From contig OX597826.1 of NCBI GenBank assembly GCA_951406725.2, positions 19,840,001 through 19,904,000 on the forward strand: DNA of 64,000 nucleotides. Reading direction: 5' to 3'. This DNA comes from Octopus vulgaris. Taxonomy: Eukaryota. The position numbers were made by a program, and so were the translations under genes. This document shows, in pieces, positions 1 to 64,000 of the stretch. Numbering within the stretch: position 1 is the stretch's first letter; each line of letters opens with the position of its first letter. The notes below the pieces were generated by a model. It saw nothing but the letters and a program-made list of their open reading frames with translations, was not told where the DNA came from and did not search any database.

Positions 1-539
1 TATCTACAACCTTGGCCAAAAGTATTAGGCCACCCAATGTTTTGGGGTTCTGCTATCTCAATGTTAATGAAACTCTTGTTCGTGGTAGATTATGGTATGT
101 TTCACAATATACATCTGAAAATCACTTCTCTGCTAAAATCCTATTTCTAACTCTCTTTCTCCATATCACTAACTTCAACTAACTTTTTAACCACATAATA
201 AATACCTCACGTCTCTCTCTCTTTTTTTCTAATCACGAGAAGCGTTACCGACGGGCTAAGTAACGGAATAACAATTGGTGTTAGTAATATTGTTACCGTG
301 GGTTAGACTCAAAAATGTTGCTACTGTAAATTACTGTTTATAATATTGTAATTGTGGCTTATGTTACTGTGGATTTCATCAACAATGTTGTTTCCCCCCC
401 CCCTACAATTCACTTCCGAACTGCACCAGTTTGTAGGCAATTGTGTAATTGCAGCCAAATTCGTTTGTGTGTCGACCTAAACCTCTCGAGCCAGTAGTGC
501 ATGCTAATTTCATTAGCAAGTATTTCGTCTTGATGTTTG

Positions 540-1820
540 GTGATAACATGCCTCCTCAAATCTCAAGAATTTTTCCTTAGGATTCTTGCAGAATATAGAA
601 TGGCACTTTTCCGCAGATCAACAAGACCAAGTTCATTTCCAATGCCTTTTAGTCTTTTTGGTAGCATCATTTTGGGTATTGTGCCAACCGCACCTATTAC
701 TACTGGAATAATTGTTGTCTTGGTCTTCCACAGTCTCCTCAACTCTCTTGATATTTCTCCATTTTTCAAGTTCTTTGGTATTGACCCTGCTATCATAGGG
801 AATTACAAAATCTATTGAATATTTTGTCGTCTATAATCATCTCTGATCTTCTTGTCTCAGTAGTATGGTCATTCTTTATGGTGAAAGCCCACAAGGTCTT
901 GTAATTCTCGTTTTCTATCACAGTCTCTGGTTCGTATTCATACAATTTTTCTGTTGTTTTGAGACTATACACTCAGCTAACATCCCATTGCATTCTTTTA
1001 CCTATACAGTCATGTCTTTGATACTAGTATCAAAAGATTATCACTCTTTTGATACTAGTATCAAAAGAGTATCACTCTTTTGATACTAGTATACTCTCGT
1101 TTCCTTTCCTGCAGATTCTACATTTACTGAGTTTTATTGATTTTTACCTTCATCAGATTTGTTCTAAAGATGTGTTCCTGAGCGGCTATAATTGAGGTTT
1201 TGCTTATCGTTTCAGGTTCCTGTAAACCAAAACGAAAGAATTTCACTTCCAACATTCTTGATCTTTGCGTCAATTGGACATGTAGATCCATTTCTTTCCA
1301 TTTATTTATTCTGTTGTTCTTCCTTTTCTTTTTGAATTTTCCTACTGTTTCAGTCACTTTTTGAGTATCTCTGGCTGCTGAAATTATTCTTTCTTTACTC
1401 TACACAACATAATTTTTCAGACCCAGTATTGCAGTACCAACAGTGTCTTTCGTGTTTAGTAATCCTCTACCACCTTCCCATCTTGACAGATAGAGTCGGG
1501 TGGTATCACTGGTAACAATGCACAATTCACACATGGAGTGCGTTGTGCATTGTTAGCAGCTTTGTGGTTCTTCTAGCGATATTCTGCAGCTCAGTCTTTT
1601 TCCTTTTCTGAAAGGGAGCAGAATATCTCAGTACTAGCACAGTCCATGTATTTATAGCTTTAATGCTGTTTCTTCCATTGAATTTATTTTCCAGCGCCTT
1701 CCTAATTCATTCGTTGTACTCTTTATTAACTTTCTTTCTCACTTCTATTTCCATTATGCCATTGTCTTGCAGCACTCTTAGATATTTGTGTCCCTCATGC
1801 TTAACGATATTTCACCCGTC
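540..1820 (-). mobile_element. Decayed R4/Dong-like (RLE) non-LTR retrotransposon, 3' part
   Basis: Minus-strand frames give NGRNSIKAINTW, SDTTRLYLSRWEGGRGLL, IIAAQEHIFRTN and the C-terminal IIPVVIGAVGTIPK...LRKSAILYSARILRK typical of R4-clade ORFs; frameshifted. Confidence 0.85.
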
Positions 1821-1824
1821 ACTA

Positions 1825-2097
<273 letters not shown>

Positions 2098-2189
2098 AAA
2101 GATTCTCGGATAGTTGCCGGTTGTTCTTTACTTGAAAGCAGGCAATAACAAATCACTAAATGTTTCAAGTAATGCTTTCTCCTGATGAC

Positions 2190-3580
2190 TCAAAAAGACA
2201 ATACTCTCCTTAGAATGCGAGCTGTACCCAACAATGCCGTCTTCTGGATCACCTCGAGGCCGACAGCAGCCCCAATATTCTTAATATGTTTTGCATATCC
2301 CTTGGAAACTGCCCCTAATGCTCCAGTTATCACCATTACTTTCCTCATGCCCCATAACTTTCCTATCTCGTCCCGCAGTGGCTAGGATTTCTCAATCTTT
2401 TCTGTTTCCTCACTTTTCACCCTCGAATTGCCGGGTATTACAACATCTATTATCTTTATTTCTTTATGGATGAGCACTATATCTGGTCGTCTCGCCTTTA
2501 TTCTCAGAGTCACACCCTACACTGTGGCGACTCAGTGCTTTTATCAATGTGATATTTGGAGTAGTTTGTTCTGGGAGCTTGTTCTTGAGCGTTGCACACT
2601 AATGCCTCAGTGGGCCCTTTTAAGTCTCCTTTCTGTAGCCATTGCCAGGTTCTATTCCAATCAATCTCATCTTTATTCTTCAAGAACTGACTGTGCATTT
2701 TCTTGTCCTGCCAAATCTTCTTCTTCTTCTTCTTCTTCTTCTTCTTCTTCTTCTTCTTCTTCTTCTTCTTCTTCTTCTTCTTCTTCTTCTTCTTCTTCTT
2801 CTTCTTCTTCTTCTTCCTCTCTCTCTCTCTCTCTCTCTCTCACCCTCTCTCATCCCCCGTCTTAAATTGTGTTGGATCTACAGCTTCGTTCAATTTTAAG
2901 GTTCCCTGCATTTTCACTGCTTCAATTATTTCTTTACTTCCCTTCACATACAAAGCCAGGCCATTCTTCTCTCCCCTACACAACCTTCACAACACACAAA
3001 TCCCCGTCCTCCTTCTTTCCTCTTTACATACAATCTCAATGGACAAGGAACTACATCCTAAGAGTGAAGTGTCAAGATTGTATGTAAAGAGGAAAGGAGG
3101 AGGACGGGGATTAGTGTGTTGTGAAGGTTGTGTAGGGCAAAAGGAGAATGGCCTGGCTTTGTATGTGAAGGGAAGTAAAGAGATGATTGAAGCAGTGAAA
3201 ATGCATGGAACCTTAAAATTGAACGAAGCTGTAGATCCAACACAGTTTAAGAAAGAGCCATTTAGCTTCGATTGGAGCACAAGCCGAGTTCTCCTCAAAC
3301 ACTCTTTCCTGTACATTTCTTTCATCTTGTATTCATTCATCTTATCACCCATGTACTTATATCCTTTCTTTCCAACTTCCACTTTCCAGTTTGATCCCAT
3401 GGCTTTTACGGATTTTCCCCCTTTTGAGAACCATTTCTTGATCCCAAATTCCATGCTAATATATTTGCTAATCATCTGCACAGTTGCCGTCAAACGCTCA
3501 ATTTCTTTCTCCTTTGGAGCATTTGGAAAGTGGAATGTCTTCAAGCGCTCACAGCCCTCAGCCAATCAAACAGTGTGATA
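2190..3580 (-). mobile_element. Decayed R4/Dong-like retrotransposon with internal (TTC)n/(CT)n and a fold-back duplication
   Basis: VIQKTALLGTARILRRV, LKGPTEALVCNAQEQAPRTN, LRRTRLVLQSKLNG; LHPKSEVSRLYVKRKGGGRGL on the plus strand with most of it repeated on the minus strand. Confidence 0.85.
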
Positions 3581-3599
3581 AGTGGAATGTTCACTTTAG

Positions 3600-4135
3600 C
3601 TTTTTATTGAGGATTAGTAGAGGAAAAGTGCGACGACGTTCTCGGGAGACCTTGGGCGTCGAAGAAGATCAGCTCTTTTCTGGAGAACTTTCGGTCCGGG
3701 ACCGATGGATGATGTCCAGGCCTGGCAGTGCTATCGGGGAGCTTTGCTTATTCGAGATAAACTTTACAGGGACGGAAGTGCCATCAGCCGAGCATGTCCA
3801 AGATGCGCACAGGACGACAAGACGGTCCTGCATGCACTCGTCCAGTGCCCGAGCATTGCTGACCTGTGGGTTTATGACGAACACCTGCTGTCGCGTGTAG
3901 GACGGATCCGGCTGTCAACTGAATCCAGCGTGAAGATCGCCCCGCCGCCTTTCTTTAACTGGGATGGAAAGACCGATTTTATATGCCTGGTGGCTATGGC
4001 GAAAGAGCTTGTATGGTGGACGAGATTGAAGGGACTGAAGACAAACGTTTTTCTCTTTGAAAAGTAAGGGCAGAGAAGGAAGTGTTGCTTTCTAGCCAAT
4101 TTTCTGAAACGTAGATGAAAGTGGCGAGAATTGGC
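3600..4135 (+). mobile_element. Tx1/L1-like ORF2 3' fragment (zinc-binding region after RT)
   Basis: AWQCYRGAL...CPRCAQDDKTVLHALVQCP (CxxC-x8-H-x4-C). Confidence 0.75.
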
Positions 4136-4358
4136 TGTAATGTATCTTCAAATTAATGTTTACAGTATATTACCGAGAATTAGTGAAGTTAATAAGCTAT
4201 TTTTTGTTATTAGTATAGATTTGTTTTGGGAATACTGTTGCTCGGGTTAGTAAAGGTAGTATTATTAAAGGGTTTTAACAATTATGAGTATGTGTGTTAC
4301 CATTGACAAACTGCTTAATGAATTGTATGATCATCTGAGTGATTCTTTCTGTCCACAG

Positions 4359-4450
4359 TTATCGCGGAGAACTCGAAAAATGCATACGTTCAAATCCATT
4401 CTGTCTCGATGTATCCACTTACTTACTCAATGATTTTGAAGCCAAATGTC
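4359..4450 (+). CDS. Internal exon (phase 2 to 1) of a Cys-rich protein: xYRGELEKCIRSNPFCLDVSTYLLNDFEAKC
   Basis: ttctttctgtccacAG acceptor, GTAAGT donor, 92 nt open frame; Cys spacing parallels the exon at 57301. Confidence 0.75.
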
Positions 4451-4567
4451 GTAAGTAAAATTCTATCTGTATCTTTACATTTTATTTTGTATAACATTCA
4501 GGGAACAATCTAATCGTTAGATGAAGCTTTCAATTTATCCTATCATAATATTTTTACTTCGTTTCAG

Positions 4568-4581
4568 ACAATTTCACATAG
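4568..4581 (+). CDS. Candidate short terminal exon (H)NFT-stop
   Basis: tttttacttcgtttcAG acceptor 117 nt after the 4450 donor; in-frame TAG TGA TAA triple stop. Confidence 0.45.
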
Positions 4582-5489
4582 TGATAAAGGCGTGTCTGTA
4601 AATGGGCATAGAACAAAATTTGGAAAATCTTCACTCGAAAAGGAACCGGATTTTAGACTTCCCCCCGTTGATTACCTCTTTCGCTGATATACATTGGTGA
4701 AGGATATGTATAAATATATTATTATAACAAAGGAGATTGAAGTCCTGTTATATCCTTCATTTAGAGCTGTTTCATGAAAAATCGATATCATGAGCATTAT
4801 TATATTGTTATGTAATAATATATACAACTAATGGCATAAGAGTTGTCATAGACCCAGAATTGAAGATCGCTTCTTCGGAATCATGCACGAACGTTACTTG
4901 CTGTGGTAACTTGAGATGTATGCGTGAATATATCTACTGTACATAAACGTATATTATTTGTGCTAAGGTTGTTTCTACAGATATTTTATAGAAACAACAG
5001 CCGGCACTGATTTTTGCTACAACGTTTCGTAACAAACAATGAGATCGGAGTCAAAAGTGGGTAATGAGTGTTTGAGAGGCGTATTTGTGATGGTGATGGT
5101 GGAATAGTAGGGACTCAAGACAGGCGTGCGTGTAGATACAGCCACGTAGCCAGCCGATTGCAACTGGGGGTGCTATCTTGACAGCTGACGGTGCTGAACA
5201 GAGGTACAGACAAAAGCCCCTACTTAAAGTGTGAAAGTGGACAAAAGCCTCATGCTTATATCTTTCGGTTATTTTTTTCGTCTTTTTTTTTTCACATTTC
5301 TTGACGCCTTGCCTGGTCAAAACTGCTGACATATTTCGTTTTTAGTTTCATTTTACTTGTTGCAACCATTAAACTAAGGCCATGCTGGGACATCACCTCG
5401 AAGAATTTTTAGTCGAATGTATCGACTCCAATATTTTTTTTATGATTTTCAACAAGCACATAGTTAAGCCTAAAAAGTCTTTCAACATT

Positions 5490-6735
5490 CTAGAGATAAC
5501 AGCCAAATCTATTTTTATAAATTTCAAATAAACAAAAATGGAAACAGCAGTTGTAAAAAAAACACTTTCATACTTTAACTGGGGGGGGGGGGAGAAGCCG
5601 TTGAGATCAGCCAGGTGAACACTTTGCCAACATACCGTGATAAAAGAATGGCGAGAGTACGAATAGGGAGAGTGCTACCCGAAATAGATGGGGAATGGCT
5701 GGTGGCAGCCATCCTGTTTAACTGTGAGGAAGAGACCGAGATTATCAAGGTGGCGAAGTCGGCAGAGATAAACTGTTGGGGATTGGGCTGGAAATCAAGG
5801 CTCATATAACCCTGCCAGACTTGCACAAGATAGCAGAGGAGTTGGTGCTCCCCGATGACACCCGGTTAAGAATCGTGGTACAGGGGAGACATCCGATGTG
5901 TTATAATTGTTGTATAAGGGGACACATAAAGGCAAGGTGTCTCCAGAAACAGGAGGAAAGAACGGAGAACCAGGCAGAGGTGGAAGAAGCAGTAATCGAG
6001 GAGGAAAAGAAGTAGGAGGAAATAGTGGGAGACAGAAAAAGAACAAGTGCGGAGTCATTGCCAGAAAGCCTGAAAAAGAAGAGAAAAGCGAAAAAAGTAC
6101 AAGAGAAAAAATTAGTAGAGAAAAAAGACAAGAGTGCGAATCGAACCTTAGAACAAGAGTCTACAGTAAGTTGGAATGACAGAGAGGAGAAATATGAGGA
6201 GTGGAAAGAGGAAGTAAGGAGGAGTATGGAATATGCGAGGCAAAGAGAGCAGCCGACTGGATGGTACTTAAGAATGATGATATTTTATGATAAGAACGTG
6301 GAATTAGATTGCAAAGGTGAAGAATTTAACAAGAGTAAGATTGGATGAAGAAGTGTTTGGCCCCGAGGGAAGAGCAGTACTGTTGGAGAAAGAGAGAGTC
6401 GAGAAATTGTCGGAATTATTTGGATACAAAATAAAAGTACCTGGACTGTACTTTCAATATGATACATTGACAAGTGGTGTCGAGTTTGATGACTTGACGG
6501 AGTACATGTGGGATATGTCTGGACATGTATAATGAAACTGATGAAATTGTAATTAGAACAGTAACATGAAACTGCTGCTTTGGGGGTGGGGGCAGTAAGC
6601 CATTTCATTTTTTTCATTGTTTTATTCCTTATATTCATATTTCATACGTCACGTTCTATGTACCCCACGTTTTGTGTTGTCTGTCCTTGTGGTTTTTCTC
6701 TCTTCCTTGAGGCTTTATGCCTTTAATAAAGAAAT
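5490..6735 (+). mobile_element. ORF1-only (gag-like) Tx1/L1-related retroelement, frameshifted
   Basis: Zinc knuckle CYNCCIRGHIKARC, K/E-rich linker, stop at 6532, short 3' UTR ending AATAAAGAAA; no RT. Confidence 0.7.
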
Positions 6736-6939
6736 TGGAAGGTCGGCCATGACCCGACAGCTCAGGAGCAATGTGTCGACTCGGGATTACGAGTAGTACC
6801 GGTGAGCGGACAAGCCTCTAGTACCATCTCTTAAACGGACTTAATGTATTATTTTATTATGTCGTACGAGAACTGTACAACACAAGTCTCTCAAAAAAAC
6901 TCAGAACACGAAATAAAATCAGGTTACATTTATTTAATA

Positions 6940-7680
6940 CTACTGCAATCTACAGCAATGCAAGGCAAAAAATTTAAGAATATCGTCCTTGTCTATACTT
7001 GAGTTGTATTTATTAAGGGAAGCAAGTATCACGAGGTCTGATTTTCGTTGGTGCTTCACATTTCGTCGAAAGGGTGTCATAATTCGAGTTAGCGTTGAAA
7101 ACGATGATTTCCATGAAGCTGTGCTAGATCCAAATGTTAATGCTGCGCCAAACAAAAGATAAACATTTGGAAAGGCATCCTGTACAATACGCAAAGATCC
7201 ATAATTATCAAGCAGTGTCATATTTTGTTTGGAAATGTATGCTTTAGCCACAGTAAGTTCAGAAAGTAAGGCCGATTTATCGCAATTAACTAAATTGCTC
7301 AGAAGGTTTTAAAGCATCGAAATCCAAAAATGTCTCGGACGTTGGTAGTAGACTTGCCAAGGAAGAATATATACTATCGTTTTGCTCTGAAAATCTATTA
7401 TCTAGCTCTCCCAAGCTTTCGTCGATGATCGAGAAACAAATTTTGTGAAAAGCTATCCAGTCATCTTGTGATGGTACCAGAGCTTCAACAACGTTGGGAC
7501 CCGCGAGCTTTTCAACGCATTCGTTCCTCAATAACATTAAATTGACTCATTTGTTTTACAATCTCATCAAATAATAAAGAGTTTCTCAGTTTGGTTATTT
7601 CACTCTTCACAATCTTAAGAAGCCCAAGGCCCATAAATCTCTAACTACAGCAACAATTCTTCACATACTTTTCAACAGTA
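6940..7680 (-). pseudogene. hAT transposase C-terminal (dimerisation domain) remnant
   Basis: IIDESLGELDNRFS, FPNVYLLFGAALTFGSSTASWKSSFSTLTRIMTPFR. Confidence 0.85.
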
Positions 7681-8689
7681 ACAACGACAACCGCCAATAT
7701 CACCGCCGCCGTCGCCACCTCGACCACCACCACGACAACAACAACAACTGACCCAGCGTCAGCCACTCCTTAATTCAACACACAGTTGCTGACCAGGTCA
7801 GCAACCAATTCTGCGACAACAATTACAGCTACAACAAACACTTTGACCAGCTCTAATTTACCCACGTTTCCATATCTCTAACTACCAAATCATAAGAAAT
7901 TCAATTTAATGCATCTTTAACGACTTCAGATATTGCTTATGAGAAAAAAGAAGGCAGCGACAATGTATTATTTCAAAAGTGGATACAACAAATTCTCATA
8001 CTGTGGGGGCTGAGATTCTAACTGGGGGTGCTGAACACCCCGTAGCTCCCCTTGGTTACGTGCCTGTGTAGATATCTTTTTGCGGAGAGCAAGTAATAAA
8101 ATCAGGCAATACAAGCGATGACGATTTATTCATTGTAAAATACTACGGCATCCTGGCATGAAACACGGCATTATTAAGTGGTACCTACTGCGAGACAGGC
8201 ATCGCAACACCACGTGTAGGGCGCTGAAATAAAGGGAGAGCTCTAGCAGTTCTAGATGTTTGCTGCTGACGGGATGACTGCCGAAAGGGAAAAGAGGATG
8301 ATTCATGTCTGTCGTGTTCTTTATATCCCTTTCACCATTTCTGTTATCTGTAAGGGCTGTTGTGTGTTTTGGGTATGTGTCGTGTCTGCCTGATGTGTCT
8401 TTTGCCGGCTTTTATGTTTAACCCTGAGACCACCCTAGCAGGGATGACAGGTATGCTACAGGCTCCCTTGGAAATCGTGAAGCTATGGCAATAACGAGAG
8501 ACGAAAGAAAATATGTATCTACAGTGCAAAACATACCAGAAACCTTAGAGGTACGAAATAATAAACCAAAGGAAATGTATCAATACCATCGTGAAAATAT
8601 GGTGCAAATGCAATAATAAAAATAGCATGCAGATACAATGAAAATGGTATGAAAACAATGTAGCACATTTCAAGGAGTGAGTTCATTCA

Positions 8690-9190
8690 ATGTTCGTTTA
8701 GATGTAGCAAGTCTGAGTCAATTTCTTTTGGCCAATGCACTTTCCGTCCGCTGGGCGCTGTCTGTTGTGCGGTGTTTTTTATAATTATTATAGCCTCCAT
8801 CTGTCCTCGACTGATTGGCTTTTGGTTGAAACACCAAACATGGCCAGCAGTAGAGTTTTTCAGTGACGCCATTTGCACAAAGCCTATCAAGTTTTTCACA
8901 CCATTTTATCTGGAATGTTCGAGTTCCAACTTTAGTTTTCAATGAAGGAATCGGCCTGCTTGCTTGAAGAATTTCCCGTTTTTCTGCAATATTTCTAGCC
9001 CCAAATGGTTTGTTTTTTTATATCTAGCACTATATATTTCTCCATTTCTAAGTTAAGGATAAAAATAAAGCAACCCTGCAAAACAACTGATCTTTACACA
9101 CGGACGCACAGAATAACAGCAATCAAATAACGACAGCAGAGTGCATAACAAACATCAGCGATCTGTCGCCTGTACTCTTGACCCATGAAA
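8690..9190 (-). pseudogene. hAT transposase N-terminus (TTF-type zinc finger) remnant
   Basis: MEKYIVLD...RTFQIKWCEKLDRLCANGVTEKLYCWPCLVF; homologous plus-strand copy at about 42930-43150. Confidence 0.75.
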
Positions 9191-9269
9191 GCTGCATATT
9201 CGGTCATTTCATTACAACTATTAGATTCCACATTTGATTCCATGAAAGAAAGAAAAAAGAAAGAATAGG

Positions 9270-9400
9270 TATAGGCGGGGCTGTATGGTAAAATATTGCT
9301 TCCCAACCACATGGTTCCGGGTTCAGTGCCTTCTACTGTGGCCTCGGGGTGACCAAACCTTGTGAGTGAATTAGGTAGACGCTAACTAAAAGCCTGTCAT

Positions 9401-9454
<54 letters not shown>

Positions 9455-9716
9455 GTGTGTGTGTCTGTGCGAGCAAGTGCGTCATTGTGTTTGTTCCTCA
9501 CTACCACTTGACAACTATTCTTGGTGTGTTTATGTCCCGTAACTTTGCGGTTCGGCAAAAGAGGCTGATATATTAAGTGATGTGATAGATTAAGTGATAG
9601 ATTAATTGATAAATTAGTTCTGGGGTCGATTCATTCGACTAAAATTCTTCAAGTGGGTGCCCCAGCATGACCTCAGTCTAATGAGAGAAACAAGTGAAAG
9701 ATAAAAGATAAAAGAT
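9270..9716 (+). mobile_element. tRNA-derived SINE (family B) with internal (TG)n
   Basis: A/B-box-like head GGCTGTATGGTAA...GGTTCCGGGTTCAGT, GGTTCGGCAAAAGAG body, (AAAGAT)n tail; homologous to 45223-45663. Confidence 0.85.
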
Positions 9717-12700
9717 AATATTAGAGGCCAACTATTGGGTCAGGTGGTAAATTATCTGGAATATAAGGTGAACGTTCTCATTGTTTGTTGTGTTTGTGGG
9801 GTTTCTTCGTTTTAATCGTTTGATGTGTATTCATAGATTCCAATATGAGTCTTTTGGAACATATATGTAAGTCATGCATCTGTTTGAACGGTATTATTTA
9901 TGTCTCTGTATGGCATGTCTCTTAATTGGCGGTTGTGTTCGTGGGTTTCCGTATTTGCGGAATCTAAGGCTCAATCTAAGTCTATGTAAATTTATTAAAA
10001 CTTTTTCATAGTAGTGACTTTATCAAAGGAAAAGAGTATGCTTCGCTGAGGAGATGTGATAACATGTCTGGAAAGATTAGGTCAATTCCCCATTGAATAT
10101 TCGCATTAAATTTTAATTTTAGAATTTACTTCCTTACCTTTGGACAAGTATTATCATAAACTTCTGTTTTAATTATGAGTATAATTTTAAATGATTGAAC
10201 CGTTTTAGGACATCACTGCTTTATGTTTGTTAGTTCGCTCTTTAGTTTATTTTTGCAGAACACTCTTTTTTGAATTTTATCAAGTTGCCTAATCAGTCAA
10301 TCTTCATTGCGTAAATATTCTTATATATTCTCATAGTCATTCTAAGTTCTGCTAAGTGTGATTAATACTATGCGTTGCTGATGTAGCCTATAAAGGCTAA
10401 AGCATATCTTAAGTTGTCAGCAAAAGCTATATTCATTCTCCATTACATGCCACCATGCAATTTTAACCACTTTTGACATTGGAATTTTCCCCCTTTAGTC
10501 CACTATGTTAAGCTTGTTAACTCCCAATTAAGTACACAACCATATTCAAGGTTGATTTCGTTCATTAAGAGTTTTATTTTATATTTCTTAATTAGTCCAT
10601 TACATTTATTCTGGAACAATTGTTTCGAAACTTTCACAGCCCCGTATTCAAAATTAAGTGACGGCATTAATTCTGTCATCTGCACTCTCTGAACTGCCGC
10701 AAAGAAACTTGAGAATAATTCTATGACTGATAAAATATGATATACACACATACGAATGTAACGAGGAGTATACAGACAAAGACAACAAACTGTCCACATT
10801 TGCAAATCTTGTTTCAAATACCGACTGTAGGACTTTACTTTGGTTATTCCACTAGGAAGTGCATTGAGAGCCAGGAATTTCACAAAATATGATCAGTTTG
10901 AAAATGTAATTTTGTAAGTATTAATTTTGCTCAGATAGTCATAGACGACGAAAGAAGACCTTGTTCAGTCACAGTTTAGGGCCAATCGAGATCTCTATAT
11001 AATTTTAACTGGCTTTAAGTTGTGTGTGTACAGTGGGCCTCCAAGTGGGATATTTTATTTAGTTACTTTTAGTGGGTGGAAAAGTAAGATGCCGACCATT
11101 ATCCTTGTTAGAGTCAGGTAATAGTTCAATGATATGGAAAATACGTTCTGTAGAATGTAACCTTAAAATCTATTTTGCTAAGTTTTATGTTGCATTCTAT
11201 AATTATTTGTTGCGAATCGCTCATACAAAAGACGGCTACATACGATGGGAATCGTAATTCAGAATTATTTTAAATTGGACTTAGCGCTTATACCTCAGCC
11301 AACACATCTTTTTCAGCAACTGACACAATACATCGGTATTCTGAGAAGAACCACGTGTAGTCAAGTCTTCTGTTATGTTGTTATCTGATACTTAATTTCG
11401 TTTGTCATGTTGTTTGAAATACCTATTCTAATATTTGAACCTGAATCGATAGATATACTACTTAATTGATGCGAACAACAACCTATGCCAGTATATATAA
11501 TAGAAAGTAACAGCTGTTTCTTTCTATTATATGAACTCTTGGGGACTTTTTCTACAGACAGTTTTTGTCACGTATTGCTAGAAAGCCGATCAATGTTACC
11601 AGTGTGCAATACCATCTGTCAGTTTTCTGTTAAAAAAGTATATAATTCTTTTTCGCCACATTTCAATGTTACAATGAAGACGCATAGCCTGAATAGCGAG
11701 TTGTGTCATTGGATAAAGCACATTATTTCACATTTTGCAAACTACTCAGCTGAAAATGAATACCAGCCAGGAATTGGTAGAGACCGATCTTACTCTCCAA
11801 CTTGATATTCGGCTCGGTCGAATATCAAGAATAAACTTGAGAGAGAACTAACAAGCATAAAGCAGTGATCTCCTAAAGATTTGAAGAGCCGAGGAGATGC
11901 TTACGTCTGCTCGCGAGCACATAGGCATTTAAAACAATTAACGAGAGCACTTTGTGGTGGATGACAAAGCTTTTGTGCGATATAGTGACTCGACAAAAAA
12001 AAAACAAAAAAAAAACAGATTTGTACCGTAAAAAAATAATTGGAATTATGAAGACTAGACGAACATATAAGAACATTGGTTTTATTGCTCACTACATTCT
12101 GTAGGAAGAGTTCTTTTGAATGTCTTCTGACTTTCAAAAGAATTCTTTATTCTTTTTATAAAACATGTCTTTTTCTATGTATATACTAGTCATCCCTTCC
12201 TGCTATTGATATATTACCGCTGTGTATATTTAGCACCAGTGTACCCACCAAAGAATAAATCCGTGGAGAGTAGACATATACTTTAGTACATACTCTCACT
12301 GCATTTGTTGTCTTCTCTGCGCAACCTTGTCCATTACATTTATATTTGTGTTATTAATCCGTTCTTCTCACGGCTTTGTACCGTTCATCTAAGTAAGCAA
12401 CTAGTGACATGTATATTGAACAAGTGTTCAGTGTTGTGTCAATGAGACCTGAGACCAGAAAAGTAGCAGAATCTTCTTGTTAGACTCATCCAGCTGAGAC
12501 ATTCACTACTGGATAAATACCATATTAGACTTCGATAAATTTCACATTAACAAGGACTTACATGCTGTTACCAGTCCATTCTCACGATTAGAAAACGATT
12601 TTGCTGGTCAACACATTGATTAGATGGGAAAAGTCGGTTATTATTTTAGTGCCCCATTGCTATACTTAGTGCACAAACAATATAGACAAAGAATAAGTCA

Positions 12701-13621
12701 AATTGAAATGGTCTTAACATGAGAGAAAAATACAGTTCATATAATAAGCCAGTTGGTAAAACGTTAAACAACGCAGTTACGATTGAGTATTGAGGTATCG
12801 TGTAGGCAAACTTTAGCGATGAAAACCATTAAGTAATTTAAATAATTAAGTCAGAGTTAACACATGACCAATAAAACCAAATAATCAAGAATCTCCCCAC
12901 ATTAAAGAATTGAAATTTCGTGTCAGTCGTTCTACCTACATTGATCGAAATGAAGCATTGATCTAATGTTTGTCTGTTTTCAATAAGGAGATAGTCTTGA
13001 TAAATTAAAGTTTACTTAATTGGGAAAATTTCCCTTTCAAAAATACTTTGTCACACCAACTTCAGTGCATAAATGCGAATTCATATAGTGATAATATTAC
13101 CACACCTCTAGCTATACTGTATAGTTATACTTCGGCGAAAAGGCCAAGATAAGACTGAAACATGTTCAGAATCGTTACAGTGATTAACAAACTTCAGACG
13201 AATTTAATCTATACGTAATTCCTATTTTAATTGAGATTTCGAAGTTGATCAGATTCCAGCATTGATGCAATATTTACGTCTCTTCAGTGTTAGAATAGTC
13301 TTGGTTAATTAAAGTTTACTTGCTCGCTACATTAAATGTGTTAGCATGAAGTTAACTTAAACTTTAAAAAAATATGACCACAAAAAAAAAGTTGCTGTGA
13401 GAAAATGTAAGCAACAAAGTTTATAAAAATCAGAATGTTTCATCAGAAGTTAGTTAAATGCCCTAAATGATGACAAACATGTTTACAGTGACAGTAGAAG
13501 GAAATTAATATTTTCGATAGCAAATCCAATACGTTTTCGATTCTGATGCCACTGACTGTTAAAATATGCTGCCAATTCTGGTTGATTCTCTAAAATTGAA
13601 ACAATTGTCTCTTCATTTCAG

Positions 13622-13685
13622 CGTGTAAAGTTGAGAACTGTTTAAGTTCGCGATCTGAAATTCATCCAAGGAACCTCAGTTGCAC
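13622..13685 (+). CDS. Internal exon (phase 1 to 2): xCKVENCLSSRSEIHPRNLSCT
   Basis: ttgtctcttcatttcAG acceptor, GTAAGT donor, 64 nt open frame with three Cys, like the exon at 40675. Confidence 0.75.
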
Positions 13686-13979
13686 GTAAGTGGAGATTCA
13701 TTATTCAATTCTACACACATACACAAATCTATGCAAATATGCACGCGCGCGTGTGTGTGTTATTAGATAATAAACCTTATGGTATACATCTGGTAGCTTA
13801 CTGGTAAAGCACGTTCACTTTCACAGTGTTCGTAGTGTATTTGAATAAAAAGAGAGACCGAAGATGGAGGGTACGAGAATGTTTATGAATACACATACAT
13901 ATATGTGTGCTTCTCTTTCTCTTTTTTATTTAGAATAAATTTTGATCAGCAACCTACTTGGTAGCATATAGGTGAAGGA

Positions 13980-14990
13980 AAGCATCTTAATTTCTTCGTC
14001 ATCCTTTAAATTTTGAGAAGGTCTTGCAGATTTTCATAGTCCCTGATATCGTGATCATTTGTAGAGTATTTGCTTTCTCACCGAAAACCCAAGTTCGGCC
14101 ATACACTGTTCCAGGCGAGTTGGTCTGTATTCTGCTCCTCCAGTAACAATAGATATGAAGCTGAAAGTGTATGTTGAGTACTGGATTTCCAAATATCCGC
14201 TTTTTCTTATATTTTTCGAGCCACATTGGTGTCCAGAGGGCAGCTGATTTCCACAACTGATCGCATCTTTTCCTTGTGACAATATCTGACAGGTTGTTTT
14301 AATTTTGGTGGCTGTTTTAATCTTTAAGTTCCACTAATATTCTTTTGACCCATCGGTTTCAATATAGTCAACTTCGTCTGTAGATGTTTTCTTTTCTGTT
14401 ATTCTGTTCAAGATCGTTCTGGCCACTGCATCATGCTTCCATATCTGGAAGACATTCTCTCACAGTTGGCAATGATGCGGTTGATGTCTTCAGTTTTGGT
14501 GTTGCACAGCCTACATTTCTTGTCTGTCAACGTTTTCTGCCTCTTATGCTGTAGGTACTGCATGGAGGTAGCCACCAAAGTGGCATGTCATAAATTTGTC
14601 GGTATCCCATGTCAAACACTTGGCATGATCAGTCCCTTGAAACGGTTCCTGTTTTTCGTGCCAATTACCCATGTACTATCTTTTCTGTGAACTGCTCATC
14701 TTTTTTATTTTGTTCTTCTGATAAATAGATTTTACCAATGCTCCTTGGAGAGAGATCTATATCAGCCCTTATTTCATATCTCTTCTCAAGTTCATTAGTT
14801 ATCCTAATTATGTTATTGGTTTCATGGTTGCAAATTTGGGCAAGATAGTTACTGGCCACTTTCCTCTGCTGTAGATGTTTCAGTGTCAATATGTGCTTCA
14901 TATGACATCAATACAGATTTGAGACTACGACCACCATCCTTGGAAGTATAGCCTATCTGCATCTATATTGATGTTGAGCTTTCCTGTAAC
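13980..14990 (-). mobile_element. Decayed R4/Dong-like retrotransposon fragment
   Basis: DADRLYFQGW remnant, CRLCNTKTEDINRIIANC knuckle remnant and C-terminal ISGTMKICKTF. Confidence 0.7.
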
Positions 14991-17490
14991 ACTGCGTGCG
15001 TATGTATGTATGTATGTATGTATGTATGTATGTATGTATGTATGTATGTATGTACGTATGTATGTATGTATGTTCGTACGTATGTTTGCATGCAAGCATG
15101 TGTGTTTGTGTGTGCATGTAAGTATTGTTTTATTAAGGTTATTTCTACACATATTTTATAGAAGTTTTAGTCAGCAATCATTGCTTAAATAGCCACCACA
15201 CATAGCGGTGGGAAGTTATTGGCCATACTAATTTACTTATTAAACGCATTCGTGGAAGCTGTGACGTAAATATTAATGATTTGTAGGTACATGGTGATAT
15301 TTCGTTAAGTCAATAGCACGTTCTACTGCGTTAGCAACGTATTCGAGGATGCTTAATGAATCAGATGGCTGCTGATGAAGGGGCAAAACCCCGCCAAATA
15401 TGGCTTACACGCCCATTACCCATTTTTCATCAGCGATCCCATTGCTTGTTTATATCTGACGTTTCATATGCAAAAATCAGTGCTGGCTATAATTTCTAAA
15501 ATAACCTTAATAAAATATTGTAAAAAACACTGCTTACGCAGTAGAACGTGGTTTTGACTTATAAAAACATTTAATATACTTTATAGTATATTATGATTGC
15601 ATAACGAAATACCACGCACATACAAATCCTTAGTATGTATGTATGTATGTATCATATATGTTATTTTTTGATGCAGAAATCTGCTAGAAATGCTTTAAGC
15701 GGCTGGTGAGGTGACAATTGCTAAATTCACTTTAATTATAGTAAAATTCGAAAATGGTGATTGTCAGCGTCAACACAAGATTGTCAGCGTCAATAAGTTT
15801 GGTGGCCGTGAGGACTGGAAAAGACTGGTGTTTCGTTCTGTAACACTTCGCCAAATTGTGTCCGAGAGAAGTGAAAAAAAGAATTAATGGATTATTTAGT
15901 AAGAATGTGGATGAGGAGTAATCACAAAAGATAGCATCAGTTTGTGTGAGATGGCTTGTGCACAAGATGAAAGGCGGAAGGTCAGATAAGGAAAGCGAGC
16001 CCCTACATGGTATTCAAATTATTTAGGAGAATTAGCAAAATCTTTCTCAAACAACATCTACTGTCTTGAAGATATTGCATTTGACAATGTGACACTATGG
16101 TCATTACTGGAATGCCCTTGGTCACAAGGGTGACCTGGAGTTAAATAACAGCAACAGCAATAGAAAACTTAAATAAGAGTTTAACGTGCTTCAATTATTG
16201 GCTTTTACCGAATTGATTTTTACTGAGTTATAGCTGCAGCTGTCTCCTTGGAATATGACGCAAATAATTTAACTACTGCTTTAATAGCTTGACTGCTTGC
16301 AATTTTAAATGCTTAGTGAGAATTGATTATGAATTTCCATAGTAACGTAATCGTCTGTAGGACAGGTTTTTAAGTTATACATCAATTCACGTATTTAAAT
16401 AAAAACATCTTAATTTGTATTAATCTAATTGCTACTATTAAGGGTTTAGTTAAAGTTTCAGAATCATATATACATCACATACATATAAAAAAAACTATAA
16501 ATAAAACAAACAAAAAAGATGTTACAGTAGGGTTTAATATTTAATTTTGAAATGCGACGATTTATTTAAAGTTTTGCCTAGTGAGGCTTTTCAGAGAGTG
16601 TTTAAAAATAGATATTTGTCATTTATATACATGTTAGGGGCTTTGAAGTTTGGAAAGGAATTATCAATAAGAAATTAATGAAAAAAGACTGGATGGTCAA
16701 TTCTGGAATGCCTTTGATCAGAGGGTTGAGCTGGAGTTAAATAGTTGCACAACTTCAGATCAGCCAAGTAAGAGCATGACATACTTCAGTTATTGACTTT
16801 TATTGAAGTAAACAAGCAGCTGCCTGCCCGAAGATGTTAACAACTGCTTGCAATTGTAAGTTCTCAGCGAGGATCGATGATGAGCTTCTATGGTAACCTA
16901 TTACTTTATATTATTATGTATAATTTGTAGTTTATACATATCATAGGCGTAATTAGTGATGATTCGGTTGGACGTCCCACCGCCAGCAACACCTGTGATA
17001 TACTGAAATATTTTCTGTGAAAATTAAACTCGTTCATATTTGTGGATGATTATAAATGACATACACACACGCACAAAGAAACACGTGTTTAGTCATATAG
17101 TTTTTACAGAGTCATCAACATAACTACTGTCAGTACATTCCGCCCACTAATAAAAATACCAGCCTTTAGGATTTATGATCAGTACTTTCGTATGTACATG
17201 TATACGCGTGCGCTTGTGTGAGTTTGTATATGTGAGATTGTGTGTGTATGTGTGAGTGTGTATGTGCGTGCTTGTGTTTGTATATGTATGTGTCTGTGTC
17301 ATTCATAGGGTCCTAGGTGGGAGCTCCGTTTTCATTTTCTATACATTTCTGATGGACAATCATTGTAAAAAAACATAAGTCATTATACAAATGTACGTCT
17401 CTCTTCCCATTATCAATATCATATCTGCGATCATCACCATCAATAACACTCTGTTCCTTTAGCATTATTTATGTATTTATTTATATAGTA

Positions 17491-17885
17491 CTAGCAGTAT
17501 CGCCCGGCGTTGCTCGGGTTTGTAAGGGAAATAATTATATAAGCATTTTTAGAGATGTAAAGTATAATAGCCATCTCAATATGGCTAACCACAAAGGGGG
17601 AGGGGTGTTACTGTAGCTTTTTACGTTCTGAGATTTAATAATAAATTTTAGAGAGTTACTTCCCTTATATATGTCAAAAATGGATTAAAAATGGGAAAAA
17701 TTGATGGTAATTTTTTTTTTAAATCGTAGACTCATCGTAGACGCGCGCTAATACCCAGACGGTCTCGATATGAATCACGACTATAAGATACCCGCTTTTG
17801 GTTAAACTGCACCGCAAAATGTGGGAGTAGTTAGGAATCTAAATCGTAGGAGACAGACACACAACCTCACTTTTATATATAAAGA
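17491..17885 (-). mobile_element. Non-autonomous Helitron
   Basis: Minus strand reads A|TCTTTATATATAAAAG...CCCGAGCAACGCCGGG-CGATACTG-CTAG|T: 5' TC, 3' hairpin plus CTAG, inserted in AT. Confidence 0.8.
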
Positions 17886-17948
17886 TTTCCTCTATTTACA
17901 TAATATTGAGGTCTCTTTCTTTCTTTTGTTATCTTACTGTTTTTAACA

Positions 17949-17986
<38 letters not shown>

Positions 17987-17994
17987 GTATAAAT

Positions 17995-18318
17995 AGTTAC
18001 AGAGATGTACTTGCATAGCAAGTGACTTGATCTGAGATCGTGTGCTGGAACGAAAACAGTTGCAGCGTTGAAGGTGTTTATAAGCCATTTAAGAAACACA
18101 CAAAAACCGTTAGATTCACTTCAACATTTAAATTTAATTTGTCAAAATATTTTCGTCGCTTTGAGACCGCGACCTGTTAGCACGATATTTTTGTCAGTGA
18201 ACAGGTCGCGGTCTCAAAGCGACGAAAATATTTTGGCAAATGAAATTTAAATGTTGAAGTGAATGTAACGGTTTTTGTGTGTTTCTTAAATGGCTTACAA
18301 ACACCTTCCACGCTGCAA
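17995..18318. mobile_element. Fold-back element (119-bp arms plus about 65-nt one-sided tail), probable PLE terminus
   Basis: Arms 18060-18178 and 18200-18318; same family in the opposite orientation at 41316-41637. Confidence 0.7.
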
Positions 18319-18650
18319 TATATATATACACACATATATATATATATGTATGTATGCATGTATGTGTGTGTGTGTGCGTGTCTGTGCTTGTGATTGTCCT
18401 CCACCACTGCTTGACAACGAATGTTGGTTTGTTTACATCCCTGTCACCTAGTGGAAACAGATAGAATAAGTACAATGCTTACAAAAATAAAACTGGAGTT
18501 GATTCATTAAACTACAATTCTTCAAGGCATTGCCCCAGCATGGCCACAGACCAATGGCTGGAAAAAGCAGAAGAATAAAAGAATACATTCTCTGCTTTGG
18601 TCTTATGTTCAAGGCATAAGAAAGCTTGAGTTTACATGAGAAGGCCTAAC

Positions 18651-19345
18651 AGACCTGGTAGAAACAGCAGCCAAATCTCCCTCAAATCACACCTTACTGT
18701 CTTATGTATGTATATATATATGAGCCAATGAGGGGGACCTCTACATGGTAGCTAGACCTGGTAGAAATAGCAGCCAAATTTCCCCCAAATCACACCTTAC
18801 TGTCTTATCTATGTATATATGTATGTATGAGCCTATGAGGGAGACCCCTACATGGCAGCTAGACCTGGTAGAAATAGCAGCCAAATTTCCCCCAAATCAC
18901 ACCTTACTGTCTTATCTATGTATATATGTATGTATGAGCCTATGAGGGAGACCCCTACATGGCAGCTAGACCTGGTAGAAATAGCAGCCAAATTTCCCCC
19001 AAATCACACCTTACTGTCTTATCTATGTATATATGTATGTATGAGCCTATGAGGGAGACCCCTACATGGCAGCTAGACCTGGTAGAAATAGCAGCCAAAT
19101 TTCCCCCAAATCACACCTTACTGTCTTATCTATGTATATATGTATGTATGAGCCTATGAGGGAGACCCCTACATGGCAGCTAGACCTGGTAGAAATAGCA
19201 GCCAAATTTCCCCCAAATCACACCTTACTGTCTTATCTATGTATATATGTATGTATGAGCCTATGAGGGAGACCCCTACATGGCAGCTAGACATGGTAGA
19301 AATAGCAGCCAAATCTCCCTCAAATCACACCTTACTGTCTTATCT
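18651..19345. repeat. 107-bp tandem repeat, about 6.5 units
   Basis: Near-identical ORFs recur at 18745, 18852, 18959, 19066 and 19173; internal units appear identical. Confidence 0.97.
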
Positions 19346-19438
19346 TTCTGCTACTTATATTCGTCGTAAAAAACTTTCCTGTCACACACTCACGCACACG
19401 CACACACACACACACACACACACACGCGCGCACCCTCA

Positions 19439-19471
<33 letters not shown>

Positions 19472-21260
19472 TCACACACACGCACGTTAGCTTACAATTT
19501 TATTTATATATTTGCGTGTCTGTGTTGAAAGAGGAAGTGGGAGGCAGAGTGAAAGAATCACTCACTACAGTAAGTAAATTACTTTCATTTTATTCGCTGC
19601 CCACTGTGTGTGTGCGTTTGCGTGTGGTGTAAACCAGACTAAGAAAAGCATTTGACACACACACCAGAATGTGAGTTTTCTGTAAATTTTGCTTAATTGG
19701 AGTTTAAATTTTAAAAACTGGACCTGGCATGACGCGATGCATTGTACTCTTAAAATTGCTAGGTAAATTGTAATTGAAGAAATGCTATATTGTAGATTTG
19801 TATAACTCCCAAAGGGAGGCAGATAAAATCTGCCTTTTATAATAAGAGATTAGCATTCTTACATTCAATTTCTCCTATCATCATTATTCCCTTATCCTCA
19901 TCATCATTAATGCTGCTATAAGCACATTCAAACATCCCAATAGCTATAAATTTGTTCATTTATATTCTGTTTTTGATTTAATTTTATTTTCATCATCAGT
20001 ATTATTACCATTTTTTTAGCCTTTCGCATCATTATTTTTTCCCTTTATTTTTTCATTATGCGGATCAGAATTAATATATTTAATCTACACAAAATTGTAA
20101 ATTTAAATTCACGGACACGTTTGATTAATCCCGACGTGTTCTACCTGATGAGTACCATGGTTCCTCCAGCTGCTTATGAATACGTCAACTCTGGATTTAG
20201 GAGTATATAAATAATGCTATTCCTACATGTATTTCATTATTTACAAGTAGTTTGATGTCAAACTATCCTATTTCGTAAAGCACGGTTCGTTCCGGGTGAG
20301 ATTTTTATAGACGGTATCAAATTCTTTATTAATGACCTGTAGGGACACCGTATTTCGTTATGCTTCGGGAATGTATTTAATATGTAAAATTGATATATCC
20401 AATTATGTTACATCGCTATATTTAGTTGCTGTTTAAGCCATCAGTTCGTGGATGGTTGTTGAGTGCTGATAAAGGAGCGAAAATTGAAATATGGCATATA
20501 CACCCATTACTCACTTTTCATCTTCGATCTCATTGTTGTTTACACTGGACGTAACAAATTCAATGCTGGATATAATTTCTATAGAAAATTTGTAGAGATA
20601 AGCCTGGCAGGTTCTTTATATTTCTCACAATTACCATTTTCACTATAACCATTTAAATTATAAAATTAACTTTTAGAACAATATATCCTCGCCACAACTG
20701 ACAGACAACTATAAAATCAGAAATAACTTTCTCAACTAAAATCAAGACTGGAAAAAAATTGAATTGTCCTGACTTCCCTTTTCCAAATGCTTAATAAAAG
20801 ACAACTTTACCCGTGTTTGTATCGTGTATCGATAGCTCGATATATAAATATTTACTTCTGAATGCAGACACAGCGAAATAAAACCCAAGAAAGAAATTTC
20901 CCTGCTGCTATCAATGACCATCAAAACTCATTCAGAGAAAGTTTGTGAAAATATCAATCCGTGTTGATCTTTATTTTACGATTAACAGGTCTAAAACAAA
21001 ATTTCCTAAGAGGAGATGTATATTATGGAGGGCGAGAGTAAAGTAATGTGCGAGAAATTATGAGCATGGTATTGCTTTACTACCCTATCATCTGGGAGCA
21101 AACACAGCAGCAGCTCTGAAATATAAAATATTAAATCATAATATACAGAAGGAGTTCTCGTCTTTCATGGCATCGATTACCAAAGAAGAAATAGTCCAAG
21201 AAATGTTTGTGTATCAGTCGTATTAATTGTAGAGAAAATAAAGGACGGAACCTGAATAAC

Positions 21261-21490
21261 TATTTCTTTATTACCCACAAGGGGCTAAACACAGAGGGGA
21301 CAAACAAGGACAGACATAGATATTAAGTCGATTACATCGACTCCAGTGCGTAACTGGTACTTAATTTATCGACCCCGAAAGGATGAAAGGCAAAGTCGAC
21401 CTCGGTGGAATTTGAACTCACAACGTAACGCAGACGAAATACCGCTAAGCATTTCGCCCGGCGTGCTAACGTGTCTGCCAGCTCGCTGCC
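21261..21490 (-). mobile_element. Full-length tRNA-derived SINE (family A) with LINE-like alternative tail
   Basis: Head GGCAGCGAGCTGGCAGA...GAGTTCAAATTCC; direct repeat GGAACCTGAATAAC at 21247-21260 and 21506-21519. Confidence 0.85.
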
Positions 21491-21559
21491 TTTTATGGAA
21501 ATGTAGGAACCTGAATAACGCTTACTTGTTCTGTGCTATGCTTTCGATAATGTTATTTG

Positions 21560-22480
21560 TGCTTGCTTTTGACAATCTGTGAAAGATTTATTGGATATCA
21601 AGTAACTTCTGAATTTGACGCTCGAATGTTTTTGCTGCACTAAATGTCTTTGGTGGTAGAATGTCGCATTATACTGTATAAAAAACAAACGTTGATTTTC
21701 ATACCAATCTGCGTGTTGTTGTCCCATTCGCAGTCTGTGTCCATGGCTACTCTCACAAGCTGAACCTGTTACATGTTGACTGCGTATAAAAATGTAAAAG
21801 CCGCAAGAGAATATTTTGTCATATCGCAGCGACTCTACATTTCCAATGAACGATCCACTGTGCATCCGTAATTCAAGTAGTTATAGGAAGAAATAAATGA
21901 CTGTTAATAAAGCTAAAATTGACCGTCTGATACATGTTAGATCTATCACCATGCATGATGTTAAGGTGAACAATTTACGCTTCAATTTATTTTATTTTCT
22001 CTACCATATTTCAGTGAGGATACCAAATCACTGGAGGCAGAAATTTAGAGCAAGTCACTTTTATGAGTATCGTATGCAAACTTTTGTATTCTTGTACTCT
22101 TTAAATAATCTTCCGAAGAAGATGCTACAATCTTCAGTGGAGATGATGTCAATTGACAGAAATTAGGCAAAAGATATAGGTAGCATACAATCTAGCAACA
22201 ATCGGACTTATTACAATCAACTAGTTTGCAAGAAGCCAAAATGGCGAAATTAGCGTCATACCATTTAGAGGATTTGCTGGTCACTGAGATTAACAGAAGC
22301 CGACAGCTGAGTAATGAAGATTACTTCACCGTGATTTCGTCACTTGTATTTTGGATAGCATTTGCTCAAAGCTACAGTACCACTTTTTGACACAAAACTC
22401 TTATATCAGGAAGAACATTTCCCATCTTAATTCCAGAAGTCAGCAGCCTTTCAACATTGAGAGTCTGAAGATCATGACAA
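21560..22480 (+). pseudogene. Highly decayed hAT (ZMYM1-like) transposase
   Basis: ERFIGY and VHGYSHKLNLLHVD (the HCxxHxLNL motif), with many stops. Confidence 0.6.
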
Positions 22481-22636
22481 ATGTCAACTGAACTTGGACG
22501 GCCTGAAGACGGAATGCTATAGCACATCTAGTTTCATCTAGCAAAAGATAGGTATTTTGAACATACTGGCGTATGTGACTTTGAGGAGACTTTTGCTCTT
22601 TCTATATGCATGAGCGACCGCATAATATATACATTA

Positions 22637-22671
<35 letters not shown>

Positions 22672-23971
22672 CTCTCTAGATACGTTCCTAAAAATGCGGT
22701 GCGAAATGAAACATTCACCGAATGTGGTCATTATAGCACCAGAACTATAGATAAGAGCACGTATGGTTATAAGAATATTTCTATCAGTGATATGAACAGG
22801 AATGAAGATATCATATGACAAGCCAATGCAGAAACGACAAACCAATATAGAAATGATAAACCAATCCACGAACTTTTGATACACCTTCAAAAACGTAGTA
22901 ACTTTTGATAATCGTATACTGTGTTATGTGATCGGAAGTTATGCTGAAATAATAAAAGCGTCTTTATTAAGCTCCAATGTTATAAAATTATTATTCATGT
23001 TAAGTTCCTCAGTTTTACTACAAATACACAGGTCTACTCAACAGGAGGAACATATTATCTGGGATGAAGATTAAGGCTGGTCTCTTTTCCTTATATTGGT
23101 TTTCTTGAACCTTCCCTCACGAAGCAGCAGGATATCATGTCCAGAACACTTGCTTGCGTTGTTGCTGGCTCCCAGTCTTATTCCTTTCCCTTAAACTGTT
23201 CTATCTCGGCGATACTGTTACTGAGGGATTCAGTTGTCAGACTTCTTTTTGTTCTTTCTGTTATTAATAGCTCTACAGTTAGCTCTTGAGGTTTATTTTG
23301 AATTTATTGCTATGATAACTCCTGCAGCTTCTCAATAGATAAATTCTTACCAAGAGTCTGTACTAACTTCTTCAAGACTTGTGCATTAACATTTTGTATT
23401 TTCCTTTCATAGGCCAACTCAAAGATATAATTAATGACTGCTGAAACTATTTTTTCGTAAAGTTCCTGGTTAGCATTGCATTCTTATGGCCATAGTTTCT
23501 TCCAGACTTTTCTTCACTGAGCTCTCCATTGCTTTGTCAAGGCCATCAGTTTCTTCAACAAGATGCTTGAGAGTTCGACGACAATTTTAGGTCTTGATAA
23601 TATTGGACTGGCCTGAAACATCATCCTTAAGTATCACACCATCTTTCCCATCGTAGAGATAAAAATGCGAGATAGCATCTTTTTCAAAATTCGCCTGCTT
23701 ATCTGGAACAGTTTCCATACTCGTTGATAGTCTTAAGAACCTGGAGAAATTCTTTGACTTCTGGGTGCCTGCATTTGAAGCTTCGCTAGGTATGCGGATG
23801 CCGTGTCATTTATATCATCGATTGAAAACCTGAAACCAAATTCTGTTAGCTGTGATTACTCCCGAATTATCATCTTTTTGCCTTGCATGTGTCTAGTGAA
23901 GATCCTTGCCTTTTCTTTTACGATAAGTTGACTTAATATCATGTTGCGGTGCATTTCGTCGTCCACTTATA

Positions 23972-24182
23972 TTGGTTTCAAATTTTGGCACAAGGCCAGC
24001 AATTTCAGGACAGAGAGTAAGTCGATTATATCGACTCCAATGTTCAATTGGTTCTTATCGACGCCGAGAGGATGAAAAGTAAAGTTGACCCCGGCAGCAT
24101 TTGAACTCAGACCGTAATGTCGGAAGAAATGCTGCTAAGCCATTTTCCCGGTGGGTAACAATTCTGTCAGCTCACCACCTTA
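23972..24182 (-). mobile_element. tRNA-derived SINE (family A)
   Basis: Reverse complement of the family A head and body, with the TTGCTGGCCTTGTGCCAAAATTTGAAACC tail. Confidence 0.8.
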
Positions 24183-24987
24183 TCTTCACTTATATTGCAA
24201 ATATATTTTGTTCTCACTTCACATTGAAGCAACTTTAACTATAGAAAGAAATCGAAAAGATGAAGTAGCAAGAGAAAGGATGAAATAATATAAGCAGACT
24301 GACGCTAGAACAAAAGAAGAACATATGAAAGCATCAGAAAAACTAATATGCATGAGCACGAACATGCAGATTACCCATAATATTGAAGAGAAAATCGATA
24401 GATGCGCAGAGGGAACACAGACGATAAAGAGTTATGTGATTAGGTGATAACACTGAGAGAGAGGAATAGAGAGAGGGATAGAGAGAGAGAGGGTAGAGGG
24501 GGAGTAGAAGTGAGTGAGAAGCAGAAGTGTTATTATATCTGTCTGAACGCGCATCAGCGAGCAGAATATCTGGAACAAGTTCAAGGAAAGGACTAGGAAT
24601 GTATGAAAACAGGATTGAAGAGATTAGCGAGAGAAATGTTCAAAGAATTTGGAGCTTCTTTCATACAGCATCAGTAGGAACAAGTTTTATTTTTCAATAA
24701 ATTCAATCCATTTTCCAGCCTATTATCTATGACATCTTAAACAACATAACTAAATAAAAGTAATCATGACAAAAGAAGCAAAATTGTAAAACGTTAATTC
24801 TTGGTCTCTCGTTAATTCTTGGGTCCCGTTAGTTATCGTAAAAATGTAATGAGTTTCACTTTCGTAATAACTGATTATAATGTTCCAGTATATAATTTAT
24901 TACAAGTCATTGCATAAAATTAATGCAATTCATGATCATATTGACACCAAGAAAAGGAAGGATTATAGCGAACCAATATCAAACGAG

Positions 24988-25250
<263 letters not shown>

Positions 25251-25557
25251 AGCAATCAAGCAAGCAATCGATCAAATCACTCGGAAAAAGATTGTAGTAC
25301 AAAATATGAAAGCATCATGTCATCTTACTTACTTTCTTGACGTTGCTCCATGTGAATAGTATGTTGTCAGGTCATTGCAATATTACTGAGAGGGAAACAA
25401 TTTATTAATTGTGAATATTTTTAAAATGATACTGAGTGTCCTTTTGCTCCGAAATCTGAAGAATTATGCAACTGAAGAATCAACAATATGCCGAATAGAA
25501 GGAATTATGTTAGCATTTCTTTGTTTCCTATCTAGAAATGTGACAGGGGTTTCATTC

Positions 25558-25611
<54 letters not shown>

Positions 25612-25629
25612 GCTATCAATGGGAATAGT

Positions 25630-27065
25630 AGCATACCACACTGGTTAGCTCTGGGAGAGCAAAACTGATCCACAAATGCAGAACCACCCACATGCCAAAA
25701 AACTACCGGCCAATTGTATACCAGAACTTAATGTATAAAGGGTATATAGCATGTTTAAACCTCTTCCTCCTAGACAATTGCAAAAGTAGTAACATCATCA
25801 CAGCAGAACAAGCAGCTGGGAAGAAGGGAGTCTGGGGATGTGCCGAGCAATTGTTAATAAAAAAAACTGTAATGTGAGAGGTGCGGAAGCATAGAAGGAA
25901 ACTAATTTCGATGTGACTGGATTACAAGAAGGTCTTTGACTCTGCCTCCAACTCATGGATGCTAGAAACCCCAGTAGCTTGCTAAATTTCCAGTAGTCAA
26001 AGACGTAGCAGACCTGACTTCATCGCGGCCACCATTTTGAAATTAGACACAAAGCATAGCTGTATTATCACTGATAGAATACAGTATCGCGCAGAGGAAT
26101 ATTCCAAGGGGACAGCCTCTCTGAGATGATGTTTGTGTTTTCTGTGAACCCCGTCATTCATGTTAAGGAACTCTGAAGGGTATCTCACTGGTTCACTAGG
26201 GAACAAAAATACCAAAATTACACACTATTTCTTCATGGATGACTTGAAACTATATACTAAGAATATGCATGAGATGAAAAAGAGTCTTGATCTGGTTACA
26301 AAATTCTCAAAGGATGTAGGGTTGGAGTATATAGTTGTGAAAAGAGGGAAAACTGTAAACCGGACCAGCAGCATCTCTATCAATGACTTGACTCTATATC
26401 TGATGAGGAATACTACAGGTACCTAGGAGTCAATGAAAACATATCTTAATATGGCACCTGTAACAAAACACCAGTCACTAAAGAATATTACTGCCGAGTA
26501 AAGGAAATATGGATCTCGGAACTCTGCATTCAATAAAACTGTGGCCCGCTATGTGTTTGCTCATACAAACATTTGGGCTGCTTGATTGGACGTTTGATGA
26601 GATCCGAGCCACTGATGTGAAAACCCGAAAGATACTAACCAGCTTGGACGCTGTACTATGTACTATGTCACTCATAATAAAGAGGTGTCCTGGGGGAATG
26701 TCCCAGTGAAAACCACATTAAAATGTAAACATAATAGACTTGACATAGTAGTTTGAGATAGAGAAGAGAAATTGTGTACAGCTGGGAAAATCAGCAACCC
26801 AGAGGATGTTAACATAAAGCTAAGGATTAGAGAAAAAGAAAATACCTAATCTGAACTATTGAGAAATCTACAGTTACTCTATCCATTTTACAAATTCCGG
26901 TTTATACTTATATTGGGGCACTGGGATATGTAGCACACTGTCTAAATACCAATCTTGAGAAATTAGGCTTCTCAAAACCAGAAAGTAAACTAATTCGAAG
27001 ATTACTGATCCAGACCATCACTGGAATTTTAAGAACCTGTAAAAATTTCCAGACTTTAATCATTT
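25630..27065 (+). mobile_element. Decayed R4/Dong-like retrotransposon (RT to RLE)
   Basis: NYRPI, EQAAGKKGVWGCAEQLLI, FQGDSL, HYFFMDDLKLY, terminal IGALG. Confidence 0.85.
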
Positions 27066-27144
27066 AAGTATATATGTCTAGATATGCAACTATATGCATG
27101 AGAATACGTACATAAAAACATACAAATATGTTCACATACATACA

Positions 27145-27176
<32 letters not shown>

Positions 27177-27299
27177 CATATATACATACACATACACATA
27201 CATACACATACATCCATACATACATACATACAAACATATGTATACATACATACATACATACATACATACATACATACATACATACATACATACATACAT

Positions 27300-28860
27300 A
27301 CGAAAAAACAAAAGACGAAGACGGGTGATGTAGAAAAACAGATGTATTAGTATAACGCTCGGGAATAGAAAAAGTCTTTTACGTTTCGATCCTACGCTCT
27401 TCCACAGAAAGGAACGCAGAGAGAAACAAGGAGAGAAAAAAATGTGTGTAGTGGCTACCGATCTATCATGGTGACTGCCGGACAGAAGGGTCGCACAGGA
27501 GAGCGAAGAAATAGGGGAGATAACAAAGTAATAGTGATCCCAAAACGAAGGGGTGCATGTGTGTTACAGAGTACGTATGTGCGTGTGAAAGAGGGCTGGT
27601 GGTCTTGACGTGTGCGTGTGTGTATGTATAGGTGTGAAAATGTGGGGATGGGCATTGGTCAGTGCTGGGGTGTGGGTGGTGGTGTGTTGTGATGTGACGT
27701 GTTGTGATGTGATGTATTGTGTGGTATGGTGTAGTGTGGTGTGGTGTGATGTTGTTGGGAGGTGGGGAGGCGAGAATGGCGAAAGCACGGGTGGGCTGTG
27801 GGTTAGGCTGAGTGTTGGGGTAGGGTTGGGGTATGTGGGTAGACAGAGGGTGGGGGTAGAGGTTGGGTATGTGGGAGAGGGTGTAAGGGATGGTATGGGG
27901 TGGAATGGGAAGGATAGGGAAGGTGGGTATGAGAGAAGAGAGAAAGAGAGTAAAGGAGAAAGAGAGTAAGAGAGAAGAGAGAAAGAGAGTAAGGGAGAAG
28001 TGAGAAAGAGAGTAGGGTGAAAAGGAGTAGTAGTGAAGAGAAGTAGGAGGCGGAACAAGAGAGGAGAGGTGGGTGGGAGGAAGTAGGAGGGAAATGGAGA
28101 GAGGCAAGGGGAGGAGGTTAAATGAAGAAGGGAGGAGAGTTGAGCCCATGTGGCACAAAGGATCGAAGAGAGAAGATTATTCCATGTTCACGGCGCAAAC
28201 GGGAGTCCAGAGGGAAACTGTGCAAGGATAATCCGAACACGGACAGGTGTTGCAAAGAGTGACCGGTAGAGCGGAAATACCGTGAGCCCGGGGTGTCATT
28301 GCCGAGGCGGATGTCTTGGAGGTGTTCCGCGAACAGGTCAGCCAAGCGGCGTCCCGTTTGTCCGATGTACAGAGAATGGCAGAGAAAGCAGGAGATGCAA
28401 TAGATGATATTGGTTGAAGTGCAGGTGAAGGAGTCGGTGATGGGTGCCGGATAGGAGGGTGGTGTTGGAGATGTAAGGGCAAGTGCGGCAGCTTGGGCGG
28501 GAGCAGGGGAACGAGCCAGGTTGGGGGTTGGGTTGGGGAAGAAGCTGTGAACCAAGAGGTCTTGTAGGTTGTGGGCTCGTTTGAAGGAGAGGAGGGGTCG
28601 GTTAGGGAAGACGTGTGAAGTGGACGGGTCGGACTGGAGGTGCCGGAAAGCTCGGAGAATGGTGCATTGAAGAGGTAGGGTGGTGGGGTGGTAGGTGAGG
28701 GGAAAAGGGAGGCGGGAGACTGCAGGGCGGGTTCATGGGGAGAGAGTAGATGCACGGTTCATGGAACGTGCTCTGGCAAGGACTAGAAGGCCTAAAGCGT
28801 GGCTGGTAACACTAAGTGCTATGGACAGATTATAGCTAAACTCTTGGTTCGATAGTGATA
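27300..28860 (-). mobile_element. Penelope-like element (Neptune-type) 3' fragment: GIY-YIG endonuclease, 3' UTR and hammerhead-like motif
   Basis: FTCTSTNIIYCISCFLCHSLYIGQTGRRLADLFAEHL...RREHGIIFSLRSFVPHGLN (ORF 28118-28555). Confidence 0.9.
27376..27411 (-). ncRNA. Minimal type I hammerhead-like motif, variant core
   Basis: CTTT-CTGTGGA-A-GAGC GTAG GATC-GAAA-CG-TA-AAAG. Confidence 0.55.
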
Positions 28861-28894
28861 CGAGTGTGGGGTCTAATGTGGGTCTTCTATTAGC

Positions 28895-28930
<36 letters not shown>

Positions 28931-29000
28931 TAAAATGAAATAACATAGCCAAGGCTGCGAGGAGTTTTCAGGTCATTTATAAGGAAAAATATATAGATAT

Positions 29001-29050
29001 AGACTCACAGCTGTTTCTATGATATTATGAATATCCCTTCATCAGAGACG
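29001..29050 (-). ncRNA. Degenerate PLE-type hammerhead
   Basis: CTGATGA-AG-GGATATT CAT AATATCA-TA-GAAA-CAGCTG-TG; palindromic stem III, but cleavage triplet and stem I are mutated. Confidence 0.55.
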
Positions 29051-29642
29051 ATGGGAGATGGTTAAACACAGGTAGATATTTAAGTTCAAAATAAGGAATT
29101 ATTATGGAAAAGGAGGAGATAAGGAATACAGAGAGAAATACAAGAATGAAAGTATCAAGCTATTCGAGGAAAGTGGTGTATAGAAGTGGTAAAAAGGTTT
29201 CCTGTACATAGTATGTAAGTTCCAGTAGTAGTTCATGGTTAGTCATTTCAAAGTATGGAGCTGTGGATTCTTTGTTGCTCATTTGAAGGGGTTTTGTGGT
29301 GTGAATGAACATTTGAGAATATATTGGTAGTATTTGTGGATAGATGGTGGGGAGATGTGTATGATACCTTTAAATGTTACCACAAATCTAAATGCAACCT
29401 AAATAACCACACAGCATATATCCACAACACCCCTTAGGTAATCTACAACAACCCTACTTAACTTTCCTTTATCTCCATTCTAATTTTTAATCTTTAGTTT
29501 TTTAGCTCCCCCATCTTACTTTAAGGATCTCAGTCATTTAATACTACATATATGGACATGCAGGCGGATACATGTGTGTGTGTAAATGTGTGTACATGTA
29601 TATTTATGTATGTATGAATATGTAAGCGGATATATGTATATG

Positions 29643-29717
<75 letters not shown>

Positions 29718-29756
29718 CAATTATTTGTGAAGGAAATCTAATTCTCGGCGACAACT

Positions 29757-29820
29757 ATGATTGTCATACGCTGACGAGAGGTTTAATACCTCGAAACTCG
29801 AGTCCGTGTGTATCATAAGT
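29757..29820 (+). ncRNA. Type I hammerhead ribozyme, intact core
   Basis: CATACG-CTGACGA-GAGGT TTAAT ACCTC-GAAA-CTCGAG-TC^CGTGTG; predicted cleavage after 29804. Confidence 0.88.
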
Positions 29821-30018
29821 TGAAGACGGGAAGGATGACTTCCCTTTGCAAATACTGACAGGACACAGAAAGTGTGTCTATGGCCAGCTGGAGGAGTGTG
29901 TCCTCCTGGGGCTAAAAACTACAGTAGCATCCACCCTTAGGGGTTAGCCATATTGAAATGGCAAAAATACATCACGTTGTGTTACCGCTACTGTATATAA
30001 CTCACATTGATATTTATC

Positions 30019-30053
<35 letters not shown>

Positions 30054-30182
30054 TTTATAGAAGGAGCTTCTACAGAAACAGTTCTAGTCCTGTAGAAGCT
30101 CCTTCTATAAAATAAATTAATTTACTCTGCTATGTATTGAGTACCTAATTTACTGTGGTTAACCCCGACTCAACCCGGGACC

Positions 30183-30219
<37 letters not shown>

Positions 30220-30731
30220 ATACTAAGTAATTAAGGGTTTAGCAACGATTTGCCTCACCACACACCGAATTTAGAAATAGCAGTCAAATAGTTATGGCTA
30301 TTCTTTCTACTTAAAAGAGAGATCTCAGTAAAACCACAGCACTTAAAAGGCAAACAACTATTTGACTGCTATTTCTAAATTCGGTGTGTGGTGAGGCAAA
30401 TCGTTGCTAAACCCTTAATTACTTAGTATTACTTAAACCTTCCTCGAATGGGGCTTTTACATGCTGAAATCTACTTGGTGAAATTAATGATTACTCCAAA
30501 TTAATTGATTTCACCCTATATTATTATTGATATATATGTCTATGTGTGTGTGGCTGTGTGTATGTGTATATGTATGCGCACGCATATGCGTATATGAATA
30601 CATTTACGGATGCGCGTGAGCTTACATGTATATATATATATATATATATGTAGGTCCCGGGTTGAGTCGGGGTTAACCACAGTAAATAAGGTACTCAATA
30701 CATCGCAGAGTAAATTAATTTATTATATAGG

Positions 30732-30782
30732 AGCTTCTACAGGACTAGAACTGTTTCATTCAAAAGAAATCATCAGGAAGCT
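30732..30782 (-). ncRNA. Type I hammerhead ribozyme, intact core with weak stem II
   Basis: AGCTTC-CTGATGA-T TTC TTTT GAA T-GAAA-CAG TTCTAGTC CTG-TA^GAAGCT. Confidence 0.78.
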
Positions 30783-30989
30783 AGTAGACAAGAGTTGTTT
30801 TGGCATTTATACATTTAGGCAGGTTTAAAAGGGTGGTGGTGGGGGGCTTTTTGGGGGGTAGGCATGGCGCAAAACTGTCATTATTAGGGGAGTGGTCAAA
30901 GGAATCGGTGGTAAAGTAGATAAAAGAGTAAATAAAAGAATAAAAGAATAAATAGAAAAATAGAGTTTTAGGTAAGTAAGGAGACTCTC

Positions 30990-31000
30990 ACTTGTACATC

Positions 31001-31059
<59 letters not shown>

Positions 31060-32157
31060 CCACATATTCACATACATCTATATATATACATACATACCCA
31101 CATATACATACATATATATACACATACATACATATACATATATATATACATACATATACATATACATACACATACCCATGTACACACACACAAATACACA
31201 TATACATACATATATATACACACATGTATAAACACTCGCACATATATATACATACACACATATACACATGCATATACATGCACACACATACACACACATT
31301 TTTATTCCCTTATTTTAATTTTATTATTACTACTTTTGTTTATATCTTAATTTTTATCTTGATCGCGGTCAGCCGGTCTCAAGGGATGATCTAAAGAGTC
31401 CATTTATCTATCTACTCACTGATACGAACGCAAACACTCACTCACACCCACACACTCACACGTACATTCATACCCATACACACACGCACGTGTACTATTC
31501 ATACACACATACATCTACATACATTCACGTATATTCACATACGTACACGTACCTACTGATTCATATCTACACGCATACGCATACATACCTCAATACACCC
31601 ACAGAAGACTAGTCCATACATATACACTAATAAATATATATACACATATACACATACACATACATACACATACATACATATACATACACATATACATATA
31701 TATATACATATATATACATATACATATACATACACATATACATTCATACATATATACACATACACACATATATATATATATATATATGCGTACACATACA
31801 AACACACACACACGCGCATCTATATATACACATAAGTACATACATGCATAAATGTATACATATGTCTATACATATGCATACACATCCACACACACACGCG
31901 CCTCCTTATGTTCATAAATACATACATGCATACAGGCATATACATATATACATACATGCACACTCAAATAATAATAATAAATATATATACGTGCAGTTAC
32001 CCATTATACAGACGGATACATACATCTAAACCTACCCATATATACCTATTTACACATATGTATATATACATACATACATACACACATAACTCTACATACC
32101 TACATATACATAAACACACAAGCGTACACATATGTATACATATATACATATACACAT

Positions 32158-32210
<53 letters not shown>

Positions 32211-32760
32211 TATACATACATACATATATACACATACATACACACACATATATATACATTTACACGCACATTTTTACACATATATATACACATACACATA
32301 TACATATATATATATACATACATATACACACAAGCACATACATGCATAAATGTATACATATGTTTATACAAATGCATACACATATACACACTCACGCGCC
32401 TCCTTATATACATAAATACATACATGCATACAAACGCATACTCATGTAATAAATAATGAATAATAAATAATAGATATATATACACATACAGTTACCCTTT
32501 ATACAGACGGAAACATTCATATACACATACACGTATATACCTAATTACACATATGTATATATACATACATACATGCACATACACATAACTCTACATACTT
32601 ACATATACATATACTTACATATATATATATATATATATAAATATGTATGTACATGTATATATATATATATGTGTGTGCGTGTGTGTTTGTGTGTGTATGT
32701 ATGTATGTATGCATATGTACACATGTATACGTACATGTGCGCGAGTATACGTATGTCATT
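30990..32760. repeat. Degenerate (CA/TA)n low-complexity array with internal duplications
   Basis: Directly visible; CACGCGCCTCCTTAT and CAGTTACCC..ATACAGACGG recur. Confidence 0.9.
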
Positions 32761-33581
32761 ATACTTTCCTTCCTCCTCTCTGATTCCTGTCTTCACACTA
32801 ACAATCACATACGTCTATTTATAAAAATTTGACACCCTTGTATTCTTCCCTCCAATTTTACTACTAAAACTACTACTCATTTTGGTATCACCCCACCCAT
32901 ACCTTTTCTCTACCCATCCCTTAATGCAGCCCTATCATATCACCCCTACTCACATATCTCACACTTATTCAGTCCTTACCTTCTCATCTCTTCCTATCCC
33001 TCTCCCATTCCTCTCCCATCCTCCCTTTACATTATCTTGACCACCAACTCCTTTTCTCGCTTCTTTCTCCCTTTCTTCACTTTTTTCACACTTTACACTT
33101 CTTTCTCTTTCTTCTTTTTTCTCTTTTTTCTCTCTTTCTTCCTCTCATATTCTCTTCTTGTTCTCATTTCCACGAACACACACACACACACACATATCTG
33201 CACAGACATACTCTTTTACTCTTTTACTTGTTTCAGTCATTTGACTGTGGCCATGCTGGAGCACTGCCTTTAGTCGAGCAAATCGACCCCAGGACTTAAT
33301 CTTTGTAAGCTTAGTACTTATTTTATCGGTCTCTTTTGCCGAACAGCTAAGTTACTGGGACATAAACAAACCACATAATTTACATTTATTAATTGTGCGT
33401 ATTAATACATACCCTACAGTCTGAGTTTGCATGCTAGGTTCCTCAGCTTTCGCAGCAAATTGCATTGAAAACTCAATTGCGATAAGTTTTGTTTCTGTGT
33501 ACACATTCATACGCAACTAATTGATAAATTGCACAAGGCATATCATTAAATTTAATGTTAAGATACCATATATAAAGAGTG

Positions 33582-33653
<72 letters not shown>

Positions 33654-33811
33654 TATACTACTACTAAACACGTTTGCTTAGCTAATAGATTAATAAATAA
33701 TCATAAACTGAAACTTTAACATCATACCGTGATAAATTATTTCTGCAATCAGTTCATGTTAATTTTATTATCATTTCATCAGTTATATGTAAGTAATATT
33801 TACTTACATTA

Positions 33812-34006
33812 AGGCGGCGAGTTGACAGAATCGTTAGCACGCTAGGCAAAATTTCGTCCGTCTTTCTGCTCTGAGCTCAAATTCCGCCGAAGGCGACTTT
33901 GCCTTTCATCCGTTCGGGGTCGATAAAATAAGTACCTGCTTTGCACTGGAGTCGATGTAATCGACTTACTTCCGAAATTGCTGGCCTTATGCCAAAATTT
34001 GAAATC
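33812..34006 (+). mobile_element. tRNA-derived SINE (family A)
   Basis: AGGCGGCGAGTTGACAGAATCGTTAGCACG head; body and tail as in other copies. Confidence 0.85.
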
Positions 34007-34009
34007 TAT

Positions 34010-35497
34010 AGGAAGGAGTTCCAACCATGTTTCGTGGTTCGCTAAACTCAACAACCCCTTTATAGGACCCAGTGGCTAAGGACATCAACAGGAGGAACCA
34101 CGTCTGGTTTCGGCCCCTAGTCGTCTACCGTTTTCCGAGGTGGCGCCCCCCCCCACTTTTGGAGGTGTCTTCAGCTCTGGCATTGAGGACTTTTTTTTTG
34201 TTCTTTGGTTGCGTCGTCTTCCATACAGTGTCAACAAATGTCAGCGGGCGAATGACCACCCTGCCAAATTTCCCTTTAAATAATAGCCGGTAAGTTCTAG
34301 CAGCCAGCGCCAGCTGTCACGTGACGCAATCTAAGCTTCAACAGCCCGCGTCGATCGACTGTCATGTGACACAGTCTACTGACCAATGGAGAGGAAGAGT
34401 ACGTAGTTTTAGCCCACGCCCTCTCTAGACCTACCTTTTTCCTTTCAATGAAGTCTCAAACCCCCAATGCTAGGTGGTAATACTCGACAGTCCACCCCTG
34501 TTCCCCGCACTCTTCGATTAATTTCTCATACCTTCTCTCCTTCCGTTGCTTCGCATTAGCGATGTTCTCGTCCCACAGCTCTATCAGTTCTAGCAAAATT
34601 CAAATTTCTCAGTCTGTATTCCATAGGAATGTTGTTAGGTTGTTGTTATGAGTAGACATTAATAATCTTTCCAAATTCGCGGCCAGTACCTCCCAGTACC
34701 TCTTCCATCTTTCGTCTGTCTCGTATACTTTTTTGAAGGCCTGGTCTTATGTATTTTCCCCTCCTTCCGCATTTTTCCACTTTTAGGTACTCACCCCTAT
34801 TATATCCCTCGATCTTCTCCTTGAGTGTTGAGCATACGACACCGAGGACTTGGTTGTGACTCCATGTGTCTCTGTTTAGTGCTAGCCTGCAGTTTGACAG
34901 AACATGCCTTACCGTCACTTTATCTCTGCATCTACATTCATCAGTCGATTGTAGGTTCTACCGGACTAAATTGGTCGGTGAAGGCAATATATCGAAGGTG
35001 GACTTGACCAGGAAGGATGTTCTTTCTTGTTCCCAAGTCCAAAGTTCCTCCCATCTCAAGCACTGTCCCTCTTGACTACATTACATCAAATGTACATTTC
35101 GCCTTTCTTTTTCCTCCTTCCTCACTTCGTGTATCTCTGCCTCTTTCAATTCTTTTACACTATTCATGCACAATGGTTTGAAATTTTGCAGCCCTAGACA
35201 AGCTCTTGTTTTTTGCATCGCTCCGACTATATCGTCATGTCTTAGCTTTCCGATTGCCCTGTTTACTGCTTCTTCCGCTTTCTGTTCGTATCTCCGGAGG
35301 GCTTTCTCGGATGTTCTGATCTTTCGAATACCTTAGCATCATTACTTTCCTGCAAGATAGTCTTCGACGATTGATGCAATCGGTAGTTGCAGCACGGGTT
35401 TTCCATATAGTGCAGTTGTATTCAGCGGTTTTGGAAAACTAAGCCATTTTCTGATAAATACACTGCATCTTTGTTCTATCCTTTCTACTCTACTCGA
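34010..35497 (-). mobile_element. HERO-like RLE non-LTR retrotransposon, 5'-truncated
   Basis: TVRHVLSNCRLALNRDTWSHNQVL; homologous to 43680-45140 including the 3' UTR. Confidence 0.8.
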
Positions 35498-36524
35498 TTA
35501 TTTATAACTACATATTGTTTGGATTATCGTAAGTTGTACGTTTGCCACATATAATTACCTTCAATTTTTACATACTGAAATATCACAACCAACGAAAAGA
35601 CTCACTAAGGATTGACATTTTTTTTAAATGCCAGGAGCGAAATGCAAGCGTATAAGACCCTTAAGAAGGCACATTTGTGCAGACAAAAATAATGTATCTT
35701 TAATTTCACAAATTCATAAGTATGACAATTTATGTTAAATTATTGTTTTGGTCTAAAGGTTCAAATTGCTTCTTTATAAAGATGTTTTTTGGAACTTCAC
35801 CAATGGACAGTTCCAAATTTGAATGTGAACGAAGTTGTACCTTCAGATGAAGAGGTTCCCCACCCTTCATCAACGTCATCGTTGAACCTATTATAAATAA
35901 CTAAATCCTCTTCAAATTATACCATAACATCTAAACACACACACACACATACAGACACACACATTGGATAAATGTCGCTTTAGATTCACGATGCCCGAAG
36001 AGAAAAGTACAGTATTGTCACTACATACGAGATATATGCAATTCGAGAATACAAAGAGGTTGCAGTACTGAGTGAAACAACTTCATTTCACATTCACTTC
36101 ACCAGAATACCTTCGAATGGGTCTATTCCATCTATCTATCTATCTTCGTTTACCCTGGTCTCCAGTTTGAGAATACTTTCTCCTACCAGTTTCGGAAAAA
36201 CTTTAGAGTCATGGGTACTAATCTTTCATCGTAAGAGTTAAGAAATATCTGTCTTCTTTCCTCTATCTGATTAGCTAACGCCCTATATCTATCTGTCTAA
36301 ACATTTATCTATGTAACTCTATCGGCAGAGTATTAAAGCTTAAACCAACAAGGTAATTATTGACCGTTATATCATTTTGATATCAAATCATTTTCTTATA
36401 TCATTCTTTCACATTACTGTAAACCGCCTGTAAGTGTACTGCCACAATGAAAGATAAATTATCCAATTTGTGATTCGCTTTTAAAATGTCATGTATAAAC
36501 TGAAAAAAAATATGTATATTTCAG

Positions 36525-36670
36525 CAAATCCTTGAGTTGCTTATCAGGGGGACCGGTAGCAAATGAATATGCAGGTTGTGCATCTGCTAAAGCAGTACGG
36601 AAAGTGATGGAAGAGAAGAATTATCAAATAACCAATCCAAAAGGGACCTGGATATTGAACAAAGAATGCC
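36525..36670 (+). CDS. Internal exon (phase 2 to 1): KSLSCLSGGPVANEYAGCASAKAVRKVMEEKNYQITNPKGTWILNKEC
   Basis: tatatttcAG acceptor, GTAAGA donor, 146 nt with 48 open codons; ends Cys + 1 nt like the exons at 4359 and 57301. Confidence 0.75.
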
Positions 36671-36769
36671 GTAAGAATTTTTTCCTTATCTAAAATAATT
36701 ATTTCAAGATTTAGAATTTATTATTTGATAAAAAGCTTTTTAAAGTAGATAGTAAGGCCTTCTAGCAAA

Positions 36770-39700
36770 ACGGTCATGGCAATGTCTCTTTCAATGTAGT
36801 CTTCAATATGTTCTTGTAATGTCTTCTCTGTCCTCACTAATGGCATATCTTTTGTCTTCTTCCATGCTGTAGTTACTCATTTCTTGAATGATTTTCTGCA
36901 CTATCTTTTATATTGTTCATTCATTCTATTCTTCAATACTCCTTTCGTAATATTTTCTTCAATGTCTTCCATCTGAATTTTACTTTCCAGCCTCTTCATC
37001 ACAACGTCACTGTAATCGATGTATTCTTTAATCTATTCGTTAATGTTCATATTTTTGTGTTTTCGTCAGCACTTTCTTTAGTATCATCACCAAAGACTCC
37101 TTGAAGGTTTTCTTCTATCCCTTATCCAATGCCTCCTTTATTGCTTTTCATTGTCTTCGGTGTCTCTTTTGATATCTTCTCCTATGTCTCCAATGTCTTC
37201 TACAAGTTTCTTCGGTCTATTATTAACTGGCTTAACCGTTTCCTTCATTGTCTTATCCAACGCCATCTTCAATGACTCCGCTGTCTTCTATATCTTGTAC
37301 AATGTTTTACATTATTATCAAGTTCTACTTCACTGTCGTCAATCGTGTATTTTTAATGCTATTTTTATTGTTTTATCAATGTGTTTTTAATGTTATCCTC
37401 ACTGCGTTTCCAATGTCTTCTCTGCACTCTTTTTCTTATACTTTCTCATCATATTTATCTTCATCATTGCCAAATAGTCTTCGATGCCTTCTTTAATATC
37501 TTATGTCAGTTTAACATTAGATCCAAGACTTCTTCGATGTTTTGAACAATATCCTCTTCAATGTATACAGCAAAATTTTTTCAGTGTCCCTTTTTCAATC
37601 TCAGAATTATGGTCAATGTGCTTTTCAGTGGAATCTTCATTTTCTTCCTTGATGTTTTCACAATCTGCCTCAATGTCGTGTAACGTTTTCTTCAATGCCA
37701 TTTTCACCGTCTTCTTCATTGCCTTCGTCACTGCTTTTTTCATTGACTTATCTACTTAATTCACTGCCTTTTTCAATACCATTTTCAATACTTTGCTCAA
37801 TGTCTTCCTCAATATCTTTCCACAACCTTCTTGACTGCCTTGTTCAATGTTTCCAATGTTAGCTTTAGTATCATTTTTAAGGATATATTTTCAAATATTT
37901 TCGTTTTCGTGACAATATTTCTGTAATGCTTGCTTTAATCTCTTATCGTTCCCTCAATTACTTTTACAATATACTCCTCAGTTTTTCCTTCAATATTTTT
38001 TATAAGGCGGGCGAAATGCTTAGCGGTATTTCGTCAATAAATTTTCTATTGTCTCTCCTTGTATTTTTCTATATCTTTTCTAATGTTCCATTCATTATCT
38101 TCGTAAATACTTTTGTCTTTTAATGTCTACATTTTTCAAACAAAATTAAATAAATGACTTAACTCCCTGTAAATGGCAATTTCAGGAAATCGTATATAAC
38201 GTTCTGAGTTCAAATTCCGCTGAGATCGACTTTGCCTTTCATTAAGTACCAGTTGCGTATTAGGGTCGATCTAATCGACTGGCCCCCTCCCCTAAAATTT
38301 CGGGCCTTGTGAAGAAAAGAAAAGAACATTTTTTATGTAATCATGGAAGAAAATTTTAAATCCCTGAAAATCTTTCTCATTCTTTTCTACATCTTCCCCA
38401 AAGTATTATTAAGTATAATATTCAATGACCTCTCCGATTTTATTCTCGACTGTTCTTCTTCAAAGTCGTCTTCAATGTGTAGCATAGTTTCTTCTTCAAC
38501 AGTGTCTTCATTCTATTCTTAACTCTCTTCGTCACTGTTTTCTGCAATAGTTATTACAATGTCCTTGGCACCGTCTTTGTGGAACGAGTTTTCAATGTTT
38601 TGATCAATGTCCTTCCCCGTTATTTCCCAAATGACTTAATATCGTCCTCCATATTCTAATGTATTCTCTATTTTCTGTAATCTTCCGATGCCATATTCAA
38701 TTTCGTCGATGTATTCTTGGGTGTATTTCCACTCGTTAACAGATACCTTTGTCTGATACATTGTGTTGTATATATTTAGTTAACTCTCGCTACGTTTTAT
38801 CATCAACCACAATGTAAATACGTCTCGACAATCTCTGCAAGGGATAAAAACAGGGAGATCGTTCCCACCAGCTTTCGTCCTATTTGGGTCAACTTAGCAA
38901 GAACATGTCTCTGTCCACTACAAAATTTTACATCGAATCGCTAGAAACAAGTAATTCTCTAAACAGGAATATACGATTTCCTGAAATTGCCATTTACAGG
39001 GAGTTAAGTCATTTATTTAATTTTGTTTGAAAAATGTAGACATTAAAAGACAAAAGTATTTACGAAGATAATGAATGGAACATTAGAAAAGATATAGAAA
39101 AATACAAGGAGGAGACAATAGAAAATGTATTGAAAGTTCATTAAACAATAAATTAGCGAGAATTATGAAGAAGTCACTGAAAGCATTGAAGAAAAATGTG
39201 ATGATGACGTTAAAGTGAATTGAAGAGTATACTGAAGATATCGGATAAAATATTAAATATGAGAGTGAAGAAGATCGTAAATGAAACTGCAAAATTAGAT
39301 GTCAGATGTGTTCGCAGATTCTTCGTGGTAGTAAATGGAGATTGAATTATTAATGTAAATCAGTTGAATTTTCTTTGAATTTGAGAAGTCAGTGCTTCTG
39401 ATGCCTAAATGTACAATATCTCTGTGGACACAGACTGGTGTGTACGCAATTCCTGAAGTATTGTTCCAAATAGAATCGATATCTGTTAGAGAGTTCTTCA
39501 TCTTCTACACATGGGAAATTTTTTGGCAACAGTGGATTCAAATAGCACAGATTATACGTGGTTGTACATTAGCATGATTTATTTGGTTTATTCAATATAT
39601 TCTCCATTGTTTTCTTCAAAGGTTTTTTTCGATATCTTTTCCACTGCCTTTTACAATGTTTTCTTCTCTGCATTATTTAAAATTCTTTATTACCTCTTTC

Positions 39701-39900
39701 AATATCTTCTTTCATGATCTTTTTGAAATACCTTTTTCAGTTTCCCCTTGAACGTTTTCTTCCATATTCCTTTTATCTCATCTATTTCTCTTCCATTATT
39801 TCGTCAATATCATCTGCACTGAATCTTTGAAGGCATTCTTAAAAGTATTCATATAATTATACAATGTCGCTTATTAGCAATTTGTTCTACGCTTTCTTCT
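36770..39900. repeat. Old degenerate periodic sequence (about 12-bp TTCAATGTCTTC-like unit)
   Basis: Recurrent TTCAATGTC/TCTTC words; polarity flips at about 38970-39300. Confidence 0.55.
38005..38325 (+). mobile_element. Family A SINE interrupted by a 157-bp insertion
   Basis: GGGCGAAATGCTTAGCGGTATTTCGTC (to 38035) resumes as ACGTTCTGAGTTCAAATTCC at 38199. Confidence 0.8.
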
Positions 39901-39969
39901 TCAAAGTCATTACCTGCCAGCACGTAATGAAGGCCGAGTAAGTAGTGGAAATATGTGTGTACGTGTGTT

Positions 39970-40038
<69 letters not shown>

Positions 40039-40674
40039 ATGTATGTATGTATGTATGTATGTATGTATGTATGTATGTATATATATATATATATATATAA
40101 TATGTGTGTGTGTATATATGTATATTTTAATATATAAAACCCGGTCTGTTTGTCTGTGAGCTTATAACTCGAGTATTGTTCATCCTATCGCGCTGACATT
40201 TTAAGCATGGGTATATGAGAGCTCGGGGCGTTTCGTAATCTAAAAAGATTTTCAAAGCATTAGACGGAGTAACAAAATCGATAGAGAATCGGAATAATTC
40301 TTTGCATCCCCTCGTTTCCTGTTATCCTTTCCCGACGTCAAGGAAATAAATATACATTTGAGTACAAGAGTTAATTACGTCAATATACATTTTGCTCTAA
40401 ATAAGTGGTTTGTGACTATGTTACAAAATGCATTACATAAAAAAAGGTATCATCTCAATATTTTTAACGATGTTGCTCACCCTGTGTATGCTAGCACTAC
40501 ATAAGAAAATCACCCGCATATACACTCACACCCGCTTTTACATTTTGTCACGTACATAGACATAAGCACACCCACTTACTCATATAGATGCATTGCCATA
40601 TTAACAAAATATTTTCACGTTTTCTTTTGCTTATTGTCAATTACGACCCCGTTCCTTCGTTCTATATCTTTCAG

Positions 40675-40726
40675 GTTGTGTAAATATTTGTGCTAAAGAA
40701 CAGCTTGAATACTGGCCAACCTGTGG
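40675..40726 (+). CDS. Internal exon (phase 1 to 2): (R)CVNICAKEQLEYWPTC(G)
   Basis: ttctatatctttcAG acceptor, GTGAGT donor, 52 nt; in phase with both 36670 and 57301. Confidence 0.8.
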
Positions 40727-41315
40727 GTGAGTATTTCGGGGAATGTGTTATGATACAAATTAACGATCTGCTTTAAGTAATTCATTAACTACTGTATCAT
40801 CGCCCACTCTTCTGCTGCGTTTAACATTTCTATAGCTTCGTCAGAAGAGAAGAATTCATACCCATTAAATAAGAAGCTTCTCTCAGGCTGGTTAAATTTA
40901 TGTAGATAATATGCAGCTTTAATATTTCTAAAATAGGTTTCTAGCAAAAATGTAATGGAGTTCTTTTAAGGGAAAACCAGTTTGTCAGGTTTTGAGAGCA
41001 AGATCATTCACAGAATGGTCGATAGAACAAGTAGATTTATAGCAGCACGATTGACAAGTGTATTGAGTGGGTGACATTTTGTTAAAACCGGATTAACCAG
41101 TTAAAAGAAGCAACAAAGAAAGAGAAATCGAAAACGGTAAGTGAAAAAATAATAGGAGAAAATATTTCTTAAGCAGATAGAAAAAAAAGAAAAACAGACT
41201 TTAGCAGCAATACGAAATGAGTGAGAAAGAAAACAAGGCTTCTGTTCCTCAGACATTTTCTTTTACTACAGAGTACAAATAAAACCATCGCATTGAAGGA
41301 AGATTTTCTAAATAC

Positions 41316-41637
41316 TTGCAGCGTGGAAGGTGTTTATAAGCCATTTAAGAAACACACAAAAGCCGTTCGATTCACTTCAACATTTAAATTTAATTTGTTA
41401 AAATATTTTCGTCGCTTTGAGACCGTGACCTGTTCACTGACAAAGCTTCAGTGAACAGGTCGCGGTCTCTAAGCGACGAAAATATTTTAACAAATTAAAT
41501 TTAAATGTTGAAGTGAATCGAACGGCTTTTGTGTGTTTCTTAAATGGCTTATAAACACCTTCCACGCTGCAATTATTTTCGTTCCAGCACACGATCTCAG
41601 ATCAAGTCACTTGCTATGCAAGTACATCTCCGTAATT
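41316..41637. mobile_element. Second copy of the fold-back element
   Basis: Arms 41316-41440 and 41448-41572, tail to about 41637. Confidence 0.7.
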
Positions 41638-42549
41638 TCTAAATACTCATTTACTCTTTTACTTGTTTCAGTCATTTGACTGCAGCCATACTGGAGCACC
41701 GCCTTTAGTCGAGCAAATCGACCCCAGGACTTATTCTTTGTAAGCTTAGTACTTATTTTATCGGTTTCTTTTGCCGAACCACTAAGTTACGGGTGTGTAA
41801 ACACACCAGCATCGGTTGTTTCTGTGTAAGTTAGAGGTTGAGAAACCAACTAAGGGATAGAACCTATCCAATATACTGCTGGTAGTGTACCCAGTTATTC
41901 ATACCCAAGTGCTAGTTATTGCGCGGCAATCTCGCAGTTGAGTATTATATCTGGGCAGGGGGTAAAAAGTGGTTTACCCTTGACAGACATCAGCCGGTAA
42001 ACATTCCAGTATGTTTATTTATTCCAATGTATTGGATTGATACATGCACATGTATTAGTGGTACAGATTATCAAACGGAAAGAGTTAGTAATTTGTAAAT
42101 GCAAAAACAAGGGTGTGGAAGTATATAAGCATATAGGAACGACTGACCAATTGAGCAGATGAGCAAATAAACAGATTTTCTATAAAACCGAATGGGTGTA
42201 TAGGTGCTAGTTCCTTGCGGTCGTTTCTGCCAAGAGGCAACGAAATCTTCCAGGTAATCTCCACCTCTTCAATGTTATGTAGGGATGAGCAGATAAGGCT
42301 TGGATAATGAATGTGCCTCTAGGCTTCTTCAGAGAGTTTAAGTGGTTGGGGGGGGGGACTGACATATATATAAAAGTCAGTTAACAATAGCTACAGTGTG
42401 TTTGTCTTTTTGAAAATAGAGTAGAAAAAGAATAAGAGTAAGAATTAGAACAAGTACGAGGATACAAGTGAAGTACATCTTAATAAAGTGAACGCGTATT
42501 TCCGAGCTGATTTAATTTCTACCAACACTTCAAGTATGTAATTGCAGCT

Positions 42550-43195
42550 AATAACTCGGGCTCCTTTTCTTATTGAGACTGATCACAGCTCATATATTTT
42601 CGTTTAGCGTCTGGCAGTCGCCTTAGAGGTGCCCTGTGTCAAAAAATATCATTCGTAGCGGACGTTCTCTTGATATCGTCCACACGCGCCTGACTCGGGC
42701 TCAGAAGTAACAGCCCGAGTTGTTATCTATAACCGTAAAATTTTAAAGTAATTCAAATTCAATTTTTTTCTTGAAACAATAAATTTCTATACGGATTAGG
42801 ATTTAAATACCAATCTATGAAAAGTTTCCGTTCTATAATATTCTTACAGGAACGAAAAATTATCCAGTAACTCGGGCTAATACGAACAAGCCTGATAGGA
42901 GTAAAAAAAACTAAATAGCATCTCTTGTCGAGAGTACAGGCGACAGTCAGATCGCTGATGCTTGTTATGCACCCTGCTGTCGTTATTACTCTTATTCTGT
43001 GCGTCTGTGTGTAAAGCTCAGTTGTGTTTTGCAGGGCTGCTTTATTTTTACCCTTAACTTAGAAATGGAGAAATACATAGTCCTAGACTTAAAGGAATAA
43101 GCCATTTAGGGCCAGAAATATCACGGAAAAACGTAAAATTCTTCGAGCAGGTATGTGTCTTGTGCAAAATTTGTGATCAGCCCGAGTCACCTCTA
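42550..43195 (+). mobile_element. hAT 5' region with subterminal (A/G)ACTCGGGCT motifs and transposase start
   Basis: Motif occurs five times in both orientations; 42930-43150 is the reverse-complement homolog of 8955-9180. Confidence 0.6.
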
Positions 43196-43461
43196 ATATA
43201 TATATAATGTGTGTGTGTGTATTTGTGTGCTTGTGTTTGTTCCCCCACCATCGCTTGACAACCGATGTTGGTGTGTTTGCGTCCTCGTAACTTAACGGTT
43301 CGGCAAAAGATACGGATACAATAATCACTAGGCTTACAAAGAATAAGTCCTGGGGTCGATTTGCTCGACTAAGGCCTAGGATCGATTTGTTCGATTAAAA
43401 AGTGGTGCTCTAGCATGGCCGCAGTCAAAATGACTTAAGTAAAAAAAGAGATTGTATATGC

Positions 43462-43499
<38 letters not shown>

Positions 43500-43505
<6 letters not shown>

Positions 43506-43670
43506 TCGCTAAATCCAAAAGTTTTTTGTTCTCTGTTTATTTCCTCATATTCCTTTCTGTTGAAGAGCATAGGCTCAAAACGTAAAAGCCTTTCTCACAT
43601 TCCCGAGCGTCAAACTGATACACCTGTTTGTTGTTCCTACACATGTTTTCGTCTTTTATTTTTCTGTATA
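43500..43670 (+). mobile_element. Solo PLE terminal repeat between (TA)n tracts, with degenerate hammerhead-like motif at 43553-43588
   Basis: Reverse-complement homolog of 27300-27460; CTTT-CTGTTGA-A-GAGC ATAG GCTC-AAAA-CG-TA-AAAG. Confidence 0.7.
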
Positions 43671-43679
43671 TATATATAT

Positions 43680-45140
43680 ATAGGAAAGGAATTACAATCG
43701 TGTCTCGTGGTCTTCTACCACAACAGCTCCTTTATATGATCCAGTTAGCTCAAGACATCAGGAGGAACAACGTCCGGTTTCGGCCCCTACGCCTCTACCG
43801 TTTTGACGTGGTGGCCCCCTCTTTCAGAGGTGTCTTCAGTTCTGGTGTTGGGTGCATGTCTTCTTTCTTCTTCTTTCTTCTGTACCCTGGCCTCTTCGAT
43901 GTATCGTCAGCGAGTGTCAGCCGGTGACTAACTGACTTGTCAAATTTTATCCCTTTAAATTCCTGCCGTCAGGCTCCAGCAGGCAGCCCCAGCAAGTTGT
44001 CATGTGACACTGTCTCACCTTAACTGACTAGTGAAGGCGCGTAGTTTTAGCCCGCGCATTTTCTAAAGGACCGTCACCTGTCAGTCAGCGAAGCTGATTC
44101 AGTGTCGGCTTGTCTCACCTAATGATGTTATTTCCCGCCGGCATGTTATGACTTTCAAACCATTTTTGGTCTTCCCGCTTCAGCCATATATAGAAGCTGG
44201 CTTTTGTGACCACCTCCTGTACTCTCCTTATTAGTTTTCGCAGCTCGGAGCTAGAAAAAGCAAATCTTCTTTTGAAAAGCGTTGTCATTTTCCTTTCAAT
44301 GAAGCTTCTAGCCCCCACTGCCAGATGATAATATTCGACATTCCATCCCTGTTCTCTGCATTCTTCGATTAGCATTGCCGATGTTCTCTTCCCAAGGTAC
44401 AGTCAGTTCTAGTAAAATTCCTATTCTCCGGTCTCTGTTCCATACGACTAAATCCGGTATTTTTGTTGTTTTTATTAGTGGAAATATTACTTGTCTTTCC
44501 AAGTCCGTGGCCACCTTCCAGTATCCCTTCCATCTTTCGTCTATCTCGTATACTTTACTTGTAGGCCTGGTTTTATATCCTTTCCCCTCCTTGTGGAAGT
44601 ATACTTTCCTGCGCTTTTCTACTTTTGGGTACTCTCCCTTATTGTACCTCTCGATCTTATCCTTGAGTGCTGCGCTTATAACGCCGAGAACTTGTTTATG
44701 CCGCCATGTATATCTTTCTAGTGCTAGTCTGCATCTTGACAGAACATGTCTAACCGTCGCTTTCTCTCCGCATCTACACTCATCGGTTGTTTTTATGTTC
44801 CACCGGACTAAGTTCGCCGGTGAGGGTAGAAAGTCGAAGGTAGACTTGATAAGGAAGAATGTTCTTACTTGTTCCCAAGCCGGAAGTTCCTTCCATGATA
44901 TTCTGCGGTTGATCACATATTCCTCCCATCTCAGGCACTGTCCCTGCTGACTGCATTGCACCAAATGTACATTTCGCCTTCCTTCTTCCTCCTTTCTCAC
45001 TTCGTATACCACTGCCTCTTTCATCTCTTTTACACTGCTCTTGCAGAATGGCCTGAAATTATATATCGTTTTGGGGTTTGGTTTGCAAAATTCTTTAGGT
45101 GTGTTGAAGCATATTCTGTTGTGTCTGGGGAGAATCATTC
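43680..45140 (-). mobile_element. HERO-like RLE non-LTR retrotransposon, 5'-truncated
   Basis: CRCGEKATVRHVLSRC knuckle, RYTWRHKQVL, PDLVVW...LLELTVPWEEN restriction-like endonuclease. Confidence 0.88.
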
Positions 45141-45222
45141 TCTTTTGGTGCCTTATAATTTAACATACTCACCGGTAAAATTTTCACTTATTTCATTTTT
45201 ATTTATTTTTCTAAAATTTTCG

Positions 45223-45383
45223 TAGGCGTAGGAGTGGCTATGTGGTAAGTAATTTGCTTACGAACCACACGGTTCCGAATTCAATCCCACTGCGTGGTAT
45301 CTTGGGCAAGTGTCTTCTACTATAACCTCGGGCCGACCAAGGCCTTGTGAGTGGATTTGGTAAACGGAAACTGAAAGAAGCCC

Positions 45384-45428
<45 letters not shown>

Positions 45429-45663
45429 GAGATGTGTGTGTATATGTTTGTGTGTCTGTATTTGTCCCCCAACATCGCTTGACAACTGATGATAGCGTAT
45501 TTACGTCCCCGTAACTTACTGGTTCGGCAAAAGACACCGAAAAAATAAGTACTAGGCTTACAAAGAATAAGTCCTGGAAACAATTTGCTCGACCAAAGGC
45601 GGTGCTCCGTCATGGCCACAGTCAAATGAGTGAAACAAGTAAAAGAGTTAAAGAGTAAAAGAG
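45223..45663 (+). mobile_element. Full-length tRNA-derived SINE (family B) with internal (TA)n
   Basis: GGAGTGGCTATGTGGTAAG A-box, GGTTCCGAATTCAATCCC B-box, (TAAAAGAG)n tail. Partial copies near 18340, 33210, 41650, 43215, 50790 and 58920. Confidence 0.9.
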
Positions 45664-46259
45664 TTGTGTATTTCAACCTTTTCAATAGTTTTGACTCTGT
45701 CCGTTACTCACTGCGTTCCTTTTTGTTTGTTTGTGTGCATGTGTGTGGATCGGTGTATGTGTGTGCCTATACATGCATGCATGTATGTATGTATGTATGT
45801 ATGTATGTATGTATGTATGTATGTATGTGTGTGTGTATGCATGTATGCGTGCATATGCATATATTTATGTGTGTCCATTTGAATGTATGTATTCTGCATA
45901 TTTATATTTGCATGTCCGTGTTTGTGTGTTTTATGTTTGTGTGTTTGTGTATATGTGTGTGTTTGTGTATGTGTGTGTGTTATTATATGTGTGTGTGTAC
46001 CTCTGTCTCCTTGTGTGTGCATGTCTGAGTGTGTGCTTGATTTGCAACTATGTACTGTGTTTGTATGTATGGATGTGCATCTCCATATGTGTGGACGTGT
46101 GTCTCCATATGTGTTTCTGTGTGAATTAAAGTGTGTGTATATATATGGTCATTTGTTTCAGTCTTCATTTGCGTATGCGTGTTTGTTCATATAACCTATG
46201 TACCTATCCGTCTGTATGTTGATCTGTTTATTTTCATATCCATATGCTTACATACATGC

Positions 46260-46309
<50 letters not shown>

Positions 46310-46316
<7 letters not shown>

Positions 46317-47020
46317 GGAAGTAAATCCAAACTTACCGGGAAAAATTAGATTTAGGATTAAATCAAATTTCACAGTATAAATATAAATTAAATTAGAGAT
46401 AAAACCACTATTAGGCAAATCAAACAGTGAAAAACATAAACCTAAATATGAAAATAAATATAATTAATATAATATACAAAATATATAAAATATAAAATTT
46501 AAAATTAAATTATTTAAATTAAAAATTTTTAATTTATATTTATAAATTTTTATATTTTTTAAATTTTAAATTTATAAATTTTTAAACTTTTAATTTTTTA
46601 ATATCTATATTTATTTATTTTTTCCTTTTATATAACTATCAAAAAGGTATTAAAAAGTTTAATATAATATAATAAGTAAAGCCACTTACGTACGTTTCAT
46701 GGCCATAACCCAATTCGAATTACAATAATTTAAATTCAATTAAAAATTCGAATTATAATTTTAGTCAATCTTCAGGTTAAAGATAATATTTAAATAAATA
46801 AGCAAATATATTTAAATAATATTTTTTAAGAAATAAATAAAATAATTTTTCTTATAAAAAACTCTATTATCAAATTAGAAACTTTAACGATTAGGATTAT
46901 GTCATACAATCCAGTTATAATGTTAAATATTAATTTTTAATGTAACGATAGATAGAAAATGTATTTATCTATTCAGATATAATATGGCTATAAAAACCTA
47001 ATAAACTCACGAATAACCTA
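46310..47020 (-). mobile_element. Very AT-rich PLE terminal repeat with degenerate long-stem-II hammerhead at 46682-46780
   Basis: CTGAAGA...GAAA-CGTACG-TA; terminal region homologous to 62965-63075; abuts (TA)n. Confidence 0.6.
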
Positions 47021-47029
47021 ATCTCAGAT

Positions 47030-48700
47030 ATAGTCCATATCTGTTTTTATCATGGGACAAGTCCAGGCTTTTGCAAATTACCCAGTGAATATATTGTGCA
47101 GCTCTATCATGCCTGTTGAGATACTCTGTAGGCGCAAGAAGACTGCACTTGGAGACAACATGATCAATGGTTTCATTTTGTTGTTGACATACACGAGATG
47201 TTGGGCTACTGCCGTTCTTTAATATGTCGGCCTGGCAGTTCCTTGTAGGTAGGTATTGATCTTGAGCTGCTATGATAAACCCTTCTGTTTCAGATTTTAA
47301 GCCAGAGGCCATTAGCCCTTCAATTACCCCTAGGTACTTGTAGCTCTCCGCTGGGTTTAACTCTTTTATGACATTCTGCTGGTCAAGGTTAACGTTAGAT
47401 GTTTCTGTCATTTTTCCTTTGATAAAGGTAGCTTTTGCACATTTATCGAGGCCAAATTGCATTCTGATGTCATCACTGAATTGTTTAACAATCGCTAGTA
47501 AGCCCTTGAGTTGTTGGTTACTTTTTGCAAAGAGCTTTAAATCATCCATGTAAATGAGATGATTTATATTTTATCAAACATTTTATATCCGTCATTGAGC
47601 AATTTTGAGAGAGGTATTAAGGCTAAACAAAAGAGGAGTGTTGGAAAATGCCACATGAAATTTTTACATCGCCAGCATTTAGAGATTCATTGTCGCTGTT
47701 CAAAGTTAGTATGGTTCTCCATGATCGCATACTTACAGACAAAAAGATCCGCAGAGTAGGCGCTATTTTATACATTTCCAGGTATTTCTTAATCCAGCTA
47801 TGTGGTATGCTATCAAAAGCTTTTTTGTAGTCTGTCCAGGCTATTAACAAGTTTTTGTGTCGTTTGTGACAATCTTCTAAGATCATCTTATTGATGAGTA
47901 GCTGATCTTTACAACCATAGGATCCACGTTTACATCTTTTTGTTCATTAGGAAATATGCTGCTGTCTATTAAAAAACTATAGGTACATTCGGTCAGAACA
48001 GATGTTAGCGTTTTTTACATAGTTGTTAAGCAGGTTATAGGTATAGCAGGTTATAATTATTTCTTCTGTATCATCTTCTTTAGCTGCAGCTTCGATCCTT
48101 TTATCCGTTACTGCTTGTTTAATTTTGTCAGTCTCTACTTCAGTCAGTAATTTTTTCTATAATGTTTCTTCTGACGTTGGCAAGTTTGTTACTGTCTATG
48201 TAGGGTCTTACTTCAGGATGTTTCTGTCTCCGGTTTAAGTAGGTTTGTACAGTATTAGATTAATCTGTGGAGAAATATATGGCATGGTAGAAGGCCGTAA
48301 GAACTTCTTTATTATCTTCCCTAGACCATTTTTCATTCTTTTTCTTTTGATTATTTGTTGACGAGCATGGATGGCCATCTGTTGGAATATTCCGGTTGTG
48401 GGGTACGTCCAGCTCCTGTGTGTCGGGAAGATTTGAACCAGTAGCTGATTTTTCAATCAGAATTTGGTTCAATATTCGGGTTTGTGGTCTTTTGTAAACC
48501 GATCGATGACCATTGTGGTTTGTAATTTGTTTTGTTAACAGTGAGGCATGACGAGCTTCGACGCTTACATTAGGAGACGGATCTATCAGTTTAGGGTCAA
48601 TTTTTTGCGACAACACCGTCTCCGTGTTCTCTGCATGTAAACATTGTTCGTGACGTAGCTTCCTAAGGCTAGCAGATCTGTATTCGTCTGTATTTTTTTT
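47030..48700 (-). mobile_element. Decayed R4/Dong-like retrotransposon with RT core
   Basis: [52 protein letters not shown]. Confidence 0.92.
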
Positions 48701-49275
48701 TTGTTGATAGATTTATCTAAGAACATAATTTTTTGTGGTGTTTTTTAAACTTATGAATAGTTCACTCTGTTTGTGTTAGTTCGAAAAAATGAAAATAAAA
48801 TAAGAAAGAAAAGGAAGTTTTGATTTTGTTTTTGCTTGATTTGTGACACGTGCTTTCATGTGCGTGAGTGTGTGTCCTGTAAATTTCACGTAGTTGTGTA
48901 AAACTTTGGGATGTATGTGTAGTCCTATGGGTATCAAAATGTATATATGATTGTGCAGACATTCCAGTGTATGCGTAATTACTCAATTTATGCACTCGCT
49001 ATTTTGATCTGTTTATATTTTATAATTTGTAAACTTTCCGATGTTGATAACGCGTGTGTTTCGCACATGTTTCATTGAGACACCGTGCATAGGAGAAACT
49101 GTGCTTTGTATGGCAGTAAAATTTCGTTTTTTCTTAGTATTTTCGTTAAAAGGCCGCTTCCTTCAAGTCTTCTTCAGGTTCCTTTATCTAATTCCATCGA
49201 TGTTGTTGGATTAGATTGTTTTTGAATAGAGAGCCCGGTTTAGTACATCCATGTTGTTATTCAGTGCGGGCTCTC

Positions 49276-49334
<59 letters not shown>

Positions 49335-50289
49335 ATCATCATCATTATTATTATTATTGAGTGAGTGAGCTGTGCTTGACATCAAAGTTACACTAGGGTA
49401 GAAATATACGAAGCCCAATATACTACCTATCTGGGAACACCAGGCACATGCATCACAGCCGTATGTGCGTGACATGGTGATCTCATATCAAGATAACACC
49501 GCATGACCTTGCAGGTGGGGCCCAGTTAGAATTTTCTTCAGGTCAAGTCGCCCATCCCGATCAAAAGGTCCCTGAATAAAGATTGTTTAAGGATATTGAA
49601 CGAAACAAGCAAATCTGTGGTATTGAGCAGAATATTCAGCAACAGTACTTGTAGTAAAGATTGTTTGCCATCATAGCATGGCAGTCCTGGTTTAAGACGA
49701 ATGCTGCTGTAATTTAGCCCAGGAGACATCGTCTCCAGCTGGCTATACGACAAGATCTGTGCCCTTATATTTTCGAACAAGGAAATCTAGCACCCCCACC
49801 TTCTCAAAAATAGTTATTTTCTAATTTATAGATCATTAACTAGTTGTCACTGTGAAAACTATATATTTCGAACAAAAATTTGGCAGCGCCACCTCTTGTT
49901 GAACAATTATTCTATTATGATGAATAGAAATAACCCGGAAATCGCGATACAGGGATATTGTTTTGAGCTGGGTGGGGGTGCTAGATTCCCTTGTTCGAAA
50001 ATATAAGGGCACAAATCGTGTCGTATAGCCAGCTGGAGACGATGTCTCCTGGGGCTAAATTACAGCAACATTCGTCCTAAACCAGGACTGCCATGTTATG
50101 TTGGCAAACAATCTTTACTACAGAATATTTACAGTAGCTCATCTTTTACACCAAGACAAAACATGTACATGATAACTCTTCCAATCATTAAAGATCAGAA
50201 GCCATGAGAATCAGTGCCTGGTACTGCATCAGGGCATTTATTATCATTATCATCATTATTATTATTATTATTGTTGTTGTTGTTGCTGT

Positions 50290-50745
50290 TGTTGTTTTTG
50301 TCAGTCACAGACAATTTATTTTTACTCTTGCTGATTTTCAAGCAAGAAAAACTTTGTTTACAAATATATGTGAATCCAAAAATAGAAAACATTTTCCCAA
50401 TAACTCTTTTCACACATGCATATTTGTCAGTAGATAGAGATTTGTGAAATTCTATCAATGTCACAGAATTAAACATTTCTTTCAGCGTGTGATCTGACTG
50501 CACGTCAATTAGTTCAAGCTTCAGCTCCTCAGGCGCTGTATCAGTATCAACTGCAAAAGGATAAGGTAGCAAATTGAAATCAGGCTAAATTTTCTTAAAA
50601 TCCTGAAATCTTCTGGTGACCTCATCCTCCAAACTCAGCAAATGATCCCTAATCTTGGAAGAAACACTTGCAGGCACTTTCTGTTTTCTTAATAAAGGGA
50701 AATGACAAACTTGCCCTCACCTGCTTGCCTTGCAAATAGAGTTAC
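50290..50745 (-). pseudogene. hAT (Charlie/SPIN, GTF2IRD2-like) transposase C-terminal remnant
   Basis: ELKLELIDVQSD...MFSIFGFTYICKQSFSCLK. Confidence 0.8.
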
Positions 50746-50925
50746 AACTGCGAATATTACTACTTAAAAGTTTCTACAAAGACACACACATATATACGAC
50801 GGACTTGTTTCAGTTTTCGTCTACCAAATTCACTCGCAAAACTCTGGTCGGCCCGAGGCGATGGTAGAAGACAGTTGCCCAGTGAAACTGAAGTCGAAAC
50901 CACGTGGTTAGGCAACAAGCTTCTT

Positions 50926-52229
50926 TATTTCATTAAATTTCCCATATAGGCCTTATACAGAGAAGCTTCTGGGCTGGACATGGACAAGATGAGATTAAAT
51001 GAAACAAAATGATGCGGATGTGAGGGATGTCGGCGCCCACCGACCGACAAACCCTCGAATACAAAGTTTCTTACAACAATTCTCTTTGTCAGGGCCCCCA
51101 AGCAAATCATATCTCCCATGGCCACCGGGGTCCACAGGGTCAAAGTTGCCTTTGACCCCTCCCAGTCGACCACGGAAAAATCTTCACACTCAATAGCCTG
51201 CACCCGCTATCCCTCAGGCCTTGCCGGATGGTATTCTCGATCCATCCCGCCTTCGTGCCCAGGGGCAGCCCGCACACCCAAGCTCTTCTTATCTTCCTCC
51301 AACAATAAGTGGGGAGGAACAAAATTTCTTCTCCCTCAAGGGGCTCGCTGGCAAATCTGCCAGCTTCATCGGGGGGTACCAAACAGCAACCAGGCCGTTG
51401 CAAATTTGGTCCCCCGTGAAACAAATTTTATAGTTGGCAGGTAGTCTGCCAACTCTCTCTCTATTACGCTCTTGACGAAGATGGCGATGGCACCACACGA
51501 CCGTAGTACCACCGTCCTCTTCTCAAGATCTTTAATCCACTGTTTGGGTGGGACCACCTCCCACTCCAAAGCAGCGGCACCGTTTGTTTTTGCCATGTGC
51601 AAAAAAGAAAGTCTTAAAAGTTCCAAAAAAAGTTCAAAGTTCAAAGAGAATGTAAAAAGGTACTCAAAAAGTTTTTAAAAAAACAAGAAAAAACCAAGAA
51701 AGTCTAAAAATTAATTAATAGTACAAAAGGAAAGAAAAAATCAGGAAGGATAAACGGAAAATAGAAAAACAGTTCACACGGCAAAAACCCAATCTCCTGG
51801 CCAACAGGTAATCCCGGTCTAATGTGGATAGGTTCCTTGGCATAAATCTTTTTGTTGTCCGGTAATTGGTAAATTAATCCAAAAATTCAAACACAATGCT
51901 GGCTACAGCCAACGGTAACTGCAACAGCAACAGGTTCTATTCTGGCGAGGATACGCCCTACCACTTTTTCTTTATAAAATGAATTCAATAAATTCTCAAT
52001 ATACAAAAACATCAGCAGCCAAGAGCAGGCGAAATTGTTCCAGAGCTGGGCACAATTTACTGAAAAAATAATTCGCACGCAATAAATTTTGCCCAGCTCA
52101 CAACAAACAAAATCACATACCTCGACAACCTTCTCTGTTTTTGTTCTTTTTTCTTTTTAGGACGGAGCTCAGAGCTCACGTCCTCACCGTTCAGTGTCAA
52201 GAAGTCAACTCCACGTCCGGAACCGGAAG
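50926..52229 (-). mobile_element. Short Tx1/L1-related element with ORF1 remnant only, inserted in a family B SINE
   Basis: CAAGCTTCTT duplicated at 50916-50925 and 52230-52239; KDLEKRTVVLR...PTYCWRKIRRAWVCGLP resembles the 5490-6735 ORF1. Confidence 0.6.
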
Positions 52230-54196
52230 CAAGCTTCTTACCACACAGCTACGCCTGTATATGCGCGCGCACACACACACACACAAACACACATACACAC
52301 ACACACACACATACACACACATACACGCGCACACACTCATACACACGTGTATTACTTTATCTTTTCCTCCCAGAGGCTGTAGTCACGCATTGAGAGTCAC
52401 CATTGGATTGATTTTTTTGTCATTTACACGACTCTCATTTGTTTTGTTTTGTTGTTTTGATATAATGCGGGTTCGTATGCTACCTCAGATAAAAATTTGT
52501 CGTTTTTAATGAATCCATATCTAAGCCCTATATTGAAAAGCTGTTTCACCTTAACATTTAAGATATTATAGTAATGGATCTTTACTATATACGGAGAGGT
52601 TGGGACCTTTGTTACTATGTAGTGATGTTCAGTCTGGGGTATGAGGTATTATCCCAAACTTAGGTGCTAAAACCTCCTGGATTTTCCATATATACATTCT
52701 GCATATCTATTTATTGTTTGTTCTAGGGAGTCTCAACTGGCCTCACCCAGTTGCACCGAGGCAATTTTCTTTTCGTATAATAGCGCTAGTTTGCATTAAG
52801 CTCTGCCGTTAGTTTCTTGCTAAGGGGCGACCAGAATTAGGAACAGTAATCCAGATGACTGAGAACAAATGCATTCTACAGAACCAACATGGTTTCCTTT
52901 ATCTTGCCCTGAATGATCTTAGAATCCAACCAGCCACTCGTCGTCACAATGTTATCAATATTCGCATGAGATGAGACTTCACTAACGCAATAATAAATCT
53001 CTTTACGTTGTCGATCGGTTACTGTTTACATCTCGTTCAGAGATTTATTATTGCTTTCAGACAGTTTTTCGAAATCAGTGACAGTGGTTACTGGGAAAAA
53101 CATTAAATAGATATTCGCAAACAGGTCTCTCCTCATCGAAAACCGGTGATTACCGTATGTTGACAAGGGGCAAAAACCTCGAAACCGCAGTCCGTGCGTA
53201 TCACTTAGGTTTACGAGAGGGGATGACCTCCCTTTGCAGATATCATAAGGGCACAGAAAGTGTGCCTAAAGCCAGCTGGTGACGATGATCTCCTGGGGCT
53301 AAAAGCTACAGTAACACCCACCCTTAGTGGTTAGCCATATTGAGATGGCTAGTATACTTTACGTTTTATTGTAATTATTCTTTCTCAATTTTATCTCTTA
53401 TTCTTCTCTCCCCATCTTTTCACTAACATTCGTTCCCTTGTTCATGCCTTCCTTCCATGTAATAGCGTCTCACACCAACAGCATTTCTCTTGCCTTCATT
53501 TTCACCTCTCTCTCGTCCCCGATCCACCTCTTTATTTCTATGGTCCGCCCCCATACATAATAAGATAACATACCAACACCTCAAAGCCTTACTAACCTAC
53601 GCCACTAAACCTCCACTTTTGTACACCTATGCACACAGAAATCCCTCAATTCACACACATTACTCCGTTTACCCATTTCAAAACAACACAAGTACACTCC
53701 TATACCTCCACACACACTCGCCTCTTTCTCTCTTTTAACCTTCAAACCACAGATCCACATTTCCGCGCGGCTCCTACCCACTCATCCGTTTAACCTCTTT
53801 TTTCTTCCTTTTCTTCTTAATCACATTTCTACCCCCCCCCCAACACACACTTTTCTTTTGATGGATAACTAACGTACGAAATGATACGTAACTTTCCCTT
53901 CCTTCTTTTCAATGTCAAATAATAGTTGTTAAAACACTCTTTCCTGTGTTTCAATTCTTTTCATTTTATCTTTCTTCAATACATTTAAGATATTCATACA
54001 TTCTTTTTCTAGCAATGGCTCTGACTAAGGCGTCAATTACTTTCTTAGGTCCTACAATTTACCTCCACTGATCAATAGACCAATTCAGTAAACCTATATA
54101 CAATGACTACTGAAGACTGGTTTCTTATAATAAAGGAATTACGTGTAATAACCCTTATTTTAACTTGTCTCTTTCATATATCTATCTATCTATCTA

Positions 54197-54289
<93 letters not shown>

Positions 54290-54506
54290 TTAATAAGGGT
54301 GAGAGAATTAGATACTAATTTAATAGTATATCTATTCTACACCAAGTGGCCTAGTGCTCCGAGAAACCTGGATTATTATAATATTTTATAATATATTATA
54401 ATATTTTTACAAAATAAATATAAGAGAGTGGTCACTATATGGCTCACCTTTTGGATTAACTGGTGCTAGAGTGAGCCATATAGTGACCACTCTCTTATAT
54501 TTATTT

Positions 54507-54575
<69 letters not shown>

Positions 54576-54639
54576 GTATGTATGTATGTATATATACACA
54601 TATATACATATGTACATATATATATATATATATATATAT

Positions 54640-56151
54640 ACTAGCAGAGATACCCGGCGTTGCCCGTGTTACATTCAATTGAAGAATTAGACTTTTCTGT
54701 TATAATTTCTGGAATGAACTGGAATATCTATGTTTCGAATTTCAGCAAATTTGCAGATGAGGGTTATTTCCCTCTTTACACACCTTACAAAAATTGTAAT
54801 CGTGCCACATGTATCACAAACTACTGATTTTTATGCGTATATTCCAAAATTACAGTCCCAAATTTTAGTCATTTCTTTTATTATCCAAAACTAGGTCAAA
54901 AGTACTGAATGGATCTTTATGAAATTTGGAAATTATATTCTATGCAGAAGGGCCACAACCCCCATGACAATTCATATATTTTTGCTGTTGATGAAATTTT
55001 AACCATAGACATTAGACACAAATGAAGTAATATTTATAAAATTTCATTTCTTATAAGTTAGAAAGACCTCTTCATGGGAACTGAATACCAACAATTTTGT
55101 CTTTTTATCTAAGCAAAGACGAATACAGTTGTACGCTTGGAAGCTGTAGGGTTACCCGAGCATAAAAGATGAGCATTATTTGTAATTCAGTGTTACAACA
55201 GTGTAACAGTTTGCTTTGACATACACTTAGATTTTGATTTCTGCAATGTGGTGCATAAATTGTCAAGTAAATGAGAGGCATCTTTGCCTCCACTGATTCA
55301 GTTGCAAAGTGTTGAGTAAAGTTATTTGATTGCAGACGTCCTTTCAGTCTTTTTATTATCACTCGGTCACACATAGTCCCCAGATGGTAACATTGATTTC
55401 AAGGCCTTCCCAGATGAGTGACTGGTTATTCAAAGACATTTATAGATTGTAAATTTATTCTGTCCAGTTACTTATCAGTATAGTGGTCATTTGCAGACTC
55501 CAGGAGTGATACATTCATTTCTCCTTAGACCTCACGTCACACAGTTGTTAATGTTTATTTCAGTTGGGTCACGCCCTACCAATTACTATAGATTCGTAAT
55601 GCATCTTACGGCTGTGCCTGTCACCTGGATGGTGAGGAATTCTACATAGGGAGTGGTAACAACCAGGGTAGGGTAGCTGACTGCTTATTGGGATCATTCG
55701 TCTTTTGGTTTCCTATAGCTTTGTTCTCTTTTACAAACCCAGTGAAGATATATTTCCTATTTCAAAGGAATTCAAACAATAGATATTAGACCCAAGTTAA
55801 AAAGATTCTCAACAATTCAACTTCTCTGGTTGACATTAAGACGCCCACTACCAACAGAGTCCTAAACTCTCACATTTTAGAGCTCCATGACCTTCATTTT
55901 TCAGGAGCAAAATCTTTTTAACAGGTTCAATAAGACTGGAATTTTGGAATATACGCATAAAAATCAGTAGTTTGTGATACATGTGGCACGATTACAATTT
56001 TTGTAAGGTGTGTAAAGAGGGAAATAACCCTCATCTGCAAATTTGCTGAAATTCGAAACATAGATATTCCAGTTCATTCCAGAAATTATTACAGAAAAGT
56101 CTAATTCTTTAATTGAATGTAACACGGGCAACGCCGGGTATCTCTGCTAGT
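54640..56151. mobile_element. 1.5-kb segment bounded by about 218-bp inverted repeats made of Helitron 3' ends
   Basis: Arms 54640-54857 and 55934-56151, each ending ACGGGCAACGCCGGGTATCTCTGCTAG|T outward into TA runs. Confidence 0.8.
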
Positions 56152-56153
56152 AT

Positions 56154-56320
<167 letters not shown>

Positions 56321-56663
56321 TTCATCATCATCATTGTTCGACCGTGATCGAGACAATGGAATTTACTATGTTACGTCAGACTTCACGTTGCATCATAGCA
56401 TTACAGAGGTCCTGTTGCTGGATGCCTGTATCCCTGGAGATTAAATCAGGGTAGGAAAGTGTGCGCCCTCTGGTATCGCGAGTAGATGGCTTCCATAGGA
56501 GAAGAATAGAAATTGCCTCGTTTTCAGCTCTACAACAATGTCCAGCAAACTGGACTCTTCAACCTTTCACAAGAGATGATACAGGTGGTAGTTTCCCATA
56601 TATTTGTACTTTGGTTGGATGACGCTTCCACGAGAGAATTATGTATATATACCTATATACGTA

Positions 56664-56763
<100 letters not shown>

Positions 56764-56827
56764 TATATAATATAATATATATATATAATATATGTATGAT
56801 ATATATATATATATGATATTATGTATC

Positions 56828-57092
56828 GGGCTGCGTGTTGTGTTCTTGAGCAAAGCACTTTATTTCACGTTGCTCCAGTTCACTCAGCTGTAGAAATGAG
56901 TTGCGACGTCACAGGTGCCAGGCTGTATCGACCTTTGTCTTTCCCTTGGATAACACTGGTGGCGTTGAGAGGGGAGGCTGGTATGCATGGGCGACTGCTG
57001 GTCTTCCATAAACAACCTTGCCCGGACTTGTGTCTAGGAGGGTAACTTTCTAGGTGCAATCCCATGGTCATTCATGACCGAAGGGGGTCTTT
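56828..57092 (+). mobile_element. 5'-truncated SINE of a third family (CORE/V-like central domain)
   Basis: GTGTTCTTGAGCAAAGCACTTTA...CTCCAGTTCACTCAGCTGTAGAAATGAGT. Confidence 0.6.
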
Positions 57093-57153
57093 ATATATAT
57101 ATATAATATATATATATAATATAATTTATATATATATAATATAATATACACAT

Positions 57154-57189
<36 letters not shown>

Positions 57190-57300
57190 TCATATATAAA
57201 CATACATGTATGTATATATATGTATACACACACAATTCCATGCATGATGGTAATAATTAATGTATTTCAAAGTACCATTGTGATCTAATTTAATTTCCAG

Positions 57301-57380
57301 ACCTGCTCAAAGACTTGCACAATGTTACGTAAACGCCGGATGCTCCATTGATGATATCAAACCTAATTTAGTTTTATGCG
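57301..57380 (+). CDS. Internal exon (phase 2 to 1): PAQRLAQCYVNAGCSIDDIKPNLVLC
   Basis: ctaatttaatttccAG acceptor with branch-like CTAAT, GTAAGA donor, 80 nt open frame. Confidence 0.8.
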
Positions 57381-57512
57381 GTAAGAATATTGTTTCTTTC
57401 TTTGTCTTTCTCTCTATCCGTATATTTTCTTTTTATTAATCCTTTATCTTTCATAATTCCTTTGTTAGTTCAGTTTATTATTGTCCTTGTAATGATAGAT
57501 ACCACTTTACAG

Positions 57513-57565
57513 AAATCAAACATTATCGGATGAAGTTATTAAGTCCTTGTTCCTGGCTGGGCTGA
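57513..57565 (+). CDS. Candidate terminal exon (E)IKHYRMKLLSPCSWLG-stop; the alternative AG at 57497-57498 gives (D)TTLQKSNIIG-stop
   Basis: ctttacAG about 130 nt after the donor; both possible acceptors lead to a nearby stop. Confidence 0.4.
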
Positions 57566-59502
57566 AGTTCATCAAATCCGATATCAATGATTCAGGTGAC
57601 ATATACCAATGGTTAGCATATCAGTATTTCAGTTCATTTGCAGTGATTTCGATTCTCTTGTTTATACTCAAACATTCTCGGAAGATTATATATTTTATCT
57701 AGTTTTTTAGGTAAATTTCATCAATGTGCACGTGACAGAAAATATTCTTACTTTATATTGCTAATTAACTAATTAGTCGCCTGTTTATTTGACACAAGGT
57801 ATTTGTGAACTGGTACCTACATCATACTGATATATCTGTGTTCTAGAGGGAAATCTGAAAATTGTCCGGAAAACGTTAAATACCTAAATGACAGTATACT
57901 GTATTTATAAGCAGTATTAATGTGAATTAAATTAAATTATAAATAGAAATTATTCAGAAATATATATAAAGGGAAAAGTATTTTAGCAAAACAACCTCAG
58001 TATGTATATGTATTGAATATCCGTTGATATTCTGTTGTAGCTTGTGAAGAAGTTTGCAGAACTGAGATCTCGGCCATTGTTTCAGCAGCAAATGCCTCCA
58101 TTGATTTATTGTGCAAGTAAGTGACGATAAATTATTGTTCATGTCAATAAATCCCACAGGAAAGAATTTCTGTCCAATCCTTTCTTTGCAACATCTTGAG
58201 TGCCTTACAAATATTTATCAATGATCTTGCTTCAGTTTTTCAGGTACTTGCTTCGAATTTTGTGATTCTGATTCTAAGTTAAATGTCTAAAGTCTACCAT
58301 TTCCTTGCTTCTACATTGATTAATCACCATTGTTTCTTATGTGATGCAGTATGCTAAATTTTGTACAGAGGCACTATAGTCTTTTGAATTAACACAAGTA
58401 TATCACTGGTACTTAATTTTATATCAACCTCGATAAATGTTAAATTCAACCCTTTCGATGTTTGGAGAGTAGAAGAACAAAAGTAACTAACGTAAGTCTG
58501 GTGCTTTACTTTCGTTTATATTAAATCACGACTCATCATGAATTAAATGTAAAGCTTATTGATTGAATTAAAAAAAACGGGATATGGTCTACTTAACTAT
58601 TTGATTTTTTTTTATTTGCAGTAATTATCGCAAGTATGGCGACTGTCTGAAAAGGTATGGTTGCACAAAACGAGACTTGAGGTTGACGAATATCAAGATA
58701 CTGGATGAATGTAAGTATTACTTGGTGTAAATAAACAAATACATACGTATAACAGTAAAACAATGTAGAACGATTCAAGGCTTAACTTGAATTGCAAGCA
58801 AATACATTTCGTGTTTAACAATCTGTTTAGCACAACACATTGTTGGATGAGTGGAAAGTGGTTTACTATATTAAGATGTCTGTGCATATTCATATTTTAC
58901 ATTAATATTTTACAAGTATAACTGTTTGGCTGAGAAGTTCACATCGAACAAGTATTTTCTACTTTAAGCCCAGTCTGACCAATGCCTTGTAAATGAATTT
59001 GCTTGGCAAAAAATGCGTGGATGCCCGTCCTATATGCGTGTGTCTCTCCATGCGTATCTTTCTATTTGTACTGATACCATTTAACAACCACTGTTCGCTC
59101 TTTTGTGCACCCGTAACTTAGCAGTCGGCAAAAGAGCCGATAAAGTAAGTGTTAAAGTAAAAAATTAATTAGTACTGTGGTCATGATGGAGCTCCCGTAT
59201 GGTCGTAGTCGAATGACTGAAAGAAGTATAAGAAGAAAATACAGCTTATACTGTGGAAAATTCCTTTTATAATCTCTCGACTAAAGATCAGCTTCAATGT
59301 CAGGCATTGTGTTGTAATAATTCAGGTTAACAGAGAAGGTGGCAAGCAACACCGAAGGGTGTACTGAATAAGGTATATCAGTACCGATGAGCGAGATGGA
59401 AATATAGAGTACTGGAATCGGTTAAACATTCACGAGGCTTGGTATCACTGATGACCCACAGGGTTTGGAAGCGAGGGACCTTGATATATATCCCCCCTCC
59501 CC

Positions 59503-59551
<49 letters not shown>

Positions 59552-59679
59552 CCTTTTGCAAATACCGATAGGGCACAGAAATTGTGTCAATAGCCAGCTG
59601 GAGAAGATGTTCTCCTGGGCCTACAAACTACAGTAACATCCACCCTTAGTGGTTAGCCATATTCAGATGGCAAATATAC

Positions 59680-59750
<71 letters not shown>

Positions 59751-59751
<1 letters not shown>

Positions 59752-59997
59752 GGATGTGGCAGAAAGGTTGCCCCGATTTCAAAGGTTAATAAAAAACAAA
59801 CACATGAAGATACAAGAAAAATCTTTGGATTTCTACAACAAATTTACGCTGCTGCTCTGCAATCCAGGCCATGGTGGGTACTACCCGAAGCAGAATAAAT
59901 AAAAGACATTTAATGAACTTCACAGAAATACAAAGTTTTTACATGTGTTTGTTATTTATTAACTTTTGAAATCAGGCAACCTTTCTGCCGATCCAGT
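59751..59997. mobile_element. MITE, probably Tc1/mariner-type
   Basis: About 50-bp inverted repeats GGCAGAAAGGTTGCC...AAACACATG near 59758-59807 and 59941-59989, next to TA. Confidence 0.65.
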
Positions 59998-60254
59998 TTT
60001 ATTCAGCAGCTAATTCCTTCTTTTTATTTCTGCACCTACACATGTTTCTGCAGAAATTAACTAATGCACAATGCAAAATTTGCATCTTTATGTCCACTTA
60101 TTGTTAGTTTCCACTCCTTCAAGGTCGAATCAATCTCATTGTTCAGACAGAATCTAAATTAAGTACAAGTCGAGCCGAAATACACGTGGTGCTGTTATTG
60201 TTCCAAAAATAGCCTAGATTCTAACCTTTTCAACTATATTTTTTTGGACAAATC

Positions 60255-61760
60255 TCAGGAATCTACATGGTTGACTTCCTGGTGGTAGGGTACTCGGTAA
60301 CTAATTTTTGCCTGAGCGTTCCGGTTGGTTGGTTCCCTTAAGAAGTCACTATTTGTTTTTTCCTAAGAGTCTGGTTTTCACAAGAGTAAAAATTTTATTG
60401 GTTTGGTTTGAGGTGACGTCAGTAACTGATGTTTGAGAAGATGTATGGTGTCATTGTATAATAATTTGGAGTTAGAGTTTCGAATCCCCGAGGAAGCCTG
60501 TTACTTAAAGTTTTCGAATTATTTAAAATATATCTTTGTTGCCCCATCGCAGTCCCAAGTTTTTGTTTTCAACGAAACCACCTACAGACAATAGTCTGGG
60601 ACTGCGATGGGAACGATCACAGTCCCTACTTTTTCTAACCTTGTCATGGCACACTTGCAAGATCAGATATACGAAAACATCAGACTGAAATTTGGTGACA
60701 ACTTCCAAGTATACTTACTCGCCAAATCGAAACGCTACCTGGATGACTGTTTCATTTTGTGATCACATAACCTTGGTCTATTCTAGGAATTTAAAAATTT
60801 AATTAACAATATTAACCACAGTATCCAATGTATGATGGAATACAGTCACAAACAGCGACCGTTTCAGGGCATTTTAATGATAAACAGATATACTAACATT
60901 GAAATCGACATCTACTTTAAACCAACAAACTCAAAACAATATCTGTCACCCAAAGCATACTAAAATCAATATACTTTTTAACTTGGCAAGAAGAATTTGC
61001 ACGATTATTCCAAATCCCGAAACCCGGGATAAACGACTCATAGAAAGAAGATACCCGGTTAGTTTAATCAAAAACAGAATGGAACGTGTAAAAACGATAG
61101 ACATCCAAGAATTACGAGAAACAAGAAAACCTGACACATTTAAAACTTTGTATTAAATAGCAACACACAATCCAGGGAACATGGAAGCATACATCATCCA
61201 TACCCCTTCTGCTGAACTCGAAGCACATAGAATTATTAAAATTAAACAGCAACCCAAATCCCTAAAAAGGTTACTTACCAGCACCTAATTACCCACCAAA
61301 AATACAACCCCACTAAATTCAAAAAGTACAACCGCCCTCTCTGTCAATGCACCTGGAACACTTCAACCCAATTCCGATTGAATAAGGAAAGTATGTTAAT
61401 TAAAATGTACAACTCACAACTAAATATCCTATAATAACATACCAGAAAGAGAAAACCCAATTAATTTACGAAAAACAGTCAGAGACTGATATAATTCGAA
61501 AACAGGCTTCCTCGGGGATTCGAAACTCCAACTACAAATTAATATACAATAACACCATGCATCTTCCCAAACATCGGTTGCTGACGTCACCTCAGACAAA
61601 ACAAATGAAATTTTTCTCTGGTCAAAACCAGGCTCAGGAAAAATCAAATAGTGACTTCTTAGGCAACCAAACAACCTGAACGCTAGATAACCATCAGGAA
61701 AAAACGAGCTACCTAATCCCTAGTAGGAAGTCAACCAAGTAGAACACTGAACTTTGCCAA
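60255..61760 (+). mobile_element. Penelope-like RT fragment flanked by about 250-bp inverted repeats
   Basis: GTAMGT...FSNLVMA, KRYLDDCF, YFKPTNSKQYL, CHPKHTKINILFNLARRICTI; 60255-60503 is inverted relative to 61501-61750. Confidence 0.85.
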
Positions 61761-62286
61761 ATCAAAACGGAAATTATTTTTGATCAAAATAAGTGACATC
61801 ACGAAACCTTCAACCAATCAGAACTTGTTCTTTGATCGTGGTGAACAAGGAAAAGATGTCACCAGAAAGTAAACCAACCAAAACGCTAGACTTTGCTAAA
61901 ACAAAAATATTTGTACCAAAACATCCACCAGAAAAAAGAACAGAAAGACGCCATCAAAACTTGATGCTTTATCGTAAAAATATATACATATTAAAAGATT
62001 TGGACTTATAACATTTCAAACTCAAATGAGCTAAGAAGGTGAAGAGATCCTTGCACTGAAATTGAGAAAAGAACTACACGCACCACAACAGAAATTGCAA
62101 AAAAATATACATTTTTTCTTTCTTTCCATCTTTTTCTTTTTCTTCATCACTTTTCTACAAAAATTCAATAAGACTGAACTTTCAGTGAAATCTCTTTAAT
62201 AAGATTTGTTTTAACCTGAGCCCCAAAAGTAATGATTAACTATATTTTATTTTTATTTTTATCTTTTATATTATGATTATAATTAA

Positions 62287-62356
<70 letters not shown>

Positions 62357-62489
62357 ATTACTATCATTATCATTGTTATTATTATTATTACTATCATTAT
62401 TATTACTATAATTATTTGTAATATTACTAAATTTATTATCTTCATTAATTGAATCAAATTTTATCTTATTTTTATTTTTATTTTTATTA

Positions 62490-63863
<1,374 letters not shown>

Positions 63864-64000
63864 GGAGATATAGATAAATCCCATTGACTCTAGCAGTTGG
63901 ACCGCTGTTGAAAGGAAGACTAAACGACATCCTCACAATAAACAGTTTCATGGACATCCAGGTGATGTCCGAAATGAATAAAATCCATCTAGCGTAGGCA

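What the first reader, a model, noticed from the sequence alone, without database searches (positions are those of the whole stretch)
29757..29820. Intact, probably dimer-type hammerhead ribozyme in sense orientation inside the host gene's intron
Seen: complete CUGACGA/GAAA/GUC core, 6-bp stem I with distal extension (ATGA/TCAT), 5-bp stem II and a self-complementary stem III (ACUCGAGU). Known: PLE minimal hammerheads with palindromic stem III cleave mainly as dimers. Inference: it lies on the same strand as the predicted Cys-rich exons, so it could cut the pre-mRNA after 29804.
Basis: partly seen in the sequence, partly recalled or inferred. Interest (0 to 1): 0.7.

Follow-up and report, generated by a model that had tools for sequence, protein, structure and literature searches.

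The report
Octopus retrozyme copy inside an intron
The self-cutting RNA motif is really there, on the transcribed strand of an octopus gene's intron, but it belongs to a lone, incomplete copy of an abundant 353-base repeat that is likely a known kind of jumping RNA (a retrozyme), so it is likely a passenger that would cut the host message only weakly.

Summary
Observation confirmed. A type I hammerhead lies at 29752-29822 (+): intact core, cut site after C29804, 6-bp stem I with distal extension, palindromic helix III. The strict motif appeared in 1 of 200 shuffled windows. It is in sense orientation in a 22.8-kb intron of a predicted 303-aa Cys-rich Octopus vulgaris gene.

It is not a PLE minimal hammerhead. 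It is a canonical one, inside a solo 300-nt copy (29722-30021) of a high-copy repeat with a 353-nt unit, set in (TA)n. The unit closes on itself in contigs of two runs, and a circularly permuted sister copy lies at 53001-53365. This fits a metazoan non-LTR retrozyme, likely moved by Penelope-type enzymes.

Folding predicts that helix III needs a partner copy; no close partner lies in this intron. Against the family, the copy has a stem I wobble and a longer loop II. Fast cutting of the pre-mRNA is therefore the less likely outcome. It is not excluded, because similar coral and mussel monomers do cleave. Cleavage, circular RNA and transcription were not shown.

Verdict: new member of a known kind; interest low to moderate.

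The parts
29722..30021 (+). Solo, sub-unit-length copy (300 nt here, 299 in the family, of a 353-nt unit) of a retrozyme-like repeat; lacks a 54-nt segment of the unit
   Evidence: joint 30021->29722 with 54 letters between, in 383-nt contigs of X5 and X6; 6 substitutions + 1 indel against the X6 contig
29752..29822 (+). Extended type I hammerhead ribozyme motif
29771..29777 (+). Core CUGACGA (C3-A9)
29765..29810 (+). Stem I, 29765-70/29805-10; U.G at 29767/29808 where the family has C-G
   Evidence: table 3 (29767 T>C in all contigs covering it in 4 of 4 runs)
29778..29792 (+). Stem II and loop II; likely 4 bp plus a loop that is 6 nt in the family and 7 nt in this copy
   Evidence: tables 3, 4, 7
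29796..29803 (+). Helix III: 2 bp plus palindromic tetraloop; 8-bp self-duplex in a dimer
   Evidence: pair probability about 0 in the monomer; self-duplex -10.7 kcal/mol
29804..29805 (+). Predicted scissile bond after C17 of GUC
   Evidence: hammerhead consensus (established knowledge)
29640..29721 (.). Upstream (TA)n target; its last bases (29714-29720) may be a 7-nt inverted micro-arm
   Evidence: (rough chance 0.005 near the 3' end, 0.08 anywhere in the unit; suggestive only)
30022..30050 (.). Downstream (TA)n target
13687..36525 (+). Host intron, about 22.8 kb, of a predicted Cys-rich 303-aa gene (P0001); cut site is 6,722 nt before the next exon
52984..53365 (+). Diverged sister copy: whole unit, circularly permuted, 9-nt terminal redundancy, 19-nt inverted 5' arm; hammerhead with U3-A8 core at 53160-53192

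Best explanation
The hammerhead is part of a lone, incomplete copy of a high-copy 353-nt repeat that sits in a (TA)n tract of the intron; the repeat is likely a non-LTR retrozyme pasted in by a Penelope-type enzyme, and this copy would likely cut the host pre-mRNA only slowly because its helix III is predicted to need a partner copy. Shown: the motif, the repeat boundaries, the unit length, the circular permutation between copies, the (TA)n flanks, the sense orientation. Inferred from known retrozymes: multimeric transcripts are cut to 353-nt monomers by paired hammerheads and ligated to circles, and a PLE reverse transcriptase copies circle or multimer into TA repeats. This copy reads intact across the scissile bond (83 nt upstream, 217 nt downstream), so its template was not the cleaved linear monomer; a circle, an uncut multimer or a trimmed tandem array would all fit. 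With one ribozyme and 85% of a unit, it cannot release a unit-length RNA by itself.
For: Unit and permutation: closed 383-nt contigs with the same joint in 2 of the 4 runs (X5, X6; one study); independently, the window's own 53001-53365 copy holds the same blocks in rotated order with 9-nt redundancy. High copy: summed contig depth in X15 is 4.4e5 over the ribozyme bin, against 34-52 for single long contigs (not a copy number). 20 of 24 listed runs hold the stretch or part of it, under 8 organism labels and 12 studies. Size and ribozyme architecture match mussel (350-390 nt) and axolotl (330/350 nt) retrozymes (PMC7229834). Paired changes in the sister copy keep stem I and the distal helix (A-U to G-C in each). 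The U3-A8 core of that copy is a described covariant (PMC4209133). PLE marks: (TA)n target, inverted 5' arm, ends about 40 nt apart. Dimer: the active monomer fold costs +5.0 kcal/mol in six contexts; the homodimer MFE has the 8-bp intermolecular helix III and is 6.5 kcal/mol better than two monomers. No other copy above 90% identity lies in the window; the only family piece in this intron is a 57-nt antisense fragment without ribozyme. Solo and intronic retrozyme copies are common in Xenopus, and 8 of 9 tested dimers did not cleave (bioRxiv 10.64898/2026.07.22.740005).
Against: Coral and mussel monomers cleave at about 0.8 and 0.1 per min, and the paper calls a 2-bp helix III with tetraloop typical of invertebrates. 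Nearest-neighbour folding ignores tertiary contacts, so the predicted dimer need may be overstated. A closed contig may come from an RNA circle, a tandem array or collapsed permuted copies; the RNA status of X5 and X6 is only a guess. No tandem array of this exact family was seen, since no genome was held. No Rfam hit. No homology to an autonomous PLE pLTR was shown.
Confidence: 0.7

Rival explanations
1. Same retrozyme origin, but this copy is active as a monomer and cuts a sizeable share of nascent pre-mRNA before the next exon is made: an accidental attenuator of the host gene.
For: The conserved core positions are intact; stems I and II form with probability about 0.5-0.66 in every context tested. 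With mussel or coral monomer rates and 1-4 kb/min elongation over 6,722 nt, 16-49% or 74-99% would be cut (elongation rates partly assumed). Fast intronic ribozymes block splicing (Fong 2009 as cited in PMC10919898).
Against: Helix III probability about 0 in the monomer. The copy has an extra base and a substitution in loop II and a wobble in stem I. With axolotl monomer rates only 0.2-2.7% would be cut. Published rates are for 37 C. [quoted passage not shown]
Confidence: 0.18
2. The motif is a PLE minimal hammerhead in a pLTR remnant of an autonomous Penelope-like element.
For: A GIY-YIG-like ORF remnant (28118-28732, -; recognised by eye, no Pfam hit) and other PLE-type pieces lie within 2 kb. 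Xenopus retrozymes are homologous to pLTRs.
Against: The architecture is canonical, not minimal. The unit closes on itself at 353 nt with no room for an ORF. The GIY-YIG-like remnant is on the other strand and is followed by its own, different minimal-type motif near 27388.
Confidence: 0.06
3. A domesticated intronic ribozyme that regulates the Cys-rich gene, like RECK, C10orf118 or CPEB3.
For: Sense orientation and intact core; such intronic ribozymes exist.
Against: About 2% from the family contig, so a young insertion. The element's non-ribozyme parts are kept equally well. 3 of its 7 differences fall in the ribozyme's periphery. Seven hammerhead-like motifs lie in this one window, 4 sense and 3 antisense, as expected of scattered insertions.
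Confidence: 0.04

Closest known systems
Metazoan non-LTR retrozymes (Cervera and de la Pena 2020, PMC7229834; Li, Clavereau and Pollet 2026, bioRxiv 10.64898/2026.07.22.740005)
   Same: Non-coding unit of about 350 nt, GC under 50%, one canonical type I hammerhead per unit, high copy number, solo copies in introns; helix III as in HHR_Amex2 (2 bp plus tetraloop).
   Different: Octopus host, not named in the parts read; this copy is solo and 54 nt short of a unit; tandem array, circRNA and cleavage not shown for this family.
Minimal hammerheads of metazoan PLE pLTRs (PMC4209133)
   Same: Type I topology, palindrome across helix III, predicted dimer, (TA)n neighbourhood.
   Different: Has a real loop 3, a 6-bp helix I with a defined internal loop and long distal helix, a short helix II, and no bulged base before helix II; not attached to an ORF.
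Conserved intronic ribozymes of amniotes (RECK, C10orf118 hammerheads; CPEB3 HDV-like) (PMC6155905, PMC3088659, PMC10919898; passages)
   Same: Self-cleaving motif in sense orientation in an intron, several kb before the next exon.
   Different: Those are conserved across species; this is a young member of a high-copy repeat with no sign of locus-specific conservation.

Membership tests
Type I hammerhead ribozyme | Conserved core CUGANGA / GAAA / UH around three helices, open at helix I | tested here: met
Type I hammerhead ribozyme | Match to an Rfam hammerhead model | tested here: not met
   no hammerhead family listed. An Rfam match is a detection aid, not the definition of the class.
Type I hammerhead ribozyme | Site-specific self-cleavage | not testable with these tools
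   needs an in vitro assay
Canonical type I hammerhead (PMC4209133) | Helix I 6 bp, helix II 4 bp, helix III 1-2 bp with a 2-4-nt palindromic loop | tested here: met
   helix II is 5 bp as drawn here, 4 bp plus 6-nt loop in the sister copy
Canonical type I hammerhead (PMC4209133) | Loop 1 - loop 2 tertiary contacts | tested here: inconclusive
   A 3x1 loop in helix I is kept in both window copies; contacts not modelled; this copy's loop II is 1 nt longer than the family's
PLE minimal hammerhead | No helix III/loop 3; helix I 4-5 bp with poorly defined loop; long helix II with 5' bulge | tested here: not met
PLE minimal hammerhead | Located in the pLTR of an RT/GIY-YIG element | tested here: not met
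   unit closes at 353 nt; no co-oriented ORF of 100 aa or more adjoins it. A genome-wide link could not be tested.
Non-LTR retrozyme | Non-coding repeat unit of 150-450 nt with one type I hammerhead | tested here: met
   353-nt unit; 356-nt sister unit
Non-LTR retrozyme | Multi-copy in the genome | tested here: met
Non-LTR retrozyme | Head-to-tail tandem copies (at least two ribozymes) | tested here: inconclusive
   Not at this locus, which is a solo derivative. At family level the closed contigs and the permuted copy show head-to-tail continuity, but no array was seen.
Non-LTR retrozyme | Expressed as linear and circular monomer RNA | not testable with these tools
   only contigs were available and their RNA status is a guess
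Non-LTR retrozyme | Mobilised by PLE machinery | tested here: inconclusive
   (TA)n target, inverted arm and ends about 40 nt apart in a handful of copies; indirect

The most novel reading that the evidence does not exclude
The palindromic helix III works as a switch. Solo intronic copies like this one stay silent until abundant family RNA pairs with them in trans, forms a double hammerhead and cuts the nascent pre-mRNA. Retrozyme expression would then tune splicing of the many octopus genes that carry sense-oriented copies.
Probability: 0.07. Interest if true: 0.75.

Novelty: new member of a known kind. Interest (0 to 1): 0.27.

Why it matters
As a single locus it matters little: it is one of very many hammerhead-bearing repeats in this genome. 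Three searches listed no paper devoted to an octopus retrozyme family; a squid genome paper reports 235 hammerhead-1 matches (PMC6962438, passage). The family is thus a modest extension of a known class to cephalopods. The locus is a handy test of an open question: why genes tolerate intact sense-strand ribozymes in their introns. Dimer dependence and decay of the peripheral loops are the two candidate answers. If trans-pairing switched such copies on, a mobile RNA would control host splicing at genome scale.

Tried and rejected
Chance motif: rejected.
Rfam: no hammerhead hit; the miRNA-type hits are hairpin and TA-repeat noise.
Loop II / stem I pseudoknot (family loop CAAU with AUUG at 29760-63): considered, then dropped, because a family variant (X16 loose end) and the sister copy have loops that cannot make it.
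Cis partner in the same transcript: no close copy. The 53.1-kb sister is 23 kb downstream in another intron and its loop III is not complementary.
Expression: no RNA holder listed; contigs cannot show strand, level or ends, so say nothing on transcription or cleavage.
Genome-wide copy count, tandem arrays, orientation bias in introns and a link to a full PLE: not possible, no genome held.
Whether this exact insertion is present in other individuals: not resolved; the (TA)n flanks break the contigs.
Host protein: no Pfam family; only weak further relatives (2 of 3 hits near E 1e-3, not followed up). My splice-site scan found only 2 of the 8 exons.
Earlier findings by place (near, relatives) and by sequence gave nothing.
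Supplements not seen: PMC7229834, file 1 of PMC4209133 and the bioRxiv preprint's. They may list cephalopod sequences, which bears on the novelty claim.
Lunse et al. 2017 on dimeric minimal hammerheads is recalled only, not read.

Full report
Observation. All stated parts are in the sequence: CUGACGA 29771-77, stem II 29778-82/29788-92, GAAA 29793-96, palindrome ACUCGAGU 29796-29803, C17 at 29804, and stem I 29765-70/29805-10 with one U.G pair. Past a 3x1 internal loop come 6 + 4 further pairs out to 29752/29822. A descriptor scan found this site and one more in the window. In 200 shuffled windows the strict form occurred 0.005 times per window and the palindromic form never. Weaker tests did not single it out: the loose pattern (13 vs 7.2 expected), the folding z-score (-2.0) and Rfam (no hammerhead hit).

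Host gene. A candidate exon retrieved P0001, named as an Octopus vulgaris hypothetical protein of 303 aa, Cys-rich, with no Pfam family. Eight exons, covering residues 88-300, map to the + strand with AG/GT borders. The ribozyme lies in the intron 13687-36525, in sense orientation, 16,118 nt after the donor and 6,722 nt before the acceptor. The gene model is a prediction; I did not show the splice with reads.

What carries the ribozyme. Contigs of seven runs were laid (X5 twice; 7 of the 24 listed). The stretch 29722-30021 behaves as a high-copy repeat. In X15 the summed depth is 4.4e5 over the ribozyme bin, against 34-52 for single long contigs; the tool warns that this is no copy number. In 2 of the 4 runs (X5, X6; two organism labels, one study, RNA status guessed) a 383-nt contig runs from 30021 back to 29722 with 54 other letters between. 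The unit is therefore 353 nt, and the window holds one copy lacking 54 nt. It differs from the X6 contig by 6 substitutions and 1 indel, about 2%, and has (TA)n on both sides. The window gives independent support: 53001-53365 is a sister copy, 79% alike over the best 205 columns and 68% over the two shorter blocks. It holds the same blocks in rotated order, with a 9-nt terminal redundancy (356-nt unit) and a 19-nt inverted arm at its 5' end. Its hammerhead keeps stem I and the distal helix through A-U to G-C changes and has a U3-A8 core, a covariant described in PMC4209133. The structure is thus kept at family level.

Classification. PMC4209133 (parts 1-2 of 4 read) defines canonical metazoan hammerheads as helix I 6 bp, helix II 4 bp and helix III 1-2 bp with a palindromic loop. 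It defines PLE minimal ones as lacking helix III/loop 3, with a short helix I and a long helix II. This motif is canonical. Minimal-type motifs occur separately in the window, near 27388 (-) and 43555 (+). PMC7229834 (parts 2-4 of 6 read) places canonical type I hammerheads in 150-450-nt non-LTR retrozymes: 350-390 nt in mussel, 330/350 nt in axolotl, expressed as circles. The 2026 preprint (parts 1-3 of 5 read) links them to PLE pLTRs, finds solo copies common and 42-44% intronic in Xenopus (depleted after normalising for length), and saw cleavage in only 1 of 9 dimers. PMC8557442 (passages) lists (TA)n targets, inverted 5' copies and a 30-40-nt tail as PLE marks. Here, three family pieces end near unit positions equivalent to about 29975-30000, while this copy's 3' end and the sister's inverted arm end near 30021-30026. 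That is roughly the tail length, but it rests on five ends.

How it likely works. Inferred: in its own cycle the ribozyme cuts multimeric transcripts into unit-length RNAs that are ligated to circles and copied back by a PLE enzyme. This copy spans the scissile bond, so its template was not the cut linear monomer. With one ribozyme and 85% of a unit it is a dead end for that cycle. Predicted: stems I and II form at about 0.5-0.66 in six contexts, helix III at about 0, and the active monomer fold costs 5 kcal/mol. Two copies form an 8-bp intermolecular helix III, 6.5 kcal/mol better than two monomers. No partner lies in this intron. The copy also differs from the family in the ribozyme's periphery: U.G for C-G in stem I, and one substitution plus one extra base in loop II. 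The sister copy and one contig variant fit a 4-bp stem II with a 6-nt loop, whereas this copy's loop would be 7 nt; that may weaken the loop-loop contact (inference).

Against this reading. Coral and mussel monomers cleave at 0.8 and 0.1 per min, and folding programs do not see tertiary contacts. Scaling published monomer rates to 6,722 nt at 1-4 kb/min gives 0.2-2.7% cut for axolotl-like rates, 16-49% for mussel-like and 74-99% for coral-like (the 4 kb/min figure is mammalian, from PMC10919898, the lower ones are my assumption). The effect on the host therefore depends on one unmeasured rate. I put slow or negligible cutting as more likely, and meaningful cutting at about one in five. Domestication is unlikely for a young copy of a high-copy repeat.

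Earlier notes of this scan (unchecked AI notes) describe many 359-494-nt hammerhead repeats with PLE-type insertion marks in this genome, and about a hundred thousand hammerhead motifs in (TA)n. They agree with my reading, which I had stated before opening them, but they are not independent proof. Their claim of an snRNA-type promoter just upstream of the ribozyme was not tested here. If true, the missing 54 nt may include part of it.

Verdict. Real motif, correct orientation, wrong family label. It is a solo retrozyme-like insertion: a new member of a known kind, interest 0.27. Three literature searches listed no paper devoted to an octopus retrozyme family; unread supplements may contain one.

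Noticed in passing
window 30776-30738 (-) and 30041-30190 (+): Second hammerhead family: an antisense copy with intact core, a 4-bp helix III with an 8-nt loop and a mismatch at the base of stem II; and a sense copy cut off inside the ribozyme with a fold-back 5' arm. Both end at the same base before (TA)n and are 95% alike.
   Followed up: partly
window 29045-29000 (-): Third hammerhead family with palindromic helix III; this copy has G at the cleavage position where the contigs have A (place 29006), so it is likely dead.
   Followed up: partly
window 52984-53365 (+): Whole, circularly permuted sister unit with a U3-A8 core and an inverted 5' arm, also sense, in the intron 40728-57301.
   Followed up: yes
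window 28118-28732 (-) with 27300-27600 (-); 43524-43663 (+): GIY-YIG-like ORF remnant (by eye; no Pfam hit) followed by a pLTR-like repeat with a minimal-type hammerhead whose core reads CUGUGGA; a second copy has CUGUUGA and a changed GAAA. U at core position 6 in both copies may be a family trait.
   Followed up: partly
window 30216-30433: Near-perfect 77-bp inverted repeat starting in (TA)n, likely the two-armed end of another high-copy element.
   Followed up: partly
window 4360-62593 (+): Host protein P0001: 303 aa, Cys-rich, apparent signal peptide, looks internally repeated, no Pfam family and only two weak relatives among 1.84 billion representatives.
   Followed up: partly
window 54690-54830 (-) and 55961-56101 (+): Near-identical inverted pair about 1.1 kb apart.
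   Followed up: no
window 47010-47943 (-), 3621-4064 (+), 6943-7308 (-): LINE reverse transcriptase, zf-RVT and hAT dimerisation fragments.
   Followed up: no

Follow-up and report, generated by a model that had tools for sequence, protein, structure and literature searches.

Why should a hammerhead ribozyme motif be followed, at a fixed spacing, by the same series of hairpins at several places in octopus DNA? An initial annotation of the window (the whole 64-kb stretch analysed here) had recorded this arrangement in four regions. The hairpin series is indeed present in all four, and two more copies were found. All of these repeats are scattered copies and fragments of one non-coding unit of 353–356 nt (about 355 nt) with a circular map. 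Carrying a type I hammerhead at the tip of a predicted rod, the unit is likely an animal non-LTR retrozyme. Profile searches of the window returned the six copies that follow and no other below E 1.

29722..30021, plus strand: copy 1, 300 nt of the 353-nt unit, young, between two (TA)n runs
49810..50122, plus strand: copy 2, near-complete monomer of a distant subfamily, with a decayed hammerhead at 49917-49949 and the rod at about 49866-50001
53001..53365, plus strand: copy 3, complete permuted monomer with a hammerhead core at 53160-53192 that carries U3/A8
59550..59684, plus strand: copy 4, a module that lacks its 5' part, with (TA)n on one side and (CA)n on the other, and without a homologous hammerhead
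49637..49809, minus strand: copy 5, inverted and 5'-truncated, directly next to copy 2, to which it is 93% identical; its 3' end is longer by 13 nt, which form the partner arm of helix H5
17557..17621, minus strand: copy 6, a 65-nt 3' fragment (H5 arm, H3 and H4) in a Helitron-like element

Copies 5 and 6, as well as about 145 further nt of copy 3, were absent from the initial annotation. Copy 1 shares 78.6% identity with copy 3 and 86% with the module of copy 4. When the upstream part of copy 2 was compared with copy 3, 6 of 500 shuffles and 15 of 500 random segments scored as high.

Copy 3 contains the entire 356-nt monomer in circularly permuted form, has a 9-nt terminal repeat and is opened at another point of the circle than copy 1. 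It corresponds to one full turn plus 9 nt, because its terminal 9-mer is repeated (53001-53009 equals 53357-53365, the only two occurrences in the 64-kb window) and because its first 55 nt align with the sequence 3' of the module in copy 1 (score 44 versus 21.5±3.6; 0/300 shuffles). A contig of 383 nt from the public run X17 runs from 29916 to 30021, continues through 54 letters and re-enters at 29722-29945, and thus closes on itself with a period of 353; it is 98% identical to copy 1, from which 6 letters and one gap differ. Two contigs of run X8 overhang by 26 and 58 letters, which after a 30-letter overlap leads arithmetically to the same 54, and a loose end in X17 crosses the end-to-start junction of copy 3 with 28 of 30 letters in agreement (compared by eye). 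The closing joint was listed in one of four public runs, in a single contig, and was not listed in the two deep DNA runs. Such a closed contig has three possible sources, namely DNA in tandem, a circular RNA, or solo copies that are permuted at different points; no tandem array was seen within the window.

Both unit lengths, 353 nt in the closed contig and 356 nt in copy 3, lie inside the 150–450 bp retrozyme range. The GC content of the unit copies is 42.3, 44.1 and 38.7%, no stop-to-stop frame of at least 100 aa extends over copies 1–4 and no LTR pair was seen. Animal non-LTR retrozymes are described as non-coding head-to-tail repeats of less than 50% GC that lack LTR, PBS and PPT and whose target duplications, when there are any, exceed 4 bp. 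The circle of copy 3 folds at -112.7 kcal/mol versus -85.1±4.7 for shuffled sequences (0/60 as low), with 64% of its bases paired, and the plus strand folded better than the minus strand in all six tests.

The family is large. Of 24 listed runs, 20 contain copy 1 or part of it, spread over 11 studies and 9 organism labels; one run may be the source of the window. No RNA holder is among those listed, and runs tentatively marked as RNA were left out as evidence on expression. The contigs matching it in four public runs number 4295, 3227, 43 and 7, the first two counts coming from the DNA runs. Summed over the contigs of public runs, the depth of the module is about ten times that of the hammerhead end, an excess that is no copy number and that truncation, subfamily divergence or the fragment carried by the Helitron-like element may cause. 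Viral relatives were considered and rejected, the two loci of one pattern scan being the same GC-rich coding stretch and a chance match; a second viral scan and two metagenome scans with such patterns gave none.

The catalytic motif is best preserved in copy 1.

29765..29810, plus strand: canonical type I hammerhead of copy 1, core 29771-29777, predicted cleavage after C29804

It has a stem I of 6 bp with a bulge and a stem II of 4 bp; stem III consists of one pair and bears a palindromic loop. The initial annotation referred to minimal hammerheads; copy 1 is canonical by the metazoan layout given in PMC4209133, in which helix I has 6 bp and a loop 1, helix II has 4 bp and a short helix III bears a palindromic loop. 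The motif corresponds to Rfam Hammerhead_1 at 24.9 bits (E 0.0009), below the gathering score of 34, and it is the sole full-core match to the hammerhead descriptor in the window, where the second of two rows is weak and has a changed core. The Rfam search that had been proposed gave no match at the gathering threshold anywhere in the window. A second catalytic motif, suggested earlier, found no counterpart either: besides Hammerhead_1, no ribozyme family was matched at E≤10 in the four regions. Relatives restore the stem I pair at 29767, at more than 99.9% of depth in both DNA runs.

One of the six copies, copy 1, retains an intact hammerhead. That of copy 2 is decayed and still aligns with copy 1 (1/300 shuffles as high). 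The core of copy 3 carries U3/A8, a known variant of the hammerhead core (PMC3088659; PMC4209133); judged by its sequence, it may be this compensated core or simply two decay mutations. The claim that a hammerhead or its relic precedes every copy thus holds in full for copy 1, in decayed form for copy 2 and as a variant for copy 3, and fails for copy 4. The hammerhead assigned to copy 4 was rejected as a part of the element, since it aligns with neither copy 1 nor copy 3 (175/300 and 272/300 shuffles as high). Copy 4 had been described as split by (TA)n; it is a truncated module that starts at 59550, directly after the (TA)n. The two differing stem III palindromes that had been reported are present in the sequence. 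On the plus strand at 59378-59490, two hammerhead-core-like relics (59384 and 59448) lie 64 nt apart; they are not homologous to the retrozyme and are possibly the terminal repeat of an old PLE.

The constant spacing between ribozyme and hairpins has a structural explanation.

29722..29853, plus strand: stem I rod of copy 1, 5' arm 29722-29770, 3' arm 29805-29853

From cleavage site to first hairpin we count 57, 58 and 57 nt in copies 1, 2 and 3, which agrees with the 58, 59 and 58 reported earlier as coordinate differences. The spacing is fixed at about 58 nt because this stretch is the 3' arm of a long extension of stem I: in the predicted fold, the 57–58 nt 3' of the cleavage site pair with 50 nt 5' of the core, and the hammerhead sits at the tip of the resulting rod. 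The 5' arm had been missed. The rod arms of copies 1–3 pair with their own partners at -37.0, -47.6 and -45.7 kcal/mol, values reached by 0/500 shuffles for each copy, versus -14 to -29 kcal/mol when the arms are swapped. Although hardly any alignment is left between the 5' arms of copies 1 and 3 (79/300 shuffles as high), each of them pairs with its own 3' arm. Between these two copies, 11 of 32 co-paired positions are changed on both sides, with positions matched by offset and pairs taken from each copy's own fold. By RNAalifold, both partners differ in 19 of 59 pairs: stem I and the rod account for 11, the hairpins for 5 and spurious core pairs for 3. By these predicted folds the rod carries the strongest covariation of the unit, as drawn from three to five related sequences and each copy's own predicted pairs, too few for formal statistics.

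Downstream of the rod lies the hairpin domain, here located in copy 1.

29861..29879, plus strand: H1, with a pair probability of 0.96–1.0 for copies 1 and 3; it is shifted in copy 2, and copy 5 has it broken
29881..29914, plus strand: H2, containing an internal loop; the 5' side of this loop does not vary across five of five copies
29920-29928 with 29987-29995, plus strand: H5, a long-range helix enclosing H3 and H4
29933-29944, plus strand: H3, inside H5
29947-29962, plus strand: H4, inside H5

H2 is the most conserved part of the aligned unit in sequence, with 13/20 and 15/20 columns identical in three copies compared with 3–9/20 in windows of the rod. H5 measures 9 bp in copy 1 and 8 bp in each of copies 3 and 5. 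In copy 3 one arm stands at either end of the copy, and in copy 5 the second arm is formed by the 13-nt extension. Compensatory change is seen in two pairs of H5 among these three copies. In trials with random 100-nt segments, such a partner arises by chance 21, 28 and 56 times in 5000. In the circle of copy 3, a decayed copy, H2 has a probability of 0.14 and H5 of 0.5, and a structure with both lies less than 1 kcal/mol from the minimum. A local helix between 29853-29857 and 29922-29926 was discarded, because in a fold extended to the downstream part these bases take 29987-29995 as their partner.

The stem variants quoted in the initial annotation are all present. That the stems vary and keep pairing is borne out to the extent that 93% of cells pair; the covariation itself is not significant, since 2 of 22 pairs are changed on both sides in five copies and 31 of 500 shuffles match this. 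Two broken pairs in the inner stem of copy 3, and other pairs broken in copies 2, 3, 4 and 5, had not been recorded. Across the family, H1 varies mostly by one-sided change from A-U to G-U, which two DNA runs show at 67–68% of depth and for which the table gives no change in the partner base, and variants of the H2 inner stem recur among loose ends common to 17–60 contigs (read by eye). The family variant table also contains changes that break terminal pairs: in the two DNA runs, 9–23% of depth is affected at 29879 and 7–13% at 29881. Copies 3, 4 and 6 share a change from G to A at 29927 that is absent from this table of public runs. A structured RNA under selection and tied to a retroelement is therefore supported, with its best evidence in the stem I rod and H5, neither of which had been named.

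The junctions of the copies bear on how the unit was inserted.

49628..49636, plus strand: left 9-bp direct repeat flanking copies 5 and 2
50121..50129, plus strand: right 9-bp direct repeat flanking copies 5 and 2
52984..53002, minus strand: 5' junction of copy 3, where the 19 nt of 53039-53057 recur in inverted orientation, 18/19 identical, E 0.007

Copies 5 and 2 adjoin each other in opposite orientation, their 3' ends pointing away from the shared boundary. The 9-bp repeat around them is likely a target-site duplication (77 of 20000 random boundary pairs give one by chance); no clear duplication was seen at copies 1, 3 and 4. Inversions with target duplications are also produced by LINE twin priming. 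By analogy, the layout of copies 5 and 2, together with insertion at (TA)n, matches a Penelope-like footprint: PLE insertions show an inverted truncated copy with a one-sided tail and a bias towards microsatellites and (TA)n (Craig et al., PMC8557442). The 3' ends of copies 2, 3, 4 and 6 fall 13–17 nt after H4, that of copy 5 at 28 nt and that of copy 1 at least 59 nt beyond it, in a count that is biased in that the copies were found through the module and copy 6 lies inside another element. Likewise, 24 contigs of run X3 depart from copy 1 at 29975, and most of them continue into AT-rich sequence (listed for X3 only).

The flanks of copies 5 and 2 (49360-49636 and 50130-50240) both end in ATT-type microsatellites and resemble two halves of one interrupted common repeat. 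To the left of copy 3, a decayed LINE-like coding fragment at 52600-52983 on the minus strand, presumably CR1/L2-like by its motifs, is not resumed on the right flank.

The window as a whole is animal-type DNA rich in repeats (36% GC), with LINE, hAT and PLE remnants and many microsatellites. At a distance of 1 kb from copy 1, and on the other strand, is a remnant of a GIY-YIG endonuclease ORF (28121-28732, minus strand, 204 aa) that shares about 40% identity with unnamed eukaryotic proteins; from its motifs it is likely a PLE C-terminus. Between 60243 and 61761 lies an interrupted RT-like coding remnant, accompanied by an inverted repeat (60243-60502 with 61501-61761); the part of the remnant at 60595-60759 is presumably PLE-derived, to judge by a PLE-type motif. 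A second PLE-like remnant is found at 62490-62792 on the minus strand. No PLE sharing the sequence of the unit, as an autonomous carrier of the module would, was found within the window.

Other repeats were observed nearby. The 395-bp element that carries copy 6 (17491-17885, minus strand) starts with TC after an A and ends with a GC-rich hairpin and CTAG before a T; by these hallmarks we regard its ends as Helitron-like. On the 3' side of copy 1, an element at 30051-30195 with a perfect internal hairpin occurs again in inverted orientation about 500 bp further on (30623-30757, 94%), both by (TA)n, with a long fold-back element between them (30215-30435). A tandem array at 18651-19345 comprises 6.5 copies of a 107-bp unit, 97% alike. 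Inverted-repeat pairs of 91–99% identity, some of them MITE-like, were seen at 17997-18319/41310-41635, 54627-54857/55934-56164, 63033-63222/63536-63725 and 38034-38197/38969-39133.

If the unit is a retrozyme, its multimeric transcripts would be cleaved at one hammerhead after the next; since stem III has one pair and a palindromic loop, double hammerheads would probably be the active form. A host ligase would close the monomer into a circle, and the circle would fold into the rod and a branched domain, the latter being the module of the initial annotation. A PLE endonuclease/RT would then prime at a preferred point 13–17 nt 3' of H4 and copy the circle in part (copy 4), almost whole (copy 2) or for one turn plus 9 nt (copy 3), an inverted piece sometimes being added at the 5' junction. 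The solo copies would be dead ends that subsequently decay. Transcription as multimers, cutting by the hammerheads (as dimers when helix III is weak) and ligation into circles have been described for retrozymes, for which PLEs are the proposed, unproven mobilisers (PMC7229834). We regard mobilisation by PLE enzymes as fairly probable here as well, and a role as RT-recognition signal is a reasonable idea for H2 and the shared 3' end point. More speculatively, the PLE enzyme might recognise H2 (or H4) on the 355-nt circle, and prime at a fixed point 13–17 nt past H4. Without RNase H, the enzyme would stall after one turn on meeting its own start, which would give permuted monomers with a 9-nt terminal repeat, inverted 5' pieces and 9-bp target duplications.

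The same observations can be read in other ways. The unit could be the pseudo-LTR of an autonomous PLE, its copies being solo pseudo-LTRs or 5'-truncated PLE ends. This would agree with the PLE-type insertion geometry, with the PLE remnants inside the window and with the situation in Xenopus, where 24 of 57 retrozyme families are homologous to known TEs (22 TEs, 21 of them annotated as PLEs) and the similarity lies at PLE termini (Li et al. 2026, bioRxiv 10.64898/2026.07.22.740005). However, the unit closes in 353 nt and leaves no space for an ORF, no copy in the window adjoins a PLE ORF in the same orientation, and the profile searches show no trace of the unit near the PLE remnants. Moreover, metazoan PLE hammerheads are minimal, with a long helix II and no helix III (PMC4209133), whereas that of copy 1 is canonical. 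We consider an origin as a pseudo-LTR unlikely.

A satellite or dispersed repeat that spreads at the DNA level, by unequal crossover or through extrachromosomal circles, and in which hammerhead and hairpins are idle inheritance, seems to us quite improbable. Tandem DNA would equally predict the circular map, and most copies in the window are decayed; but the rod arms have diverged past easy alignment and are still paired, one strand is favoured in folding, and the 5'-truncated copies, the shared 3' end and the target duplication resemble products of reverse transcription. It is very improbable that H1–H4 form a portable RNA module, a second ribozyme or a stand-alone signal, placed on different hammerheads. 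The conservation of H2 across subfamilies and the greater depth of the module could be cited in its favour, but the hairpins, which the initial annotation had treated as a module of their own, are part of the 353–356-nt unit, bound into it by the rod upstream and by H5 downstream. They match no Rfam ribozyme, and the hammerhead of copy 4 is a chance neighbour across (TA)n. A tRNA-derived SINE was also rejected: no tRNA was called in the window, no tRNA, 5S or 7SL match was obtained from Rfam, and the copies are circularly permuted.

The preferred reading, an animal non-LTR retrozyme, places the unit beside elements already described. Like those of Cervera and de la Pena (2020, PMC7229834), it combines a canonical type I hammerhead with the lack of an ORF and a highly self-paired circle, and its size and composition (353–356 nt, GC 39–44%) compare with units of 350–390 nt in mussel and 330/350 nt in axolotl. 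A long, probable target duplication and likely PLE remnants in the same genome also agree with them, and the weak helix III with a palindromic tetraloop of axolotl HHR_Amex1 (PMC7229834) recurs in copy 1. The likeness is one of features, and the window copies differ from these retrozymes in being solo and not tandem. Solo monomers are common according to Li, Clavereau and Pollet (2026, bioRxiv 10.64898/2026.07.22.740005); in their view tandem retrozymes give rise to them as dead offspring, and mobilisation is likely due to PLEs. Their survey covers 31 vertebrates, 3 insects and a coral, with no molluscs, and its available text, unlike the present work, contains no analysis of insertion junctions, permutation points or secondary-structure covariation. 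PLE pseudo-LTRs share with the octopus copies the inverted 5'-truncated copy, the one-sided tail and the (TA)n bias (PMC4209133, PMC8557442), and their hammerheads work as dimers, with a known U3-A8 variant (PMC4209133). They differ in that minimal hammerheads flank an RT/GIY-YIG ORF, whereas the unit here has a canonical hammerhead and closes without an ORF.

Type I hammerheads also occur in short repeats of other animals, interspersed or in tandem, among them schistosome Sm-alpha/Sj-alpha, newt satellite 2 and cricket pDo500, which resemble our unit by description. The existence of hammerhead repeats in schistosomes, newts and crickets is cited in PMC7229834.

The statement that this is not a described family requires qualification. 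The kind of element is known (animal non-LTR retrozymes, PMC7229834), while for the sequence family no paper or Rfam model was found. Our literature search, which covered listings and available article text, yielded no description of the sequence family and no octopus retrozyme. The available text of the O. vulgaris repeat paper (PMC13282606) mentions neither hammerhead nor ribozyme, and a giant squid paper reports, in the part available, 235 Hammerhead_1 matches without context. The sequence may be catalogued in repeat libraries as an unclassified SINE. It is probably a new, very abundant retrozyme family, of a kind already known, and not a new class of RNA.

This adds a probable retrozyme family from the octopus, a lineage in which the literature search found none described. 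Its divergent subfamilies support the predicted secondary structure of the circle by covariation, and its junctions point to PLE machinery and a preferred priming site; as far as the available text of the published sets extends, subfamily covariation and insertion junctions have not been analysed there. A cis signal is not evident in animal retrozymes according to a 2020 review (PMC7761336). If the model of recognition, priming and stalling is true, it would supply such a signal together with a handle for the partner PLE, and the family would record how animal retrozymes integrate. The subfamilies and junctions make the mobilisation of animal retrozymes testable with one assembly and a few in vitro assays.
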